Shown piece after piece: positions 1 through 49,650 of a stretch of DNA of 49,650 nt (position 1 is its first letter; each line of letters starts with the position of its first letter). The notes under the pieces are model-generated. The model saw only the letters and a list, made by a program, of their open reading frames with translations. It ran no database searches and was not told where the DNA came from. The stretch is from Nautiliaceae bacterium (GTDB lineage: Bacteria > Campylobacterota > Campylobacteria > Campylobacterales > Nautiliaceae), in assembly GCA_027062985.1 (NCBI GenBank), contig JAMOSR010000019.1, positions 1 through 49,650 of the forward strand, in the 5' to 3' direction. Position numbers and translations under genes: made by a program.

Positions 1-220
1 TTTCTTTCCCGTCAACGATTAAACTCTCATCAGTATAATCAACACTTGCCGGAAATCTTCCATGAACAGAATCAAATTTTAGCATATAAGCCAAATCTTC
101 CGGTGTTCCGCTTCCTCCGTTTGCTACGGTAATTTCTATATTTTCAGGTTTTGTCTGAACATAATGCCATAAAACCATTTTTCCTATTCTTCCAAGTCCG
201 TTTATTGCTACTTTTGCCAT
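1..220 (-). CDS. gap: Type I glyceraldehyde-3-phosphate dehydrogenase, 5' part (runs off window)
   Basis: Manual translation from ATG at 220: MAKVAINGLGRIGKMVLWHY...LAYMLKFDSVHGRF, with the GAPDH NAD-binding INGxGRIG and FDSVHG motifs. TGnTATAAT lies on the minus strand at 244-252. Confidence 0.93.
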   Translation of the reverse strand, partial: MAKVAINGLGRIGKMVLWHYVQTKPENIEITVANGGSGTPEDLAYMLKFDSVHGRFPASVDYTDESLIVDGKE

Positions 221-322
221 TGTATTTCCCCTTTTTTTATAAAATTATATCAAAAAAGAAAAAACAGATATAATAAGGATGTTTGACGACCAGGGCTGTT
301 TCATGCTGAAAAAATGTAAATA

Positions 323-369
323 ATACCAATCCCCAAAATAAATCAAACATTTATTTTGGGGATTGGTAT
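323..369. repeat. Perfect 21-bp inverted repeat with 5-nt loop (TACCAATCC family, copy A)
   Basis: ATACCAATCCCCAAAATAAAT (323-343), CAAAC loop, ATTTATTTTGGGGATTGGTAT (349-369). Confidence 0.95.
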
Positions 370-435
370 AATGAGATTGAATTTCTAAACTGAAAGTTGT
401 ATAATATAATTTTAACTATTTTTAAAGGAGAAAAA

Positions 436-2700
436 ATGAAAAAGGCTTTGCTTATTTCTCTTGTGGCAGTTTATTCTCTGGCTGATTGTTTAAGTTGTCA
501 TAAAGGTATTGAAAATATTAAAGACCCAAATTCTCCTATGATGAAGCAAATTGCTGCTTTATCTAAAAGCATGGGAGATAAGAACAATTGCGTGTTTTGT
601 CATGGTGGAAATCCAAAAGCAACTACTGCAAAAGAGGCTCATGTTCCTCCCAAAAATCATCCTGGTGGTTTAAAAGTGTTCGCGCCTGACCCTGGTAGCA
701 GGTATGTAGTAAAAAATACTTGTGGAATGTGTCATATGGATACGGTTAAGAACTTGGAAAAATCGTTAATGACAACGGAAGCTGGAAAAATTCAAGGAAA
801 TTTAATCGCTTTTGGGGTGCAAAAAGAGAGAAAAGCGATGTATGGAAACTTTGATGTAAAAGATGATGATGGATTTACACCTGCTTGGGGTACTTGCACT
901 TATAAAGAGTATATGAAATATCTGACTAAAAAATATCCGGACAATTTCGTTAAAAAGTTAAAAGCCCTTCCAGAAGCAGCAAAAGATATTGATGATGTTA
1001 AAGGTAAATCAAAAGAAGAGTTAATAAAACTAGCGGCAATTGCATATACAAGAAGTGACTGTTTAAGATGTCATGTTGGCGTAAAAGGAAGACAAGGCAG
1101 AGGCGATTATAGAGGAATGGGGTGTAGTGCATGTCATATTCCGTATTCAAATGAAGGCATTTATGAGGGGAATGATCCTACAATCAGCAAAAAAGTTAAA
1201 GGTAAGTTGCTGGTCCATACAATGCAAGGAAGCAGAAAGAGTAAAGTGTATATTCCTTCAACAGGAAAAACTTATAGCGGAATTGATGTTGAAACATGTA
1301 ATTCTTGTCATAATAGAGGAAAGAGAATTGGTGTGTCGTATACAGGCCTTATGGAATCCGCATATATGTCGCCATTTCAAGAAGGAGGCAAATCTCAGCC
1401 TAAACTTCATGGAAAAAGGTATTTGCATATAGCTGCTGATGTTCATTATAAGGCCGGAATGACTTGTCAAGACTGTCATACTTCTATCGACATGCATGGA
1501 GATGGGAATATTCACGGCACGACATTAGCGCAAGTTGAGATTGAGTGTCAAGATTGTCATGGAACTCCTAATAAATATCCTTGGGAATTACCAATAGGAG
1601 CTGGAGAGAAAAGTTTTAATAAAGGTTATAAAAAAGCAAGAGGTGTTACTAAAAAATTACCAAATTGGATGAAATATGGAACTGTTTATAATCCTGAAGA
1701 CGGTTATATATTAACAGCTAGGGGAAATCCTTTTGGAAATGTAATTAAACGAGGAAATGATGTAATTGTCCATTTGGCAAACGGAAAAGATTTAAAAGTT
1801 CCAGTACTTAAAAATTTAGCACCTAATTTTAATGCAAAAGCAAGGGTGGCAATGGTGGATGTTGCGTCTCATATGAAAAAAATGGAGTGTTATTCTTGTC
1901 ATGCTACCTGGGCACCTCAATGTTATGGTTGTCATGTAAAAGTAGATATGAGAGATAAAAAGACTGACTGGCTTGCAAGTGCTCTACCGTTAAAAAATGG
2001 ATTGACTTGGGAGAGTATAAAAAAATATAAAAAACTTCAAGGAAAAGCTAAAGAGACAAGGAGTTATCTACGCTGGGAAGATCCAATCTTAGGAATTAAT
2101 GGAGAAGGAATGATTTCACCGATTATTCCTGGGTGTCAAGTAACATATACAATAATTGGACCAGATGGTAAGACAGTTACTCTTAACGTTCAAACAAAAG
2201 TAAAAGATAATGGAAATATCGTTGCAGCAACTGATATAGCACCTGCTCAACCGCATACAGTTCAAAAGGAGGCAAGAAGTTGCGAGAGCTGTCATACAAA
2301 TCCGAAAACTCTTGGATATGGAACTAATGATGGAGCTTTTTTAAATCACCAAAATCAAAATTTAGTTTTTGATATAAAAGATAAAGATGGAAATATTGCA
2401 GTAAAAAATGCAACAACTCAAATAGCTGCAATTCCTGGAATGAATTATGATTGGACTAAAGTTGTTGATAGAAATGGCAAACAACTTCAATTGGTCGGCT
2501 CTCACTGGCCTGATTCAAGACCTCTTGATAAAGAGATTAGAGATAAAATGGAAAAAACAGGAACTTGTCTTGGATGCCACTCTCAAATGAGAATAAAAGC
2601 TCTATGGCAAAAAGTTAATAAACATCCTGGTATATTAACTAATAAAGACCATCAAGAAGTTATGAAAAAAGCCTTAAAAGCGTTGGCAAAAGAAAAATAA
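436..2700 (+). CDS. Secreted dodecaheme c-type cytochrome, function unknown
   Basis: 12 CxxCH motifs counted (CLSCH, CVFCH, CGMCH, CLRCH, CSACH, CNSCH, CQDCH x2, CYSCH, CYGCH, CESCH, CLGCH). AAGGAG RBS precedes ATG 436. Sec signal MKKALLISLVAVYSLA. Confidence 0.92.
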   Translation: MKKALLISLVAVYSLADCLSCHKGIENIKDPNSPMMKQIAALSKSMGDKNNCVFCHGGNPKATTAKEAHVPPKNHPGGLKVFAPDPGSRYVVKNTCGMCHMDTVKNLEKSLMTTEAGKIQGNLIAFGVQKERKAMYGNFDVKDDDGFTPAWGTCTYKEYMKYLTKKYPDNFVKKLKALPEAAKDIDDVKGKSKEELIKLAAIAYTRSDCLRCHVGVKGRQGRGDYRGMGCSACHIPYSNEGIYEGNDPTISKKVKGKLLVHTMQGSRKSKVYIPSTGKTYSGIDVETCNSCHNRGKRIGVSYTGLMESAYMSPFQEGGKSQPKLHGKRYLHIAADVHYKAGMTCQDCHTSIDMHGDGNIHGTTLAQVEIECQDCHGTPNKYPWELPIGAGEKSFNKGYKKARGVTKKLPNWMKYGTVYNPEDGYILTARGNPFGNVIKRGNDVIVHLANGKDLKVPVLKNLAPNFNAKARVAMVDVASHMKKMECYSCHATWAPQCYGCHVKVDMRDKKTDWLASALPLKNGLTWESIKKYKKLQGKAKETRSYLRWEDPILGINGEGMISPIIPGCQVTYTIIGPDGKTVTLNVQTKVKDNGNIVAATDIAPAQPHTVQKEARSCESCHTNPKTLGYGTNDGAFLNHQNQNLVFDIKDKDGNIAVKNATTQIAAIPGMNYDWTKVVDRNGKQLQLVGSHWPDSRPLDKEIRDKMEKTGTCLGCHSQMRIKALWQKVNKHPGILTNKDHQEVMKKALKALAKEK

Positions 2701-2737
2701 CTCTTTTTCTTCTTTTGCCAATTTGAAAAAATATATG

Positions 2738-2834
2738 ATTATACCAATCCCAATTTTAAAGTTTGTGCACCATTTCTTTTTCCTGTTTTTCCATTAAAAA
2801 TAGATGTTTTATTTGTTTTGAGGATTGGTATAAT
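2738..2834. mobile_element. MITE-like element with TACCAATCC termini (copy B)
   Basis: 13-bp perfect terminal IR ATTATACCAATCC / GGATTGGTATAAT. The right arm at 2811-2831 matches 349-369 at 19/21 nt. Confidence 0.7.
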
Positions 2835-2857
2835 TTGTAAAAAAAAATAAATTATAG

Positions 2858-2939
2858 TATAATATCGCCTCAAAATTAAAAAACGCCTCCTTGCTCCAAG
2901 CAAATGGACACTGGGGCTAAAAAGCCAAAAGGAGATTTA
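2858..2939 (+). promoter_or_regulatory. rpsF promoter and probable S6:S18 autogenous leader RNA
   Basis: TATAAT at 2858-2863. CTCCTT (2887-2892) can pair with the RBS AAGGAG (2929-2934), enclosing a small hairpin (GGCT/AGCC). This is the usual position of the S6:S18 leader. Confidence 0.65.
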
Positions 2940-3275
2940 ATGAGCTTAAGACATTACGAAACGATGATTATCGTAAAGCCGACTCTTACAGATGAAGAAA
3001 AAGCGGCAATTATCGAAAACGTTAAAAAAATCATTACTGATTTTAAAGGTGAAGTGGTAGCGGTAGATAATATAGGTGTTAGAGAATTGGCTTATCCTAT
3101 TCAAAAGTTTGAAAGAGGACATTATTATATAGTTTATTATAAAGCGCCAGCCGAGGCTGTACTTGAACTTGAAAGACAACTTAGATATAACGAAGATGTA
3201 CTTAGATTTATGACAGTTAAATACGAAACCAAAAGAGATATTAAACGCTGGGAAGAGATGGCGAAAAATGTTTAA
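2940..3275 (+). CDS. rpsF: 30S ribosomal protein S6
   Basis: RHYETMIIVKP...G.RELAYPI.K...GHY motifs. RBS precedes ATG 2940. Part of the rpsF-ssb-rpsR gene order. Confidence 0.97.
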   Translation: MSLRHYETMIIVKPTLTDEEKAAIIENVKKIITDFKGEVVAVDNIGVRELAYPIQKFERGHYYIVYYKAPAEAVLELERQLRYNEDVLRFMTVKYETKRDIKRWEEMAKNV

Positions 3276-3738
3276 CAAAGTTATTCTCATCGGTAATTTA
3301 ACCCGCGACGTGGAGCTTAGATACACTCCAAACGGGACTGCTATTGCTAAGTTCGGACTTGCGACAAACAGAACATATAAAGACAATTTAACCGGTGAGA
3401 ATAAGCAAGAGGTAATGTTTATAGATATTACTGTTTTTGGCAGAAGTGCTGAAATTGCCAATCAATATCTGGCAAAGGGAAGAAGAGTTTTAATAGAAGG
3501 GAGACTTGTATTCGACCAGTGGGTTGACCAAAGCGGACAAAAACGCTCAAAACATTCTGTGGTAGCTGAAAAAGTTCAGTTTATGGATTCAAAATCCAGC
3601 GTGGGAGAGAGCGGATATAATGCCGGTGGATATACAAACCCTTCTCAGCCGGCTCCTAAGCCTCAGATGCAACAACCGACACAACAAAATAACAATGTGC
3701 CTTCAATCGATATCGATGAAGATGAAATACCATTTTAA
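3268..3738 (+). CDS. ssb: Single-stranded DNA-binding protein
   Basis: NKVILIGNLTRDVELRY N-terminus and acidic DEIPF tail. Confidence 0.98.
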   Translation: MFNKVILIGNLTRDVELRYTPNGTAIAKFGLATNRTYKDNLTGENKQEVMFIDITVFGRSAEIANQYLAKGRRVLIEGRLVFDQWVDQSGQKRSKHSVVAEKVQFMDSKSSVGESGYNAGGYTNPSQPAPKPQMQQPTQQNNNVPSIDIDEDEIPF

Positions 3739-3748
3739 AGGATAAAAT

Positions 3749-4030
3749 ATGGCAGCTGATCCAAAGAAAAAATACGGAAAAAAAAGATGTAAATATTGCG
3801 AAATGAAAGTTGATTACATCGGATATAAAGATTTAGACTTAATTAAATACTCACTATCTGAGAGATATAAAATTATGCCAAGAAGATTAACCGGTACTTG
3901 TAAAAAACATCAGGATATGGTTCAAAAAGCAATTAAAAGAGCAAGACAAGTGGCTCTTATTCCTTACGTTGTAGATAGAAAAAGAGTTATTGAAAATCCT
4001 TTTGACCTTATTAAGCCACTTAAAGGGTAA
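3749..4030 (+). CDS. rpsR: 30S ribosomal protein S18 (Zn-binding C+ form)
   Basis: CKYC...[15 protein letters not shown]...AIKRAR. Confidence 0.97.
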
Positions 4031-4036
4031 TCCCTT

Positions 4037-5053
4037 GTGGCTACTATCTATTTAAATAAACAAAATCTTTTCTCAAACCTCGATAAAATTTCCAAAATAA
4101 ATCCCAATATATTAGCGGTTATTAAAGATAATGCATACGGTCATGGTATATTTAGTATTTCTAAACTTTTAAGAGAGTATGGCATAAGAAAAGTTTGTGT
4201 GAGAAATATAGATGAAGCCAATCTGGTTAGGGAATTTGAAGAAATTTTAATTTTTAACCCTCCTACAAACAGAAATGCCATAAATTTTTCTTATGCTATA
4301 AACTCCCTTTCTCAGCTAAAAAAAAACAGACACCCCTATATTCATTTAAAAATTGATACGGGATTTAGAAGAAACGGGATTTTAGAAGAGGAGTTGGATG
4401 AAACGCTTGAAATTATAAGGCAAAGAAAGTTTGAACTTAGAGGCGTTTTTTCTCATTTTTGCTGTGCGGATGAATTTGGTTGCGATACGTTTATACAATA
4501 TGATAAATTTTTAAAAATTAAAGAAAAAATAGAAAAATTTTGCAAAAAATATAATATAAAATGTCCGTATTTTCATATAGCCAATTCCGCTGCCTTATCT
4601 AAACTGCCTGATACGTTAGATTTTGTGCGTCCGGGAATTGCAATTTACGGAGGAATAGATGGGTATGAGCCTGTTATGAGTTTAGAAGCAGACGTAGTCA
4701 GCGTAAGAGAACTCGACGCGAAAGAAGGCTGCGGATATAATAAAACGTTTATGAGTGAAAAGAAAATTAAAATATCCACAATAGACGTAGGTTACGCCGA
4801 TGGTATTCCTTATTTTACAAACGGGTGTAAATTAAAAGACACAGAAGCTCTTGGAAAAATTTCTATGGATTATATGATTGTTAAAGGAGAGTTTAAAAAA
4901 ATAGTGGTATTTGATGATATAAAGGAATTTGTAAAAAATTTCGATACGATAACATATGATATTTTAGTAAAAATGTCTCCTAGGATAAAAAGGAAAATAA
5001 TTGAAAGCGATAACGGTAACTCAGTTAAACAATCAGATAAAATCCATTCTTGA
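4037..5053 (+). CDS. alr: Alanine racemase
   Basis: AVIKDNAYGHG PLP-lysine motif, HLKIDTG, VRPGI, GYADG, SMD. Confidence 0.93.
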   Translation: MATIYLNKQNLFSNLDKISKINPNILAVIKDNAYGHGIFSISKLLREYGIRKVCVRNIDEANLVREFEEILIFNPPTNRNAINFSYAINSLSQLKKNRHPYIHLKIDTGFRRNGILEEELDETLEIIRQRKFELRGVFSHFCCADEFGCDTFIQYDKFLKIKEKIEKFCKKYNIKCPYFHIANSAALSKLPDTLDFVRPGIAIYGGIDGYEPVMSLEADVVSVRELDAKEGCGYNKTFMSEKKIKISTIDVGYADGIPYFTNGCKLKDTEALGKISMDYMIVKGEFKKIVVFDDIKEFVKNFDTITYDILVKMSPRIKRKIIESDNGNSVKQSDKIHS

Positions 5054-6335
5054 ATCTCATTTTGAAATAGTGTTGGTTCAGGGAGAAGTAAGTAAAGTGG
5101 TTTATCATTCTTCCGGTCATCTTTATTTTACTTTAAAAGACGAGAAATCTTCTATCAACTGCGCTATGTGGAGAAGCAATCTTTCACGTATGAAATTCAG
5201 ATTAAAAGAAGGGGATAATGTTTATGTTTACGGGGCCGTTAATTTGTATGTTCCAAGAGGTGAGTATAAAATTATAGCCCAGGAAATAGAACCCGTAGGG
5301 GTAGGGGCTTTGCAACTTGCTTTTGAGAGACTTAAAGAAGAGCTAAAGGCTCTTGGATATTTTGATGAAGATAAAAAAAAGCCTCTCCCGAAATTTCCAA
5401 AAAGAATAGCAATTATTACTTCTTCAACTGCCGCGGCTTTGCAGGATATGCTCAGAATTGCCAAAAAAAGATGGCTTTTGAGCGAATTTTATCTTTTTAA
5501 TACGCTGGTACAAGGAGATGGCGCGGCGGAAGATATAGCGAAAAATATAAAAAAAGCTGACGAATACCGGTTTGATGACGGAAAAGGGTTTGATTTAATT
5601 ATTGTGGGAAGAGGCGGAGGAAGCAAAGAGGATTTATGGGCTTTTAATGAAAGGGTGGTAGCTGACGCTATATTTAAGGCTAAGACACCAATAATTTCTG
5701 CCGTAGGTCATGAAATTGATTATTTGATAAGCGATTTTGTGGCGGATAAAAGGGCTGCGACTCCTAGTAATGCTATAGAAATTGCCCTTCCCGATAAAAA
5801 TGAGATGTTGTTGACAATTGACGATATGATAAATACCTTTAAAATGAAAGTTTCTTATATTTTGCAAAAAAAAGAAAGGACTCTTTTACATCTTAAAGAG
5901 ATATACGAAGCAAATTCAATTTCTAAAAAGCTGGATGAGAGGTTAAGGGAAATTTATGTGTTAAAAGAAAAATTTCAATTTTCTCTTAACAGGGTTATTT
6001 TAAATAAAGAACATAAAATAGAAAAATTAAAAGCCTCTTTTGAAATTTCTTCCCCTAAAAAAAGAATAGAAAAATTCGAAGAAGAAATAAAAACCTTAAA
6101 TAAAAGATATAATAACAAATTAAAAGAAATTATTGATTATAAGGAAATGGGTATAAAAAATCTATTAGACGTTTTTAAATCTCTAAGTCCTAAAAAAAGA
6201 GAAAAATCCGGTTTTGCCGAAATTGTTAAAAACGGCAAAAGAATATCTTTAAATAAGATAAAAAAAGACGATATTTTCTTTATACAGGATACTTCCAATA
6301 AAATAAAAGTAAAAGCCCTTGAAAGGAAAGAGTAA
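5001..6335 (+). CDS. xseA: Exodeoxyribonuclease VII large subunit
   Basis: [36 protein letters not shown] motifs. Confidence 0.96.
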
Positions 6336-7129
6336 TGTTTTGTAAAAAATATATAGAAGAAATCGAAAAATTAAAGCAGCAGCTTAACGAGTGTCACGCT
6401 CAAAATGAGGAGTTAAAAAAAGAAAACGATTCTTTAAGAGGAGAAATTTTTAATTTAAAAAATGAGATAGAACGTTTAAAATCTGAGACTAAAAACGAAA
6501 ATTCTCAAGAAGAAGGACCTTGTATTGTTGAGTCTATAACCCAGGACAGTGATGAAATAGTGTATGAGGTAAAAAAACTTGAAGATTTAAAAAATTCCAT
6601 TAAAGATTTAATTAAAGAATTAAAAAATACTTTTAATTTATTAAATAAAGAAATAGATAAAATAGTCCATTTTACAGATACTACAAATGAAAGTTTTAAT
6701 CAATTAGATAATTCCATAGAGCAGATAAACAGTGTTATACAGCTTATTAAGGATATATCAGAACAGACTAATCTTCTGGCGTTAAACGCTGCAATAGAAG
6801 CTGCAAGAGCGGGAGAACATGGAAGAGGTTTTGCTGTTGTCGCCGATGAGGTAAGAAAACTTGCCGAAAGAACCCAGGAAGCCACAAAAGAAGTTGAAAC
6901 CACTATCAATCTTTTAAAACAAAGCAGCAGTTCAATTACCGGTGAGAGTAAAACATTAGTTAAGATTACCAACCATATGTATGAACTTATGAAACAGTTT
7001 AAAGAAATTTTTGAGAAACTTTATCAAGTTGATATTCAATCCGTAGAAAAATTTAAAGAAGTCGTTAAAAAAATAGAAGATTTAAACAGAAGATTAAAAG
7101 AAGCTATTGAAACTCTTCATAAAAAATAA
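6335..7129 (+). CDS. Soluble methyl-accepting chemotaxis protein (no TM or sensor domain evident)
   Basis: [35 protein letters not shown] signalling hairpin and a coiled-coil N-terminus. Confidence 0.9.
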
Positions 7130-7145
7130 GGAATAATTTTTGCTT
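7128..7145 (+). promoter_or_regulatory. Sigma54 -24/-12 promoter of flgL
   Basis: AAGGAATAATTTTTGCTT: GG at 7130-31, 10 nt, GC at 7142-43, about 30 nt before a flagellar gene. Confidence 0.75.
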
Positions 7146-7175
7146 GGCTTAAAAAAGCCCTTTTAAAGGTTTAGA

Positions 7176-9809
7176 ATGAGAGTAACTCAATTTACGATGT
7201 ATAATAATTTTTTGATAAATCATCAGCGTGATTTAAGCGAACTTCAAAAAATTCAAACCCAAATAGCCACGGGTAGAAAAATAGATAATATGTATGATAA
7301 TCCTACTATTTTTACCGAATATCTAAAGCTTAACGAAGAGATAAATTCTTTTACCCAGATAAAAAAATCAGCTAATTTCGCTTTAACATTCTCAAGAGAG
7401 AGCGATACCGTGTTAAATGATGTGGTAACAACACTTGATACGTTTAAAGTCAACTTATTAAAAGCCGCTAACGATACCAATAATGAAACCAGCAGGCAGG
7501 CGATAGTCAATGAATTAAAAGGAGAACTGGCACATTTAAAAGATTTAGCAAACACATCTATTGACGGAAAATATATTTTCAGTGGAAGCGCTTTTGATAA
7601 ACCTCCTATTAACGATGAATTAAAATATCAGGGAAACGACAAATACGTAAAAGCTTTTTTAGGTGCCGGAGTGGAGAGGGAATATAATATTCCCGGAAGC
7701 GAACTTTTTTTAGGAAGGGATAATGATTATAAAAAACATGTAACTCTTAATATTCCACAATACGATAAAATGAAACAGCATCCCGAATTTGTAGTAAGAG
7801 GTGCGGACGGGAAACTTTATATTGATAAAACAGACCCTGATCCGGATGCACCCGGAGCGGTACCTGCGGATGAACCGATAACCGGAGAAAGCCAGATTAG
7901 AATGCTAACCGGTGTTGAAGATATAGATGAAGGAAATGGAAAATATAAAGACGGAACGAGTTATTTTTATATTAAAGGGAAAAAACCAAACGGCGAATTA
8001 ATAAATGAAAAATTTTCATTGCAAAATTCGGAGAGTGTAAATAAACTGCTTGAAAAAATAGGTGAAATTTACGGAAATTCCGCTACTTCAAAAATTGTGG
8101 ATGTTTCACTTAATGATATGGGGGAAATTCAAATAAAGGATATCCAGAGCGGAAAAATGATTACGGATTTTTACATGGTTGCAAGTGACAAGGATGAAGC
8201 AAGTATTGATGATTTGGTCAAAAACGGGGATTATATAGTTGAATTTCAAAAAAGCAATTTTAACACAATAAGAAACAACTCGGCAATTACCGCCAATAAC
8301 GGATATTTTGACAACAGAATTTTTAAATTCGGAAGTGAATTTAAAACAATCGATACAAAAAGAGAAGCACTTCCAAGTGATACTGTATTTAATGTATTAG
8401 GAGAAAAAGGAATCAGAAGCAGTGACGGGACTATACAGACGCTTGATCATTTGATTTTTACGGGTAAAGATGTTAACGGGAATGATATAGGAACTAAAAC
8501 GTTAAATATTACATCTTCTACAACTATGCAGGATTTACTTAATGAGATACGGGATTTATACGATGGGGGCAGCAGTGATAATCTAAGTGTAAGATTGGAA
8601 AACGGGGAAATTATCATTACCGACAATACGAAGGATAAAACCGAAACTTCCAAATTATCCGTGAATATTAAAGCCCAGGACAGTTCTAACAACGCTTTGG
8701 AAGTTTTTGCTAGCAAAGATTCGGTAAATTTCGATAAATTGTATATGGATAAAAACGGAAACGAAATAAAAGGTAATGTCTCTCAAATCATTAAGGATTA
8801 TAAAATTATTTATAAAGACGGGGAAAAAATTATTGAAAAAAATCCGTCAGCCCAGACATATGCGACCAAGGATATTTCTATAACTGATACAATGGGTACT
8901 GATAGCATGCCTCAGGAAATAAAGATTCAATTCAGGGATAAAGACGGAAAATTAAAAACCGCGGTAATTACTTTAAGGGATACGTCTTATACAGACGGGA
9001 GTGGAAATAAGCATTATTCCACCTTTTGGATTGATAAAAATAACGACGGTAATGTTGATGACAGTGAAGTTTATGATATTTTTGAATCCGACGGCAGTTT
9101 AACGCCCGCACACGATATCATTACTACAACCATGGAAATGGATAAGAATACCTGTACCCTCTGTAAAAAAGAAAAATTACAAAAAGGAATGACGTACAGA
9201 CAGTTAGGGGATGTGATAGCAATGCTTACAACCGATAATCTGCCGGCATCAAACAGTGCGGATGATTATAATAAAGCAGTTAATGCCGCTAAAGAAAAAG
9301 TGTCAACAGGAGTGGATGATAAAGGCAGATTTTATCTAAAAGACAAGTCAAATAATCCTACAAATATTGATTTAAGTATTTATACTAACAACAATTCGCT
9401 CTATTTTCAAGCCAACAATGCCATAACCATAGACTCTCCTCAGGTTGATTTTTTCTCTACTTTGCAAGAGGCGATAGAAGCCGTTGAAAATGGAAAAAAT
9501 TTTGCCGACGGATATTCAAATAAACCTAGAAATTTTGGAATTCAAGGGGCCATTGAAGCAATTGACCATGTTATGGACAGGGTTAGACGCTCTCATGCAA
9601 AAATAGGGGCTGTTAGTAACGAGTTTGATATGAGTATTCAAAGGGTTGATATGCTGAAAATAAACGTCCAAACTCTTCAATCCGATAATATCGATACGGA
9701 TATAGGAGAGGCGAGTATGAAACTTACTTCTTTAAAAACTTCTTATGAAGCATTGCTTGCTTCTATAGCTAAAGTCAATAATTTGACGCTTTTAAACTAT
9801 TTAAGATAA
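7176..9809 (+). CDS. flgL: Flagellar hook-associated protein 3 (long epsilon type)
   Basis: Flagellin-like N-terminus (MRVT...QIATGRKI, ANTSIDGKYIFSGS) and C-terminus (DTDIGEA...LTLLNYL) around a large variable centre. Confidence 0.9.
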   Translation: MRVTQFTMYNNFLINHQRDLSELQKIQTQIATGRKIDNMYDNPTIFTEYLKLNEEINSFTQIKKSANFALTFSRESDTVLNDVVTTLDTFKVNLLKAANDTNNETSRQAIVNELKGELAHLKDLANTSIDGKYIFSGSAFDKPPINDELKYQGNDKYVKAFLGAGVEREYNIPGSELFLGRDNDYKKHVTLNIPQYDKMKQHPEFVVRGADGKLYIDKTDPDPDAPGAVPADEPITGESQIRMLTGVEDIDEGNGKYKDGTSYFYIKGKKPNGELINEKFSLQNSESVNKLLEKIGEIYGNSATSKIVDVSLNDMGEIQIKDIQSGKMITDFYMVASDKDEASIDDLVKNGDYIVEFQKSNFNTIRNNSAITANNGYFDNRIFKFGSEFKTIDTKREALPSDTVFNVLGEKGIRSSDGTIQTLDHLIFTGKDVNGNDIGTKTLNITSSTTMQDLLNEIRDLYDGGSSDNLSVRLENGEIIITDNTKDKTETSKLSVNIKAQDSSNNALEVFASKDSVNFDKLYMDKNGNEIKGNVSQIIKDYKIIYKDGEKIIEKNPSAQTYATKDISITDTMGTDSMPQEIKIQFRDKDGKLKTAVITLRDTSYTDGSGNKHYSTFWIDKNNDGNVDDSEVYDIFESDGSLTPAHDIITTTMEMDKNTCTLCKKEKLQKGMTYRQLGDVIAMLTTDNLPASNSADDYNKAVNAAKEKVSTGVDDKGRFYLKDKSNNPTNIDLSIYTNNNSLYFQANNAITIDSPQVDFFSTLQEAIEAVENGKNFADGYSNKPRNFGIQGAIEAIDHVMDRVRRSHAKIGAVSNEFDMSIQRVDMLKINVQTLQSDNIDTDIGEASMKLTSLKTSYEALLASIAKVNNLTLLNYLR

Positions 9810-9833
9810 AATTCCACCAAAAAAGGATAAGTC

Positions 9834-12035
9834 ATTTTAAGAAAAGCTTTTTATATCTTTTTATTCGGTCTTTTAATTTTTTTCGCTTTTTCAACTGTTT
9901 TTCCGCTTTCAGAGTATGTCGGGATTTTTGGAGAGTTTATAGGAAGGCTTAATTTAAAGCTTTTTGGGTATTTAGGGTATATATTTGTTTTATTTTTGTT
10001 TTGGGTTTTATATCTTTTTTATTTTAAAAGGTTCGATTTTCAAACTTCTTTAAAAACCCTCGGATTTATAGTTCTTTTTTTAGATTTTCTTTTTTTACAG
10101 AGCGTGTTGGTTAATAAAGGGGTTGTCGGCAATTTGGTAGTAGGTTTTTTAAAAAGCTATATAGGAATTTTGGGAGTTGGGATATTTGTTTTCGTAGTTG
10201 CGTTGTGGGGACTTTTTTTAATTTTTGAGGATAAGGTTTTTGCATTTTTCAGTTTTTTTAAAAAGCAAAATCATAATGTTCAGAAAAAAGAGATTAAAAA
10301 AGAGATTAAAGAGGAGATAAAAGAAGAAAAAAAACAAGAAATTTCCTATGAAAAACCGGAAGAAGATGTTTTTCCAGAGCTTGACGATGAGGATATAAAG
10401 GATTATTCTGATAAAATTTTTAAAAAAGAAACCGGGATTTTAAAAGAGGATGTATCTCTTCAGGAAAATAAAGAAGAGAAAAAAGATGAAAATATAAAAA
10501 TATTACAGACCGTTTCAAAAGAAGAAACTCCAAAAGAAAGTTTAGAAATCAAAGAAGAAAATCCTGAAAAGGTAAAAAAAGTAAATGAACTTGAAGATAC
10601 AAAAAAACTTCTTTCTCAAATAGAAGTAGGGGAGAGGGAAAAACCCAAAGACTGGAAGTTTCCTCCGTTGGATATGCTCCAAAAACCTCCTAAAAAGAAA
10701 AGAGAAGTTAACGAGGCTGAAATAGATAAAAAAATAAAGGTGCTTCTTGAAAAACTTAAATATTTTAAAATAGAAGGGGATGTGGTAAGATATTACGTAG
10801 GACCTGTTGTTACCACGTTTGAGTTTAAGCCTCTTCCTCATATAAAAGTAAGCAAGATTTTAGCCTTGCAGGATGATTTGGCCATGGCCTTAAAAGCCCA
10901 GTCAATTCGTATTCAGGCTCCAATTCCCGGTAAAGATGTTGTTGGAATAGAAATTCCTAACGAAACGCAGGAGACTATTTATCTTAGGGAAATTATTGAA
11001 AGTGAGATATTTCAAAAATCAAAATCTCCTCTTACAATGGCTCTTGGAAAGGATATCGTAGGAGCTCCTTTTGTGACTGATTTAAAAAAACTGCCTCATT
11101 TATTGATAGCTGGGACTACCGGAAGCGGTAAAAGTGTGGGTATAAACTCTATGATTTTATCTCTTCTTTATAAAAACTCCCCGGATGAGCTTAAATTTGT
11201 TATGATAGACCCTAAACAGCTTGAGTTTTCCATATATAACGATATACCGCATCTTTTGACCCCTGTTATTACCGATTCCAAAAAGGCGATAACGGCTCTT
11301 AACGCTATGGTAAAAGAGATGGAAAGACGGTATAAGCTGATGTCCAAGATGAGGGTGAAAAATATAGAAGGTTATAATAAAAAAGTTTCAAAAGAAGAGA
11401 GAATGCCTTATATTGTTATTATAATAGACGAGCTTGCGGATTTAATGATGACAAGCGGTAAAGACGTTGAGTATGCTATAGCAAGACTTGCCCAGATGGC
11501 GAGGGCTAGCGGCATTCATCTTATAGTCGCCACTCAAAGACCAAGTGTGGATGTTGTTACGGGACTTATTAAAGCAAATCTTCCAAGCAGAATTTCTTTT
11601 AAGGTTGGACAGAAAATTGATTCAAAAGTAATTTTGGACCAATTCGGAGCGGAAAGTCTTTTAGGAAGAGGGGATATGTTGTTTACCCCGCCGGGAATAG
11701 TAGGTCTTATCAGATTACATGCCCCTTTTGCGAGCGAAGAAGAAATTGAAAAAATAGTTGAATTTTTAAAATCCCAAAGGGAAGCGGAATATGATAATAC
11801 GATACTTTCTTCGATAGAGTCTGAAAGTGAAGGTCTAGAAGAGATAGAAAATGTTGATGAACTGTTTGAAGAGGCTAAGGAGATAATATTAAAAGAGAGG
11901 CGTACAAGTATCAGTTATCTTCAAAGAAGGCTTCAAATAGGTTATAACAGAGCCGCCAATATTATAGAACAGATGGAAAGAGCGGGAATACTGTCTCCTC
12001 CTAACGCCAAGGGACAAAGAGAGATACTTATATAG
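9834..12035 (+). CDS. ftsK: DNA translocase FtsK (start probably ATT at 9834)
   Basis: N-terminal TM region, PHLLIAGTTGSGKS Walker A, IIIDELADLMM, and gamma domain SISYLQRRLQIGYNRAA. The frame is open back to an in-frame TAA at 9828, with AAGGA 6 nt before ATT. Confidence 0.92.
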   Translation: MLRKAFYIFLFGLLIFFAFSTVFPLSEYVGIFGEFIGRLNLKLFGYLGYIFVLFLFWVLYLFYFKRFDFQTSLKTLGFIVLFLDFLFLQSVLVNKGVVGNLVVGFLKSYIGILGVGIFVFVVALWGLFLIFEDKVFAFFSFFKKQNHNVQKKEIKKEIKEEIKEEKKQEISYEKPEEDVFPELDDEDIKDYSDKIFKKETGILKEDVSLQENKEEKKDENIKILQTVSKEETPKESLEIKEENPEKVKKVNELEDTKKLLSQIEVGEREKPKDWKFPPLDMLQKPPKKKREVNEAEIDKKIKVLLEKLKYFKIEGDVVRYYVGPVVTTFEFKPLPHIKVSKILALQDDLAMALKAQSIRIQAPIPGKDVVGIEIPNETQETIYLREIIESEIFQKSKSPLTMALGKDIVGAPFVTDLKKLPHLLIAGTTGSGKSVGINSMILSLLYKNSPDELKFVMIDPKQLEFSIYNDIPHLLTPVITDSKKAITALNAMVKEMERRYKLMSKMRVKNIEGYNKKVSKEERMPYIVIIIDELADLMMTSGKDVEYAIARLAQMARASGIHLIVATQRPSVDVVTGLIKANLPSRISFKVGQKIDSKVILDQFGAESLLGRGDMLFTPPGIVGLIRLHAPFASEEEIEKIVEFLKSQREAEYDNTILSSIESESEGLEEIENVDELFEEAKEIILKERRTSISYLQRRLQIGYNRAANIIEQMERAGILSPPNAKGQREILI

Positions 12036-12043
12036 GAGATGTT

Positions 12044-12505
12044 ATGAACTATCTTTTTATTATTTTGGCGTTTATTTTTTTAGGATGTGCCGATAAGCCT
12101 GTTGCTGTAAGTGTTTCGGAATTGGCCGGGGATTTAAAAGTGGCGGGTTTTAAGAAAAATAGAAAACTGTTAAAAATACTGAGAATAAATTTCGATTTTA
12201 ACGATTATCATATAAAGCCTCAGTATTACGATGAGATAAGAGAATTGGTTCAAATAATAAAAAACGACCCTGAGATAAAAAAAGTGGAAGTTATCGGCTA
12301 TACGGATAATCTTGGAGATTATGAATACAATTTGGAACTTTCTTTAAAAAGGGCTGAAGCGGTTAGAGATTTGCTTATAGATTTTGGAGTTGACCCCGAT
12401 ATCATAGAAGCCAGGGGAGAGGGGGAAAACAACCCTGTGGCTCCTAACGATACGCCAGAACACAGAGCGTTAAACAGAAGGGTTGAGGTTATTGTTTATT
12501 ATTGA
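12044..12505 (+). CDS. OmpA-family peptidoglycan-binding lipoprotein
   Basis: Lipobox FLGC, GYTD..G...YN..LS.KRA, NRRVE. Confidence 0.9.
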   Translation: MNYLFIILAFIFLGCADKPVAVSVSELAGDLKVAGFKKNRKLLKILRINFDFNDYHIKPQYYDEIRELVQIIKNDPEIKKVEVIGYTDNLGDYEYNLELSLKRAEAVRDLLIDFGVDPDIIEARGEGENNPVAPNDTPEHRALNRRVEVIVYY

Positions 12506-13717
12506 TTATTTAATCAGTTTTCCGTTTATAAACAGATGGTCCACTTCGTTTGTGTGGAGTATAATCTGGAGCGGAAGAAGCTCTTTTTGGGTTACTTTGC
12601 TTGGAAGTTTGAAAGTGACCATATCCGCGTCTTTTCCAGGTTCTAAAGAGCCGTTGTTAAATCCAAGTTCTTTGGCGGCGTTTATTGTTACGGCTTTTAA
12701 TAAATCTTTTGCCAGGTATTTGGGATGAAGTTCTATATGCATAAGAAGGGCGGCTCTTATCTCTTTAAAAAGATTTAAAGAATAGTTTGAACTAAGTCCG
12801 TCGGTGGCTACGGAATAGTCTATGGAAAAATTTTTAACCCTTTCTAAATCCAAAAGTCCTACGTTTAAGAGTCTGTTTGAAACAGGACAGTGGGCTATAT
12901 CGGCTTTTATTTCTTTTATTTTTGAAAGTTCTTTATCGTTTGCATATACGCAGTGAACGAATGTTGTTTTGGTGTTTTTGAATTTTTCCAAAAACTCAAT
13001 CGGTTTGATAAAAGGTTTTGCGTTTTTAAAATGCTTTTCAAAAAATAGTTTAAATTCACCCTCCCCTTCGTCAAGCCATCTTCTCTCAGCCTTGCTTTCC
13101 ATAAAATGAGCCTGTATTGGCAGATTTTTCTTTTTTGCTATTTCTATTACTTTATCCATTAAAACAGGATGAACAGAATAAGGAGAGTGAATTGAAATTC
13201 CGGTTTTAAAATTTTTTCCCTCTAATGCTTGGGATTCGCTTAATCTTACAAGAAAATCCTGATAAAGCATATCCACCGCACCCGGAGCCGTTCCTATAAT
13301 TTCATTAAAATAAGCTACTTTTAAAGGAGAGTGTTTTAAATATTTAAGGTCGTCTCCGGTGGAACTTATTTCTCCAAAAGCACATATACCGCTTTTTTTC
13401 ATCTCATCTATGGCTTTTTTAAAACATTCGGTTTTACACTCTACAAAAAGCGTTTCCCTGTGTTTTATAACCGAATTTAGCCAGATAATGAAATCTCCGT
13501 ATTCTAAAAGAGTTTTGTTGGAACTAAATTCAAGATGAGTGTGCGAATTTATTAAAGCGGGCATAATTACAGAGTTTTCACCTAAGTCTATTTCTTTTTC
13601 ACATTTAGGAAGATTGGTTCCTATTTCTATAATTTCTTTATCAAAAATAATTTCTCCGTTTTCTATAATTTCATATGATTTATTCATTGTTACGACGTAA
13701 TTTGCTTTTAGTTTCAA
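12506..13717 (-). CDS. Amidohydrolase, probable aminofutalosine deaminase (MqnF-like)
   Basis: [31 protein letters not shown] motifs. Divergent from aroQ as in Campylobacter. Confidence 0.75.
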
Positions 13718-13776
13718 TATTTCTCCTTAAACTTTTAATTAATTATAGTAAAATTACACAAAAAAAAGGAGATAAA

Positions 13777-14265
13777 ATGAAAATAAAAGTAATTCACGGT
13801 CCTAATCTTAATATGCTTGGAATAAGAGAGGTTAATATCTACGGACCTATGAAACTTGAAGATATCAATAAAAATATGGAAGCTTTTGCCAAGCAAAACG
13901 GTTTTGATATAGAATTTTATCAATCAAACCATGAAGGCGATATTGTGGATGCCATTCAGGAAAGTCTTAACGAAGGAGTTGACGGTATTATTATTAACCC
14001 AGCAGCCCTTACCCATACTTCAATTTCTATAAGAGATGCAATAAAAGCGGTGAGTCTTCCTACTATTGAAATACATTTAAGCAATATAGCGGCAAGAGAG
14101 GATTTTAGAAAAACTTCTATGATAAGCGATGTTGTAGCCGGTACTATTACGGGATTTGGTCCTTTTAGTTATCATTTGGGGCTTATAGCAATGATTCAGA
14201 TTTTAAATGAGATAAAAATGGCAAAAGAGGCTCAGGCTAAAGCAGCCGCTCAGCAGGGGAATTAA
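13777..14265 (+). CDS. aroQ: Type II 3-dehydroquinate dehydratase
   Basis: [41 protein letters not shown] precedes ATG 13777. Confidence 0.96.
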
Positions 14266-15278
14266 TGGATTACATTCTTAATAAAGAGAATGAAATTTAT
14301 TATGAATGCGGATGGAGCAGCGATAATGCTGTTTTTTTATCTTTAGGAGACAACAGATATGTAATTACCGACGGAAGATATACTCTTGACGCAAAAGAAA
14401 AAGCAAATGCGCAAGTGGTTGAATCTAAAAATCTTCTAAAAAAAGCAAAAGAACTTATTTTAAAACACAGACCCAAAAGTTTAAAAATAGACCCTTTAAA
14501 CTGGGATGAGAATAGTTATAAAGAGTTGTCAAAAGTAGTAAGGCTTCAAAAGAGGCCTTATATGTCCCATAAAAAAAGAATGATAAAAAGCGATAAAGAA
14601 CTTGAAATAATCCAAAAAGCCGTAAGGTTTGGAGCTGAAGCGTTTGAAGCGTTTAAAAAAGAGATTGAGACGGGTATAGACGAATATGAGCTTTCTTTCA
14701 GATTTAAAGAAAAACTGACACTTAGAGGCAGAAGAGAGCTGAGTTTTGAGCCTATTGTCGCCATTAACGAAAACGCCGCCAAACCTCATGCCCAAGTCAG
14801 TGATAAAATTTTGCAAAAAGGCGATTTGCTTTTATTGGATGCGGGATTAAAATATTGCAGATACTGCTCCGATAGGACAAGGACTGTTTTTATAGGCGAT
14901 GAAATTTCAATGTCCAAAAGACAAAAATTTAAAAATAAAGAGATACAAAAAGCATATGATACCGTATTAAAAGCCCAAGAAGCCGCTATAAAAGCTATAA
15001 AAGTGGGAAGGCCTATAAAAGAGCTTGATAAAATAGCAAGAGATATTATACAAAAAGCTGGATACGGCAAATATTTTGTTCACTCTTTAGGCCACGGCGT
15101 CGGGCTTGATATTCACGAATGGCCTTATGTTAACTCAAGAAACGAAATTCCTATTCAAAACGGAATGGTATTTACCATAGAGCCAGGAATTTATATTCCA
15201 GGAGAGTTTGGTATCAGAATAGAGGATATGGTTATGATAAAAAATGACGAATGTCACATATTAAGCGAGGAGATATGA
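14265..15278 (+). CDS. Xaa-Pro aminopeptidase (M24 family)
   Basis: DAG....YCSDRTRT, HSLGHGVGLDIHE, TIEPGIY, GIRIED. Confidence 0.93.
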   Translation: MDYILNKENEIYYECGWSSDNAVFLSLGDNRYVITDGRYTLDAKEKANAQVVESKNLLKKAKELILKHRPKSLKIDPLNWDENSYKELSKVVRLQKRPYMSHKKRMIKSDKELEIIQKAVRFGAEAFEAFKKEIETGIDEYELSFRFKEKLTLRGRRELSFEPIVAINENAAKPHAQVSDKILQKGDLLLLDAGLKYCRYCSDRTRTVFIGDEISMSKRQKFKNKEIQKAYDTVLKAQEAAIKAIKVGRPIKELDKIARDIIQKAGYGKYFVHSLGHGVGLDIHEWPYVNSRNEIPIQNGMVFTIEPGIYIPGEFGIRIEDMVMIKNDECHILSEEI

Positions 15279-15439
15279 GTATAAGCAAAATAAGAAGTAT
15301 TCTTTATAAAAGTGCCAAATATCTTGGGGATTTTAATGCTATAAAAAGAGCTGTAGAAAAAAAAGATTTTACCCCTGTTATTAAAAGAATTATCAGAAGA
15401 ATTTACGGTTACATAGCTGGACGGGGAATGCCCAAATAA
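15275..15439 (+). CDS. Small basic hypothetical protein (54 aa)
   Basis: GAGGAG RBS, ATGA overlap with the upstream stop and TAATG overlap with folK. It fills the gap exactly. Confidence 0.75.
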   Translation: MSISKIRSILYKSAKYLGDFNAIKRAVEKKDFTPVIKRIIRRIYGYIAGRGMPK

Positions 15440-15894
15440 TGAAAAAGATTATAAAAACTACGTTTTTTCCGGCTCCTTTAAAAAAAAGCTCAAAAAAAAA
15501 CAGGGCTTTAATAGGTGTAGGGTGTAATATAGGAAACTGTATAAGAAGGTTTAAGAAACTTTACTCTTTTTTCAATTCCCATCCTAGAATAGATATTATC
15601 CAAACGTCTATTATTTATAAAAACCCGCCTTTTGGATACCTAAACCAGCCATGGTTTTATAATACTGTTATGATAGTGGCTACCGATTTTTCTCCTTATG
15701 AACTTTTAAATTTTCTTTTATATACGGAAAAAAAATTCGGAAGAAAAAGAAGTTTTAAAAATGCGCCAAGAACGTTAGATTTGGATATAATTATGTATAA
15801 TAATGTAAAAATAAAAAGCGAAAAATTAAATATACCACATCCGTTTTTTAAAAATAGAGATTCTGTATTAGTCCCACTTGCTTTAAAGGATTGA
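15439..15894 (+). CDS. folK: 2-amino-4-hydroxy-6-hydroxymethyldihydropteridine pyrophosphokinase
   Basis: PFGY..QP.F.N, E..FGR.R..KNAPRTLDLDI, IPHP. Confidence 0.95.
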   Translation: MKKIIKTTFFPAPLKKSSKKNRALIGVGCNIGNCIRRFKKLYSFFNSHPRIDIIQTSIIYKNPPFGYLNQPWFYNTVMIVATDFSPYELLNFLLYTEKKFGRKRSFKNAPRTLDLDIIMYNNVKIKSEKLNIPHPFFKNRDSVLVPLALKD

Positions 15895-15895
15895 T

Positions 15896-17143
15896 TTGAA
15901 ATTAAAAACTTATACTGCACCTACTTATACGGAAGCGTTGAATAAAATTAAGGCGGAACTCGGAGATGACGTTGTTATTGTCTCAAGCAAAGAGATTAAG
16001 AAAAAAACGTTAACTTCTCCGGGTCTTTACGAAGTGGTTGTGGCGGTGGAAGAAGAAACTCCCGTAAAAAAGAAAACTTCTAAAAAAGATGATTTTGATG
16101 TAGATGAGGTAATGCTAAGGCTTTCTACGGCCGCTAAAGAGATAGATTCGACGATAGGCAACAGAGAGAAAAAATCTTTTAATTCTTATAAAGAGAGCGA
16201 ATATAAAAAACCAAATCCTTTAAAACCTCAAAACGACGAAATAGAAGAACTTAAAAAAGAGTTTAATAAACTGGCCGATACACTGAAATTTTTACAGGCC
16301 GCTATATGGGAAATGGCCCATAAAGATGAGCTTGAACTTCCTCCGGAATTCAGCGAAATTTATGCGCTTTCCCGTGCAAGCGGTATGAATCCTAAACATT
16401 TAGACGAAATTATGAAACTAACGATTAAATATATGCCTCTTAAAATGAGAAAAAACAGGGATGCGATAAAAAGATATTTTCATACTCTTTTAAAGAAAAT
16501 GATTCCTATAAGAATGGAAAGAGAGATAAAACCCCCTCACAAAAAAATTATGATGTTCGTAGGACCGACGGGAGTGGGTAAAACCACTACGATAGCAAAA
16601 CTTGCAGCAAGATATGCTTATAAGCTTCCTCACAGGCATAAAGTGGGTATTATAACGCTTGATACTTATAGAATAGGAGCCGTAGAACAGCTTATGACTT
16701 ACGCTAAAATGATGAAACTGCCTATTGAAACGGTTGTTGACCCAAGCGATTTTGAAGAGGCGTTAAACGTTTTAAGACACAATGATTATATTTTAATAGA
16801 TACGGTTGGAAGTTCTCAGCATGATAAAGAAAAAATAGAAAAGCTAAATTCTTTTTTAAAAGTGGATTCTTTTGCGGAAATAAACGTAAATCTTGTTCTT
16901 TCCGCCGTTACAAAATATGAAGATTTGACCGATATATATAATAATTTTTCTATTCTTCCAATAGATACATTTGTTTTTACAAAACTTGATGAAACCAGAA
17001 CATATGGAAATATTTTTTCTTTACTTCTGGATACTAAAAAACCGATAAGTTACTTATCTATGGGGCAAGAAGTGCCGGATGATTTAACCGTAGCCGATGC
17101 AGATTATATTATCAGAGGTATCTTATCTAAGGAGCTTAATTGA
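15896..17143 (+). CDS. flhF: Flagellar SRP-family GTPase FlhF
   Basis: GPTGVGKTTTIAKLAA, DTYRIGA.EQL, TKLDET, GQEVPDD. Confidence 0.96.
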   Translation: MKLKTYTAPTYTEALNKIKAELGDDVVIVSSKEIKKKTLTSPGLYEVVVAVEEETPVKKKTSKKDDFDVDEVMLRLSTAAKEIDSTIGNREKKSFNSYKESEYKKPNPLKPQNDEIEELKKEFNKLADTLKFLQAAIWEMAHKDELELPPEFSEIYALSRASGMNPKHLDEIMKLTIKYMPLKMRKNRDAIKRYFHTLLKKMIPIRMEREIKPPHKKIMMFVGPTGVGKTTTIAKLAARYAYKLPHRHKVGIITLDTYRIGAVEQLMTYAKMMKLPIETVVDPSDFEEALNVLRHNDYILIDTVGSSQHDKEKIEKLNSFLKVDSFAEINVNLVLSAVTKYEDLTDIYNNFSILPIDTFVFTKLDETRTYGNIFSLLLDTKKPISYLSMGQEVPDDLTVADADYIIRGILSKELN

Positions 17144-18012
17144 AAACGACTCAGGCCGATAAACTAAAAACCCTTATTCAAGAGGAACAAAAGGAAAAAA
17201 AAAGATTAAAAACCAGGGTAATAGCCATTACAAGCGGAAAAGGGGGAGTCGGTAAAACGACCATTACGGCAAATTTGGGATATGCGCTTCATGCTTTGGG
17301 ATTTAAAGTTGCTTTATTTGATGCGGATATAGGGCTTGCCAACCTTGATGTGATGCTCAGGGTTAACCCTAAAAAAAATATTCTTCATGTATTAAAAAAC
17401 GAAGCCACATTGGAAGAAATAGTCGTAGAGATTGAAAAAGATTTTATTTTAATTCCGGGTGAGAGCGGTGAAGAAATAATTGATTTTGCGGATGAGGTAT
17501 CTCTTAATAATTTTATATCACAGCTTGATTTTCTTGAAAATTATGATTTCTTTTTAATAGACACGAGTGCCGGAATAGATAAAAGGGTTCAGGTATTTTT
17601 AGATGCGGCTGATGACGTGATAGTGGTAACCGTACCGGAACCTGCCGCTATTACAGATGCATATGCTATGGTAAAGGTTATAAGCGAAAAAAGAGATATA
17701 GCTTATATGATATTAAATGAGGTTCATTCGGAAAAAGAGGCTAATAATATTTTCAGTAAAATATTGACGGTTGCTAAACAGAATATAAAAAGTAATTTCA
17801 GACTTCTTATGCTAGGATTTATAAAAAATGAAAAGGCCGTTTATCTCTCTTCAACAAAAAGGGTTCTTTTTACCAAAGAATATCCTACTTTAAGTGCAAG
17901 CGAGCAGATTTTTGCCATTGCTAAAAAGCTGGCCAAAATTTCGGAACGAAAAGTGCTTGATGAAAAAAACGGATTGACAAGGTTCTTTAAGAAAATTTTT
18001 TCCGGTTTTTAA
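17140..18012 (+). CDS. flhG: MinD-like ATPase FlhG
   Basis: TSGKGGVGKT, DADIGLANLD, PEPAAITDAYA. Follows flhF. Confidence 0.94.
   Translation: MKTTQADKLKTLIQEEQKEKKRLKTRVIAITSGKGGVGKTTITANLGYALHALGFKVALFDADIGLANLDVMLRVNPKKNILHVLKNEATLEEIVVEIEKDFILIPGESGEEIIDFADEVSLNNFISQLDFLENYDFFLIDTSAGIDKRVQVFLDAADDVIVVTVPEPAAITDAYAMVKVISEKRDIAYMILNEVHSEKEANNIFSKILTVAKQNIKSNFRLLMLGFIKNEKAVYLSSTKRVLFTKEYPTLSASEQIFAIAKKLAKISERKVLDEKNGLTRFFKKIFSGF
17941..17958 (+). promoter_or_regulatory. Internal sigma54 promoter motif ahead of the hypothetical-fliA-fliM-fliY genes
   Basis: TCGGAACGAAAAGTGCTT: GG at 17943-44, 10 nt, GC at 17955-56. Confidence 0.6.
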
Positions 18013-18021
18013 GGGAGATAA

Positions 18022-18360
18022 ATGAGGGGAGAAAATTTTATCTATTTTTCTACGGTCAGCGGATTTTTTATAGGTATTATTTTTGCTATAATAAAAGACC
18101 TTGACGTTGAGTCTTTTTTATTTGCCGTAATTGTTACTACGATGATTTTTTATCTTGTAGCTTTAGCGAGTGTAGCTTTTTATGTAAAATACGTGGATAT
18201 TAAAAAGATAGTTTTTTTTGATAAAAAAGAGATAGACTCCGTACTTGACGCTCAGATAAAAGATTTGGAAAAAGCGGAAGATTTTATTTATGAAAGTTAC
18301 GAATTTATTAAAAAAGTAGAACAAGAAGAGATAGAATATTTTAGAAAGAATAAACAATGA
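18022..18360 (+). CDS. Conserved membrane protein of the epsilon flhF-fliA operon (Cj0062c-like)
   Basis: Two hydrophobic segments. Syntenic position between flhG and fliA. Confidence 0.75.
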   Translation: MRGENFIYFSTVSGFFIGIIFAIIKDLDVESFLFAVIVTTMIFYLVALASVAFYVKYVDIKKIVFFDKKEIDSVLDAQIKDLEKAEDFIYESYEFIKKVEQEEIEYFRKNKQ

Positions 18361-19037
18361 CCAGTAATCCTTATATGGAGAATCTAAAATCTTACCGTGA
18401 TTCATTGGCGATTGACTATATGCCGGCCGTAAAGGCTATGGCCGCAAAACTTAAAGAGAGGCTTCCAAGCAGTGTTGATTTTAACGATTTAGTCTCAATA
18501 GGATATGAGGAACTTGTAAAACTCTCTCACAGGTATGACCCGCGCAAAAACGATAATTTTTGGGGGTATGCCCAAAAAAGAATTTACGGGGCTATGCTTG
18601 ATTTTTTAAGAAGTCTTGATACTGTTAGCAGGGGTGATAGAAAACTTATAAAGCAGGTGGATAAAATCGTTGAGGAATATCTCTCAGAATATAATGTTGA
18701 ACCCACTGATGAAGAGATAGCCGAATTGTTGGAAATAGATGTTGAAAAGGTAAAAAAGGCAAGAACGGCCGGGGATATCTATTCGGTTATGCCAATAGAA
18801 GACCAGCTTAAGTATTTTGAAAATATTTCAAAAAAAATAGAAGAAGAGGAACTTATCGATATAATAAAAAATATTTTAAAAAAACTTAGCGAAAAGGAAC
18901 AACTCATTATCCAGCTTTACTATTTTGAGGAGCTTTCTTTAAAAGAAATAGCTCAAATACTAGGGGTTACCGAAAGCAGGGTTTCTCAGATTCACAAAAA
19001 AGTAATTCAAAAAATAAGGAAGAAGCTAAATGGCTGA
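18357..19037 (+). CDS. fliA: Flagellar sigma factor sigma28
   Basis: RLPSSVD..DL.SIG, RI.GAMLD.LR, region 4 LSLKEIA.ILGVTESRVSQIH. Confidence 0.96.
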   Translation: MTSNPYMENLKSYRDSLAIDYMPAVKAMAAKLKERLPSSVDFNDLVSIGYEELVKLSHRYDPRKNDNFWGYAQKRIYGAMLDFLRSLDTVSRGDRKLIKQVDKIVEEYLSEYNVEPTDEEIAELLEIDVEKVKKARTAGDIYSVMPIEDQLKYFENISKKIEEEELIDIIKNILKKLSEKEQLIIQLYYFEELSLKEIAQILGVTESRVSQIHKKVIQKIRKKLNG

Positions 19038-20109
19038 TATTCTCTCCCAGGAAGAAATTGATGCGCTGCTTGAAGTTGTCGAAGAGGAGGACATAGCTCC
19101 CGACGAACTTGAAAAAGTCCCTGATATATTAGACCAGCGGCAGGTTACGCTTTATGATTTTAAAAGACCAAACAGGGTTTCAAAAGAGCAGTTAAGAAGT
19201 ATACGAGCAATTCATGATAAAATGGCAAGAAATCTTGCAAGCGATATTTCATCCCTTATGAGAAGTATTGTTGAAATTCAGCTTCACTCCGTAGACCAGA
19301 TGACTTACGGTGAATTTTTAATGAGTTTGCCAAGCCCTACGTCGTTTAACGTTTTTTCTTTAAAACCCCTTGATGGAAAAGGTGTTATAGAAATAAATCC
19401 GAGTATCGTTTTTCCTATGATAGACAGGCTTTTAGGAGGTCCCGGACTTCCTTTTGATACCAACAGGGAATTTACGGATATAGAGCTTAATTTGCTTGAC
19501 CAGATTTTAAGGGTTATTACCCAGAATATGAAAGAGGTATGGTCTCCGATTATAGAACTTTATCCGGTGGTTGAAGCTAAGGAGTCTTCTCCAAACGTCG
19601 TTCAGATTGTTGCTCAAAACGAAATTGTAATTATGATTGTAATGGAAATAATTATCGGTCAGACAAGCGGTATGATGAATATATGTTATCCGGTAATTAC
19701 TATAGAGTCTTTATTGCCGAGACTAGCAAGCCGTGATTTAATGTTTAGTGAGACCAGCAGCAGAAAAAGTAGAAATAAAGAGTTAAGAGCCCTTCTTAGA
19801 GGGGCGAGAGTCGATATAGAAGCTGTTTTGGGATATGCCGATTTGAATATGAAAGAGATTTTGGATTTACAAGAAGGTGATATAATAAAACTTAACCGTC
19901 CGGCAGACGATACGGTTGTTGTAAAGGTTGACGGGAGAGAAAAATTTATAGCGGAATTTGGAGTTAGAAGATACAGAAGAGCAATTAAGATAAAAGAAAT
20001 TCTAAAAACCGAACATGATGAAGTTAAAGAAATTTTAGAAAAACTTGAACAGAAAAGAAAAGAAAAATTAGAGCAGATAACAGGAGAGGGAAGTGAATCT
20101 CATGAATGA
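19030..20109 (+). CDS. fliM: Flagellar motor switch protein FliM
   Basis: MADILSQEEIDALL CheY-binding N-terminus and YDFKRPNRVSKEQLR. Confidence 0.97.
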   Translation: MADILSQEEIDALLEVVEEEDIAPDELEKVPDILDQRQVTLYDFKRPNRVSKEQLRSIRAIHDKMARNLASDISSLMRSIVEIQLHSVDQMTYGEFLMSLPSPTSFNVFSLKPLDGKGVIEINPSIVFPMIDRLLGGPGLPFDTNREFTDIELNLLDQILRVITQNMKEVWSPIIELYPVVEAKESSPNVVQIVAQNEIVIMIVMEIIIGQTSGMMNICYPVITIESLLPRLASRDLMFSETSSRKSRNKELRALLRGARVDIEAVLGYADLNMKEILDLQEGDIIKLNRPADDTVVVKVDGREKFIAEFGVRRYRRAIKIKEILKTEHDEVKEILEKLEQKRKEKLEQITGEGSESHE

Positions 20110-20914
20110 ATTTGTTGATATCTTATTAAACGAAATAAAAACCACCGTAGAGAGCCTGATAGGGATAACACCTGATATAAGTCTTCTTAATTTTTCAAAA
20201 GATACCGGTCCAACTACGCCTCCATATGTTAAAGTAACCGCAAAAGCCTCTCCTAAAGGGGAAATCGTTTTTGTAATTCCTCCTGAATTTGCAACCGCCG
20301 TTGTCGATTTAATGCTTGGAGGGGAGGGGGAAGCTAAAAGCGAAGTAAACGAAGACGACCTTGATGCTATAAAAGAGCTGGTATCTAATATTTTAGGAGC
20401 TCTTGCCACCACCCTTGAAGCTCAAAGCGATTTTGAAAATATAAAATTTGAAATAACCGATATCAGTTTTGTTCAGACAAGCGAAGATTTTTCTTCTTAT
20501 GCCACCGTTATAAATATAGAATGTAAAGTTAAAGATGTTTTTAAAGTATGCCAGATATTTTTGGATGAGCCTCTTTTTAGACTTATAGCTAAAGAAGAAA
20601 AACACGAAGAAACTAAGAGTGCGGCGCCCAAATCTGCGTTAAGCGATGAGGCAAAACATCTTGAAATGCTTATGGATGTCAAACTTCAAGTAAGGGTTAG
20701 GATAGGAAGCAAAACTATGCTTTTAAAAGATGTGATTTCCATGGATATAGGAAGTATCGTAGAACTTAATCAGTTGGCAAACGAACCTTTGGATATTTTA
20801 ATAGAGGATAAAAAAATAGGAGAAGGTGAGGTTGTAATAGTTGACGGGAATTTTGGCATTCAGATTACTTCGATAGGAAGTAAAGCCGATAGATTAAAAT
20901 CAATGAAAGGTTGA
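20093..20914 (+). CDS. fliY: Flagellar motor switch protein FliY
   Basis: CheC-like middle domain (ELVSNILG) and a C-terminal FliN/SpoA domain (GEVVIVDGNFGIQI). Confidence 0.92.
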   Translation: MNLMNEFVDILLNEIKTTVESLIGITPDISLLNFSKDTGPTTPPYVKVTAKASPKGEIVFVIPPEFATAVVDLMLGGEGEAKSEVNEDDLDAIKELVSNILGALATTLEAQSDFENIKFEITDISFVQTSEDFSSYATVINIECKVKDVFKVCQIFLDEPLFRLIAKEEKHEETKSAAPKSALSDEAKHLEMLMDVKLQVRVRIGSKTMLLKDVISMDIGSIVELNQLANEPLDILIEDKKIGEGEVVIVDGNFGIQITSIGSKADRLKSMKG

Positions 20915-20959
20915 CAATTACTAAGCTATTTGATAAATTGGCATTCAAAAAGGCTTGCC

Positions 20960-22228
20960 GTGTTTAAATTCAGTGAAATTAGCGATATGTGTATAAAGTG
21001 CGGTAAATGTATTCCGGGTTGTACCATTCATAGGATAAATCCCGATGAAGCTACATCTCCAAGGGGTTTTTTAGATATCTTAAAAGCCGTTGAAGAAGGA
21101 GAAATAGAGATAGATAAGACCTTTAAAGATACGGTTGAATCCTGTTTTTTATGTAATCAGTGTGTTGAGGTATGTCCGAATTCCCTGCCTACCGATTTTA
21201 TGATAGAAAACGCCAGGAAAAAGGTTGCCGATAAATATGGAATTGCATGGTTTAAAAGGGCTTTTTTCTTTTTGTTAAGGCACAGATGGGCGTATGATTT
21301 GGTTAGTAAACTTGGGTTTTATTTTCAGACATGCGGATTTAAAATTGAAGAGGAAAAAAAATCCATCAGAAGCAGATTTAACCTTCCTATGCTTCATAAG
21401 GGAAGACTGCTTCCCGCTTTTAGAAAAAAAACGTTTCTTAAAAAATACCCCGAAAAAATAAAAACCGAAAATCCTCAAAAAAAAGTTGCTATTTTTATAG
21501 GATGTCTTGCCAATTACAATTATACGGAAGTCGGGGACGCACTTGTTAAAATACTTAGATTTTTAAATATTGATATTTCAATACCAAAAAAACAGGCCTG
21601 CTGCGGAGCTCCCGCTTATTTTACCGGGGATTTTGACACGACAGAATATTTAATTAAAAAAAATATAGAATATTTCGAAACGTTTATCGATGAGGTGGAT
21701 GCCATTTTAATTCCCGAAGCTACTTGTATGGCTATGATAAAAAAGGACTGGGAAGAGTATATTAAGCATTATATGAATGAGGATTGGCTTAAAAGATATA
21801 AGAAAATTCAAAACAAAGTTTTTGGAACAACTGAGTGGCTTTATAAATACACAGACCTTGAAAAAAGACTTGAAAATAAAAGAAAAAACGTTAAAGTTAC
21901 TTATCATGACGCGTGTCATATGGGTAAAGTGTTTAATATTAGAAAAGAACCGAGATATCTTGTAAATAAAGTAGCCGTTATAAACGAAATGGAAAATCCT
22001 GATGTATGTTGCGGATTTGGAGGAATTACTATTCAAAGCGAAAAGTTTGAGCTTGCCAGAAAAGAGGGTCTTATTAAAGCGGAAATGATAAAAAAAGTCG
22101 ATGCCGATATTGTAAGTGCTGAATGTAGTGCATGTAGAATGCAGATAACCGAACATCTTGATAAAGTAGGAGATAAAAAGCTCTTTAAACATCCTCTTGA
22201 AATTATAGCAGAGGCTATTGATGAATAA
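20960..22228 (+). CDS. Fe-S oxidoreductase (2x[4Fe-4S] plus two CCG domains; GlcF/GlpC-like)
   Basis: CIKCGKCIPGC, CFLCNQCVEVCP, ACCGAP, YHDACH, CCGFGG, CSAC. The GTG at 20960 follows AAGG. Confidence 0.85.
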   Translation: MFKFSEISDMCIKCGKCIPGCTIHRINPDEATSPRGFLDILKAVEEGEIEIDKTFKDTVESCFLCNQCVEVCPNSLPTDFMIENARKKVADKYGIAWFKRAFFFLLRHRWAYDLVSKLGFYFQTCGFKIEEEKKSIRSRFNLPMLHKGRLLPAFRKKTFLKKYPEKIKTENPQKKVAIFIGCLANYNYTEVGDALVKILRFLNIDISIPKKQACCGAPAYFTGDFDTTEYLIKKNIEYFETFIDEVDAILIPEATCMAMIKKDWEEYIKHYMNEDWLKRYKKIQNKVFGTTEWLYKYTDLEKRLENKRKNVKVTYHDACHMGKVFNIRKEPRYLVNKVAVINEMENPDVCCGFGGITIQSEKFELARKEGLIKAEMIKKVDADIVSAECSACRMQITEHLDKVGDKKLFKHPLEIIAEAIDE

Positions 22229-23042
22229 TTTTTTAAACTGGTGGCAGCATATCTACGAACATTTTAATCCGGTTGCTTTTTCCCTTTTTGGTTTTCAGGT
22301 TCACTGGTATGCTTTAATGTATATTACCGCTTTGGTGTTAGGCTATTTTCTTGGTGTTAAATTCGGAGAAAAACTGGGGTTTGAGAGAAAAATTATAGAT
22401 GAATATTTTATTTGGGCGGAAATAGGAATAATTTTAGGAGCGAGAATCGGTTATTTTATATTTTATGTTCCCGATAACGGATACTATTTTACTCATCCAT
22501 GGGAGATGTTTAATCCTTTTATAAACGGAAAATTTGTAGGAATTAGGGGTATGAGTTATCATGGAGCCGTTATAGGTTTTATTATTGCCACTCTTTTATT
22601 TTGGAAAATAAAAAAAGTGGATTTGTGGAAACTTGTCGATGTGGTGGCTTTAGCCGTGCCTCTTGCTTATACGTTTGGGCGAATAGGAAATTTTTTAAAC
22701 CAGGAGCTTTACGGAAGGGCTACAGATGTTGTATGGGGAATTTACGTCAACGGAATTTTGAGACATCCAAGCCAGCTTTATGAAGCGTTTTTTGAAGGAG
22801 TGTTCAGTTTTGTTATAATATATTTGTGGTATAAAAAACTGTATAAGTGTAAAGGGGAGCTTATAGGTCTTTATTTGTTGCTTTACGGTAGTTTTAGGAC
22901 TCTTTGTGAGCAGTGGAGAGAACCCGACCCGCAGCTTGGATTTATAATAGACCATTTAACAATGGGGCAAATTCTAAGTTCTTTGATGATAATAGGAGGA
23001 ATGGGAATTATCTATTTTAGGAGGAAATTATGCAAAAATTAG
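22218..23042 (+). CDS. lgt: Prolipoprotein diacylglyceryl transferase
   Basis: HWYALMY, GARIGY, GMSYHG, GRIGNFLNQELYGR, RHPSQLYEA. Confidence 0.97.
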   Translation: MMNNFLNWWQHIYEHFNPVAFSLFGFQVHWYALMYITALVLGYFLGVKFGEKLGFERKIIDEYFIWAEIGIILGARIGYFIFYVPDNGYYFTHPWEMFNPFINGKFVGIRGMSYHGAVIGFIIATLLFWKIKKVDLWKLVDVVALAVPLAYTFGRIGNFLNQELYGRATDVVWGIYVNGILRHPSQLYEAFFEGVFSFVIIYLWYKKLYKCKGELIGLYLLLYGSFRTLCEQWREPDPQLGFIIDHLTMGQILSSLMIIGGMGIIYFRRKLCKN

Positions 23043-24265
23043 CGATTATAGGCGGAGGGATTAGCGGGCTTGCTTTGGCTTATTATCTTCAAAATGATTA
23101 TGAAATAACTGTTTTTGAAAAAGAAAAATGGGGAGGAAAGGCTTATACTCAAAAAGTTGACAAATATCTCTTAGAAGAGGGGGTTAACGGGTTTTTAAGC
23201 AATTCTCCGGCTACGTTAGAGCTTTGCGAAAAAATAGGGTTAAATCCTATAAAAGCCAATGAAAACAGCAAAATCAGATATATTTACGATGATAAGCTTA
23301 TAGAGATACCTTTAAAGCCTTTAGATTTTTTAAAAAGCGATATTTTGAGTTTTTTGGGAAAACTGAGAGTTGCTATGGAATTTTTTGTAGAGCCTGTATG
23401 CGACAGGGAAGAGACGGTTGAAGAGTTTGCAACAAGAAGGCTTGGGAAGGAATTTACAAAAAGAATGATGACTCCAATGCTTGCCGGAATATATGCTTCA
23501 ACTCCTAAGAAGACTTCTATGAACGCGGCTTTTCCAAAACTAAAAAAAATAGAATGCGAATACGGAAGTTTGTTTAAAGGAATGATAAAATTAAAAAGAG
23601 GGGGACAGCCAAGCGGAGAGCTTCACTCTTTTGAATGGGGAATGAGTCAGTTTATTGAAGCATTAAAAGAAAAAACAAAAGCCAAATTTATTGAAAAAGA
23701 AATAAACGAAATAGACGAACTTAACGATTTTGACAAGGTTGTTATAGCAACTCCATCTTTTGAAGCCGCTAAAATTTTAAAGAAATATGAAAAACTTTCA
23801 ACTCTTTTAAATAAAATCGAATATAATCCCGTGGCGATAGTTGGATTTGATTATGATGAAATTAAGCCTGTAAGTTTTGGGATTTTAAGCGTAAAGGAAA
23901 AATCACTTGGGATTTTAATGGATAAATATATTTTTCCAAACAGAAATGCAATAAGAGTTATGGTAGGCGGGGCTAGATATCCTGAAATTAAAGATATGAG
24001 CGAAGAAGAAATTATAGAGATTGCTAAAAATGACGTAGAAAAAATTACGGGAGCTAAGAATCCTAAATTTACATGGATAAAAGTTCACAAAAAAGCGATT
24101 CCTAATTATTCTTTGGGGCATCAAAAACTGGTAAAAGAGATATTTGAAGAAGCTAAAAAAGCGGGAATTTATTTGCATGGTAATGCTTATAAAGGAGTCA
24201 GTTTTAATGATTGTATAAAAAATTCTCTTTTTCTTTCAGAAGAACTTAAAAACTTGGTAAAATAA
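23030..24265 (+). CDS. hemY: HemY-family FAD-dependent (proto/copro)porphyrinogen oxidase
   Basis: IIGGGISGL, EEGVNGFL, ETVEEFA.RRLG, PMLAGIYA, AFPKL..IE..YGSL, AIPNY.LGH, GNAY.GVSFNDCI. Confidence 0.85.
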   Translation: MQKLAIIGGGISGLALAYYLQNDYEITVFEKEKWGGKAYTQKVDKYLLEEGVNGFLSNSPATLELCEKIGLNPIKANENSKIRYIYDDKLIEIPLKPLDFLKSDILSFLGKLRVAMEFFVEPVCDREETVEEFATRRLGKEFTKRMMTPMLAGIYASTPKKTSMNAAFPKLKKIECEYGSLFKGMIKLKRGGQPSGELHSFEWGMSQFIEALKEKTKAKFIEKEINEIDELNDFDKVVIATPSFEAAKILKKYEKLSTLLNKIEYNPVAIVGFDYDEIKPVSFGILSVKEKSLGILMDKYIFPNRNAIRVMVGGARYPEIKDMSEEEIIEIAKNDVEKITGAKNPKFTWIKVHKKAIPNYSLGHQKLVKEIFEEAKKAGIYLHGNAYKGVSFNDCIKNSLFLSEELKNLVK

Positions 24266-24281
24266 TCAAAAAGGATATTTA

Positions 24282-24974
24282 ATGCTTGAAAATTTAACAT
24301 ATTCTCTTTTTGATTATTTTGATAAAATGCCTTATGTTGTGAGTTATACAGCAGGGCTTCTTAGTTTTTTGTCTCCTTGTGTTTTGCCTCTTGTGCCTAT
24401 TTATTTTTTTTATATTACGGGTATTAGCGCAAAAGAGATAAAAGAAAAAAAACTTTCAAAAGAAGAAAAAATAAAAATATTCTTAAACTCCCTTATGTTT
24501 ATAGCAGGTTTTTCAGTTGTTTTTATTTTAATAGGAGCGGCAACCGCTAATTTAATAGGCAATATATTTGCCAATAAATGGTTTAATATAATAGCTGGCC
24601 TTATAATCATATTATTTGGAATTCATTTGGGAGGATTTTATAGATTTAAATTTTTACAATTTGAAAAAAGACTTCAGCTTCAAAATACAGGAGCTTTTTT
24701 ACTTGGTTTTTCTTTTGCTTTTGGATGGACCCCGTGTATCGGTCCGATTTTTGGAACAATTGTCGGAATGGCGGCAAGCGAACCTGCTAAAAGTGTTTTG
24801 ATGATGGTTTTATACACTTTCGGACTTGCTACGCCTTTTATATTAATGGCTGTTTTTACCGTATGGAGTTTAAATTTAATAGAAAAACTGAAACAGTATA
24901 TTGGAATTATTGAAAAAATAAGCGGGATTTTATTAATAGCCGTAGGGGTTTATATGATTTATAAAGTTATATAG
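24282..24974 (+). CDS. ccdA: Cytochrome c biogenesis protein CcdA
   Basis: SFLSPCVLPL and FAFGWTPCIGP redox cysteines in a multi-TM protein. Confidence 0.92.
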   Translation: MLENLTYSLFDYFDKMPYVVSYTAGLLSFLSPCVLPLVPIYFFYITGISAKEIKEKKLSKEEKIKIFLNSLMFIAGFSVVFILIGAATANLIGNIFANKWFNIIAGLIIILFGIHLGGFYRFKFLQFEKRLQLQNTGAFLLGFSFAFGWTPCIGPIFGTIVGMAASEPAKSVLMMVLYTFGLATPFILMAVFTVWSLNLIEKLKQYIGIIEKISGILLIAVGVYMIYKVI

Positions 24975-25040
24975 TTTTATAATAAAAAGCTTGTAAAAAA
25001 TTGCAATTAATAAAATTTGGTATAATAAGCATCAAACTTA

Positions 25041-25189
25041 GGAACTGACTAAATACGCTCAACAAGAGAGCAAATTTTTAAACATGTCCTAAAAGCTAAA
25101 AAGTGCAAACCGCTACGCTTTAGGTGCACTTTTTTAACGCTTTTATTACATTAAAATTTACAATTGTTTTACTTTATTTAGTCAGTGCC
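25041..25189. mobile_element. 149-bp MITE with IS1595-like ends and 8-bp target duplication
   Basis: 15-bp TIR with 1 mismatch (GGAACTGACTAAATA / TATTTAGTCAGTGCC). Direct repeat CAAACTTA at 25033-25040 and 25190-25197. Confidence 0.92.
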
Positions 25190-25213
25190 CAAACTTATGT
25201 TAAAGGAGAGTTT

Positions 25214-25450
25214 ATGAAAAAATTATTAGTATTAGGAACTTTTATTGTAGCTGGGTTTGCGTATTCAAACTGTGCTATGTGTCATAACGGAGGTATGGCT
25301 AAAAAGCTTGATAGTATGACTTCTGCTGAGATTGTTAAAAAAATGAAAGAATATAAGGCAGGTCAAGGTAACCCTATGATGGTGAATATTGCAAAAGGTA
25401 TGAGTGATAAAGAAATAGAAGAAGCTGCTAAAAAGTTTGGTAAAAAATAA
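25214..25450 (+). CDS. Monoheme cytochrome c553-like protein
   Basis: Signal peptide, CAMCH and distal Met (NPMM). AAGGAG RBS precedes ATG 25214. Confidence 0.9.
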   Translation: MKKLLVLGTFIVAGFAYSNCAMCHNGGMAKKLDSMTSAEIVKKMKEYKAGQGNPMMVNIAKGMSDKEIEEAAKKFGKK

Positions 25451-25457
25451 ATTTATG

Positions 25458-25487
25458 GGAAGTTTTTAACTTCCTTCTTTGTTTTTT
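25458..25487 (+). terminator. Intrinsic terminator after cytochrome c553
   Basis: GGAAGTT-TTT-AACTTCC followed by a T-rich tail. Confidence 0.7.
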
Positions 25488-25519
25488 AAATAAAGAGTCA
25501 GTCACTTTCCTTGTTGAAT

Positions 25520-25539
25520 AAAAAAGCCCAAAAGGGCTT
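25520..25539 (-). terminator. Intrinsic terminator after hao
   Basis: Minus strand AAGCCC-TTTT-GGGCTT-TTTT, just past the stop. Confidence 0.75.
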
Positions 25540-25544
25540 GAAGA

Positions 25545-27077
25545 TTATTCGTGAGTAACAACAGGCATTGGAACTTCGTTTGCCAATGCTTTTTTAGGGT
25601 CTCCGTATTTTTTAAGCATTTTCATTCTGTAATCATAAATATCTTTCATTTCTCTGATATCTTGCATTACTTGGAATACACCATGCCAGTGAGCATAATC
25701 CGGGCTTCCCATTGCTGCACCATGTCTGAATCTTCTACCTTCATGATGCCATAGATAGTAGTATAGTTTGAAGAACGGATCGCTCCATACGTCTGATTTG
25801 ATTAAACCTTTCTTTTTAAGGTCAGCCATCATTTTGTTTGCAAATGATTTATATTGATTGTAAATTTTTACAGCTGCGTCAACTCTTTGGAAAAAGTTGT
25901 TTGTAAATGTTGCTTGGTGACAAGCCATACAAACTTTTTTCATATCAGCTCTTGCAGCTTCTGGTCCGTTAGGGTTACCTGCTTTGGCGTTACCTCTTAT
26001 TACAGTGTTGGCGTTGATTTTTCCTCCACCTTTCCAGAATGCCCATCCGGCTGTTTCATGTCCACCAGTTCTTAAGAAACTGTCCGGTGCCCAAAGGTTC
26101 CATTTAAGTCTAAGTGATACGTTGTGAGTAGCTTTTAGACCATTGATTCCACTCATATGACAAGTAAAACATGTACCAGCTCTTAGAGTTTTGCCTGGAA
26201 TTTGTTCACCAGTTTCGAAGTTGTAATCTTCTTCGTTTGTTTCGAAAATATGTCCATGAACACTTGATTCGAACACTTCTTTCATTGGATGGTCAGGACC
26301 TAAGTGACAGTTGTTACAGCTCATAGGATGTCTTGCTTCAGCTGCGCTGAATTTATGTCTGCTGTGACAGCTTAAGCAGTTTGATACCCCACCGTCTGGA
26401 TAAAGCGCTGCAATACCGTCGTTTGGCCAAGTTGTTGCGTCAGGTCTACCTTGAGAATCTAATTTAATTGTAGTACCGTGACATTGGATACAAATATTAG
26501 CTACGTTCAAATCAGCAGTTCTTGGATTTTTTTCATTTGCTTGGAATACAGGACCGTCAGTTCTGATTCCTTTTTCCATAGCTTTACCGTCAACTAGGTA
26601 AGATTTGTTAGCACCTTTTAAGCTTTCATAATGGTATGCAAGTTTTGTCATTAGGTAACCGTGTTTGTTTTTAGGAGTTGCCAGCCATTGAGCCGCACCT
26701 CTACTGTGTCCAGAATTCATATATTCTGTTACTTCTTTTGCGTGACATTTAGCACAAGTTACAGAAGATACCGCGATTTGAACTGTCCAGTTGCTTCCTT
26801 GCATTGGGTGAGCTTTGAAAGCAGTTGGGTAATCTTTAGGAACTACGTGACATTCCACACATCCTACACCAGCTTTTGCGTGTTTAGAATGTTGCCAGTC
26901 AGCAACAATTCCAGGGTCAGTTGTTTTGTGACACATTAAACATTGATCGTTACTTACACCTTGTGGGTGGAAGTTTTTAAGTTTTTGATAGTTTGGGTTT
27001 GAATCTAAGCTGTTTGCTGCAAACGCTAAACTTCCGATTGCTGCAACGCTTAGTCCTGCACTAAGTACTTTTTTCAT
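25545..27077 (-). CDS. hao: Octaheme hydroxylamine oxidoreductase-like protein (epsilon-Hao)
   Basis: 8 CxxCH motifs and a signal peptide. HAO-family motifs CHSRH.FS...AR.P..C..CHLGPDHP and WHHEGRR.RHGAAM..PDYAHWHG. Confidence 0.9.
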   Translation of the reverse strand: MKKVLSAGLSVAAIGSLAFAANSLDSNPNYQKLKNFHPQGVSNDQCLMCHKTTDPGIVADWQHSKHAKAGVGCVECHVVPKDYPTAFKAHPMQGSNWTVQIAVSSVTCAKCHAKEVTEYMNSGHSRGAAQWLATPKNKHGYLMTKLAYHYESLKGANKSYLVDGKAMEKGIRTDGPVFQANEKNPRTADLNVANICIQCHGTTIKLDSQGRPDATTWPNDGIAALYPDGGVSNCLSCHSRHKFSAAEARHPMSCNNCHLGPDHPMKEVFESSVHGHIFETNEEDYNFETGEQIPGKTLRAGTCFTCHMSGINGLKATHNVSLRLKWNLWAPDSFLRTGGHETAGWAFWKGGGKINANTVIRGNAKAGNPNGPEAARADMKKVCMACHQATFTNNFFQRVDAAVKIYNQYKSFANKMMADLKKKGLIKSDVWSDPFFKLYYYLWHHEGRRFRHGAAMGSPDYAHWHGVFQVMQDIREMKDIYDYRMKMLKKYGDPKKALANEVPMPVVTHE

Positions 27078-27114
27078 TTCTACTCCTTTTTGTTTAGGAC
27101 TTTTAGCTCCCTAA

Positions 27115-27147
27115 ATTGTACAAAAAAAAAGTGTTAGAAAAGTGCTT
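27115..27147 (-). promoter_or_regulatory. hao promoter: RCACTT direct repeat (11-bp period) plus -10 TACAAT
   Basis: Minus strand AAGCACTTTTCTAACACTTTTTTTTTGTACAAT. Same geometry as 38912-38944. Confidence 0.7.
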
Positions 27148-27170
27148 ATGAAGAAAAAAGGGAGAAAATT

Positions 27171-27515
27171 TTAATATTTTCCTTTAAGAGAACCGAAATA
27201 TTTAACTTCTTCGGCTTTTTTATCTGTATTGAGCTCTTCTACCGTAGCGTTTAAATCGATTTCTTCTTTCATTTTTTCAAGTTCTTCTTCGCAATAGCTC
27301 ATATGCATATCAGCACTAATAATATAAGGCATCTGTTCTATTTGAGTTAGTTTTTCAATTTCCTCTTCAACGTTTTCACCTTCTATCGTAATAATTATTA
27401 CGCCTTTTTGTTTATCTCCGAAATGAACGTCGCAAAGAGGTGATTCTTGAAGATTTAACCAAACTGCGTCGTAATGTTCAGGCTTTGTTTTTACTATAAT
27501 ACTCGAAATATTCAT
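27171..27515 (-). CDS. napD: NapA chaperone NapD
   Basis: MNISSIIV...G.IIITIEGE motif. Last gene of the nap operon. Confidence 0.92.
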   Translation of the reverse strand: MNISSIIVKTKPEHYDAVWLNLQESPLCDVHFGDKQKGVIIITIEGENVEEEIEKLTQIEQMPYIISADMHMSYCEEELEKMKEEIDLNATVEELNTDKKAEEVKYFGSLKGKY

Positions 27516-27524
27516 GTGACTCCT

Positions 27525-28478
27525 TTATTTGATTTTCCATATAATTATTTCTGCCGGTGAAAAACTTAAAATTTCTTTTTCATTTAAATATTTCATTCCG
27601 TTTAAAGCCATGGTGTGGCCTTTTAGAAGTAATTTAGGTTTATTAAATATAGAATAAACCATAATATCGTTTGCCTCGTCATATTGAATTGCAAAAGCGT
27701 CCAATGTTGGAGAGAGTGCGGTTGCGTAAGGTAAAAATTTTGCTTTTAGTCTGTTTTTTGCATATCCGCTATTTATATCATAAATTCCGACTCTCATATC
27801 ACTGCTTCCGTTTATTACAAGATTTTTAATAAAATCCAAACTAAGAGTTTTATCTTTATTGAATCCTTTTATTTCTTTTAATTTTTTCCCGTTAATTACA
27901 TCTATTATTTTAACGGCTCCGCTTTCGTCTCCTACAGCGGCTTTTGTTTTTGTTTCGTTTAATACATAAGTGGAAAATACATAATTTCCTGCTTGGATTT
28001 TATATAGCCATTTTTTTGATTTTAAATCATAAAGGGCCATTTCATCGCTTAATAAGGCGAAAAATATTTGTGAATTGTTAATAAATCTTGCTTTCATTAA
28101 TGTCTGTTTTGTAGTAAATAAGTGAGATAATTTATGATTTTTTAAATCGAATAAGAAGAATTCTCTAACAGCGTTTTCCCCTTCGGCAAGAATTAAAAGT
28201 GTTTTGTTATCAGGGGAAATATCAAGGGAGTAAATAGGCATAGCTATTAAATCTCCCATAAAATCATGTATTTTAGGTAAAGAAAACTTATAAATATCTT
28301 TTAATGTTTTAAAATCTCTTATTACAATTTCTCCATTTTCAAGACCGGAGATTATATATGTGTTATTGTATGTAATTTTTGATATGTAATAATTGTATTT
28401 TATAGTCTTGAAAGGAGTCAGCGTTTGATATGCAAAAACCATTATACTTATAATAACTATTAAAAAAATCTTTTTCAT
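27525..28478 (-). CDS. napL: Periplasmic WD40-like protein NapL
   Basis: Signal peptide, LPKIHDFMGD, GDESG, LKGH beta-propeller features. Lies between napF and napD. Confidence 0.85.
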   Translation of the reverse strand: MKKIFLIVIISIMVFAYQTLTPFKTIKYNYYISKITYNNTYIISGLENGEIVIRDFKTLKDIYKFSLPKIHDFMGDLIAMPIYSLDISPDNKTLLILAEGENAVREFFLFDLKNHKLSHLFTTKQTLMKARFINNSQIFFALLSDEMALYDLKSKKWLYKIQAGNYVFSTYVLNETKTKAAVGDESGAVKIIDVINGKKLKEIKGFNKDKTLSLDFIKNLVINGSSDMRVGIYDINSGYAKNRLKAKFLPYATALSPTLDAFAIQYDEANDIMVYSIFNKPKLLLKGHTMALNGMKYLNEKEILSFSPAEIIIWKIK

Positions 28479-28487
28479 TAAAACTCC

Positions 28488-28964
28488 TTATAAAATTTTA
28501 ATTTCTATAGCGTTGTTTGGACATACGCTTATACAAAAACCACAGCCTGTACATTTTTCCAAATCTATCGCAGGGTTAAATGTCCCATTATATATTATAG
28601 CAGATTCTTCACATATATCTTGACAGGAAAAACAGATTGTTTGATTCCATGCAAGACATTTTGACGGATTAATAATCATTTGAGCGTCTAATTTATTTTT
28701 TTTATTTTTTATCGACAATACTTCGTAAGGACAGGCTAAGGCGCATTCGTCACAAAGAGTACATCCGTTTTGTCCAAATTTAATTATAGGAAAATTTTCT
28801 TCTATATAAATAATTTTTTCCTTGCATGCATTCAAACAATCTTTTGTTTCACATTCTATACATTTTATAAAAGATTCTTTTGAAGAATAATATGGGGGAA
28901 ATAAGAAAGACTTAAAAGGAGAGGAAACTCTCCTAAAAAAATTTCTTTTTGATTTGTCTACCAA
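28488..28964 (-). CDS. napF: Ferredoxin-type protein NapF
   Basis: Several CxxCxxCxxxCP clusters and an RNFF N-terminus. Confidence 0.88.
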   Translation of the reverse strand: MVDKSKRNFFRRVSSPFKSFLFPPYYSSKESFIKCIECETKDCLNACKEKIIYIEENFPIIKFGQNGCTLCDECALACPYEVLSIKNKKNKLDAQMIINPSKCLAWNQTICFSCQDICEESAIIYNGTFNPAIDLEKCTGCGFCISVCPNNAIEIKIL

Positions 28965-29455
28965 TTTTTTAGGCTTTCAAATTTGTTTTCCACAACAGAG
29001 TTTACTTTTGCCTGAGGAGTGTGACAAGTTGTACAGAAATATCTGCTTCCTGCAACTTTTGGAGCTTTTTTGTTTCCTCCGAAATTGTCAACAAAATGGT
29101 CTGCCGGCATAGGCGTAACTCCTAAAGCCTTGGCTGTTGAAGGCATATGGCAGTTTAAGCACATATTTTTGCCTACTTTAATAGGAACCATACCTTTTAC
29201 GCTGTGAGGAATCATAGGAGGTGCGTCTGAAAAAGATTTTTTAAACGGTTTTACTTTTCCAGGGATTGGAGCTGGCGCATGATATTCCACTACAGGCAGA
29301 TTCTCACTTCCAGCATTTAAATCTGTTTTTCTAACTCCAGTAATTTCTACTGTTTTATTTGAGACTTTATTATTTTGAGTCTGAGATTGTGTAGTACATC
29401 CGGCAAATACTAATACTGCCGCTGCTATTGAATTAACTATTAGCAGTTTTTTCAT
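28958..29455 (-). CDS. napB: Diheme cytochrome c NapB (lipoprotein-type)
   Basis: APPMIPHS, CLNCH, RYFCTTCHTPQ. FAGC lipobox. Confidence 0.95.
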   Translation of the reverse strand: MKKLLIVNSIAAAVLVFAGCTTQSQTQNNKVSNKTVEITGVRKTDLNAGSENLPVVEYHAPAPIPGKVKPFKKSFSDAPPMIPHSVKGMVPIKVGKNMCLNCHMPSTAKALGVTPMPADHFVDNFGGNKKAPKVAGSRYFCTTCHTPQAKVNSVVENKFESLKNW

Positions 29456-30284
29456 GATTTTCTCCTTTTTTTTGTTTTATTAAATATCTTAGAGTGAATT
29501 TTAAAGCGTTATCGTTGCATACTTCAATGCATCTTCCGCAGTTAGTACATTCAATTCCGGAAATGTAATCGCTTTTTTTATGAATTACAGGAGAGAGAAC
29601 CTGATTCTCGGGACATACGATTAAACATTCTCCGCAATTTGTACAGTTATCTTTTTCATGATAAACCCTTACGATGTTTTTTGAGCCTATAATGCTGTAC
29701 ATAACTCCAACCGGGCATATATGCCCGCACCATCCGTTTTTAAGTACAAAAGTGTCAAAAAGAAAAATTACCAAAAGCCATACCCAGCCAAATCCAAGCG
29801 TAAAGGCTATACCTCTTGTAAATATTCCGATTGGGCTTATGAATTCAAATGCCGCCGCTCCTACAAGCGTTGAAACTACGAGCATAATTACTAAAAAGAA
29901 ATATCTGAATTTTTTTATTTTTTGTGCACTGATTAAATTATCTTTTTCATGATGCGTTTTTCTTCTAACCCATGCGGCTAAATCAGTTATCATATTAACC
30001 GGGCATACCCAGCTGCAATAAGCTCTTCCTCCTATTAATCCGTAAAAAAAGAGTATGATTAAAACGCCTATAATCAGGTCGGTACTGATAACTGCTCCTG
30101 CAAACGCCATTTGAAGTACCGCAAAAGGGTCGGCTAACGGTATAGTATCAAAAAGTTTGGAAAAGCTTAAGTTTCCGGCTAATATTTTCCATCCGTAATA
30201 ATTTGCCGTAAAATATAAAAATAATATTAAAATTTGGGTTATACGTCTTAGGATGAGATATCTGTTTTTAATTATTGATCCCAT
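29433..30284 (-). CDS. napH: Quinol dehydrogenase membrane subunit NapH
   Basis: GGRAYCSWVCP, GWCGHICP and two C-terminal 4Fe-4S motifs. Confidence 0.95.
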   Translation of the reverse strand: MGSIIKNRYLILRRITQILILFLYFTANYYGWKILAGNLSFSKLFDTIPLADPFAVLQMAFAGAVISTDLIIGVLIILFFYGLIGGRAYCSWVCPVNMITDLAAWVRRKTHHEKDNLISAQKIKKFRYFFLVIMLVVSTLVGAAAFEFISPIGIFTRGIAFTLGFGWVWLLVIFLFDTFVLKNGWCGHICPVGVMYSIIGSKNIVRVYHEKDNCTNCGECLIVCPENQVLSPVIHKKSDYISGIECTNCGRCIEVCNDNALKFTLRYLIKQKKGENHEKTANS

Positions 30285-31093
30285 GTTACACCTTGGTTAA
30301 GATTTTCAACAGCACTTTTTTTGCTTCTTCCCGTTACGGTAGTTGTTTTGGTAGAAGCTTTTTGAACTCTTTGTTCATCTTTTTTATCCCATCCTTTAAC
30401 GTATCTATCACCCGCTTTTCCTAAAAATACTTCTCTTGGGAATATTTTTATAGCCGCTTTTTCCGTAACGCAAGCCATTTCACACATTCCGCAACCCGTA
30501 CAAAACTCTTCATGTACAACAGGGATACGATAAGCGTGTTTTCCCGTTCTTTCGTTTTTTTTCCATTCTATGGTAATTGCTTTGTCCATTTCAGGACATG
30601 CCCTATAACAAGCGGTACATTGCAAGCCCCAAAAAGCTATGCAGCTGCTTGGGTCTATTACCGCGACGCCCATTTTAGCGTAGTCAATTGCTACTTCCCC
30701 TTTATCATTTTTACACATATCAGGAGTAAGAGCGCCTGTTGGACAGGCGTACATACAAGGTATGTCGTCACACATAAAACAAGGTCCGGTTCGTGCAATA
30801 AAATAAGGAGTCCCTATAGGAACTTTATCCCCTGGGGCTCCTAGTTTTAAAGTAATTATTTCATTTCCGTCTATAATTACTTTATTATCCCTGTTTTTGC
30901 ATGCTTCAACGCATAACCCGCATCTGATGCAGGTTTTTAAAAAGTCTTCCTCTTTTAACGCTCCTGGAGGGCGAAGAGTCAAAGGTTTATCTTTATTCTC
31001 TTCGACAAACCCCGCAACCACACTGCCGGCTGCTATTGCAGCAGCCGAAGCCTGAGCCATTGAAGTAATAAATGAGCGTCTTTTTGTATCCAT
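30272..31093 (-). CDS. napG: Ferredoxin-type protein NapG
   Basis: Tat-like RR, LRPPGAL, CIRCGLCVEAC, GTPYF, four Cys clusters. Confidence 0.95.
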   Translation of the reverse strand: MDTKRRSFITSMAQASAAAIAAGSVVAGFVEENKDKPLTLRPPGALKEEDFLKTCIRCGLCVEACKNRDNKVIIDGNEIITLKLGAPGDKVPIGTPYFIARTGPCFMCDDIPCMYACPTGALTPDMCKNDKGEVAIDYAKMGVAVIDPSSCIAFWGLQCTACYRACPEMDKAITIEWKKNERTGKHAYRIPVVHEEFCTGCGMCEMACVTEKAAIKIFPREVFLGKAGDRYVKGWDKKDEQRVQKASTKTTTVTGRSKKSAVENLNQGVTWDQ

Positions 31094-31101
31094 TAAAATC
31101 C

Positions 31102-33918
31102 TTACGCTTTATAAATTTTAACTGCCGCTTTTTTGTAATCTGTTTCTTTACTCATTGGACATGTTGCGTCTAAACATACTTTGTTGATGAGTACTTTTTC
31201 ATCAAACCATGGAACGAATACCAATCCTCTTGGAGGTTTGTTTCTTCCTCTTGTTTCCACTCTTGCTTTTACTTTTCCTCTTCTACTTTCTATTACTACT
31301 AAATCAAATCTGTTTAGACCTAACTCTTTAGCGTCTTTAGGGTTCATATAACATAAAGCTTCAGGCATTGCTCTGTAAAGCTCAGGTACTCTCATAGTCA
31401 TAGTTCCTGTATGCCAGTGCTCAAGCACCCTTCCTGTACATAGCCAGAAATTGTATCCTTTTGTATCATATTTAGGGTCTTCAGGGTGAACCATAAACGG
31501 TCTCCAGAAAATTTTCGCTTTATTTTTAAGGTTAATTTTACCTTTGCTAGCAATAGGACCTTTTAAGTCACCTCTTTTAATTGTTTTTAGTAACGGTCCG
31601 TAGAATGCAAATTTTTCACCAGGTTTTGCATGTTTTCTTGCATATGGGTCGTATTCTACGTTAAATCTCCATTTTGTTTCTTTTCCGTTGACTACAGGCC
31701 ATCTAAGTCCTCTTACTTTATGATATGTATCAAAATCAGCTAAGTCGTGTGCATGTCCTAGACCAAATTTTCTATATTCTTCCCAAAGTGCCTTATGTAC
31801 GAAGAATCCGTATCCTTTCCATGGTTTTCCGTCGCTTCCTAAAATTTCTCTACCGTCCCCTTCAGCTTCAGTGTTTTTATGCATTTTTCCTGTTTGAGGG
31901 TTTTTGGCAATTGGATCTGGCCATGGGAAGTTTTTGCGATATTCAGGTCTGTTGTATAGAACATCAAACAGTGTCATTTCAGGGTCGTATCCCATAGCTT
32001 TTGCTTTATCAAGTACGTTTGGAAGTTTTGCCTGAGGCCATTCTTTCCAAACTTCTTTTAATTTAAATCTTTTTGAAAATTCCATAATTGTCCAAAGGTC
32101 CGGCATTGCTTCACCCGGAGGTGTTACCTGTTGTCTCCAGTGCTGAGTTCTTCTCTCAGCGTTTCCGTAAGCTCCCCATTTTTCATAAATCATAGCTACA
32201 GGTAAAATTAAGTCCGCAACTCTTGCAGATACTCCAGGATATGCTTCATTAACAACAATGAAATTATCCATAGTTCTTGCTGCTTTTAACCAGTGATTTG
32301 CATTAGCGGTATTTTGCCATGGGTTGTTTACGTGTACCCATACCCATTTGATTTTACCGTCTTCAATGTCTCTCATGATTTTTACAAAGTGGCTTCCAAC
32401 TTTTGGATTTAGTGTACCTTCAGGTAATTTCCACATTTTTTCGGTAATTTTTCTGTGTTTAGGATTTGCTACAAGCATATCTGCCGGAAGTCTGTGTGCG
32501 AATGTACCAACTTCTCTTGCCGTACCACATGCACTTGGCTGTCCTGTAAGTGAGAATGCACCGCTTCCAGGAAGTGACTGTTTTCCAAGCAATAGGTGAA
32601 TCATATAAATTTGTTCGTTAACCCAGCTTCCTCTAACATGCTGGTTGAATCCCATGGTCCAGAAAGATACTATTTTTCTATTTGGGTCACAGTAAAGGTC
32701 TGCTAGTTTTTGAAGTTTTCTTTTGAAACTATCAAGTGATTCGTCTGGGTCACCTTTAGCTACTTTAGCTACATAATCAAGAGTATAAGGTTCAACTCCT
32801 TTTTTGAAATCTTCAAAGCTTATTTCCCAATGCCAGAAAGGTTTTTTACCGGCTGCATGTTTCATTTCCATTTCATCGCCGGCTTTCCATTTTCCAATTG
32901 GTGATAAAGCTACAGCTTCTTCATCAGTTACTTTTTTTACCACTTGTTTAACAACGGTATCTTTTTCTTTTTCCGTTACGTTAGGATTATTAGGGTTTCT
33001 CATACCGTATCCGGTATCGGCATGTCCTGTCGCAAAGATGGTATGTTTTTTAACAAAATCCCAATTTACGGCATTTCTTTTGATAATTTCTCTTGCTATG
33101 TAGTTCATAATAGCAAGGTCTGCGTTAGGTCTGAAAATGATTTCCATATCCGCAAGGTTAGAACATCTGTTTCTGTATGTTGATAAGTTTACTACATAAT
33201 ATTTATCAGGGTTGTTAAGTTTCGCATCTGATACTCTTGACCAAAGAATAGGATGCATTTCCGCCATATTAGCACCCCAGGTGATGACCGTATCTGTAAT
33301 TTCGATATCGTCATAACATCCTGCAGGTTCGTCAATACCGAATGTCTGATAAAAACCTACAACTGCACTTGCCATACAGTGTCTTGCATTTGGGTCGATG
33401 TTGTTACTTCTCCATCCGGCCTTTATTAATTTTACGGCTGCGTATCCTTCTTGGATTGTATATTGTCCAGAACCGAATATCGCAACTCCTGTAGGTCCTA
33501 GTTCGTTATAATATTTTTTAAATTGTTTTTCCATTTCATCAAACGCTCTTTTCCAAGAAACAGGTCTGAATTTTCCGTTTTTGTCAAATTCACCTTTATC
33601 GTTCATTCTTAGAAGCGGTTGAGTAAGTCTGTCAGCACCGTACATAATTTTTGCGTTGAAGTAACCTTTAATACAGTTAATACCTCTGTTTACTGGACTT
33701 TCAGGGTCACCTTTTACCGCTACGATTTTATCGTCTTTTACCGCTACCATAATACCGCATCCGGTACCACAGAAACGACATACGGCTTTATCCCATTGCC
33801 AACCGGCTTGAGATTCTTTTGCTGCAGCTTCAGCTTCTTGTGGAATGGTTATTCCAGCTGCGCTTGCAGCCGCTACTGCTGCTGTTGTTTTTAAAAATTC
33901 TCTTCTGTTCATTGACAT
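31102..33918 (-). CDS. napA: Periplasmic nitrate reductase catalytic subunit
   Basis: Tat signal [45 protein letters not shown] precedes ATG 33918. Confidence 0.98.
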
Positions 33919-34014
33919 ATGCTCTCCTTTTTGAGATTTTACGCTTTTTTTACGTAATAATGATACTACTTTTCTGGAGTTTTGTGGTAAAATTTTTAAA
34001 AATTTTATAAAAAA

Positions 34015-34047
34015 AAGCACTTTATTGGCACTTTTTAATTTTATTTT
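34015..34047. promoter_or_regulatory. RCACTT direct repeat in the divergent napA/modA region
   Basis: AAGCACTTTATTGGCACTTT with half-sites at 34017 and 34028. Confidence 0.65.
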
Positions 34048-34060
34048 AAGGATTTTTTAT

Positions 34061-34777
34061 ATGAAAAAAATACTCTTTATATCTTTTTTAGCCATATTTT
34101 CATTAGCCGATGTATATGTGGCGGCTGCTTCTAATATAAATTATGCTTTACCTGAGCTTGTAAAAGAGTTTAATAAAAAATATCCTGAAATAAATATTAA
34201 AACGGTTTTGGCAAGCAGCGGGAAACTAAGCGCTCAAATAATTCACGGGGCGCCTTATGATATTTTTTTAGCTGCTAATATGAAATATCCTAAATTTTTA
34301 TATAAAAAAGGTTTTGCAAAAACAAAACCCAAAGTTTATGCAAAAGGCGCTATAACTCTTTTTAGTGTAAAAATAAAAAATCTGGATTTAAAAAAATTAA
34401 AAAGCGTTAATCAAATAGCTGTTGCTAATCCAAAGACGGCCCCTTATGGAGAAGCTGCTCTTGAAGCTTTTAAAAATGCCGGTATTGATAAATGTATTAA
34501 AAATAAATTGATATATGCCGAAACGGTAAGCAGTGTAATCCCTTACGTTTATCATTCCGCTGATGTGGGGGTTATAGCAAAATCATTAATTTATTCAAAA
34601 AAATTAAGGAATAAAAGATTCTATTATAAGGATATACCGTATAATTTATATACTCCCATTAATCAGGGAGTGGTATTGTTAAAAGATAATGAAGAGGCAA
34701 AAAAATTTTATAGGTTTATCTTTTCTGAAGAGGCAAAAAAAATCTTAAAAAAATATGGATATATCGTAAATGAATAA
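34061..34777 (+). CDS. modA: Molybdate ABC transporter substrate-binding protein
   Basis: AAAS, SSGKL.AQI..GAPYD.F..AN, ANPKTAPYG.AA. Confidence 0.94.
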   Translation: MKKILFISFLAIFSLADVYVAAASNINYALPELVKEFNKKYPEINIKTVLASSGKLSAQIIHGAPYDIFLAANMKYPKFLYKKGFAKTKPKVYAKGAITLFSVKIKNLDLKKLKSVNQIAVANPKTAPYGEAALEAFKNAGIDKCIKNKLIYAETVSSVIPYVYHSADVGVIAKSLIYSKKLRNKRFYYKDIPYNLYTPINQGVVLLKDNEEAKKFYRFIFSEEAKKILKKYGYIVNE

Positions 34778-35144
34778 AATCAGAGCATATTTAGAAAATA
34801 TTCATTCTTTAAAACACCTTAATTTACTTGAATTTAAAATAGAAAAGTATATACTTAATGTAGTGGTGTTAGAAATGAATATAGATTTAAAAACAGGGGA
34901 TGAGGTTTTTTTAGGTATAAAACCTACGAAGCTTTTTATTTCCGGTAAAATATGCGATTTTGAAAATGTTTTGCCTGTAAAAATAAAAAATATTCAAAAA
35001 GGCGAAATACTTTCAAATGTGTTATGTGAAATTTCATTACAGCAGATAGAAGTTATTATGTTGAGCAAAAACGTGAATTTTGAAAAAGAGGGGTATTTAC
35101 TGTTTAAATCAACCGACGTATATATTATAGGAAAAGTTAAATGA
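34770..35144 (+). CDS. TOBE/Mop-domain molybdate-binding protein
   Basis: MNKI.A, GIKPT, N.LPVKI..I.KGEILS.V pattern within the mod operon. Confidence 0.75.
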   Translation: MNKIRAYLENIHSLKHLNLLEFKIEKYILNVVVLEMNIDLKTGDEVFLGIKPTKLFISGKICDFENVLPVKIKNIQKGEILSNVLCEISLQQIEVIMLSKNVNFEKEGYLLFKSTDVYIIGKVK

Positions 35145-35818
35145 TAGATTTTACCCCTTTTATTTTGTCGTTTAAACTGGCTTTTTTTGTAACATTGATT
35201 TTGCTTGTTGTCGGTATTCCTTTTGCATGGTGGCTGTCTCGTTTGAAATCCGGCATAAAACCTCTAATAGAATCCATTACGGCCCTTCCTATAGTATTGC
35301 CGCCTTCGGTACTGGGATTTTATCTTTTAGTTTTTTTATCCCCTGATTCTTTTTTTGGAAAAGTCATTTACGATATTTTTAATATTAAACTTGTTTTTAC
35401 ATTTGAAGGATTGGTAATTGCGAGTTGTATTTATTCTTTTCCTTTTATGATTCAGCCTATTCAAAGCGGTTTTGAGAGTCTTAACAAAAATATAATAGAA
35501 GCTTCTTACGTAAGCGGCAAAGGTTTTTTGACAACGCTTTTTAGGGTAATTCTTCCAAATATAAAAACTTCTCTTTTAACTGCGATTATTATTACTTTTG
35601 CTCATACTATAGGGGAATTTGGAGTAGTATTGATGGTGGGAGGAGCTATACCTGGGAAAACGGAAGTTGCAAGTGTGGCGATTTATGATTTTGTTGAAAC
35701 TCTTGATTATAAAAATGCCCATATATACAGTGCCATTATGCTTTTAATAAGTTTTACGGTATTACTTGCGGTTTATTATATAAATTACAGGATAAAGAAA
35801 AAACATGGTATCGGTTAA
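35141..35818 (+). CDS. modB: Molybdate ABC transporter permease
   Basis: LPIVLPPSVLGFYLL, FAHTIGEFG. Confidence 0.95.
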   Translation: MIDFTPFILSFKLAFFVTLILLVVGIPFAWWLSRLKSGIKPLIESITALPIVLPPSVLGFYLLVFLSPDSFFGKVIYDIFNIKLVFTFEGLVIASCIYSFPFMIQPIQSGFESLNKNIIEASYVSGKGFLTTLFRVILPNIKTSLLTAIIITFAHTIGEFGVVLMVGGAIPGKTEVASVAIYDFVETLDYKNAHIYSAIMLLISFTVLLAVYYINYRIKKKHGIG

Positions 35819-36668
35819 TATTACAAAAACACTTCACGGTTCTAAAGGAAAGATGGAGCTTAATTGTGATTTTGAAATTTCTAAAGGGGATTTTTTAGCC
35901 GTTTTCGGGCCTAGCGGTAGCGGTAAGACTACTCTTTTGAGAGTTATAGCCGGTTTGGAAAAATCAAAAGGAGAAATTGTAGTCGATAAAAAAGTTTGGC
36001 AAAACGATAAAATTTTTTTAAAACCTCAAAAAAGAGAAATAGGGTTTGTTTTTCAGGATTTTGCTCTTTTTCCTAATATGACGGTACTTGAAAATCTTTT
36101 GTATGTAAATAATGATAAAAAATTTGCTTTAAAGCTGCTTAAAATGGGGGAAATTTTGGAATTAAAAGACAGATTCCCTTTAATGCTCAGCGGTGGTCAA
36201 AAACAAAGAGTCGCTTTAATAAGGGCTATTATGAGAAAACCTAAACTGCTTTTAATGGATGAGCCTTTTTCGGCTCTTGATGTTTCTATGAGGGAAAAAC
36301 TTCAAAATGAAATTTATATGTTTCATAGGGAGTTTGGACTAACTACCATTATGGTGTCTCATTCCCCGGGCGAAATTTATAAACTGGCCAATAAAGTTTT
36401 AGAAATAGACCATGGAAAAATTATAAATTTCGGGGATGTTTCAAAAATTCTATTAAAAACAAATACAAGCGAAAAATTTTCAATAGAAGGAACTATTCTT
36501 GATATAATAAAAACAGATGTAATTTATATTGCAGTAGTCGAAATAGCTTCTAGAATAGTTGAAATAGTCCTTTCTCAAAAGGAGGCTTTAAATTTTAAAA
36601 CCGGAGATAAAATTATAATATCGACTAAAGCTTTTCATCCGAATATAAAATTAAAGGAAAAAGTATGA
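35805..36668 (+). CDS. modC: Molybdate ABC transporter ATPase
   Basis: GPSGSGKT, LSGGQKQR, LMDEPFSALD and a C-terminal TOBE. Confidence 0.93.
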   Translation: MVSVNITKTLHGSKGKMELNCDFEISKGDFLAVFGPSGSGKTTLLRVIAGLEKSKGEIVVDKKVWQNDKIFLKPQKREIGFVFQDFALFPNMTVLENLLYVNNDKKFALKLLKMGEILELKDRFPLMLSGGQKQRVALIRAIMRKPKLLLMDEPFSALDVSMREKLQNEIYMFHREFGLTTIMVSHSPGEIYKLANKVLEIDHGKIINFGDVSKILLKTNTSEKFSIEGTILDIIKTDVIYIAVVEIASRIVEIVLSQKEALNFKTGDKIIISTKAFHPNIKLKEKV

Positions 36669-37312
36669 AAATTTTACTTGTTGAAGACGATGAATTTATA
36701 GGTGAGAGTATAAAAGATTATTTTGAACTTCAGGGAAATCGTGTAGATTATTATTCTTCTCCTAAAAAGGCTTTAGAAGAGATATATCCTAATAATTATG
36801 ATATTTTTTTAATAGATATTAATATGCCCGGTATGAACGGATATGAATTTTATGAGGAGCTTAAAAATTATGCCGGGGAAGTGCCGGTAATATTTATTAC
36901 CGCTTATTCTGATATAGAACATGTGGAAAAAGCGTTTGAGTTAGGTGCGGCGGATTATATTAAAAAGCCTTTTGATTTAAAAGAGCTTGAGCTTCGTGTT
37001 AAGAGACTGGTTTTTAAAAAAACCAACTGGATAAAAATAAGTGACAATTATAAATTTGACTTAAGTAAACTAAAACTTTTTTATAAGGATAAAGAAGTTG
37101 ATTTAACCCAGAACGAAAAATATTTTTTGGAAATTTTAGTAAAAAACATAGGGCAGGTAGTTGATAACGAAACATTAAAAGATTATGTATGGGACGGAAA
37201 GGATATATGTAACAACACCATAAGAACCCATGTGAAAAAGCTTAGAAGCAAGTTGGAAGAAAATTTTATTAAAAACGTTAGGGGAAGCGGATATAAAATT
37301 GAGAAACAGTAA
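36665..37312 (+). CDS. OmpR-family response regulator
   Basis: ILLVEDD, DINMP, ADYIKKPF and winged helix RTHVKKLRSKL...NVRGSGY. Confidence 0.95.
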   Translation: MKILLVEDDEFIGESIKDYFELQGNRVDYYSSPKKALEEIYPNNYDIFLIDINMPGMNGYEFYEELKNYAGEVPVIFITAYSDIEHVEKAFELGAADYIKKPFDLKELELRVKRLVFKKTNWIKISDNYKFDLSKLKLFYKDKEVDLTQNEKYFLEILVKNIGQVVDNETLKDYVWDGKDICNNTIRTHVKKLRSKLEENFIKNVRGSGYKIEKQ

Positions 37313-38909
37313 CGATTTTAAATTTGATATCACTATAGCTTTTGTGATTTTTGCCTTTTTAATAGTCGTAAGTGTTACTTATACGGCTATTTATATTTTT
37401 ACAAATTTAACAACACAGGAATTTAAAGAAAAAGTTAAACTTTCGGCAAACAGTTTTTATTATATCTATAACCAAAAAGAAAATTCCATAAAAAACAGCG
37501 TCAGGGCTTTGGCTTCTAATGATATTTTTAACGTAAAATTCAATGTAAATCCGGAAATAATAAAATCGGTGTTTAAAACAATGCTTCTTGCTAATTATTC
37601 TATAAAAGAAATAAATTATTATAATCCTTACGGAAAGCTTGAGGTAGGATGTGAAAAATTTAATAAAAATGTTATCTGTTATTCGGATAACAGAAGAATG
37701 CTTAACACCAAAAACTTTAAATTTGACAAGCTTTTTATAAGAAGAAATTTTGTAAAAGACGCTATAGAGTTTATATCCATATCTCCAATCATAAATACAA
37801 AAAAGGGTTTTATAGAAGTTAAGTCCTTAATTCATTTAGACTATCCTTCCGATTTATTTAACCTTATTTTAGTGGATAAAAAAGGTATTATTCATTTTAT
37901 GTCTTCTTCTTATTCAAGACCGGTTAATAGTATATATGATATTTTTAATTATTTTTTAGGGGATAAAATATTAAAAACAAAAGAAGGTTTTGTTACCGAT
38001 GATATTTATGTAAAAGAGTTTTCTTCTGATTTTAAAATTATTTTTATTCAAAATAAAAGCGTAATAAGCAAAACCAATAGAGTTTCTCAGAAAATGGCTT
38101 TTATTATGCTTATAATTTCTATTTTTGTAGCTATTCCCCTTGGAATGTTTTTTTCAAAACCTTTTTATAAATTTTATGAAGAGCTTGATAAAAGAGTAAA
38201 AGAAGAAATAGAAAAAAGACAGCAAAAAGAACAGTTGTTAATGCATCAGAGCAAACTTGCTGCCCTTGGTGAAATGCTTGGGAATATAGCCCATCAGTGG
38301 AGACATCCTTTAACTAGGCTTTCCTTGCTTATTCAAAATCTTGAAATGGCTTTTAAAATGAATAAACTCGATGATAAAAGGTTTAACCAGTTTAAAGAAA
38401 ACGCTATGCTTCAGATAAATTATATGTCAAATACGATAGATGATTTTATTAACTTTTTTAAAAAAGATACAAAAAAAGTAGAGTTTTATCCAAACGAAAT
38501 AGTAGAAGACGCTATAAAACTTATAGAAGGAAGAATCAAACAAAACGGAGTGGAAATTATCAGGGAAATAGGTTCTGCTAAATCTGTTTACGGATATAAA
38601 ACGGAATTTTCTCAAGTTATACTTAATATTTTAAATAATGCTATTGATGTTTTAACAGAAAGAAACATAAAGGATAAAAAGATATGGATAAGAATAAACG
38701 GTAATAAATTAGAGATAGAAGATAATGCAGGAGGAATACCTGAAGAGATAAAAGATAAAATATTTGAACCTTATTTTACCACTAAATTTCAGTCTCAAGG
38801 GACGGGAATAGGACTTTATATGAGTAGAGTCATAATAACTCAGCATTTTAACGGCAAATTGTATGTTTATAATTCAAAAAACGGGGCTGTATTTGTAATA
38901 GAAGTGTAA
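37299..38909 (+). CDS. Membrane sensor histidine kinase
   Basis: Two TM segments around a periplasmic domain. H-box IAHQWRHPL, NILNNA, DNAGGI, GTGIGL. Confidence 0.95.
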   Translation: MRNSNDFKFDITIAFVIFAFLIVVSVTYTAIYIFTNLTTQEFKEKVKLSANSFYYIYNQKENSIKNSVRALASNDIFNVKFNVNPEIIKSVFKTMLLANYSIKEINYYNPYGKLEVGCEKFNKNVICYSDNRRMLNTKNFKFDKLFIRRNFVKDAIEFISISPIINTKKGFIEVKSLIHLDYPSDLFNLILVDKKGIIHFMSSSYSRPVNSIYDIFNYFLGDKILKTKEGFVTDDIYVKEFSSDFKIIFIQNKSVISKTNRVSQKMAFIMLIISIFVAIPLGMFFSKPFYKFYEELDKRVKEEIEKRQQKEQLLMHQSKLAALGEMLGNIAHQWRHPLTRLSLLIQNLEMAFKMNKLDDKRFNQFKENAMLQINYMSNTIDDFINFFKKDTKKVEFYPNEIVEDAIKLIEGRIKQNGVEIIREIGSAKSVYGYKTEFSQVILNILNNAIDVLTERNIKDKKIWIRINGNKLEIEDNAGGIPEEIKDKIFEPYFTTKFQSQGTGIGLYMSRVIITQHFNGKLYVYNSKNGAVFVIEV

Positions 38910-38911
38910 AA

Positions 38912-38944
38912 AAGCACTTTATAAGCACTTAATTTGTTTATAAT
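38912..38944 (+). promoter_or_regulatory. cycB promoter: GCACTT direct repeat plus -10 TATAAT
   Basis: AAGCACTTTATAAGCACTTAATTTGTTTATAAT. Confidence 0.72.
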
Positions 38945-38968
38945 CCTCCTAAAAAAAAAGGTTTGAGA

Positions 38969-39526
38969 ATGAAAAAATCTACTCTTGGAGCGTTAATAGT
39001 AGGAGCTGTTGTAGGGCTTGGTATTTCTTATGTTGCAGCTGTTATGGTGGATATTACAGGACAGCCTAAATTTTGTGCCAACTGTCATACGATGAAACCT
39101 ATGATTGAAAGTTTTCATTACAGTGTGCACGGAGGAAATAACCCTCAAGGATTTGCCGTTCATCACTGTACGGACTGTCATCTTCCGCACAACTCTTTAA
39201 TCGGGTATTTGTTTGCAAAAGGGTTAAGTGGGGCAAGAGATGCAATGGCTCAGTTTGGTGTTCTTAAAATGGTTGATTTTAAAGAAAATTTCTGGGAAAT
39301 GAAACATTATACATATGACAGCGGATGTTTGCACTGTCACCATGGAATAAAAGAGCCTGAAAAAGCAATCGGACTTGCAGATAATGTAAAAGAATTGCAT
39401 CAAAAATATTATTGGGATGCTAAAAATTCAGGAAAAGATATCAGCTGTGTAAATTGTCACAACGACTATACAATGAGTCATTTTGCTCATCCTAACTTGT
39501 TGGAAACCCTTCATACTGCGGAATAA
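38969..39526 (+). CDS. NapC/NirT-family tetraheme quinol dehydrogenase (cM552/CycB-like)
   Basis: N-terminal TM anchor, CANCHTM (CxxCHxM), CTDCHLP, CLHCH, CVNCH. Confidence 0.92.
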   Translation: MKKSTLGALIVGAVVGLGISYVAAVMVDITGQPKFCANCHTMKPMIESFHYSVHGGNNPQGFAVHHCTDCHLPHNSLIGYLFAKGLSGARDAMAQFGVLKMVDFKENFWEMKHYTYDSGCLHCHHGIKEPEKAIGLADNVKELHQKYYWDAKNSGKDISCVNCHNDYTMSHFAHPNLLETLHTAE

Positions 39527-39609
39527 TTTTCAATTTTCTTCTTTTTTTCTCCTTAATATATATTTAATGTAAAATTTTTGTTACAATACCTCAAAAAAAA
39601 GGTGTTGAA

Positions 39610-40029
39610 ATGAAAAAAGTGCTGCTTTTATTGGTAGGTATTTTTCTGTTTGCTTTTGAATGGAGCGGAAAAGTAAATTGGGCGATGAGTTATGATTTGG
39701 CAAAGTCGATTGCCGCTAAAGAAAATAAACTGGTAATGGTGGATATTGCTCTAACAAACTGTCCTCCATGCAGGTATTTAGCGACTAAAGTTTACACGGA
39801 TGATAAAGTTGCGAATTATATAAACAGTAATTTCGTACCGGTGTTTTATCTAGCGGACCAAGATAATATCCCTACGGAGGTTCGAAACTATTTTACAGGT
39901 TCTACTCCGACGATTCTTTTCATAAAACCAAACGGAGAGCTTGTTTATTCTTTTATAGGTGCAAGACCTCCTAGTGCTTTTTTAAAAATTTTACAGGATG
40001 TTAACAGTAAATATAAGGTTTCTAAATGA
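39610..40029 (+). CDS. Periplasmic thioredoxin-fold protein
   Basis: Signal peptide, CPPC and TPT cis-Pro. Precedes ccsBA. Confidence 0.88.
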   Translation: MKKVLLLLVGIFLFAFEWSGKVNWAMSYDLAKSIAAKENKLVMVDIALTNCPPCRYLATKVYTDDKVANYINSNFVPVFYLADQDNIPTEVRNYFTGSTPTILFIKPNGELVYSFIGARPPSAFLKILQDVNSKYKVSK

Positions 40030-42518
40030 AAGAGGTGTTAAAAAGAATTTATAAAATTTTCTTTTCGCTTGAAGTTGCGGTTGTGCTTTCTTTGTTGTTT
40101 ATAGCCGGTCAGATGTATGCTACCTTAGGATTTGGTACAATGCAGGAAGCGTGGAAATATGTTTATGAAACAAAATGGTTTGAAGCTATTATGTGGCTTC
40201 TTGGCATTAATCTTATTGGAGTTATGTTTAAATACAAAACCTATAAAAAACCACCTGTTTTTATTTTGCATCTTTCCATCATAATTATTTTAATAGGAGC
40301 GGCTGTTACAAGATATTTCGGATACGAGGGAACTCTTCATTTAAGAAACGGAGAAACCAAATCGGTAATTATGATAGAAAAAAGCAAGGCAAATCCTGCA
40401 GACGTTTATCCGAAAGAACTTGGCTTTAAAGTAAAACTTGATAAGTTTGTAATGAGAAAATATCCGGGAAGTATGCAGCCAAGTTCTTATGACAGTTATG
40501 TTACCGTTATAGATGAAAAAAATAATAAAAAATTTCAGTATCATATTTATATGAACCATATTTTGGTTTATGGAGGATATAGATTTTATCAGGCAAGTTA
40601 CGATATGGACGAACAGGGCAGTATTCTTTCGGTAAATCATGACCCTGGTATGTGGATTACTTATTTTGGCTATCTTTTACTTGCGATAGGATTTTTATGG
40701 AGTATGATTTATAAAAAGAGCAGATTTATGTTAACGGTTAAAAAATTAAAACAAAGCGGGCTGTTTGCTTTTTTCATGGTTATGTTTTTAGGTTACGGTG
40801 CGAATTTATATGCTTTTGATTTAAAAGAGTATGCTCAAAAATCAAAAGCCGTTGCCGATGAGTGGAGCAGGGTGCTGGTTCAAAAAAGCGGTAGGGTTGA
40901 GCCTATGGATACCCTTGATTTGGATATAGTCCATAAGCTTACTTTAAAATCAAAAATGCATGGTCTTGATTACAATCAAATAGTTGCCGGAATGGTGGCC
41001 TATCCTAATGAATTTCAAAAAATTCCTCTTATTTATGTAGGACATCCGGCAATAAGAAAACTTCTTGGAATTAATGGAAAATACGCTCCTTATAACGCTT
41101 TTTTCTTTCCAAACGGAGATTTTAAGTTTTCAAAAGAGATTGATACGGCATTTAAAACACCTGATAAAGACAGAACCATTTTGCAAAGAGAATGGATAAA
41201 AATTAATGAAAGAGTGTATGTAGCATTTGAGGTTTATACGGCTAAAATATTTAAAATTTTTCCTACCCCTAATGCAAAAAGTATGAATTACAGATGGTTT
41301 AGTATAGATGATATTCAACAAGCCATTAAAATGGGAATGATGAACCCTATTGACGCTCAGTTTTATTTTAATCTTTTTAGGGATTTGGCTTTTGGAGTAA
41401 AAAATTATGACGTGAAACTGGAACGCGAAACCCGTCTTAAAATATATGAACTTCAAAAAAGTTATTCAGCTGAAATATTACCTAGCCCTAGCCGAATAAA
41501 ATGGGAAATTACTTATAACAGAATGCAGATATTTCCTAAACTTATAGGAATATATACGACTATCGGTCTTCTTGCTATAGTTTTAGGGTTTATTGAGATT
41601 TTAAAAGAGAAAAGATTTAGAAAACTTGAGATTTCTTTAGTCATTATTGGATGGCTTGCCATTTTAATTCATACGGCAAATATGCTTCTTAGATGGTATG
41701 TCGCAGGGCATGCTCCTTGGTCTGATGCGTATGAATCTATTATATTTATTGCATGGGGTGCTGCTTTTGCAAGTGTATTGTTTTTTAGACGTTCAATGCT
41801 TGCCCTTGGTGCCGGGTTGTTTGTTGCGGGTATGTTTATGATGGTGGCTCATTTAAACAATATTAATCCTCAAATTACCAATCTGGTGCCGGTTTTAAAA
41901 AGTTACTGGCTGCTTATTCATGTTGCCGTAATTACTTCAAGTTACGGATTTTTAAGTGTTGGGGCGATGTTGGGGCTGCTTAATTTAATTTTGTTTGCTT
42001 TAAGAAAATACAGACCTCTTGACAATCAGATAAAACAGCTTAATAATATTATTTATATAGCTCTTTATATCGGTTTGGCCCTTCTTAGTATCGGTACGTT
42101 TCTTGGAGGTGTTTGGGCAAATGAAAGCTGGGGTAGATATTGGTCTTGGGACCCTAAAGAGACTTGGAGTCTTATTTCTATGGTAGTTTATGCCCTTGTT
42201 ATTCATACTAAGATGATTCCTAAAATGAGAGGGGAGTTTATTTTTTCTTTATTGGCGTTTTTATCGTTTTTCTTTATTTTATTTACTTATTTTGGAGTCA
42301 ATTTCTATATTGCTCAGGGACTTCACAGTTACGGACAGGGAGTTGCCGACGGTTACGGATGGGTAAATATTTTATTTGCCGGAATGGGGGCATGGTTTGG
42401 AGTGTTTATTTTTGGAATTGGAAGTGCCATTATGCAAAAAATTTCAAAACCGGTTGAGCTTGTTACCGATAACGATAAAAACGATTATCATCCGGAGTTT
42501 AAAAAGGAGAAAAAATGA
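40026..42518 (+). CDS. ccsA: System II cytochrome c synthase CcsBA fusion
   Basis: ResB-like N-terminus (RYFGYEG, RFYQASY), GHAPWS, LKSYWL.IHV, WANESWGRYWSWDPKETW, GLHSY. Confidence 0.95.
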   Translation: MKEVLKRIYKIFFSLEVAVVLSLLFIAGQMYATLGFGTMQEAWKYVYETKWFEAIMWLLGINLIGVMFKYKTYKKPPVFILHLSIIIILIGAAVTRYFGYEGTLHLRNGETKSVIMIEKSKANPADVYPKELGFKVKLDKFVMRKYPGSMQPSSYDSYVTVIDEKNNKKFQYHIYMNHILVYGGYRFYQASYDMDEQGSILSVNHDPGMWITYFGYLLLAIGFLWSMIYKKSRFMLTVKKLKQSGLFAFFMVMFLGYGANLYAFDLKEYAQKSKAVADEWSRVLVQKSGRVEPMDTLDLDIVHKLTLKSKMHGLDYNQIVAGMVAYPNEFQKIPLIYVGHPAIRKLLGINGKYAPYNAFFFPNGDFKFSKEIDTAFKTPDKDRTILQREWIKINERVYVAFEVYTAKIFKIFPTPNAKSMNYRWFSIDDIQQAIKMGMMNPIDAQFYFNLFRDLAFGVKNYDVKLERETRLKIYELQKSYSAEILPSPSRIKWEITYNRMQIFPKLIGIYTTIGLLAIVLGFIEILKEKRFRKLEISLVIIGWLAILIHTANMLLRWYVAGHAPWSDAYESIIFIAWGAAFASVLFFRRSMLALGAGLFVAGMFMMVAHLNNINPQITNLVPVLKSYWLLIHVAVITSSYGFLSVGAMLGLLNLILFALRKYRPLDNQIKQLNNIIYIALYIGLALLSIGTFLGGVWANESWGRYWSWDPKETWSLISMVVYALVIHTKMIPKMRGEFIFSLLAFLSFFFILFTYFGVNFYIAQGLHSYGQGVADGYGWVNILFAGMGAWFGVFIFGIGSAIMQKISKPVELVTDNDKNDYHPEFKKEKK

Positions 42519-42985
42519 TTTGTGATTTATGCGGTAGTAATAAAAATGTAAGTGTTTTTAAAGTGGAGCCTAAAGATGAATATGTAAATTTATGTGAAGT
42601 TTGCAAAAGTCAAATTGAAAGCGGAAATCTTGACGAAAATCATTTTCAGTGTCTAAATGATTCTATGTGGAGCGAAAAAAGCGCTGTTAAGGTTTTAACT
42701 TACAGACTTTTAAAAAAGCTCGGACGGGCAGACTTAATGGATATGATGTATCTTGAACCTGAAGAATTGGCATGGGCTCAGGCTGAAGCCGAAGAAAAGT
42801 TTGATAGTGTAGGCAATAAATTAAACAACGGCGATAACATTATGGTTATAAAAGATTTGCCTGTAAAAGGCGGAGATACTATAAAAAGAGGAACGGTATT
42901 TAAAAATATACGCTTAGGGGATACCCCGGGGCATATTTTGGCTAAAAATATTTATATAAAAACGGAGTTCATAAAAAAGGTTTAG
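42515..42985 (+). CDS. PhnA-domain zinc-ribbon protein
   Basis: CDLC/CEVC, H.QCLNDSMWSE, DS.G..L..GD....IKDL.VKG. Confidence 0.85.
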   Translation: MICDLCGSNKNVSVFKVEPKDEYVNLCEVCKSQIESGNLDENHFQCLNDSMWSEKSAVKVLTYRLLKKLGRADLMDMMYLEPEELAWAQAEAEEKFDSVGNKLNNGDNIMVIKDLPVKGGDTIKRGTVFKNIRLGDTPGHILAKNIYIKTEFIKKV

Positions 42986-42987
42986 TA

Positions 42988-44250
42988 ATGTATTATGTTA
43001 TAAGTTTTAATTATAGAAATTCCGATGTTGTTCTTAGAAGTAAATTAGCGAAGTTAAAGTTGGAGGATTTTAAAGATTTTAAAGAAGTTCTTTTTCTTTC
43101 CACCTGTAATAGAATAGAAGTTATGTTTGATAAAAAAAGAGATTTAAACGAACTTTACGATAAGGTTTTTTATAAGGTTATTACTCCTAAAGAAATGGTG
43201 AAAGCGGAAACTTATGAAGATGATGAAGCAGTAGAACATATATTTAAAGTGGCAGCTTCTCTTGATTCTATGGTAGTGGGAGAGACACAAATCACAGGAC
43301 AGCTTAAAGATGCTTTTATAGAAGCGTATGAAAAACATTATATAGGTCAGGATTTGACAAGACTTATTCACTTTTCTTTTAAGTGTGCAAAAAAAATAAG
43401 AAATCAGACCAACATCTCAAGCGAGCCTGTAAGTGTTGCTAGTATTGCGGTAAGACTTGCTAAAGAAAAATTAAACGACCTCAGCGGATACAGTGCCGTT
43501 GTAGTCGGAGTGGGAGATACAGCGAGGATTGTATGTAAAAATCTTATAAAAGAAGGTGTTAATATAATTTTGGTAAACAGAACGGTGGAAAACGCACTTG
43601 CTTTAAAAGAAGAACTTGGAGATGAGGTTAATATTGACGTTCATTCTTTGGATTCATTGCCAAAACTGATAAATAACTACAGGCTTCTTTTTTCGGCCAC
43701 GGCTTCAAATTATCCGGTCATTAGAAAAGAGTTTATAAAACCTACAAAATTTAAAAGACTTTGGTTTGATTTAGCTATTCCTAGCGATATTGAAGAGAGC
43801 AGTGAATGTGATAATATAGAAATAATTAAAGTGGACGATTTAAAAGAGATAAGCGAAAAAAATAAGAAAAAAAGAGAAAATGAATTAAAAAGCGCAAATG
43901 AGCTTATAAAAAGATGTGTAAAAGATTTTAATAAATATTTGCAATCCGTATCGGTAGAGCCTGTTATTAAATTTTTACAGGATAAAGCTCATGAGTGTTC
44001 TAAAAGGGCTTTAAAAAATGCCGTTAAAAAGCATTATATTCCTGAAGAGCTTGAAGAAGAAGTCGAAAAAATTCTTCATAACGCGTTTAAGAGGTTTTTA
44101 CATCATCCTAATATAACTCTTAGAAAGATGGCTGAAAGTGCAGAAGTGGATATTTTCGTATCGGTACTTAAAAAACTTTTTGGTGCGAACGGTATGGATA
44201 TGGATATAAATAAATGTGAGTACCATATGGAAAAAGGTATATTTAAATAA
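42988..44250 (+). CDS. hemA: Glutamyl-tRNA reductase
   Basis: LSTCNRIE, SLDSMVVGETQI.GQ, PVSVAS, DLAIP.DIE. Confidence 0.96.
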   Translation: MYYVISFNYRNSDVVLRSKLAKLKLEDFKDFKEVLFLSTCNRIEVMFDKKRDLNELYDKVFYKVITPKEMVKAETYEDDEAVEHIFKVAASLDSMVVGETQITGQLKDAFIEAYEKHYIGQDLTRLIHFSFKCAKKIRNQTNISSEPVSVASIAVRLAKEKLNDLSGYSAVVVGVGDTARIVCKNLIKEGVNIILVNRTVENALALKEELGDEVNIDVHSLDSLPKLINNYRLLFSATASNYPVIRKEFIKPTKFKRLWFDLAIPSDIEESSECDNIEIIKVDDLKEISEKNKKKRENELKSANELIKRCVKDFNKYLQSVSVEPVIKFLQDKAHECSKRALKNAVKKHYIPEELEEEVEKILHNAFKRFLHHPNITLRKMAESAEVDIFVSVLKKLFGANGMDMDINKCEYHMEKGIFK

Positions 44251-44274
44251 GGAAAAAATAAAAAAGGAATAAAA

Positions 44275-45315
44275 ATGGGAAAAATTTTTATTGATGCATG
44301 TTTTGGAAAAGAGACTCCATATACGCCTGTGTGGATGATGAGACAGGCTGGAAGATATCTGCCGGAGTATATGGAAGTTAGACGTAAAGCCGGAGATTTT
44401 CTTACAATGACAAAAAACCCGGAAATGGTGGCAGAAGTTACCCTTCAGCCGATTGAAATTTTGGATGTGGATGCAGCGATTTTGTTTAGTGATATTTTAA
44501 ATCTTCCAATGGAGATGGGATTGCCTTTGAAGTTCGAAAAAGGAGTAGGGCCTGTTTTTGAAAAAACTATTTCTTTTGAAGAGGATATTGACGCTTTAGA
44601 CCCAAAAGCCGATGAAAAAATTTCTTACGTATATGAAGGAGTCAGAAAAATAAAAGAAAGACTGCCTGAAAATAAAGCCCTTATAGGTTTTGCCGGAAGT
44701 CCTTGGACTATTGCTACATATATGGTGGAAGGAAAAGGCTCAAAGCAGTACGCAAAAATTAAAAAAATGGTTTACGCAAATCCTATGATGATTCATAGAT
44801 TACTAGCATTCAATACAAAAGAGACTATTGAATACCTATCAAAACAGATTGAAGCTGGGGCTGATGCTGTTATGATTTTTGACAGTTGGGGCGGTGCTCT
44901 TGAGAAGGAGAAGTTTTTTGAATTTTCGTGGAATTATATGAAAGAAATAGCTAAAAAACTTAAAGAAAAATATCCTAATGTACCTGTTATAGGGTTTTCA
45001 AAAGGAGTAGGGCTTTATATGAGCGATATGGATGGAGAGTTTGATGTCATAGGAGTTGACTGGAATACTCCTATGGATTATGCTCTTGGTATATTTAAAG
45101 ATAATTATACCCTTCAGGGAAATATGGACCCTACAAGGCTTTATTCTAAAAGCGCTACAAAAGAAGCTGTTGAAAAGATTGCTGAGATTATGAATGGACA
45201 TAGGCATATATTTAATTTAGGACATGGAATTCTTCCTGACGTGCCTGTAGAAAACGCCAAATTTTTTGTGGATTATGCAAAAGAATATTCTAAAAAATTA
45301 AGGGAGCAAAAATGA
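44275..45315 (+). CDS. hemE: Uroporphyrinogen decarboxylase
   Basis: [31 protein letters not shown]. Confidence 0.98.
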
Positions 45316-46289
45316 ATCTAAGAAGACTTAGATTAAATTCAAATATAAGAGATTTGGTTAGAGAAACTTATATAACTAAAAACGACCTTATAATGCCTGT
45401 TTTTATTAAAGAGGGGCTTGATGGTAAAAATGAAATAAAATCGATGCCGGGAATTTATCAGTTTGGCGAGAATAGTTTTTTGGATGAGGTGAATGAATGT
45501 ATCGAACTTGGCATTAAAGCGGTAATTCTTTTTGGAATTCCTAAACTAAAAGATTCCTGCGGGAGCGATGCTTTAGATGAAGAGGGGCTTATTGCAAGAA
45601 GTGTTAGAAAAATAAAAGAGACGTTTGGGGATAAAATCGCCGTTATTACAGATTTATGTTTTTGTGAGTTTACAGACCATGGGCATTGCGGGATAATAAA
45701 CCCTAAGTTAAAGACGGTTGATAACGATGCAACACTTGAAATAAGCGCAAAACAGGCTTTGATTCACGCACGTGCAGGGGCTGATATGATAGCGCCAAGC
45801 GGTATGATGGATAATATTATTGAAACTCTTAGAAATGCATTAGATGAGAATGGATTTTCCCATATTCCTATTATGAGTTATTCTACTAAGTTTGCTAGCG
45901 CTTTTTACGGGCCTTTTAGAGACGCGGCCGAGAGTGCCCCCGTAGCGAATGAATATCTGCCAAAAGATAGAAAAACGTATCAAATGGATGTGGCAAACGC
46001 ACGTGAGGCGCTACTTGAGAGTCTGATTGATGAAGCTGAGGGTGCTGATATTTTAATGGTAAAACCGGGACTTGCTTTTATGGATATTATTAAAACGATA
46101 AAAGAAAATACTCTAAAACCGCTATGTGTTTATAATGTAAGCGGTGAATATTCAATGGTAAAGGCGGCAGCACTAAACGGATGGATGGATTATGAAAATT
46201 TAATGATGGAAATACTTCTTTCTTTTAAAAGGGCTGGTGCGGATATGATTATAAGCTATCACAGTAAAGATGCGGCAAAATTATTATAA
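45312..46289 (+). CDS. hemB: Porphobilinogen synthase
   Basis: [46 protein letters not shown]. Confidence 0.98.
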
Positions 46290-46291
46290 AA

Positions 46292-46300
46292 TGATATAAT
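46292..46300 (+). promoter_or_regulatory. Extended -10 promoter before hemC
   Basis: TGATATAAT (TGnTATAAT) 25 nt before the ATG. Confidence 0.6.
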
Positions 46301-46325
46301 TTAAATAAAAAATAAAGGGAGATTT

Positions 46326-47213
46326 ATGAAACTGACAATTGCGACAAGAGGTAGTAAACTTGCTTTATGGCAGGCTGAGTGGGTTAAAAAAAGACTGGAA
46401 AATTTAGGCCATGAAGTAGATTTAAAAATCGTAACGACAACAGGGGATAAAATTCTTGATAAACCTTTAGCGGAAATAGGAGGAAAAGGGCTTTTTATTA
46501 AAGAAGTAGAAGAAGCTCTTTTAAGAGGAGAAGCTCAAATAGCAGTACATTCTTTAAAAGATTTTCCTACTCAATATGAAACGGAACATTTTGAACTGGC
46601 TGCTATTCCTAAAAGAGAAGCGGTTGAGGATGTGTTTTTGAGTGAAACATTTGAAACATTAGCCGAACTTCCTCATAACGCGGTTGTTGGGACTAGTTCA
46701 ATCAGACGTGCTATGCAATTAAAAGCGTTTAGAGATGATTTGGTAATTACCGACCTTAGAGGGAATGTCGATACAAGAATCAATAAATTAAAAAGAGGCG
46801 AATACGACGCTATTATTTTAGCTTATGCGGGTATTAAGAGGCTCGGACTTATGAAAGAAGTTAAATATTTTGAGGTTTTGGATACCGATATTATGATTCC
46901 TGCTATGGGACAGGGGGCTCTTGGTATTGAAACTATAAAAGATAAAGCGGTAATTGAAGCGATAAAACCTCTTAACGATTTATGGACAAGAGTAGAAGTG
47001 ACGATTGAGAGAGATTTTGTAGATGAACTTAATCTAGGTTGTCATGCTCCTGTTGGGGTAAATGCTAAGATTATGGTAGATGATTCCATAAAAATCAAAG
47101 CAGCGCTTCTTGATAAAAATGAAAAACTTATTAAAAAAGAGCTGGTAGTGCCGTTTGATGAGTGGCAAACAGCCGGTAGAACATTTGCTAACGAATTTAA
47201 GGAATATCTATGA
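46326..47213 (+). CDS. hemC: Hydroxymethylbilane synthase
   Basis: IATRGSKLALWQA, GKGLF.KE, VHSLKD, GTSS.RR, LRGNVDTR, GCHAP. Confidence 0.97.
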   Translation: MKLTIATRGSKLALWQAEWVKKRLENLGHEVDLKIVTTTGDKILDKPLAEIGGKGLFIKEVEEALLRGEAQIAVHSLKDFPTQYETEHFELAAIPKREAVEDVFLSETFETLAELPHNAVVGTSSIRRAMQLKAFRDDLVITDLRGNVDTRINKLKRGEYDAIILAYAGIKRLGLMKEVKYFEVLDTDIMIPAMGQGALGIETIKDKAVIEAIKPLNDLWTRVEVTIERDFVDELNLGCHAPVGVNAKIMVDDSIKIKAALLDKNEKLIKKELVVPFDEWQTAGRTFANEFKEYL

Positions 47214-48568
47214 GCGGGATAGATTTTAAGAAACTTTCTCGTTTTTCCCGTCATGCGCCAAGATATACTTCTTATCCTACGGCGGTTGAGTTTAAAGACC
47301 TCTCACCTGAAGATATAATTGACGAATTAAAATCAGACAAACCTCTAAGTCTTTATTTTCACCTTCCTTTTTGTAAGAGTGCTTGTTATTTTTGCGGATG
47401 TAATGTAGTTTATACAAGTAAAGCGGATAAAAGAAGAAGATATATCGATTATTTAAAGCGAGAGCTTGATATTTGGGCAAAGTATCTTGATACAAACAGA
47501 ATGGTAAGACAGCTTCATTTCGGAGGAGGTACGCCTACGTTTTTTACTCCAGAAGAGCTTGAGGAAATTTATGAATTAATTTATTCTCATTTTAAAAATT
47601 TTGAAAAAGACGCTGAAATCAGCGTAGAAATTGACCCTAGATTTTTTTCTCAGGAACATATGGATGTTATGAAAAAATACGGTGTAAACAGAATCAGTTT
47701 CGGAGTTCAGGATTTTAACGAAGAAACCCAAAAAGCCGTAAACAGAATTCAGCCGTTTGATTTAACAAAAGAAGCTGTGGATATCGCAAGGTCTGCGGGA
47801 ATTAATTCCATAAATATCGACCTGATTTACGGACTTCCGTTTCAGACATTAGAAACGTTTAAAAAGACGCTTGAGCTGGTAAAAGAGTTAAATCCTGACA
47901 GATTGGCCGTATTTAATTACGCTCACGTTCCATGGCTGAAAAAGGGGATGAGAAAAATAGACGAAACTACTCTTCCAACTCCTGAAGAGAAGCTTAAAAT
48001 TTTTAAATACGTTATAGACTTTTTTGAAAACAATGGTTATAAAATGGTGGGAATGGACCATTTTGCAAAACCTGACGATGAGCTTTTTAAAGCAATCGAA
48101 AAAGGCGAGCTTCACAGAAATTTCCAAGGATATACTACAAAAGGAGGAGCCGATTTAATCGGATTTGGATTAACTTCCATCAGTGAAACAAGTAAAGCCT
48201 ATTTTCAAAACTATAAAGATTTGAAATCTTACGAAAAAGCTATTGATGAGGGAAGACTTCCTGTATTTAGAGGAGTTGTGTTAAATGAAGAGGATTTAAT
48301 AAGAAAATATGTCATTATGGAAATGATGGCGAATTTTTCTTTTGATATTGAAAGATTTGAAAAAACGTTTGGAATTGATTTTAGAAAAAAATTTGAAAAT
48401 GAACTTAAAGAGCTTGAAGAGTTTATAAAAGAAGGTCTGGTTGAAATTACGCCTAAAAAAATATTGGTAAATAAAACGGGAAGTCTGTTAATTAGAAATA
48501 TCGTACTTCCTTTTGATGAATATTTCAAAAAAATGGCAAATCAAAAAGTCTTTTCAAAGAGTATATAA
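47210..48568 (+). CDS. hemN: Oxygen-independent coproporphyrinogen III oxidase
   Basis: PRYTSYPTA, CKSACYFCGC, HFGGGTP, LHRNFQGYTT. Confidence 0.97.
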   Translation: MSGIDFKKLSRFSRHAPRYTSYPTAVEFKDLSPEDIIDELKSDKPLSLYFHLPFCKSACYFCGCNVVYTSKADKRRRYIDYLKRELDIWAKYLDTNRMVRQLHFGGGTPTFFTPEELEEIYELIYSHFKNFEKDAEISVEIDPRFFSQEHMDVMKKYGVNRISFGVQDFNEETQKAVNRIQPFDLTKEAVDIARSAGINSINIDLIYGLPFQTLETFKKTLELVKELNPDRLAVFNYAHVPWLKKGMRKIDETTLPTPEEKLKIFKYVIDFFENNGYKMVGMDHFAKPDDELFKAIEKGELHRNFQGYTTKGGADLIGFGLTSISETSKAYFQNYKDLKSYEKAIDEGRLPVFRGVVLNEEDLIRKYVIMEMMANFSFDIERFEKTFGIDFRKKFENELKELEEFIKEGLVEITPKKILVNKTGSLLIRNIVLPFDEYFKKMANQKVFSKSI

Positions 48569-48578
48569 AGGAAAAAAT

Positions 48579-49274
48579 ATGGTTATCTCAATTGGAAATC
48601 TGCCTTTAAAAGAGATAAAAGCGGATGTTTTTTTACATCCTGTAAAATACAAAGATTCCATTACTTACGAACCTATGGCTGAAGAGGCGGTAATTGCTCT
48701 TATTGCCAAGCATTTTACATACGATAAAGTTCCTGAGAAGGTAAAAGAGTATTTTGATGAAATGGATGACGGGTATTTGTTTAGTGAGAGCAATTTTGAT
48801 GAATTTGATTTGGAAAAACTTGATGTCGGAACTATTTTAGCCGGGCGTGATTTATCACTTCATCCAAAAACCGAAAACATAAGGAAGTTTTTAGCTCTTC
48901 TCAGGGATTTTGGCGGATTTGAAATAAAAGGTATTGAAGTGCCGGAATTTTTTACCCCAAGCGACCCGGAGCTTGCGGAAATCGTAGAGACGGAAAAAAG
49001 TTATGAAATTGCCCTTGAAGAGATTGACGAGCTTGAGAGTTTTGACGGAAGTGTTGTATATGCTTGTGATGACCCTATTGTGGTGAAAAATAACGAACTT
49101 TTGTGTTCTCACCAATTTATTATCGCCAATAAAATAAAATCACTTAAAGTAAAAGTTGACGGAGAAATTAAGGAAATTAAAAAAATTCCCGAACTCAAAG
49201 GGACATTTGGAGTTATATTAAAACCGGTGGATGAGTATCCGTTTTTAAGAGTTAAAATTCAAAACGTTAATTGA
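48579..49274 (+). CDS. Hypothetical protein resembling the C-terminal part of epsilon NuoG
   Basis: RBS precedes ATG 48579. Motifs YE...EEAVIAL, D.GYL.SESN, H...ENI, FDG.VVY, S.QF..A.KIK, LKGT, YPF. The resemblance is from recall, not a search. Confidence 0.55.
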   Translation: MVISIGNLPLKEIKADVFLHPVKYKDSITYEPMAEEAVIALIAKHFTYDKVPEKVKEYFDEMDDGYLFSESNFDEFDLEKLDVGTILAGRDLSLHPKTENIRKFLALLRDFGGFEIKGIEVPEFFTPSDPELAEIVETEKSYEIALEEIDELESFDGSVVYACDDPIVVKNNELLCSHQFIIANKIKSLKVKVDGEIKEIKKIPELKGTFGVILKPVDEYPFLRVKIQNVN

Positions 49275-49398
49275 GACACTGACTAAATAAAGTAAAACAA
49301 TTGTAAATTTAAGTGGTGCGTAAGCAAAAAGAAGCACGGAGCTGTCATATTTTTATTTTTGGAGTTTAGCATGAAACAACCCTAGTTTAGTCAGTACT
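49275..49398. mobile_element. 124-bp MITE, same family as 25041-25189, opposite orientation
   Basis: Ends GACACTGACTAAA / TTTAGTCAGTACT. Direct repeat TTAATTGA at 49267-49274 and 49399-49406. The first 36 nt match the reverse complement of 25154-25189 at 35/36. Confidence 0.9.
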
Positions 49399-49451
49399 TT
49401 AATTGATTATATTAAGAAAATTTAGTATAATTAGCTAAAAAGGAGGGGAAA

Positions 49452-49650
49452 ATGGCAGTAAATGTATGTGTTCCTTTAGCAAACGGATTTGAAGAAATCG
49501 AAGCTATGAGCTTAATTGATGTTATGAGAAGAGGCGGTTTAAATGTAATAGTAGCGGGAGTCGGAGGGGATGTAATTTTCGGTGCTCATAATATTAGAGT
49601 GATTCCCGATACTAAAATTGAACTTGTAAATGCGGATGATTTGGACCTGG
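49452..49650 (+). CDS. DJ-1/ThiJ/YajL family protein, 5' part
   Basis: Manual translation MAVNVCVPLANGFEEIEAMSLIDVMRRGG...GAHNI. AGGAGG RBS and TATAAT at 49426-49431. Confidence 0.9.
   Translation, partial: MAVNVCVPLANGFEEIEAMSLIDVMRRGGLNVIVAGVGGDVIFGAHNIRVIPDTKIELVNADDLDL

What the first reader, a model, noticed from the sequence alone, without database searches (positions are those of the whole stretch)
323..2834. Dodecaheme cytochrome gene bracketed by two related inverted-repeat elements: possible MITE-composite cargo unit
Seen: both intergenic flanks of the gene hold an element with ATACCAATCC...GGATTGGTAT ends (323-369 and 2738-2834). The outermost arms (323-343 and 2811-2831) are inverted repeats matching at 19/21 nt and enclose about 2.5 kb with this one gene, between housekeeping gap and rpsF. 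Copy B has TA on both sides of TACCAATCC...GGATTGGTA, while copy A has AA on the left. Inference: a non-autonomous composite element, possibly TA-targeting (IS630-like), that moved a respiratory gene. No transposase is present in the window. By eye the gene seems richer in A/T-ending codons than its neighbours, but I did not quantify this.
Basis: partly seen in the sequence, partly recalled or inferred. Interest (0 to 1): 0.78.

Follow-up and report, generated by a model that had tools for sequence, protein, structure and literature searches.

The report
Imported cytochrome gene between mini-transposons
A 12-heme cytochrome gene that related vent bacteria lack sits between two copies of a small jumping-DNA family, but the left copy differs between strains while the gene stays put, so the copies likely gathered around an imported gene rather than forming an intact mobile package.

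Summary
The repeats are real: A (324-368) and B (2742-2830) belong to a dispersed MITE family (6 loci in this 63%-complete genome) whose TACCAA ends match an IS630 transposase elsewhere in the same genome. The target is a 3-bp TNA (TAA/TTA/TGA/TCA), not TA. The 12-heme gene was found in 0 of 29 family relatives, and gap and rpsF are adjacent in 13 of 26, so it was likely imported. But 324-2830 is not a clean composite insertion. A interrupts a third repeat whose other ~170 bp and 10-bp duplication are missing. Contigs of three runs leave the window at 323 (read as the intact repeat in one) while the gene is present at similar depth. Another strain's protein implies a different element end 33 bp closer. 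B's mismatched flanks also occur in 6 of 15 lone copies, and the family brackets native rplS in a relative. Best reading (0.55): an imported gene whose flanks became MITE sinks, with end-associated deletion. An older composite, later remodelled on the left, remains possible (0.3). No second copy, close donor or excision was seen.

The parts
2..220 (-). 5' end of gap (name recognised by eye), native left neighbour
   Evidence: homologue lies 132-210 bp from rpsF in 13 of 26 relatives
221..249 (.). native gap upstream region; last left-side stretch alignable to relatives
   Evidence: p<=0.03 against shuffles in 10 of 13 relatives; 250-290 not alignable in any of 13
291..323 (+). left 33 bp of a third repeat (MITE-3, CAGGGC ends, about 200 bp, 10-bp target duplication when intact), cut at its internal TAA
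   Evidence: intact 201-bp copy on C141 with a perfect 10-bp repeat; no right end nearby in the window
321..323 (.). TAA target triplet at A's outer end; the same site of MITE-3 holds a MITE-1 copy on C66
324..368 (.). copy A: 45-bp fold-back derivative of MITE-1 made of two left ends; 320-362 is 43/43 identical to the C50 copy
   Evidence: similar stand-alone hairpins in G045 (L198) and L203
364..372 (+). TGnTATAAT extended -10-like motif formed by A's inner end plus target, pointing at the cytochrome (function untested)
377..405 (+). cytochrome's own sigma70-like promoter motif TTGAAT-17-TATAAT (consensus match only)
   Evidence: 12 sites found against 9.9 expected in shuffles
436..2700 (+). 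754-aa, 12-CXXCH multiheme cytochrome c, ExtM-like but below the cut-off; signal peptide judged by eye
2683..2721 (.). 18-nt inverted repeat over the stop codon, possible terminator (not called by the terminator scan)
   Evidence: (I12)
2742..2830 (-). copy B: full-length 89-bp MITE-1 of a divergent subfamily, left end facing rpsF; flanks TTA (2739-2741) and TAA (2831-2833)
2834..2880 (+). native rpsF promoter region (TTGTAA-17-TATAAT at 2835-2863); homology to empty sites resumes here
   Evidence: p<=0.02 in 11 of 13 relatives
2940..3275 (+). rpsF, native right neighbour

Best explanation
The 12-heme cytochrome gene lies between gap and rpsF in this species only and was likely imported by a route that cannot now be read, and the two flanking elements are copies of an IS630-derived MITE family that likely inserted and rearranged independently in the gaps beside it. 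Shown: family membership, a cognate IS630 transposase on C152, TNA targeting, absence of the gene in relatives, and truncation of MITE-3 at A. Inferred: the C152-type transposase acts in trans on TACCAA ends and inserts at TNA sites, which are common in TATAAT-rich promoter gaps. B landed in the roughly 20-bp slot between the cytochrome terminator and the rpsF -35 box, the only harmless place on that side. On the left, a reverse-oriented copy sat just upstream of the cytochrome promoter. A later event (one-ended intramolecular transposition into the TAA of neighbouring MITE-3, or deletion between 13-14-bp repeats of two element ends, or an assembly join) removed the rest of MITE-3 and left the 45-bp hairpin A. 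Element end plus target spells TGGTATAAT, so such insertions may be tolerated or kept because they would supply an extended -10. The protein likely works as a periplasmic electron-transfer cytochrome; its substrate is not known.
For: One-step insertion at 321-323 predicts that MITE-3 continues after 2833; native rpsF promoter DNA follows instead. Contigs that start in unique gap-side DNA leave the window at 323 in 3 of 7 runs laid: X2 (depth 16.3, gene 29-31), X4 (65.6, gene side 67-79), X8 (4.4, gene 4.4-5.1). The X2 loose end there is the MITE-3 continuation. In X2 one contig runs unbroken from 1305 to 3735 through gene, B and rpsF. P0123, 2 residues different from the window protein, has an N-terminal extension that implies a B-like end 33 bp closer to the start codon. 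A and B differ at 5 of 40 positions, and A matches the youngest copies. 6 of 15 lone full-length copies also have unmatched triplets. Two copies bracket native rplS in G045, and two more bracket a carA-like region. No element ends in 85 of 85 homologue loci; the family usually stands alone among unrelated genes. One copy of the gene in G000.
Against: Both gaps of exactly the lineage-specific gene carry the family; random placement gives 0.03 (6 copies) to 0.09 (10 copies) for any single gene, less for a foreign one. Homology to empty sites resumes exactly at B's outer end. The two outer triplets match (TAA/TAA), and A's inner end and B are in direct orientation, as in known MITE composites. 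An element end faces the gene in 4 of 4 runs, so a left-hand copy could be as old as the gene. The G045 controls come from a genome with 21 matches, where bracketing is expected (0.35-0.55). The DNA between intact MITE-3 and the gene in X2/X4/X8 was not seen, and the X4 and X8 letters after 323 were not displayed.
Confidence: 0.55

Rival explanations
1. An older composite: a full-length reverse MITE-1 (A's predecessor) and B bracketed the gene in a donor of the same family, the IS630 transposase moved the unit to the TAA beside the rpsF promoter, and the left end was remodelled later.
For: Right border exactly at B's outer end; B's flanks unmatched (TTA/TAA); cognate transposase in the genome; gene found in 0 of 29 relatives; chance of bracketing only 3-9%; element end upstream of the gene in 4 of 4 runs; precedent in Acinetobacter (PMC3934969, passages).
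Against: No left target duplication that can be tied to native DNA; no near-identical donor (next best 83%, then 65% or less); A and B are different subfamilies; unmatched flanks are common in lone copies (6 of 15); only about 20 bp were available for B, so its position is partly forced; whether 2722-2741 is native is inconclusive (p 0.03-0.81).
Confidence: 0.3
2. Homology-anchored integration: incoming DNA carrying the gene and one MITE recombined with a resident MITE copy, with an illegitimate second joint; no transposase step moved the gene.
For: Near-identical MITE-1 copies are shared across genera (G000 and G045), which gives portable homology; the left flank shows deletion rather than clean duplication; MITE-based recombination is described in PMC9330008 (passages).
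Against: Shared homology is short (40-90 bp) and A and B are only about 88% alike; no hybrid element was identified.
Confidence: 0.1
3. One reading: 324-2830 is an intact composite inserted once, with TAA/TAA as its target duplication, and still mobile as such.
For: Outer ends are intact TACCAA termini with matching TAA; a transposase is available.
Against: The left flank is half of MITE-3 and the right flank is native promoter DNA; alleles without A's outer junction coexist with the gene; no same-species excision joint among those listed - the 214-to-2832 joints come from contigs about 12% divergent in gap.
Confidence: 0.05

Closest known systems
MITE-flanked composite elements, e.g. the 439-bp MITE around class 1 integrons in Acinetobacter (PMC3934969; abstract and 12 passages seen)
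   Same: Two non-coding MITE copies in direct orientation around cargo, with no transposase inside.
   Different: There the MITEs are identical and the unit is seen at several sites with fresh 5-bp duplications. Here the copies differ, only one site is known, and the outer flanks do not come from one target.
IS630 family, ISAcma28-like group (L204-L208)
   Same: DDE_3 plus HTH transposase, TACCAAT ends, matched 3-bp TNA repeats in 4 of 5 fetched cyanobacterial relatives.
   Different: Protein identity is only 35-41%. The vent element was seen only in pieces, never with both ends in one contig; A and B are non-coding derivatives.
ISY100 / classical IS630-Tc1-mariner (PMC2170065; abstract and 12 passages seen)
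   Same: Same transposase family; cut-and-paste mechanism assumed by analogy.
   Different: ISY100 duplicates TA almost exclusively; this group is flanked by TAA, TTA, TGA or TCA.
Neisseria Correia (CREE) MITEs (PMC9330008; passages seen)
   Same: Intergenic MITEs whose target repeats resemble a -10 box.
   Different: Different sequence family; promoter activity is not tested here.
ExtM 12-heme cytochrome of the Geobacter extHIJKLMNOPQS cluster (NF040943; PMC5877670, abstract and 12 passages seen)
   Same: 12 hemes; homology over residues 191-631 (E 3.5e-73).
   Different: Score 247 against a cut-off of 800; 754 aa; stands alone with no ext genes beside it.

Membership tests
IS630-derived MITE (A, B) | short, non-coding, terminal inverted repeats | tested here: met
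   45 and 89 bp with TACCAATCC ends
IS630-derived MITE (A, B) | dispersed copies | tested here: met
   6 loci in G000; 21 matches in G045 and 15 in G023 at E<=0.01
IS630-derived MITE (A, B) | ends and target shared with an autonomous element | tested here: met
IS630-derived MITE (A, B) | mobilisation in trans by that transposase | not testable with these tools
   inferred; the C152 copy is cut at the contig end and split into two frames at an A-run
classical TA-targeting IS630 | 2-bp TA duplication | tested here: not met
   33 of 40 left-end rows are preceded by T-N-A, including TGA (5) and TCA (1); TGA/TGA in L157; TCA/TCA in L208
MITE composite transposon | cargo between two ends recognised by one transposase | tested here: met
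MITE composite transposon | outer flanks derive from one target site (empty site restored) | tested here: not met
   left flank is MITE-3, right flank is the native rpsF promoter; an older left junction could not be seen
MITE composite transposon | cargo absent from orthologous sites | tested here: met
   0 of 29 family genomes; empty site in 13 of 26 rpsF loci
MITE composite transposon | unit found at more than one site, or excising | tested here: inconclusive
   one copy in a 63%-complete genome; 0 of 85 homologue loci carry the ends; no same-species joint listed, but contigs drop rare variants
ExtM (NF040943) | score above the curated cut-off | tested here: not met
   246.9 against 800
ExtM (NF040943) | ext gene cluster context | tested here: not met
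   neighbours are gap and rpsF
ISAs1-like MITE (MITE-3) | CAGGGC ends and a long target duplication (family label recalled, from no call) | tested here: inconclusive
   10-bp repeats on C141 (10/10) and L039 (9/10); no transposase sought

The most novel reading that the evidence does not exclude
Sub-100-bp MITEs of a TNA-targeting IS630 group formed a composite that carried a 12-heme respiratory cytochrome, with no solved structural relative, into a vent Nautiliaceae lineage, and their ends keep being re-used in natural populations as portable extended -10 promoters for the imported gene.
Probability: 0.25. Interest if true: 0.55.

Novelty: new member of a known kind. Interest (0 to 1): 0.32.

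Why it matters
If the composite origin held, it would extend MITE-driven cargo transfer from resistance genes to energy metabolism in vent chemolithotrophs. On present evidence the value is smaller. It is a worked case of how two flanking MITEs and a matching 3-bp repeat can mimic a composite. It also defines a Nautiliaceae MITE family with its probable IS630 partner, and shows an IS630 group with 3-bp TNA rather than TA duplications. Four paper searches listed nothing describing that by title or abstract start, but ISAcma28 is an already named element whose database record I could not see.

Tried and rejected
TA target: rejected. B's unmatched flanks as proof of composite movement: rejected, 6 of 15 lone copies are unmatched. 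From the 18 paired rows I dropped B itself, a degenerate second L157 row and a reverse-strand artefact of L198, and re-read L157. Matched flanks among MITE copies alone (9 of 15) are not far above chance, so the 3-bp claim rests on the invariant T-N-A pattern and on the cyanobacterial full copies. Codon usage as evidence of transfer: weak (z -1.8; other respiratory genes in the window are as low or lower at four-fold sites). Tree (quick tree only, 43 of 120 listed homologues): the window protein and P0002 form a 100-support pair on a long stem (0.75), sister to Nitratifractor-, Sulfurospirillum- and Arcobacter-labelled rows, with a long-branch warning; no donor can be named. The 214-to-2832 joints in X1, X3, X8 are sister-species empty sites, not excision. 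In X8 the rpsF-side depth (13-14) exceeds the gene's (about 5), which could mean gene-free cells or other species; not resolved. No full vent IS copy in order-wide, genome or viral scans. No plasmid with a full-length cytochrome homologue. No PDB sequence hit; AlphaFold model pLDDT 73, pTM 0.77, no Foldseek match at E<=0.001; the wider fold search was not run. Neighbour proteins of homologues (TPR, thioredoxin-like, methyltransferase, DUF302) gave no functional lead. Three look-ups of earlier findings returned nothing. Searches on Nautiliaceae transposases and on this cytochrome family listed no paper on either, judged from listings only.

Full report
Setting. The window is contig C19 of G000 (974 kb, 153 contigs, 63% complete). 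A same-genus genome is titled Nautiliaceae (G005's contigs), and the runs holding the locus that have a label are hydrothermal vent metagenomes.

Observation. The two elements, the 19/21 outer match and the 12 CXXCH motifs are as described. Element limits are 324-368 (A) and 2742-2830 (B). The A/T-rich codon impression is real but weak: GC3s 0.178, with 10 of 193 long ORFs lower.

The gene is likely foreign here. It was found in 0 of 29 family genomes but in 92 of 371 other genomes of the order. The best hits are one unnamed 83% protein and then 65% or less. In 13 of 26 relatives gap lies 132-210 bp from rpsF; the other 13 have other neighbours, so the site is variable. Homology to empty sites ends near 249 on the left and resumes at 2834 on the right; 250-290 and 2722-2741 cannot be assigned. 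In 85 homologue loci the gene mostly stands among unrelated genes, and none has the element ends. It is present in all four runs laid over the whole locus. Of 7 listed differences in it, 5 are synonymous (the table was cut), so it is likely maintained by selection. It resembles ExtM but fails the cut-off and has no solved relative by sequence or Foldseek. c-type maturation genes are in the same window. Periplasmic electron transfer is inferred; the substrate is open.

What the elements are. A and B belong to a dispersed family (MITE-1): 6 loci in G000 with none in the reversed control, and many in other genera. G000 carries an IS630 transposase on C152 (PF13358, E 2e-27; HTH_32 on a relative's N-terminal part). 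Its ends begin TACCAA, and the left ends align with the MITE left end. Eight right ends are followed by TAA (5) or TTA (3), and four left ends are preceded by TTA (3) or TAA (1). 33 of 40 MITE left-end rows follow T-N-A. In complete plasmids, 4 of 5 related IS630 elements fetched, including ISAcma28, have TACCAATT ends and matched repeats TTA, TAA, TAA and TCA. The target is therefore 3-bp TNA, unlike ISY100's TA (PMC2170065). A is a fold-back form made of two left ends; similar 45-46-bp hairpins occur alone elsewhere.

Is 324-2830 a composite? In favour: matching outer TAA, the right border at B's end, a cognate transposase, and a chance of only 0.03-0.09 that some single gene is bracketed. 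Against, first: A's left flank (291-323) is the first 33 bp of a third repeat that is about 200 bp long with a 10-bp duplication when intact (C141). Its remainder follows neither A nor B, so the two outer flanks are not one split target. The same TAA of that repeat holds a MITE-1 on C66 with both sides present, so it is a preferred site.

Second, the left junction varies among strains. In 3 of 7 runs laid (X2, X4, X8), contigs from unique gap-side DNA leave the window at 323, at depths of about half to about equal that of the gene; the X2 loose end is the intact-repeat continuation. X3, X5 and X6 run on into A, but X5 and X6 contigs diverge after 343. Gene-side contigs begin at 349 with other letters in front. 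X2 has gene, B and rpsF on one unbroken contig. That gap stays adjacent to the gene in these strains is assumed, not seen. One of these runs may be the window's source.

Third, a conspecific protein (P0123) implies a B-like end 33 bp nearer the start codon. This could be a separate insertion or a deletion between two GTATAAT repeats plus substitutions; only the protein was seen. Fourth, B's unmatched flanks are shared by 6 of 15 lone copies. Fifth, in G045 two copies bracket rplS, still next to trmD, so bracketing does not need cargo movement, although that genome has more copies.

Mechanism. Most likely (0.55) the gene arrived first, or independently, and its two gaps became sinks for TNA-targeting MITEs, with a later end-associated deletion, or an assembly join, producing A. 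End plus target gives TGGTATAAT at A's inner end and at both ends of B, which may explain tolerance; this is untested. An older composite with a remodelled left end (0.3) fits all data except that its left target site has not been seen. Homology-anchored integration is given 0.1 and the intact unit as first proposed 0.05.

Novelty. MITE composites are known (PMC3934969), as are MITE targets that resemble -10 boxes (PMC9330008). This is a new MITE family member of a known kind beside a likely imported gene. The 3-bp target of this IS630 group is the most transferable side result; it may already be on record for ISAcma28. No supplements were read. Names marked as recalled (gap, carA, nusB, ISAs1-like) come from no family search.

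Noticed in passing
L204, L205, L206, L208; G000:C152 2096-2993: An IS630 group with TACCAA ends duplicates 3-bp TNA rather than TA, both in vent Campylobacterota and in cyanobacterial plasmids. The C152 copy is split into two frames at an A-run, as in a programmed frameshift.
   Followed up: yes
window 25044-25186 and 49278-49310: A second palindromic repeat family (about 150 bp, ACTGACTAAATA ends, TA on both sides), often nested inside MITE-1 (C30, C66, L037, L039, L162).
   Followed up: partly
window 291-323 and about 49348-49386; C141 5090-5290: A third repeat family (about 200 bp, CAGGGC ends, 10-bp duplication); the three families nest in one another.
   Followed up: partly
L039 2032-3401 (G045:C77): rplS is bracketed by two MITE-1 copies, with a MITE-3 copy also between rplS and trmD.
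   Followed up: yes
L152, L153: An 82-83% identical transposase fragment lies in a MAG titled Ca. Gracilibacteria: transfer or mis-binning.
   Followed up: no
L203 3001-3046: An A-like 46-bp hairpin near the end of a 9.7-kb IMG/VR contig.
   Followed up: partly
window 25545-34020 and 38963-48568: Respiratory cluster: a multiheme cytochrome with PF13447 (510 aa, four-fold GC3 0.08), a molybdopterin oxidoreductase, a NapC/NirT protein, a ResB-CcsA fusion and, by eye, heme-synthesis genes.
   Followed up: partly
L005, L069, L079, L089, L091, L095, L099, L128: Homologues of the cytochrome sit directly after a nusB-like gene (name recalled) in 13 of 85 loci, again inside housekeeping runs; the family is widespread, yet has no solved structure.
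   Followed up: partly

Follow-up and report, generated by a model that had tools for sequence, protein, structure and literature searches.

Several regulatory systems have been described that come close to the one analysed here. SulRS of Sulfurimonas hydrogeniphila was reported to act on two TTACA direct repeats, with protection from -51 to -17 and with a kinase that senses the substrate anion (PMC12936845). PceSP of Sulfurospirillum, which acts in organohalide respiration, was described with a seven-helix sensor and with the consensus CTATW-N17-CTATW (PMC7755780). PhoB binds to the pho box, which contains two 11-nt direct-repeat units in head-to-tail arrangement, and it activates by contacting sigma-70 (PMC4415409). 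In Campylobacterota, nap and nitrite reductase genes are known to be controlled by the Crp/Fnr proteins NssA/B/C, described in Wolinella succinogenes with the site TTGA-N6-TCAA (PMC6682613, PMC11539149), and the NarXL/NarQP systems of Proteobacteria are given as absent from this phylum (PMC6682613). The double-PDC sensor vpHK1S-Z8 (PF21623; PDB 3LID/3LIE) is listed together with phosphate (PMC8534201). For Nautilia profundicola it was shown that growth on nitrate and sulfide raises the transcripts of napA 4.6-, haoA 8.5- and cycB 7.1-fold, in a comparison that altered nitrogen source and sulfur species simultaneously, and that ammonium reduced haoA and cycB but barely napA (PMC3701875). In proteomes of Nautilia PV-1, Hao and Nap were up together under pressure, with a slight divergence of the two between chemostat and batch culture (PMC10092268).

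The window, i.e., the whole stretch of 49,650 nt of Nautiliaceae DNA that was analysed, encodes, as reported for SulRS, an OmpR-type regulator and a membrane kinase adjoining a respiratory gene cluster in vent Campylobacterota (PMC12936845). In contrast to SulRS, the repeat is GCACTT and not TTACA and the predicted targets are nap, hao and cycB and not sox. With PceSP it shares the local OmpR-type organization and the two site layouts, one covering the -35 box and the other shifted upstream by about 50 bp (PMC7755780), whereas the kinase has two transmembrane helices here and the repeat is GCACTT. Unlike PhoB, which recognizes CTGTCAT and governs a global phosphate regulon, the GCACTT regulon would be small and local. 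With nitrate or nitrite as the cue, the system would resemble NarX/NarQ-NarL/NarP in that a membrane kinase and a regulator activate nap and nitrite reduction, but for the sensor an alpha/beta dCache domain is predicted instead of an all-helical P-box domain, and the regulator is OmpR-type and not NarL-type. The locus is thus predicted to be a local OmpR-type system resembling SulRS or PceSP. In the literature searched, of which full texts or supplements might mention the genes, no description of the GCACTT box or its regulator was found. C. jejuni DccR also has an associated repeat. The regulator would thereby become the first switch to be named for the Nap/epsilon-Hao nitrate-to-ammonium route in vent Nautiliaceae, and in addition to it the analysis gives an exact site in two promoter layouts, a regulon of three promoters and, at hcp, a distinct site of the Nss type.

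The tandem box in the window and in the Nautiliaceae

A sequence-only reading of this DNA had described three intergenic RCACTT-N5-RCACTT repeats, at hao, between napA and modA and at cycB, each with a hexamer 10 nt past the second CAC. The pattern has exactly three matches in the window (Table 1), compared to a mean of 0.00 and a largest count of 0 in 100 dinucleotide-preserving shuffles, and the box sequences and the hexamers TACAAT, TATTTT and TATAAT are correct as written. The 974-kb, 63%-complete assembly holds five exact matches; the remaining two lie in an ORF on contig C141, where they overlap one another. In the weight-matrix scan proposed along with that reading, run with a matrix from whose training set the source genome and its closest relative had been left out, the three window sites come first to third genome-wide (28.0, 24.6 and 19.7). 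A triple repeat at 25115-25142, weak with a score of 12.6, was rejected as it is located inside a small mobile element, and a generic promoter scan performed at chance level (56 versus 55).

Table 1. Features of the locus, with positions in the window.
Feature	Position	Strand	Remarks
hao, octahaem epsilon-Hao-type protein (8 CxxCH), predicted target	25545..27077	-	
Predicted hao -10 hexamer TACAAT	27115..27120	-	8 nt past box; TAnAAT at equal spacing in 27 genomes
Tandem box GCACTT-N5-ACACTT upstream of hao	27129..27145	-	over -35 zone; 27/27 hao promoters
napAGHBFLD operon, predicted target	27171..33918	-	
Predicted napA -10 hexamer TATCAT	33960..33965	-	conserved TATYAT block
Tandem box GCACTT-N5-GCACTT, inverted relative to napA	34017..34033	+	centre near -71
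modA, TOBE gene, modB, modC	34061..36668	+	between napA and regulator here; regulon membership unsupported
OmpR/PhoB-family response regulator, likely box binder	36665..37312	+	REC + Trans_reg_C
Sensor histidine kinase	37299..38909	+	two transmembrane helices, H332, HisKA + HATPase_c
Tandem box GCACTT-N5-GCACTT upstream of cycB	38914..38930	+	26/26 cycB promoters
Predicted cycB -10 hexamer TATAAT	38939..38944	+	8 nt past box
cycB, NapC/NrfH-family tetrahaem cytochrome (4 CxxCH), predicted target	38969..39526	+	

Among 30 genomes of the family the bare 17-mer has 75 matches compared to 33 for the reversed control, and it is therefore insufficiently rare on its own. The box followed by 8 nt and a TAnAAT -10 hexamer has 62 matches versus 0 for the reversed control, a count that is partly tuned as this composite pattern was devised once the hao and cycB sites had been viewed; 55 of the 62 are located at hao (27), cycB (26) and napA (2). 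The enrichment over AT-rich background on which the sequence-only reading had made its proposal depend is specific for the box with its -10 hexamer. Conservation upstream of orthologs, which it had likewise expected, extends to all promoters recovered: GCACTT-N5-RCAC, then 8 nt, then the TAnAAT -10 hexamer is present in 27/27 hao and 26/26 cycB promoters of the Nautiliaceae, as would be expected for an operator. In a promoter alignment built without motif selection, the GCAC cores belong to the most conserved class of positions (90% of genomes or more) compared to mostly 30-70% in the flanks, and the box accompanies hao also where the gene is inverted or relocated (G015, G019, G022, G023, G025, and G027). 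In the source genome the cycB box lies directly past the kinase stop codon, and the hao box would span about -37 to -21 if TACAAT is the -10 hexamer. The -35 position is occupied by ACTTTT, ACTCTT or ACTTTA in 53/53 hao and cycB promoters, with no TTGACA-like hexamer, in contrast to hydA promoters, which mostly carry TTGAAA about 17 nt ahead of TATAAT. The promoter design that hao and cycB have in common even at distant chromosomal loci lends support to a partnership of CycB with Hao. A napA-type site precedes hydA in only four genomes of the source genus and is absent from the other hydA promoters recovered, so that from its promoters hydA is a lineage-specific candidate for the regulon at best.

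The napA site and the mod genes

The operon upstream of which the middle box is located comprises genes that we take to be napA, napG, napH, napB, napF and napL from sequence features, and napD, which was named from Pfam. In the source genome the inverted box has its proximal end 51 nt ahead of the -10 hexamer of napA, and this distance is 50-51 nt in 24/27 genomes. In G028 and G029 an intact napA carries the hao-type layout of box and -10 hexamer, and the napA box is retained where mod or regulator genes are not adjacent. The sequence-only reading had placed Mod in the regulon, with the fallback that the middle site may serve napA, and it is the fallback that holds. The hexamers at hao and cycB are conserved; TATTTT toward modA is present, but as a modA -10 hexamer it is kept in only 2/24 genomes. 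On the mod/regulator side box and gene are separated by anything between 12 and 255 nt, on the napA side the distance is fixed, and mod is not adjacent in 11/24. modA was rejected as a target on these grounds.

The regulator and its clade

The regulator displays the features of the OmpR/PhoB family: a REC domain with D8, D9, D51, T79 and K101, of which D51 is the phospho-acceptor aspartate, a winged-helix Trans_reg_C domain with the recognition helix NNTIRTHVKKLR, a cognate HisKA/HATPase kinase whose gene overlaps that of the regulator, and a tandem direct repeat with a period of 10-11 bp whose place in the promoter is fixed. Across a sample of 401 genomes of the class, with up to 13 candidates scored per genome, at least eight regulators outside the Nautiliaceae join the source regulator in one clade (97/95, helix NT[LI]RT). 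The eight outside genomes fall into five other Campylobacterota families. The box with its -10 hexamer is found in 8/8 of them versus 28/385 others (reversed control: 25/401 genomes), for which Fisher's test gives p = 2e-9, a value that overstates the association as the eight may share one transferred module (seven have the same target). A matrix built from Nautiliaceae sites only scores the outside clade sites at 19-29, and around seven more distant regulators it finds no match scoring at least 17. Beyond the clade, nine inspected box loci are coding or low-scoring, except for one in the clade genome G310. As the clade recurs together with the box in other families, the link between regulator and box exceeds mere proximity, and the proposal that the embedded OmpR-type regulator is the most likely box binder gains support from this co-occurrence. 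Outside the Nautiliaceae the box mostly precedes a 12-haem cytochrome; the targets there are either this cytochrome together with thioredoxin-like genes, or an RND exporter and a thioredoxin-domain gene. In the five other families the GCACTT box also points to a module around a 12-haem cytochrome that has not been studied.

One Nautiliaceae genome, G018 (99% complete), is without the regulator, the sensor domain, cycB and an intact hao, and its napA box is decayed; this is a single loss event, in which napGHFL are gone as well. Three Campylobacteraceae-like genomes that have hao and not the regulator are without the box, and in these cycB-hao sits behind a Crp/Fnr gene.

The sensor domain of the kinase

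The kinase has a predicted periplasmic dCache domain at about residues 33-264. The model of the sensor (pLDDT 86) comprises four helices and 11 strands and matches the double-PDC/dCache fold, with the best match to the vpHK1S-Z8 type (Z 16.7, rmsd 3.7, 228 aligned). No hit to a NarX-type sensor Pfam domain was obtained in the kinase, in line with the earlier proposal of a non-NarXL system, which also agrees with the Trans_reg_C domain of the regulator in place of a LuxR-type HTH. Orthologous kinases outside the Nautiliaceae match PF21623 and 3LID by sequence. The Nautiliaceae sensor gave no hit to the PF21623 profile, and it is homologous to true members of this family by hhalign (probability 96.9, 17% identity). 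In contrast to vpHK1S-Z8, it lacks the conserved arginine-rich motifs of the distal pocket and carries a Cys-Cys hairpin: the QLR, RF, LQDKSxRYYF and IDLN motifs of the outside orthologues and vpHK1S-Z8 are missing, and C118 and C127 are among 12 invariant sensor positions. Searches with the sensor domain found 17 loci in genome contigs, all in Nautiliaceae/Nautiliales records, and 12 hits in a 50% representative library; these searches missed the outside orthologues, which were found via the regulator instead. No arginine or histidine is conserved in at least nine of the 17 sensor domains. As the sensor has no conserved arginine and related systems control other genes, that the kinase is a nitrate/nitrite sensor is something we infer.

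Proposed mechanism and alternative explanations

Taken together, these promoters share a conserved tandem site that is likely bound by the regulator and through which, in a reading that we regard as probable, hao, cycB and nap would be activated jointly, most likely on nitrate or nitrite. Two regulator monomers would sit head-to-tail on the GCACTT halves 11 bp apart, and joint activation of the three targets would take place when the partner kinase is active. At hao and cycB, where the box covers a -35 zone without a TTGACA-like hexamer, the bound dimer would recruit RNA polymerase in a PhoB-like manner; at napA the inverted site centred near -71 would be an upstream activation position. That the regulator binds the box and activates has a high probability on the promoter and clade comparisons; that the cue is nitrate or nitrite, sensed directly or via a partner, is favoured by a small measure. 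Of the co-regulation proposed earlier, the hao/cycB/napA operator and the embedded regulator are retained, and Mod, hcp and hem are not. One tentative extension, doubtful as yet, is that an ancestral system for a 12-haem cytochrome was rewired in the Nautiliaceae, with GCACTT specificity kept, the box at nap, hao and cycB replacing Nss control and the distal dCache pocket rebuilt, which would constitute a new type of nitrate/nitrite sensor without P-box, NIT domain or conserved arginine.

Several other explanations share part of this evidence. The regulator may bind the box while the kinase senses periplasmic redox via C118-C127, sulfur species or a partner protein, e.g., CycB, tuning the supply of multihaem cytochromes generally. 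This reading, which we regard as possible but rather unlikely, is in line with the invariant cysteines, with the motifs missing from the Nautiliaceae sensor and with the clade targets outside the family, and it has a precedent in apo-TorC, reported to act on TorS via the TorS periplasmic region (PMC8534201); against it, the conserved Nautiliaceae targets are precisely the nitrate and nitrite steps, the 12-haem cytochrome of the window and the hem genes carry no box, and napA, haoA and cycB are induced on nitrate (PMC3701875). It is improbable that a different, unlinked regulator binds the box and that the adjacent two-component genes are passengers. Each genome has three to seven other OmpR-type matches, and G018 retains one composite match without the regulator, ahead of a fatty-acid-hydroxylase-family gene (score 14-16 versus a training minimum of 19.6); however, in five other families the box again goes with the regulator clade, there at different targets and in G310 even on another contig than the regulator, and the paralogues tested carry different recognition helices and lie outside the clade.

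Repression is equally unlikely in our judgement: the regulator would block polymerase at the -35 position of hao and cycB until the signal arrives, and the site between napA and mod would repress the mod-regulator-kinase transcript. In G001, G002, G005 and G009 this site ends 12-15 nt ahead of the start codon on the mod/regulator side and could overlap the transcription start, but that distance ranges from 12 to 255 nt with the napA side fixed, a usable -35 hexamer is absent from hao and cycB, and where sites over -35 have been published for Campylobacterota, the regulators are described as activators (PMC7755780, PMC12936845). Finally, the repeat might be a housekeeping promoter element or periodic noise of AT-rich DNA, for which the background of the bare pattern could be adduced, as the control has 33 matches in 30 genomes, or roughly one in each. 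The box with its -10 hexamer is located almost wholly at hao, cycB and napA (55/62, control 0) and the napA site is inverted and distant from -35, so that this explanation is largely refuted already and has next to no probability left.

Genes without the tandem box

The regulon as first proposed was expected to extend to hcp, amt or hem genes. No GCACTT site was found at the hem genes tested, nor at trx, ccdA, the upstream region of the regulator itself or the 12-haem cytochrome of the window, and no amt-like gene was recovered from the 63%-complete assembly. Compared to the Nss system of W. succinogenes, the Nautiliaceae napA, hao and cycB genes have no perfect TTGA-N6-TCAA site within 150 nt (0/27, 0/27, and 0/26), while hcp has one; the two-component system likely fills the Nss role at nap, hao and cycB in this family. 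Upstream of hcp an Nss-type box is present instead of the expected motif in 24/24 Nautiliaceae genomes evaluated, out of 26 that bear hcp, with G028 and G029 left out. As judged from these promoters, hcp is outside the GCACTT-box regulon and under a predicted Crp/Fnr (Nss-type) site of its own, as Mod would be outside it too, and this separate site at hcp points to two tiers of control.

Tandem repeats upstream of hao and cycB

The sequence-only reading had placed the tandem repeat RCACTT-N5-RCACTT (the box) before hao, between napA and modA and before cycB, and all three positions were confirmed on the sequence. The pattern matches three times in the window, versus an average of 0.00 over 100 shuffled sequences, and five times across the 974-kb assembly, the two matches beyond the window overlapping inside one ORF. 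The window encodes hao (8 CxxCH motifs), napAGHBFLD, modA-TOBE-modB-modC, the OmpR-type regulator, the histidine kinase and cycB (4 CxxCH), further a thioredoxin-like gene, ccsA and hem genes; related loci bear record titles naming Nautiliaceae or Nautiliales.

The box is a real, well-conserved element. Among 30 Nautiliaceae genomes hao and cycB are each present in 27, with upstream DNA on hand for 27 hao and 26 cycB genes, and a sense-strand box followed after 8 nt by TAnAAT was found in all of these regions (27/27 and 26/26). Genome-wide in the family, the bare repeat yields 75 matches versus 33 in controls and is on its own weaker evidence than the box plus -10, for which 62 matches were obtained and none with the reversed pattern; 55 of the 62 belong to hao (27), cycB (26) and napA (2). 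As the composite pattern was composed only after the hao and cycB sites had been seen, the upstream regions were also aligned without motif selection, and here the conserved blocks are the GCAC cores, the -10 and the ribosome-binding site. The box moves along with hao in genomes that have this gene inverted or relocated. All 53 hao and cycB promoters read ACTTTT, ACTCTT or ACTTTA at the -35 position and thus lack a standard -35; most hydA promoters in the same genomes differ in this respect.

Two side observations concern these regions. In one genome hao is followed by a broken second copy, which has a weaker box of its own. Within the window, a MITE-like element with 15-bp terminal inverted repeats and an 8-bp target duplication (CAAACTTA) adjoins, upstream, a small monohaem cytochrome c gene; the element matches 15 places in its own genome in full or in part, is present in 4/4 congeners tested and contains a weak GCACTT-like triple repeat.

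Coordinates of sites and loci (G, genome; C, contig; L, locus; G000 is the genome of the window)
Feature	Location	Remark
hao box	window 27128-27147 (-)	
napA/modA box	window 34015-34034	
cycB box	window 38912-38930	
OmpR-type regulator	window 36665-37312 (+)	
Sensor kinase	window 37299-38909 (+)	
12-CxxCH cytochrome	window 397-2700	
MITE-like element	window 25041-25189	149 bp
Monohaem cytochrome c gene	window 25215-25450	
Inverted napA-type site before hydA (uptake hydrogenase small subunit)	G000:C20:3845-3861 (L171); also L170, L173, L153	49-50 nt before TATTAT
Strong boxes, possibly lineage-specific	L109:1501, L086:2017 (G020, G021), L073:2194 (G028)	scores 26.6, 28.1, 31.9
Boxes of the G415 clade regulator	L243:9961, 12032	
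Loss locus	L054 (G018:C3:12000-30000)	
Second hao copy	L321 (G003:C1:62113-63697)	box score 16.7, hexamer TATACT

Assignment of the middle site

The middle site belongs to napA. This gene was detected in 27 of the family genomes, and in 24 of them the box stands in inverted orientation to this gene; 50-51 nt downstream of the napA-proximal end of the box lies a conserved TATYAT/TATAAT hexamer. Across the site from napA these 24 genomes have modA (13), the regulator (9) or neither (2), and G025 keeps the napA site although its regulator and kinase genes are on a different contig. The distance from box to modA ranges from 12 to 255 nt. The third -10 proposed earlier, TATTTT toward modA, is conserved in 2/24 only and is not upheld, and the alternative raised with it, that the site acts on napA, agrees with the fixed spacing. 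G028 and G029 have their napA in the hao-type layout, so the box serves this gene in either geometry. In some genomes the site may additionally affect the mod-regulator-kinase transcript, in an arrangement that is not conserved.

Extent of the proposed regulon

With a weight matrix trained without the genome of the window and its closest relative G008, the three window sites take ranks 1-3 in a genome scan. Rank 4 (19.6) is a site before hydA common to four genomes of the window's genus only. At scores of at least 17 the real genome has 4 matches versus 3, 1 and 1 in three Markov controls, and at scores of at least 20 it has 2 versus 0; the case for the regulon therefore depends on position and not on score alone. 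Further strong boxes precede a gene for a 96-aa protein without Pfam match and a YfdX-family gene, possible lineage-specific members.

The expectation that hcp would be a target was not borne out: of 26 Nautiliaceae genomes with hcp, 24 were evaluated, and all 24 (L128 and 23 other loci) carry a perfect TTGA-N6-TCAA about 50-70 nt before hcp and no strong box. This is given as the Crp/Fnr-type (Nss) consensus in the available text of PMC11539149. No perfect Nss site was found before napA, hao or cycB in the family promoters searched. Judged from the perfect hcp sites, an Nss-type regulon is likely in Nautiliaceae. In the Nautilia PV-1 proteomes, as far as the source is available, Hao and Har shift oppositely in both comparisons, and in one of these Nap, too, departed slightly from Hao (PMC10092268); the opposite Hao/Har shifts fit separate control.

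The putative binder of the box

Three lines of comparative evidence point to the embedded regulator as the putative binder. G018 (99% complete) lacks a regulator orthologue (best 38%), the sensor domain and cycB and has hao as a remnant, and its napA box is decayed (best score -1.4); this is a single loss event, and one weak composite match persists elsewhere in the genome. Besides the two-component pair, the loss locus has been stripped of napGHFL and modAB; napA, napB, napD and hcp are kept.

A DNA-binding-domain search of 401 class genomes revealed at least 15 regulators outside Nautiliaceae. Eight of these 15 group with the Nautiliaceae regulators in a single clade (support 97/95; helix NT[LI]RT common to all), which excludes the other seven as well as 18 paralogues taken from four genomes of Nautiliaceae. 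The box plus TAnnnT with the same 8-nt spacing occurs in 8/8 outside clade genomes from five families; these genomes may owe it to a single module acquired by transfer and do not count as independent cases. Of the other 385 genomes 28 match, a frequency similar to that of the reversed control (25/401); 13 of the 28 are near-identical and from one genus, and the background loci inspected are coding or low-scoring. The box lies within 4 kb of the clade regulator in 7/8 genomes and on another contig in G310. With a Nautiliaceae-only matrix the clade sites score 19-29, and nothing reaches 17 around the seven non-clade regulators. In 7/8 the target is a 12-haem cytochrome that shares 53-63% identity with the 12-CxxCH cytochrome of the window, a distant relative of Geobacter ExtM (match below cut-off), before which no box was found in the window; its homologues in five other families occur with clade regulator, box and thioredoxin-like lipoproteins. 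In G415 the two boxes precede a thioredoxin-domain gene and an RND exporter, and no multihaem target was found near the regulator. As clade genomes carry the box before differing targets, the box follows the regulator, not the target.

In G166, G233 and G393, from another family (L318-L320), the cycB-hao operon directly follows a Crp/Fnr gene and both the embedded regulator and the box are absent, suggesting Nss-type control of epsilon-Hao there.

Sensor domain and proposed mechanism

The kinase has two transmembrane helices, and its periplasmic domain is modeled as a double-PDC/dCache fold (pLDDT 86, 17 sequences), with which the structure atlas agrees; the best fold match is vpHK1S-Z8 (Z 16.7, rmsd 3.7, 228 aligned). 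This predicted fold differs from the all-helical P-box of NarX/NarQ, and vpHK1S-Z8 is listed as phosphate-bound (both from the available text of PMC8534201). Kinases adjoining the outside clade regulators are PF21623 members with a sensor domain homologous to the Nautiliaceae one (probability 96.9) and have in common with vpHK1S-Z8 the QLR, RF, LQDKSxRYYF and IDLN motifs, which may line an anion pocket. In Nautiliaceae sensors these motifs and any conserved arginine are absent, and a C118/C127 pair is invariant.

Among the kinase protein features none marks nitrate or nitrite as ligand; we infer such a cue from the target genes plus induction in N. profundicola, where the available text of PMC3701875 gives napA as 4.6-, haoA as 8.5- and cycB as 7.1-fold up on nitrate and sulfide versus ammonium and polysulfide. 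Its locus tags (napA 0556, cycB 0559, hao 1280) by number alone would accommodate two genes between napA and cycB, as in nine genomes here. Most likely, the active kinase would phosphorylate the regulator, which would occupy the box as a head-to-tail pair, one per half. From there the bound regulator would bring in polymerase, at hao and cycB from the -35 zone and at napA from the inverted site near -71. The outcome would be a joint rise of nitrate reductase, of the Hao that reduces nitrite and of the donor proposed for Hao on the quinol side, Hcp probably responding separately through an Nss-type factor.

Comparison with known systems

The features tested place the system outside NarXL, as the sequence-only reading had it, and set nap/hao/cycB regulation apart from Nss membership. 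Neither the GCACTT site nor its putative regulator is described in the literature searched, which included the available text of two reviews and of the paper on the N. profundicola genome but no subscription papers, among them Haase et al. 2017. By this search box and regulator are new; the type of system is already known from SulRS and PceSP, likewise local OmpR-type Campylobacterota systems with tandem sites according to the available text (PMC12936845, PMC7755780). As reported there, PceP likewise acts from a -35 position as well as from one further upstream (PMC7755780), and the pho box has a similar repeat period (PMC4415409, available text).
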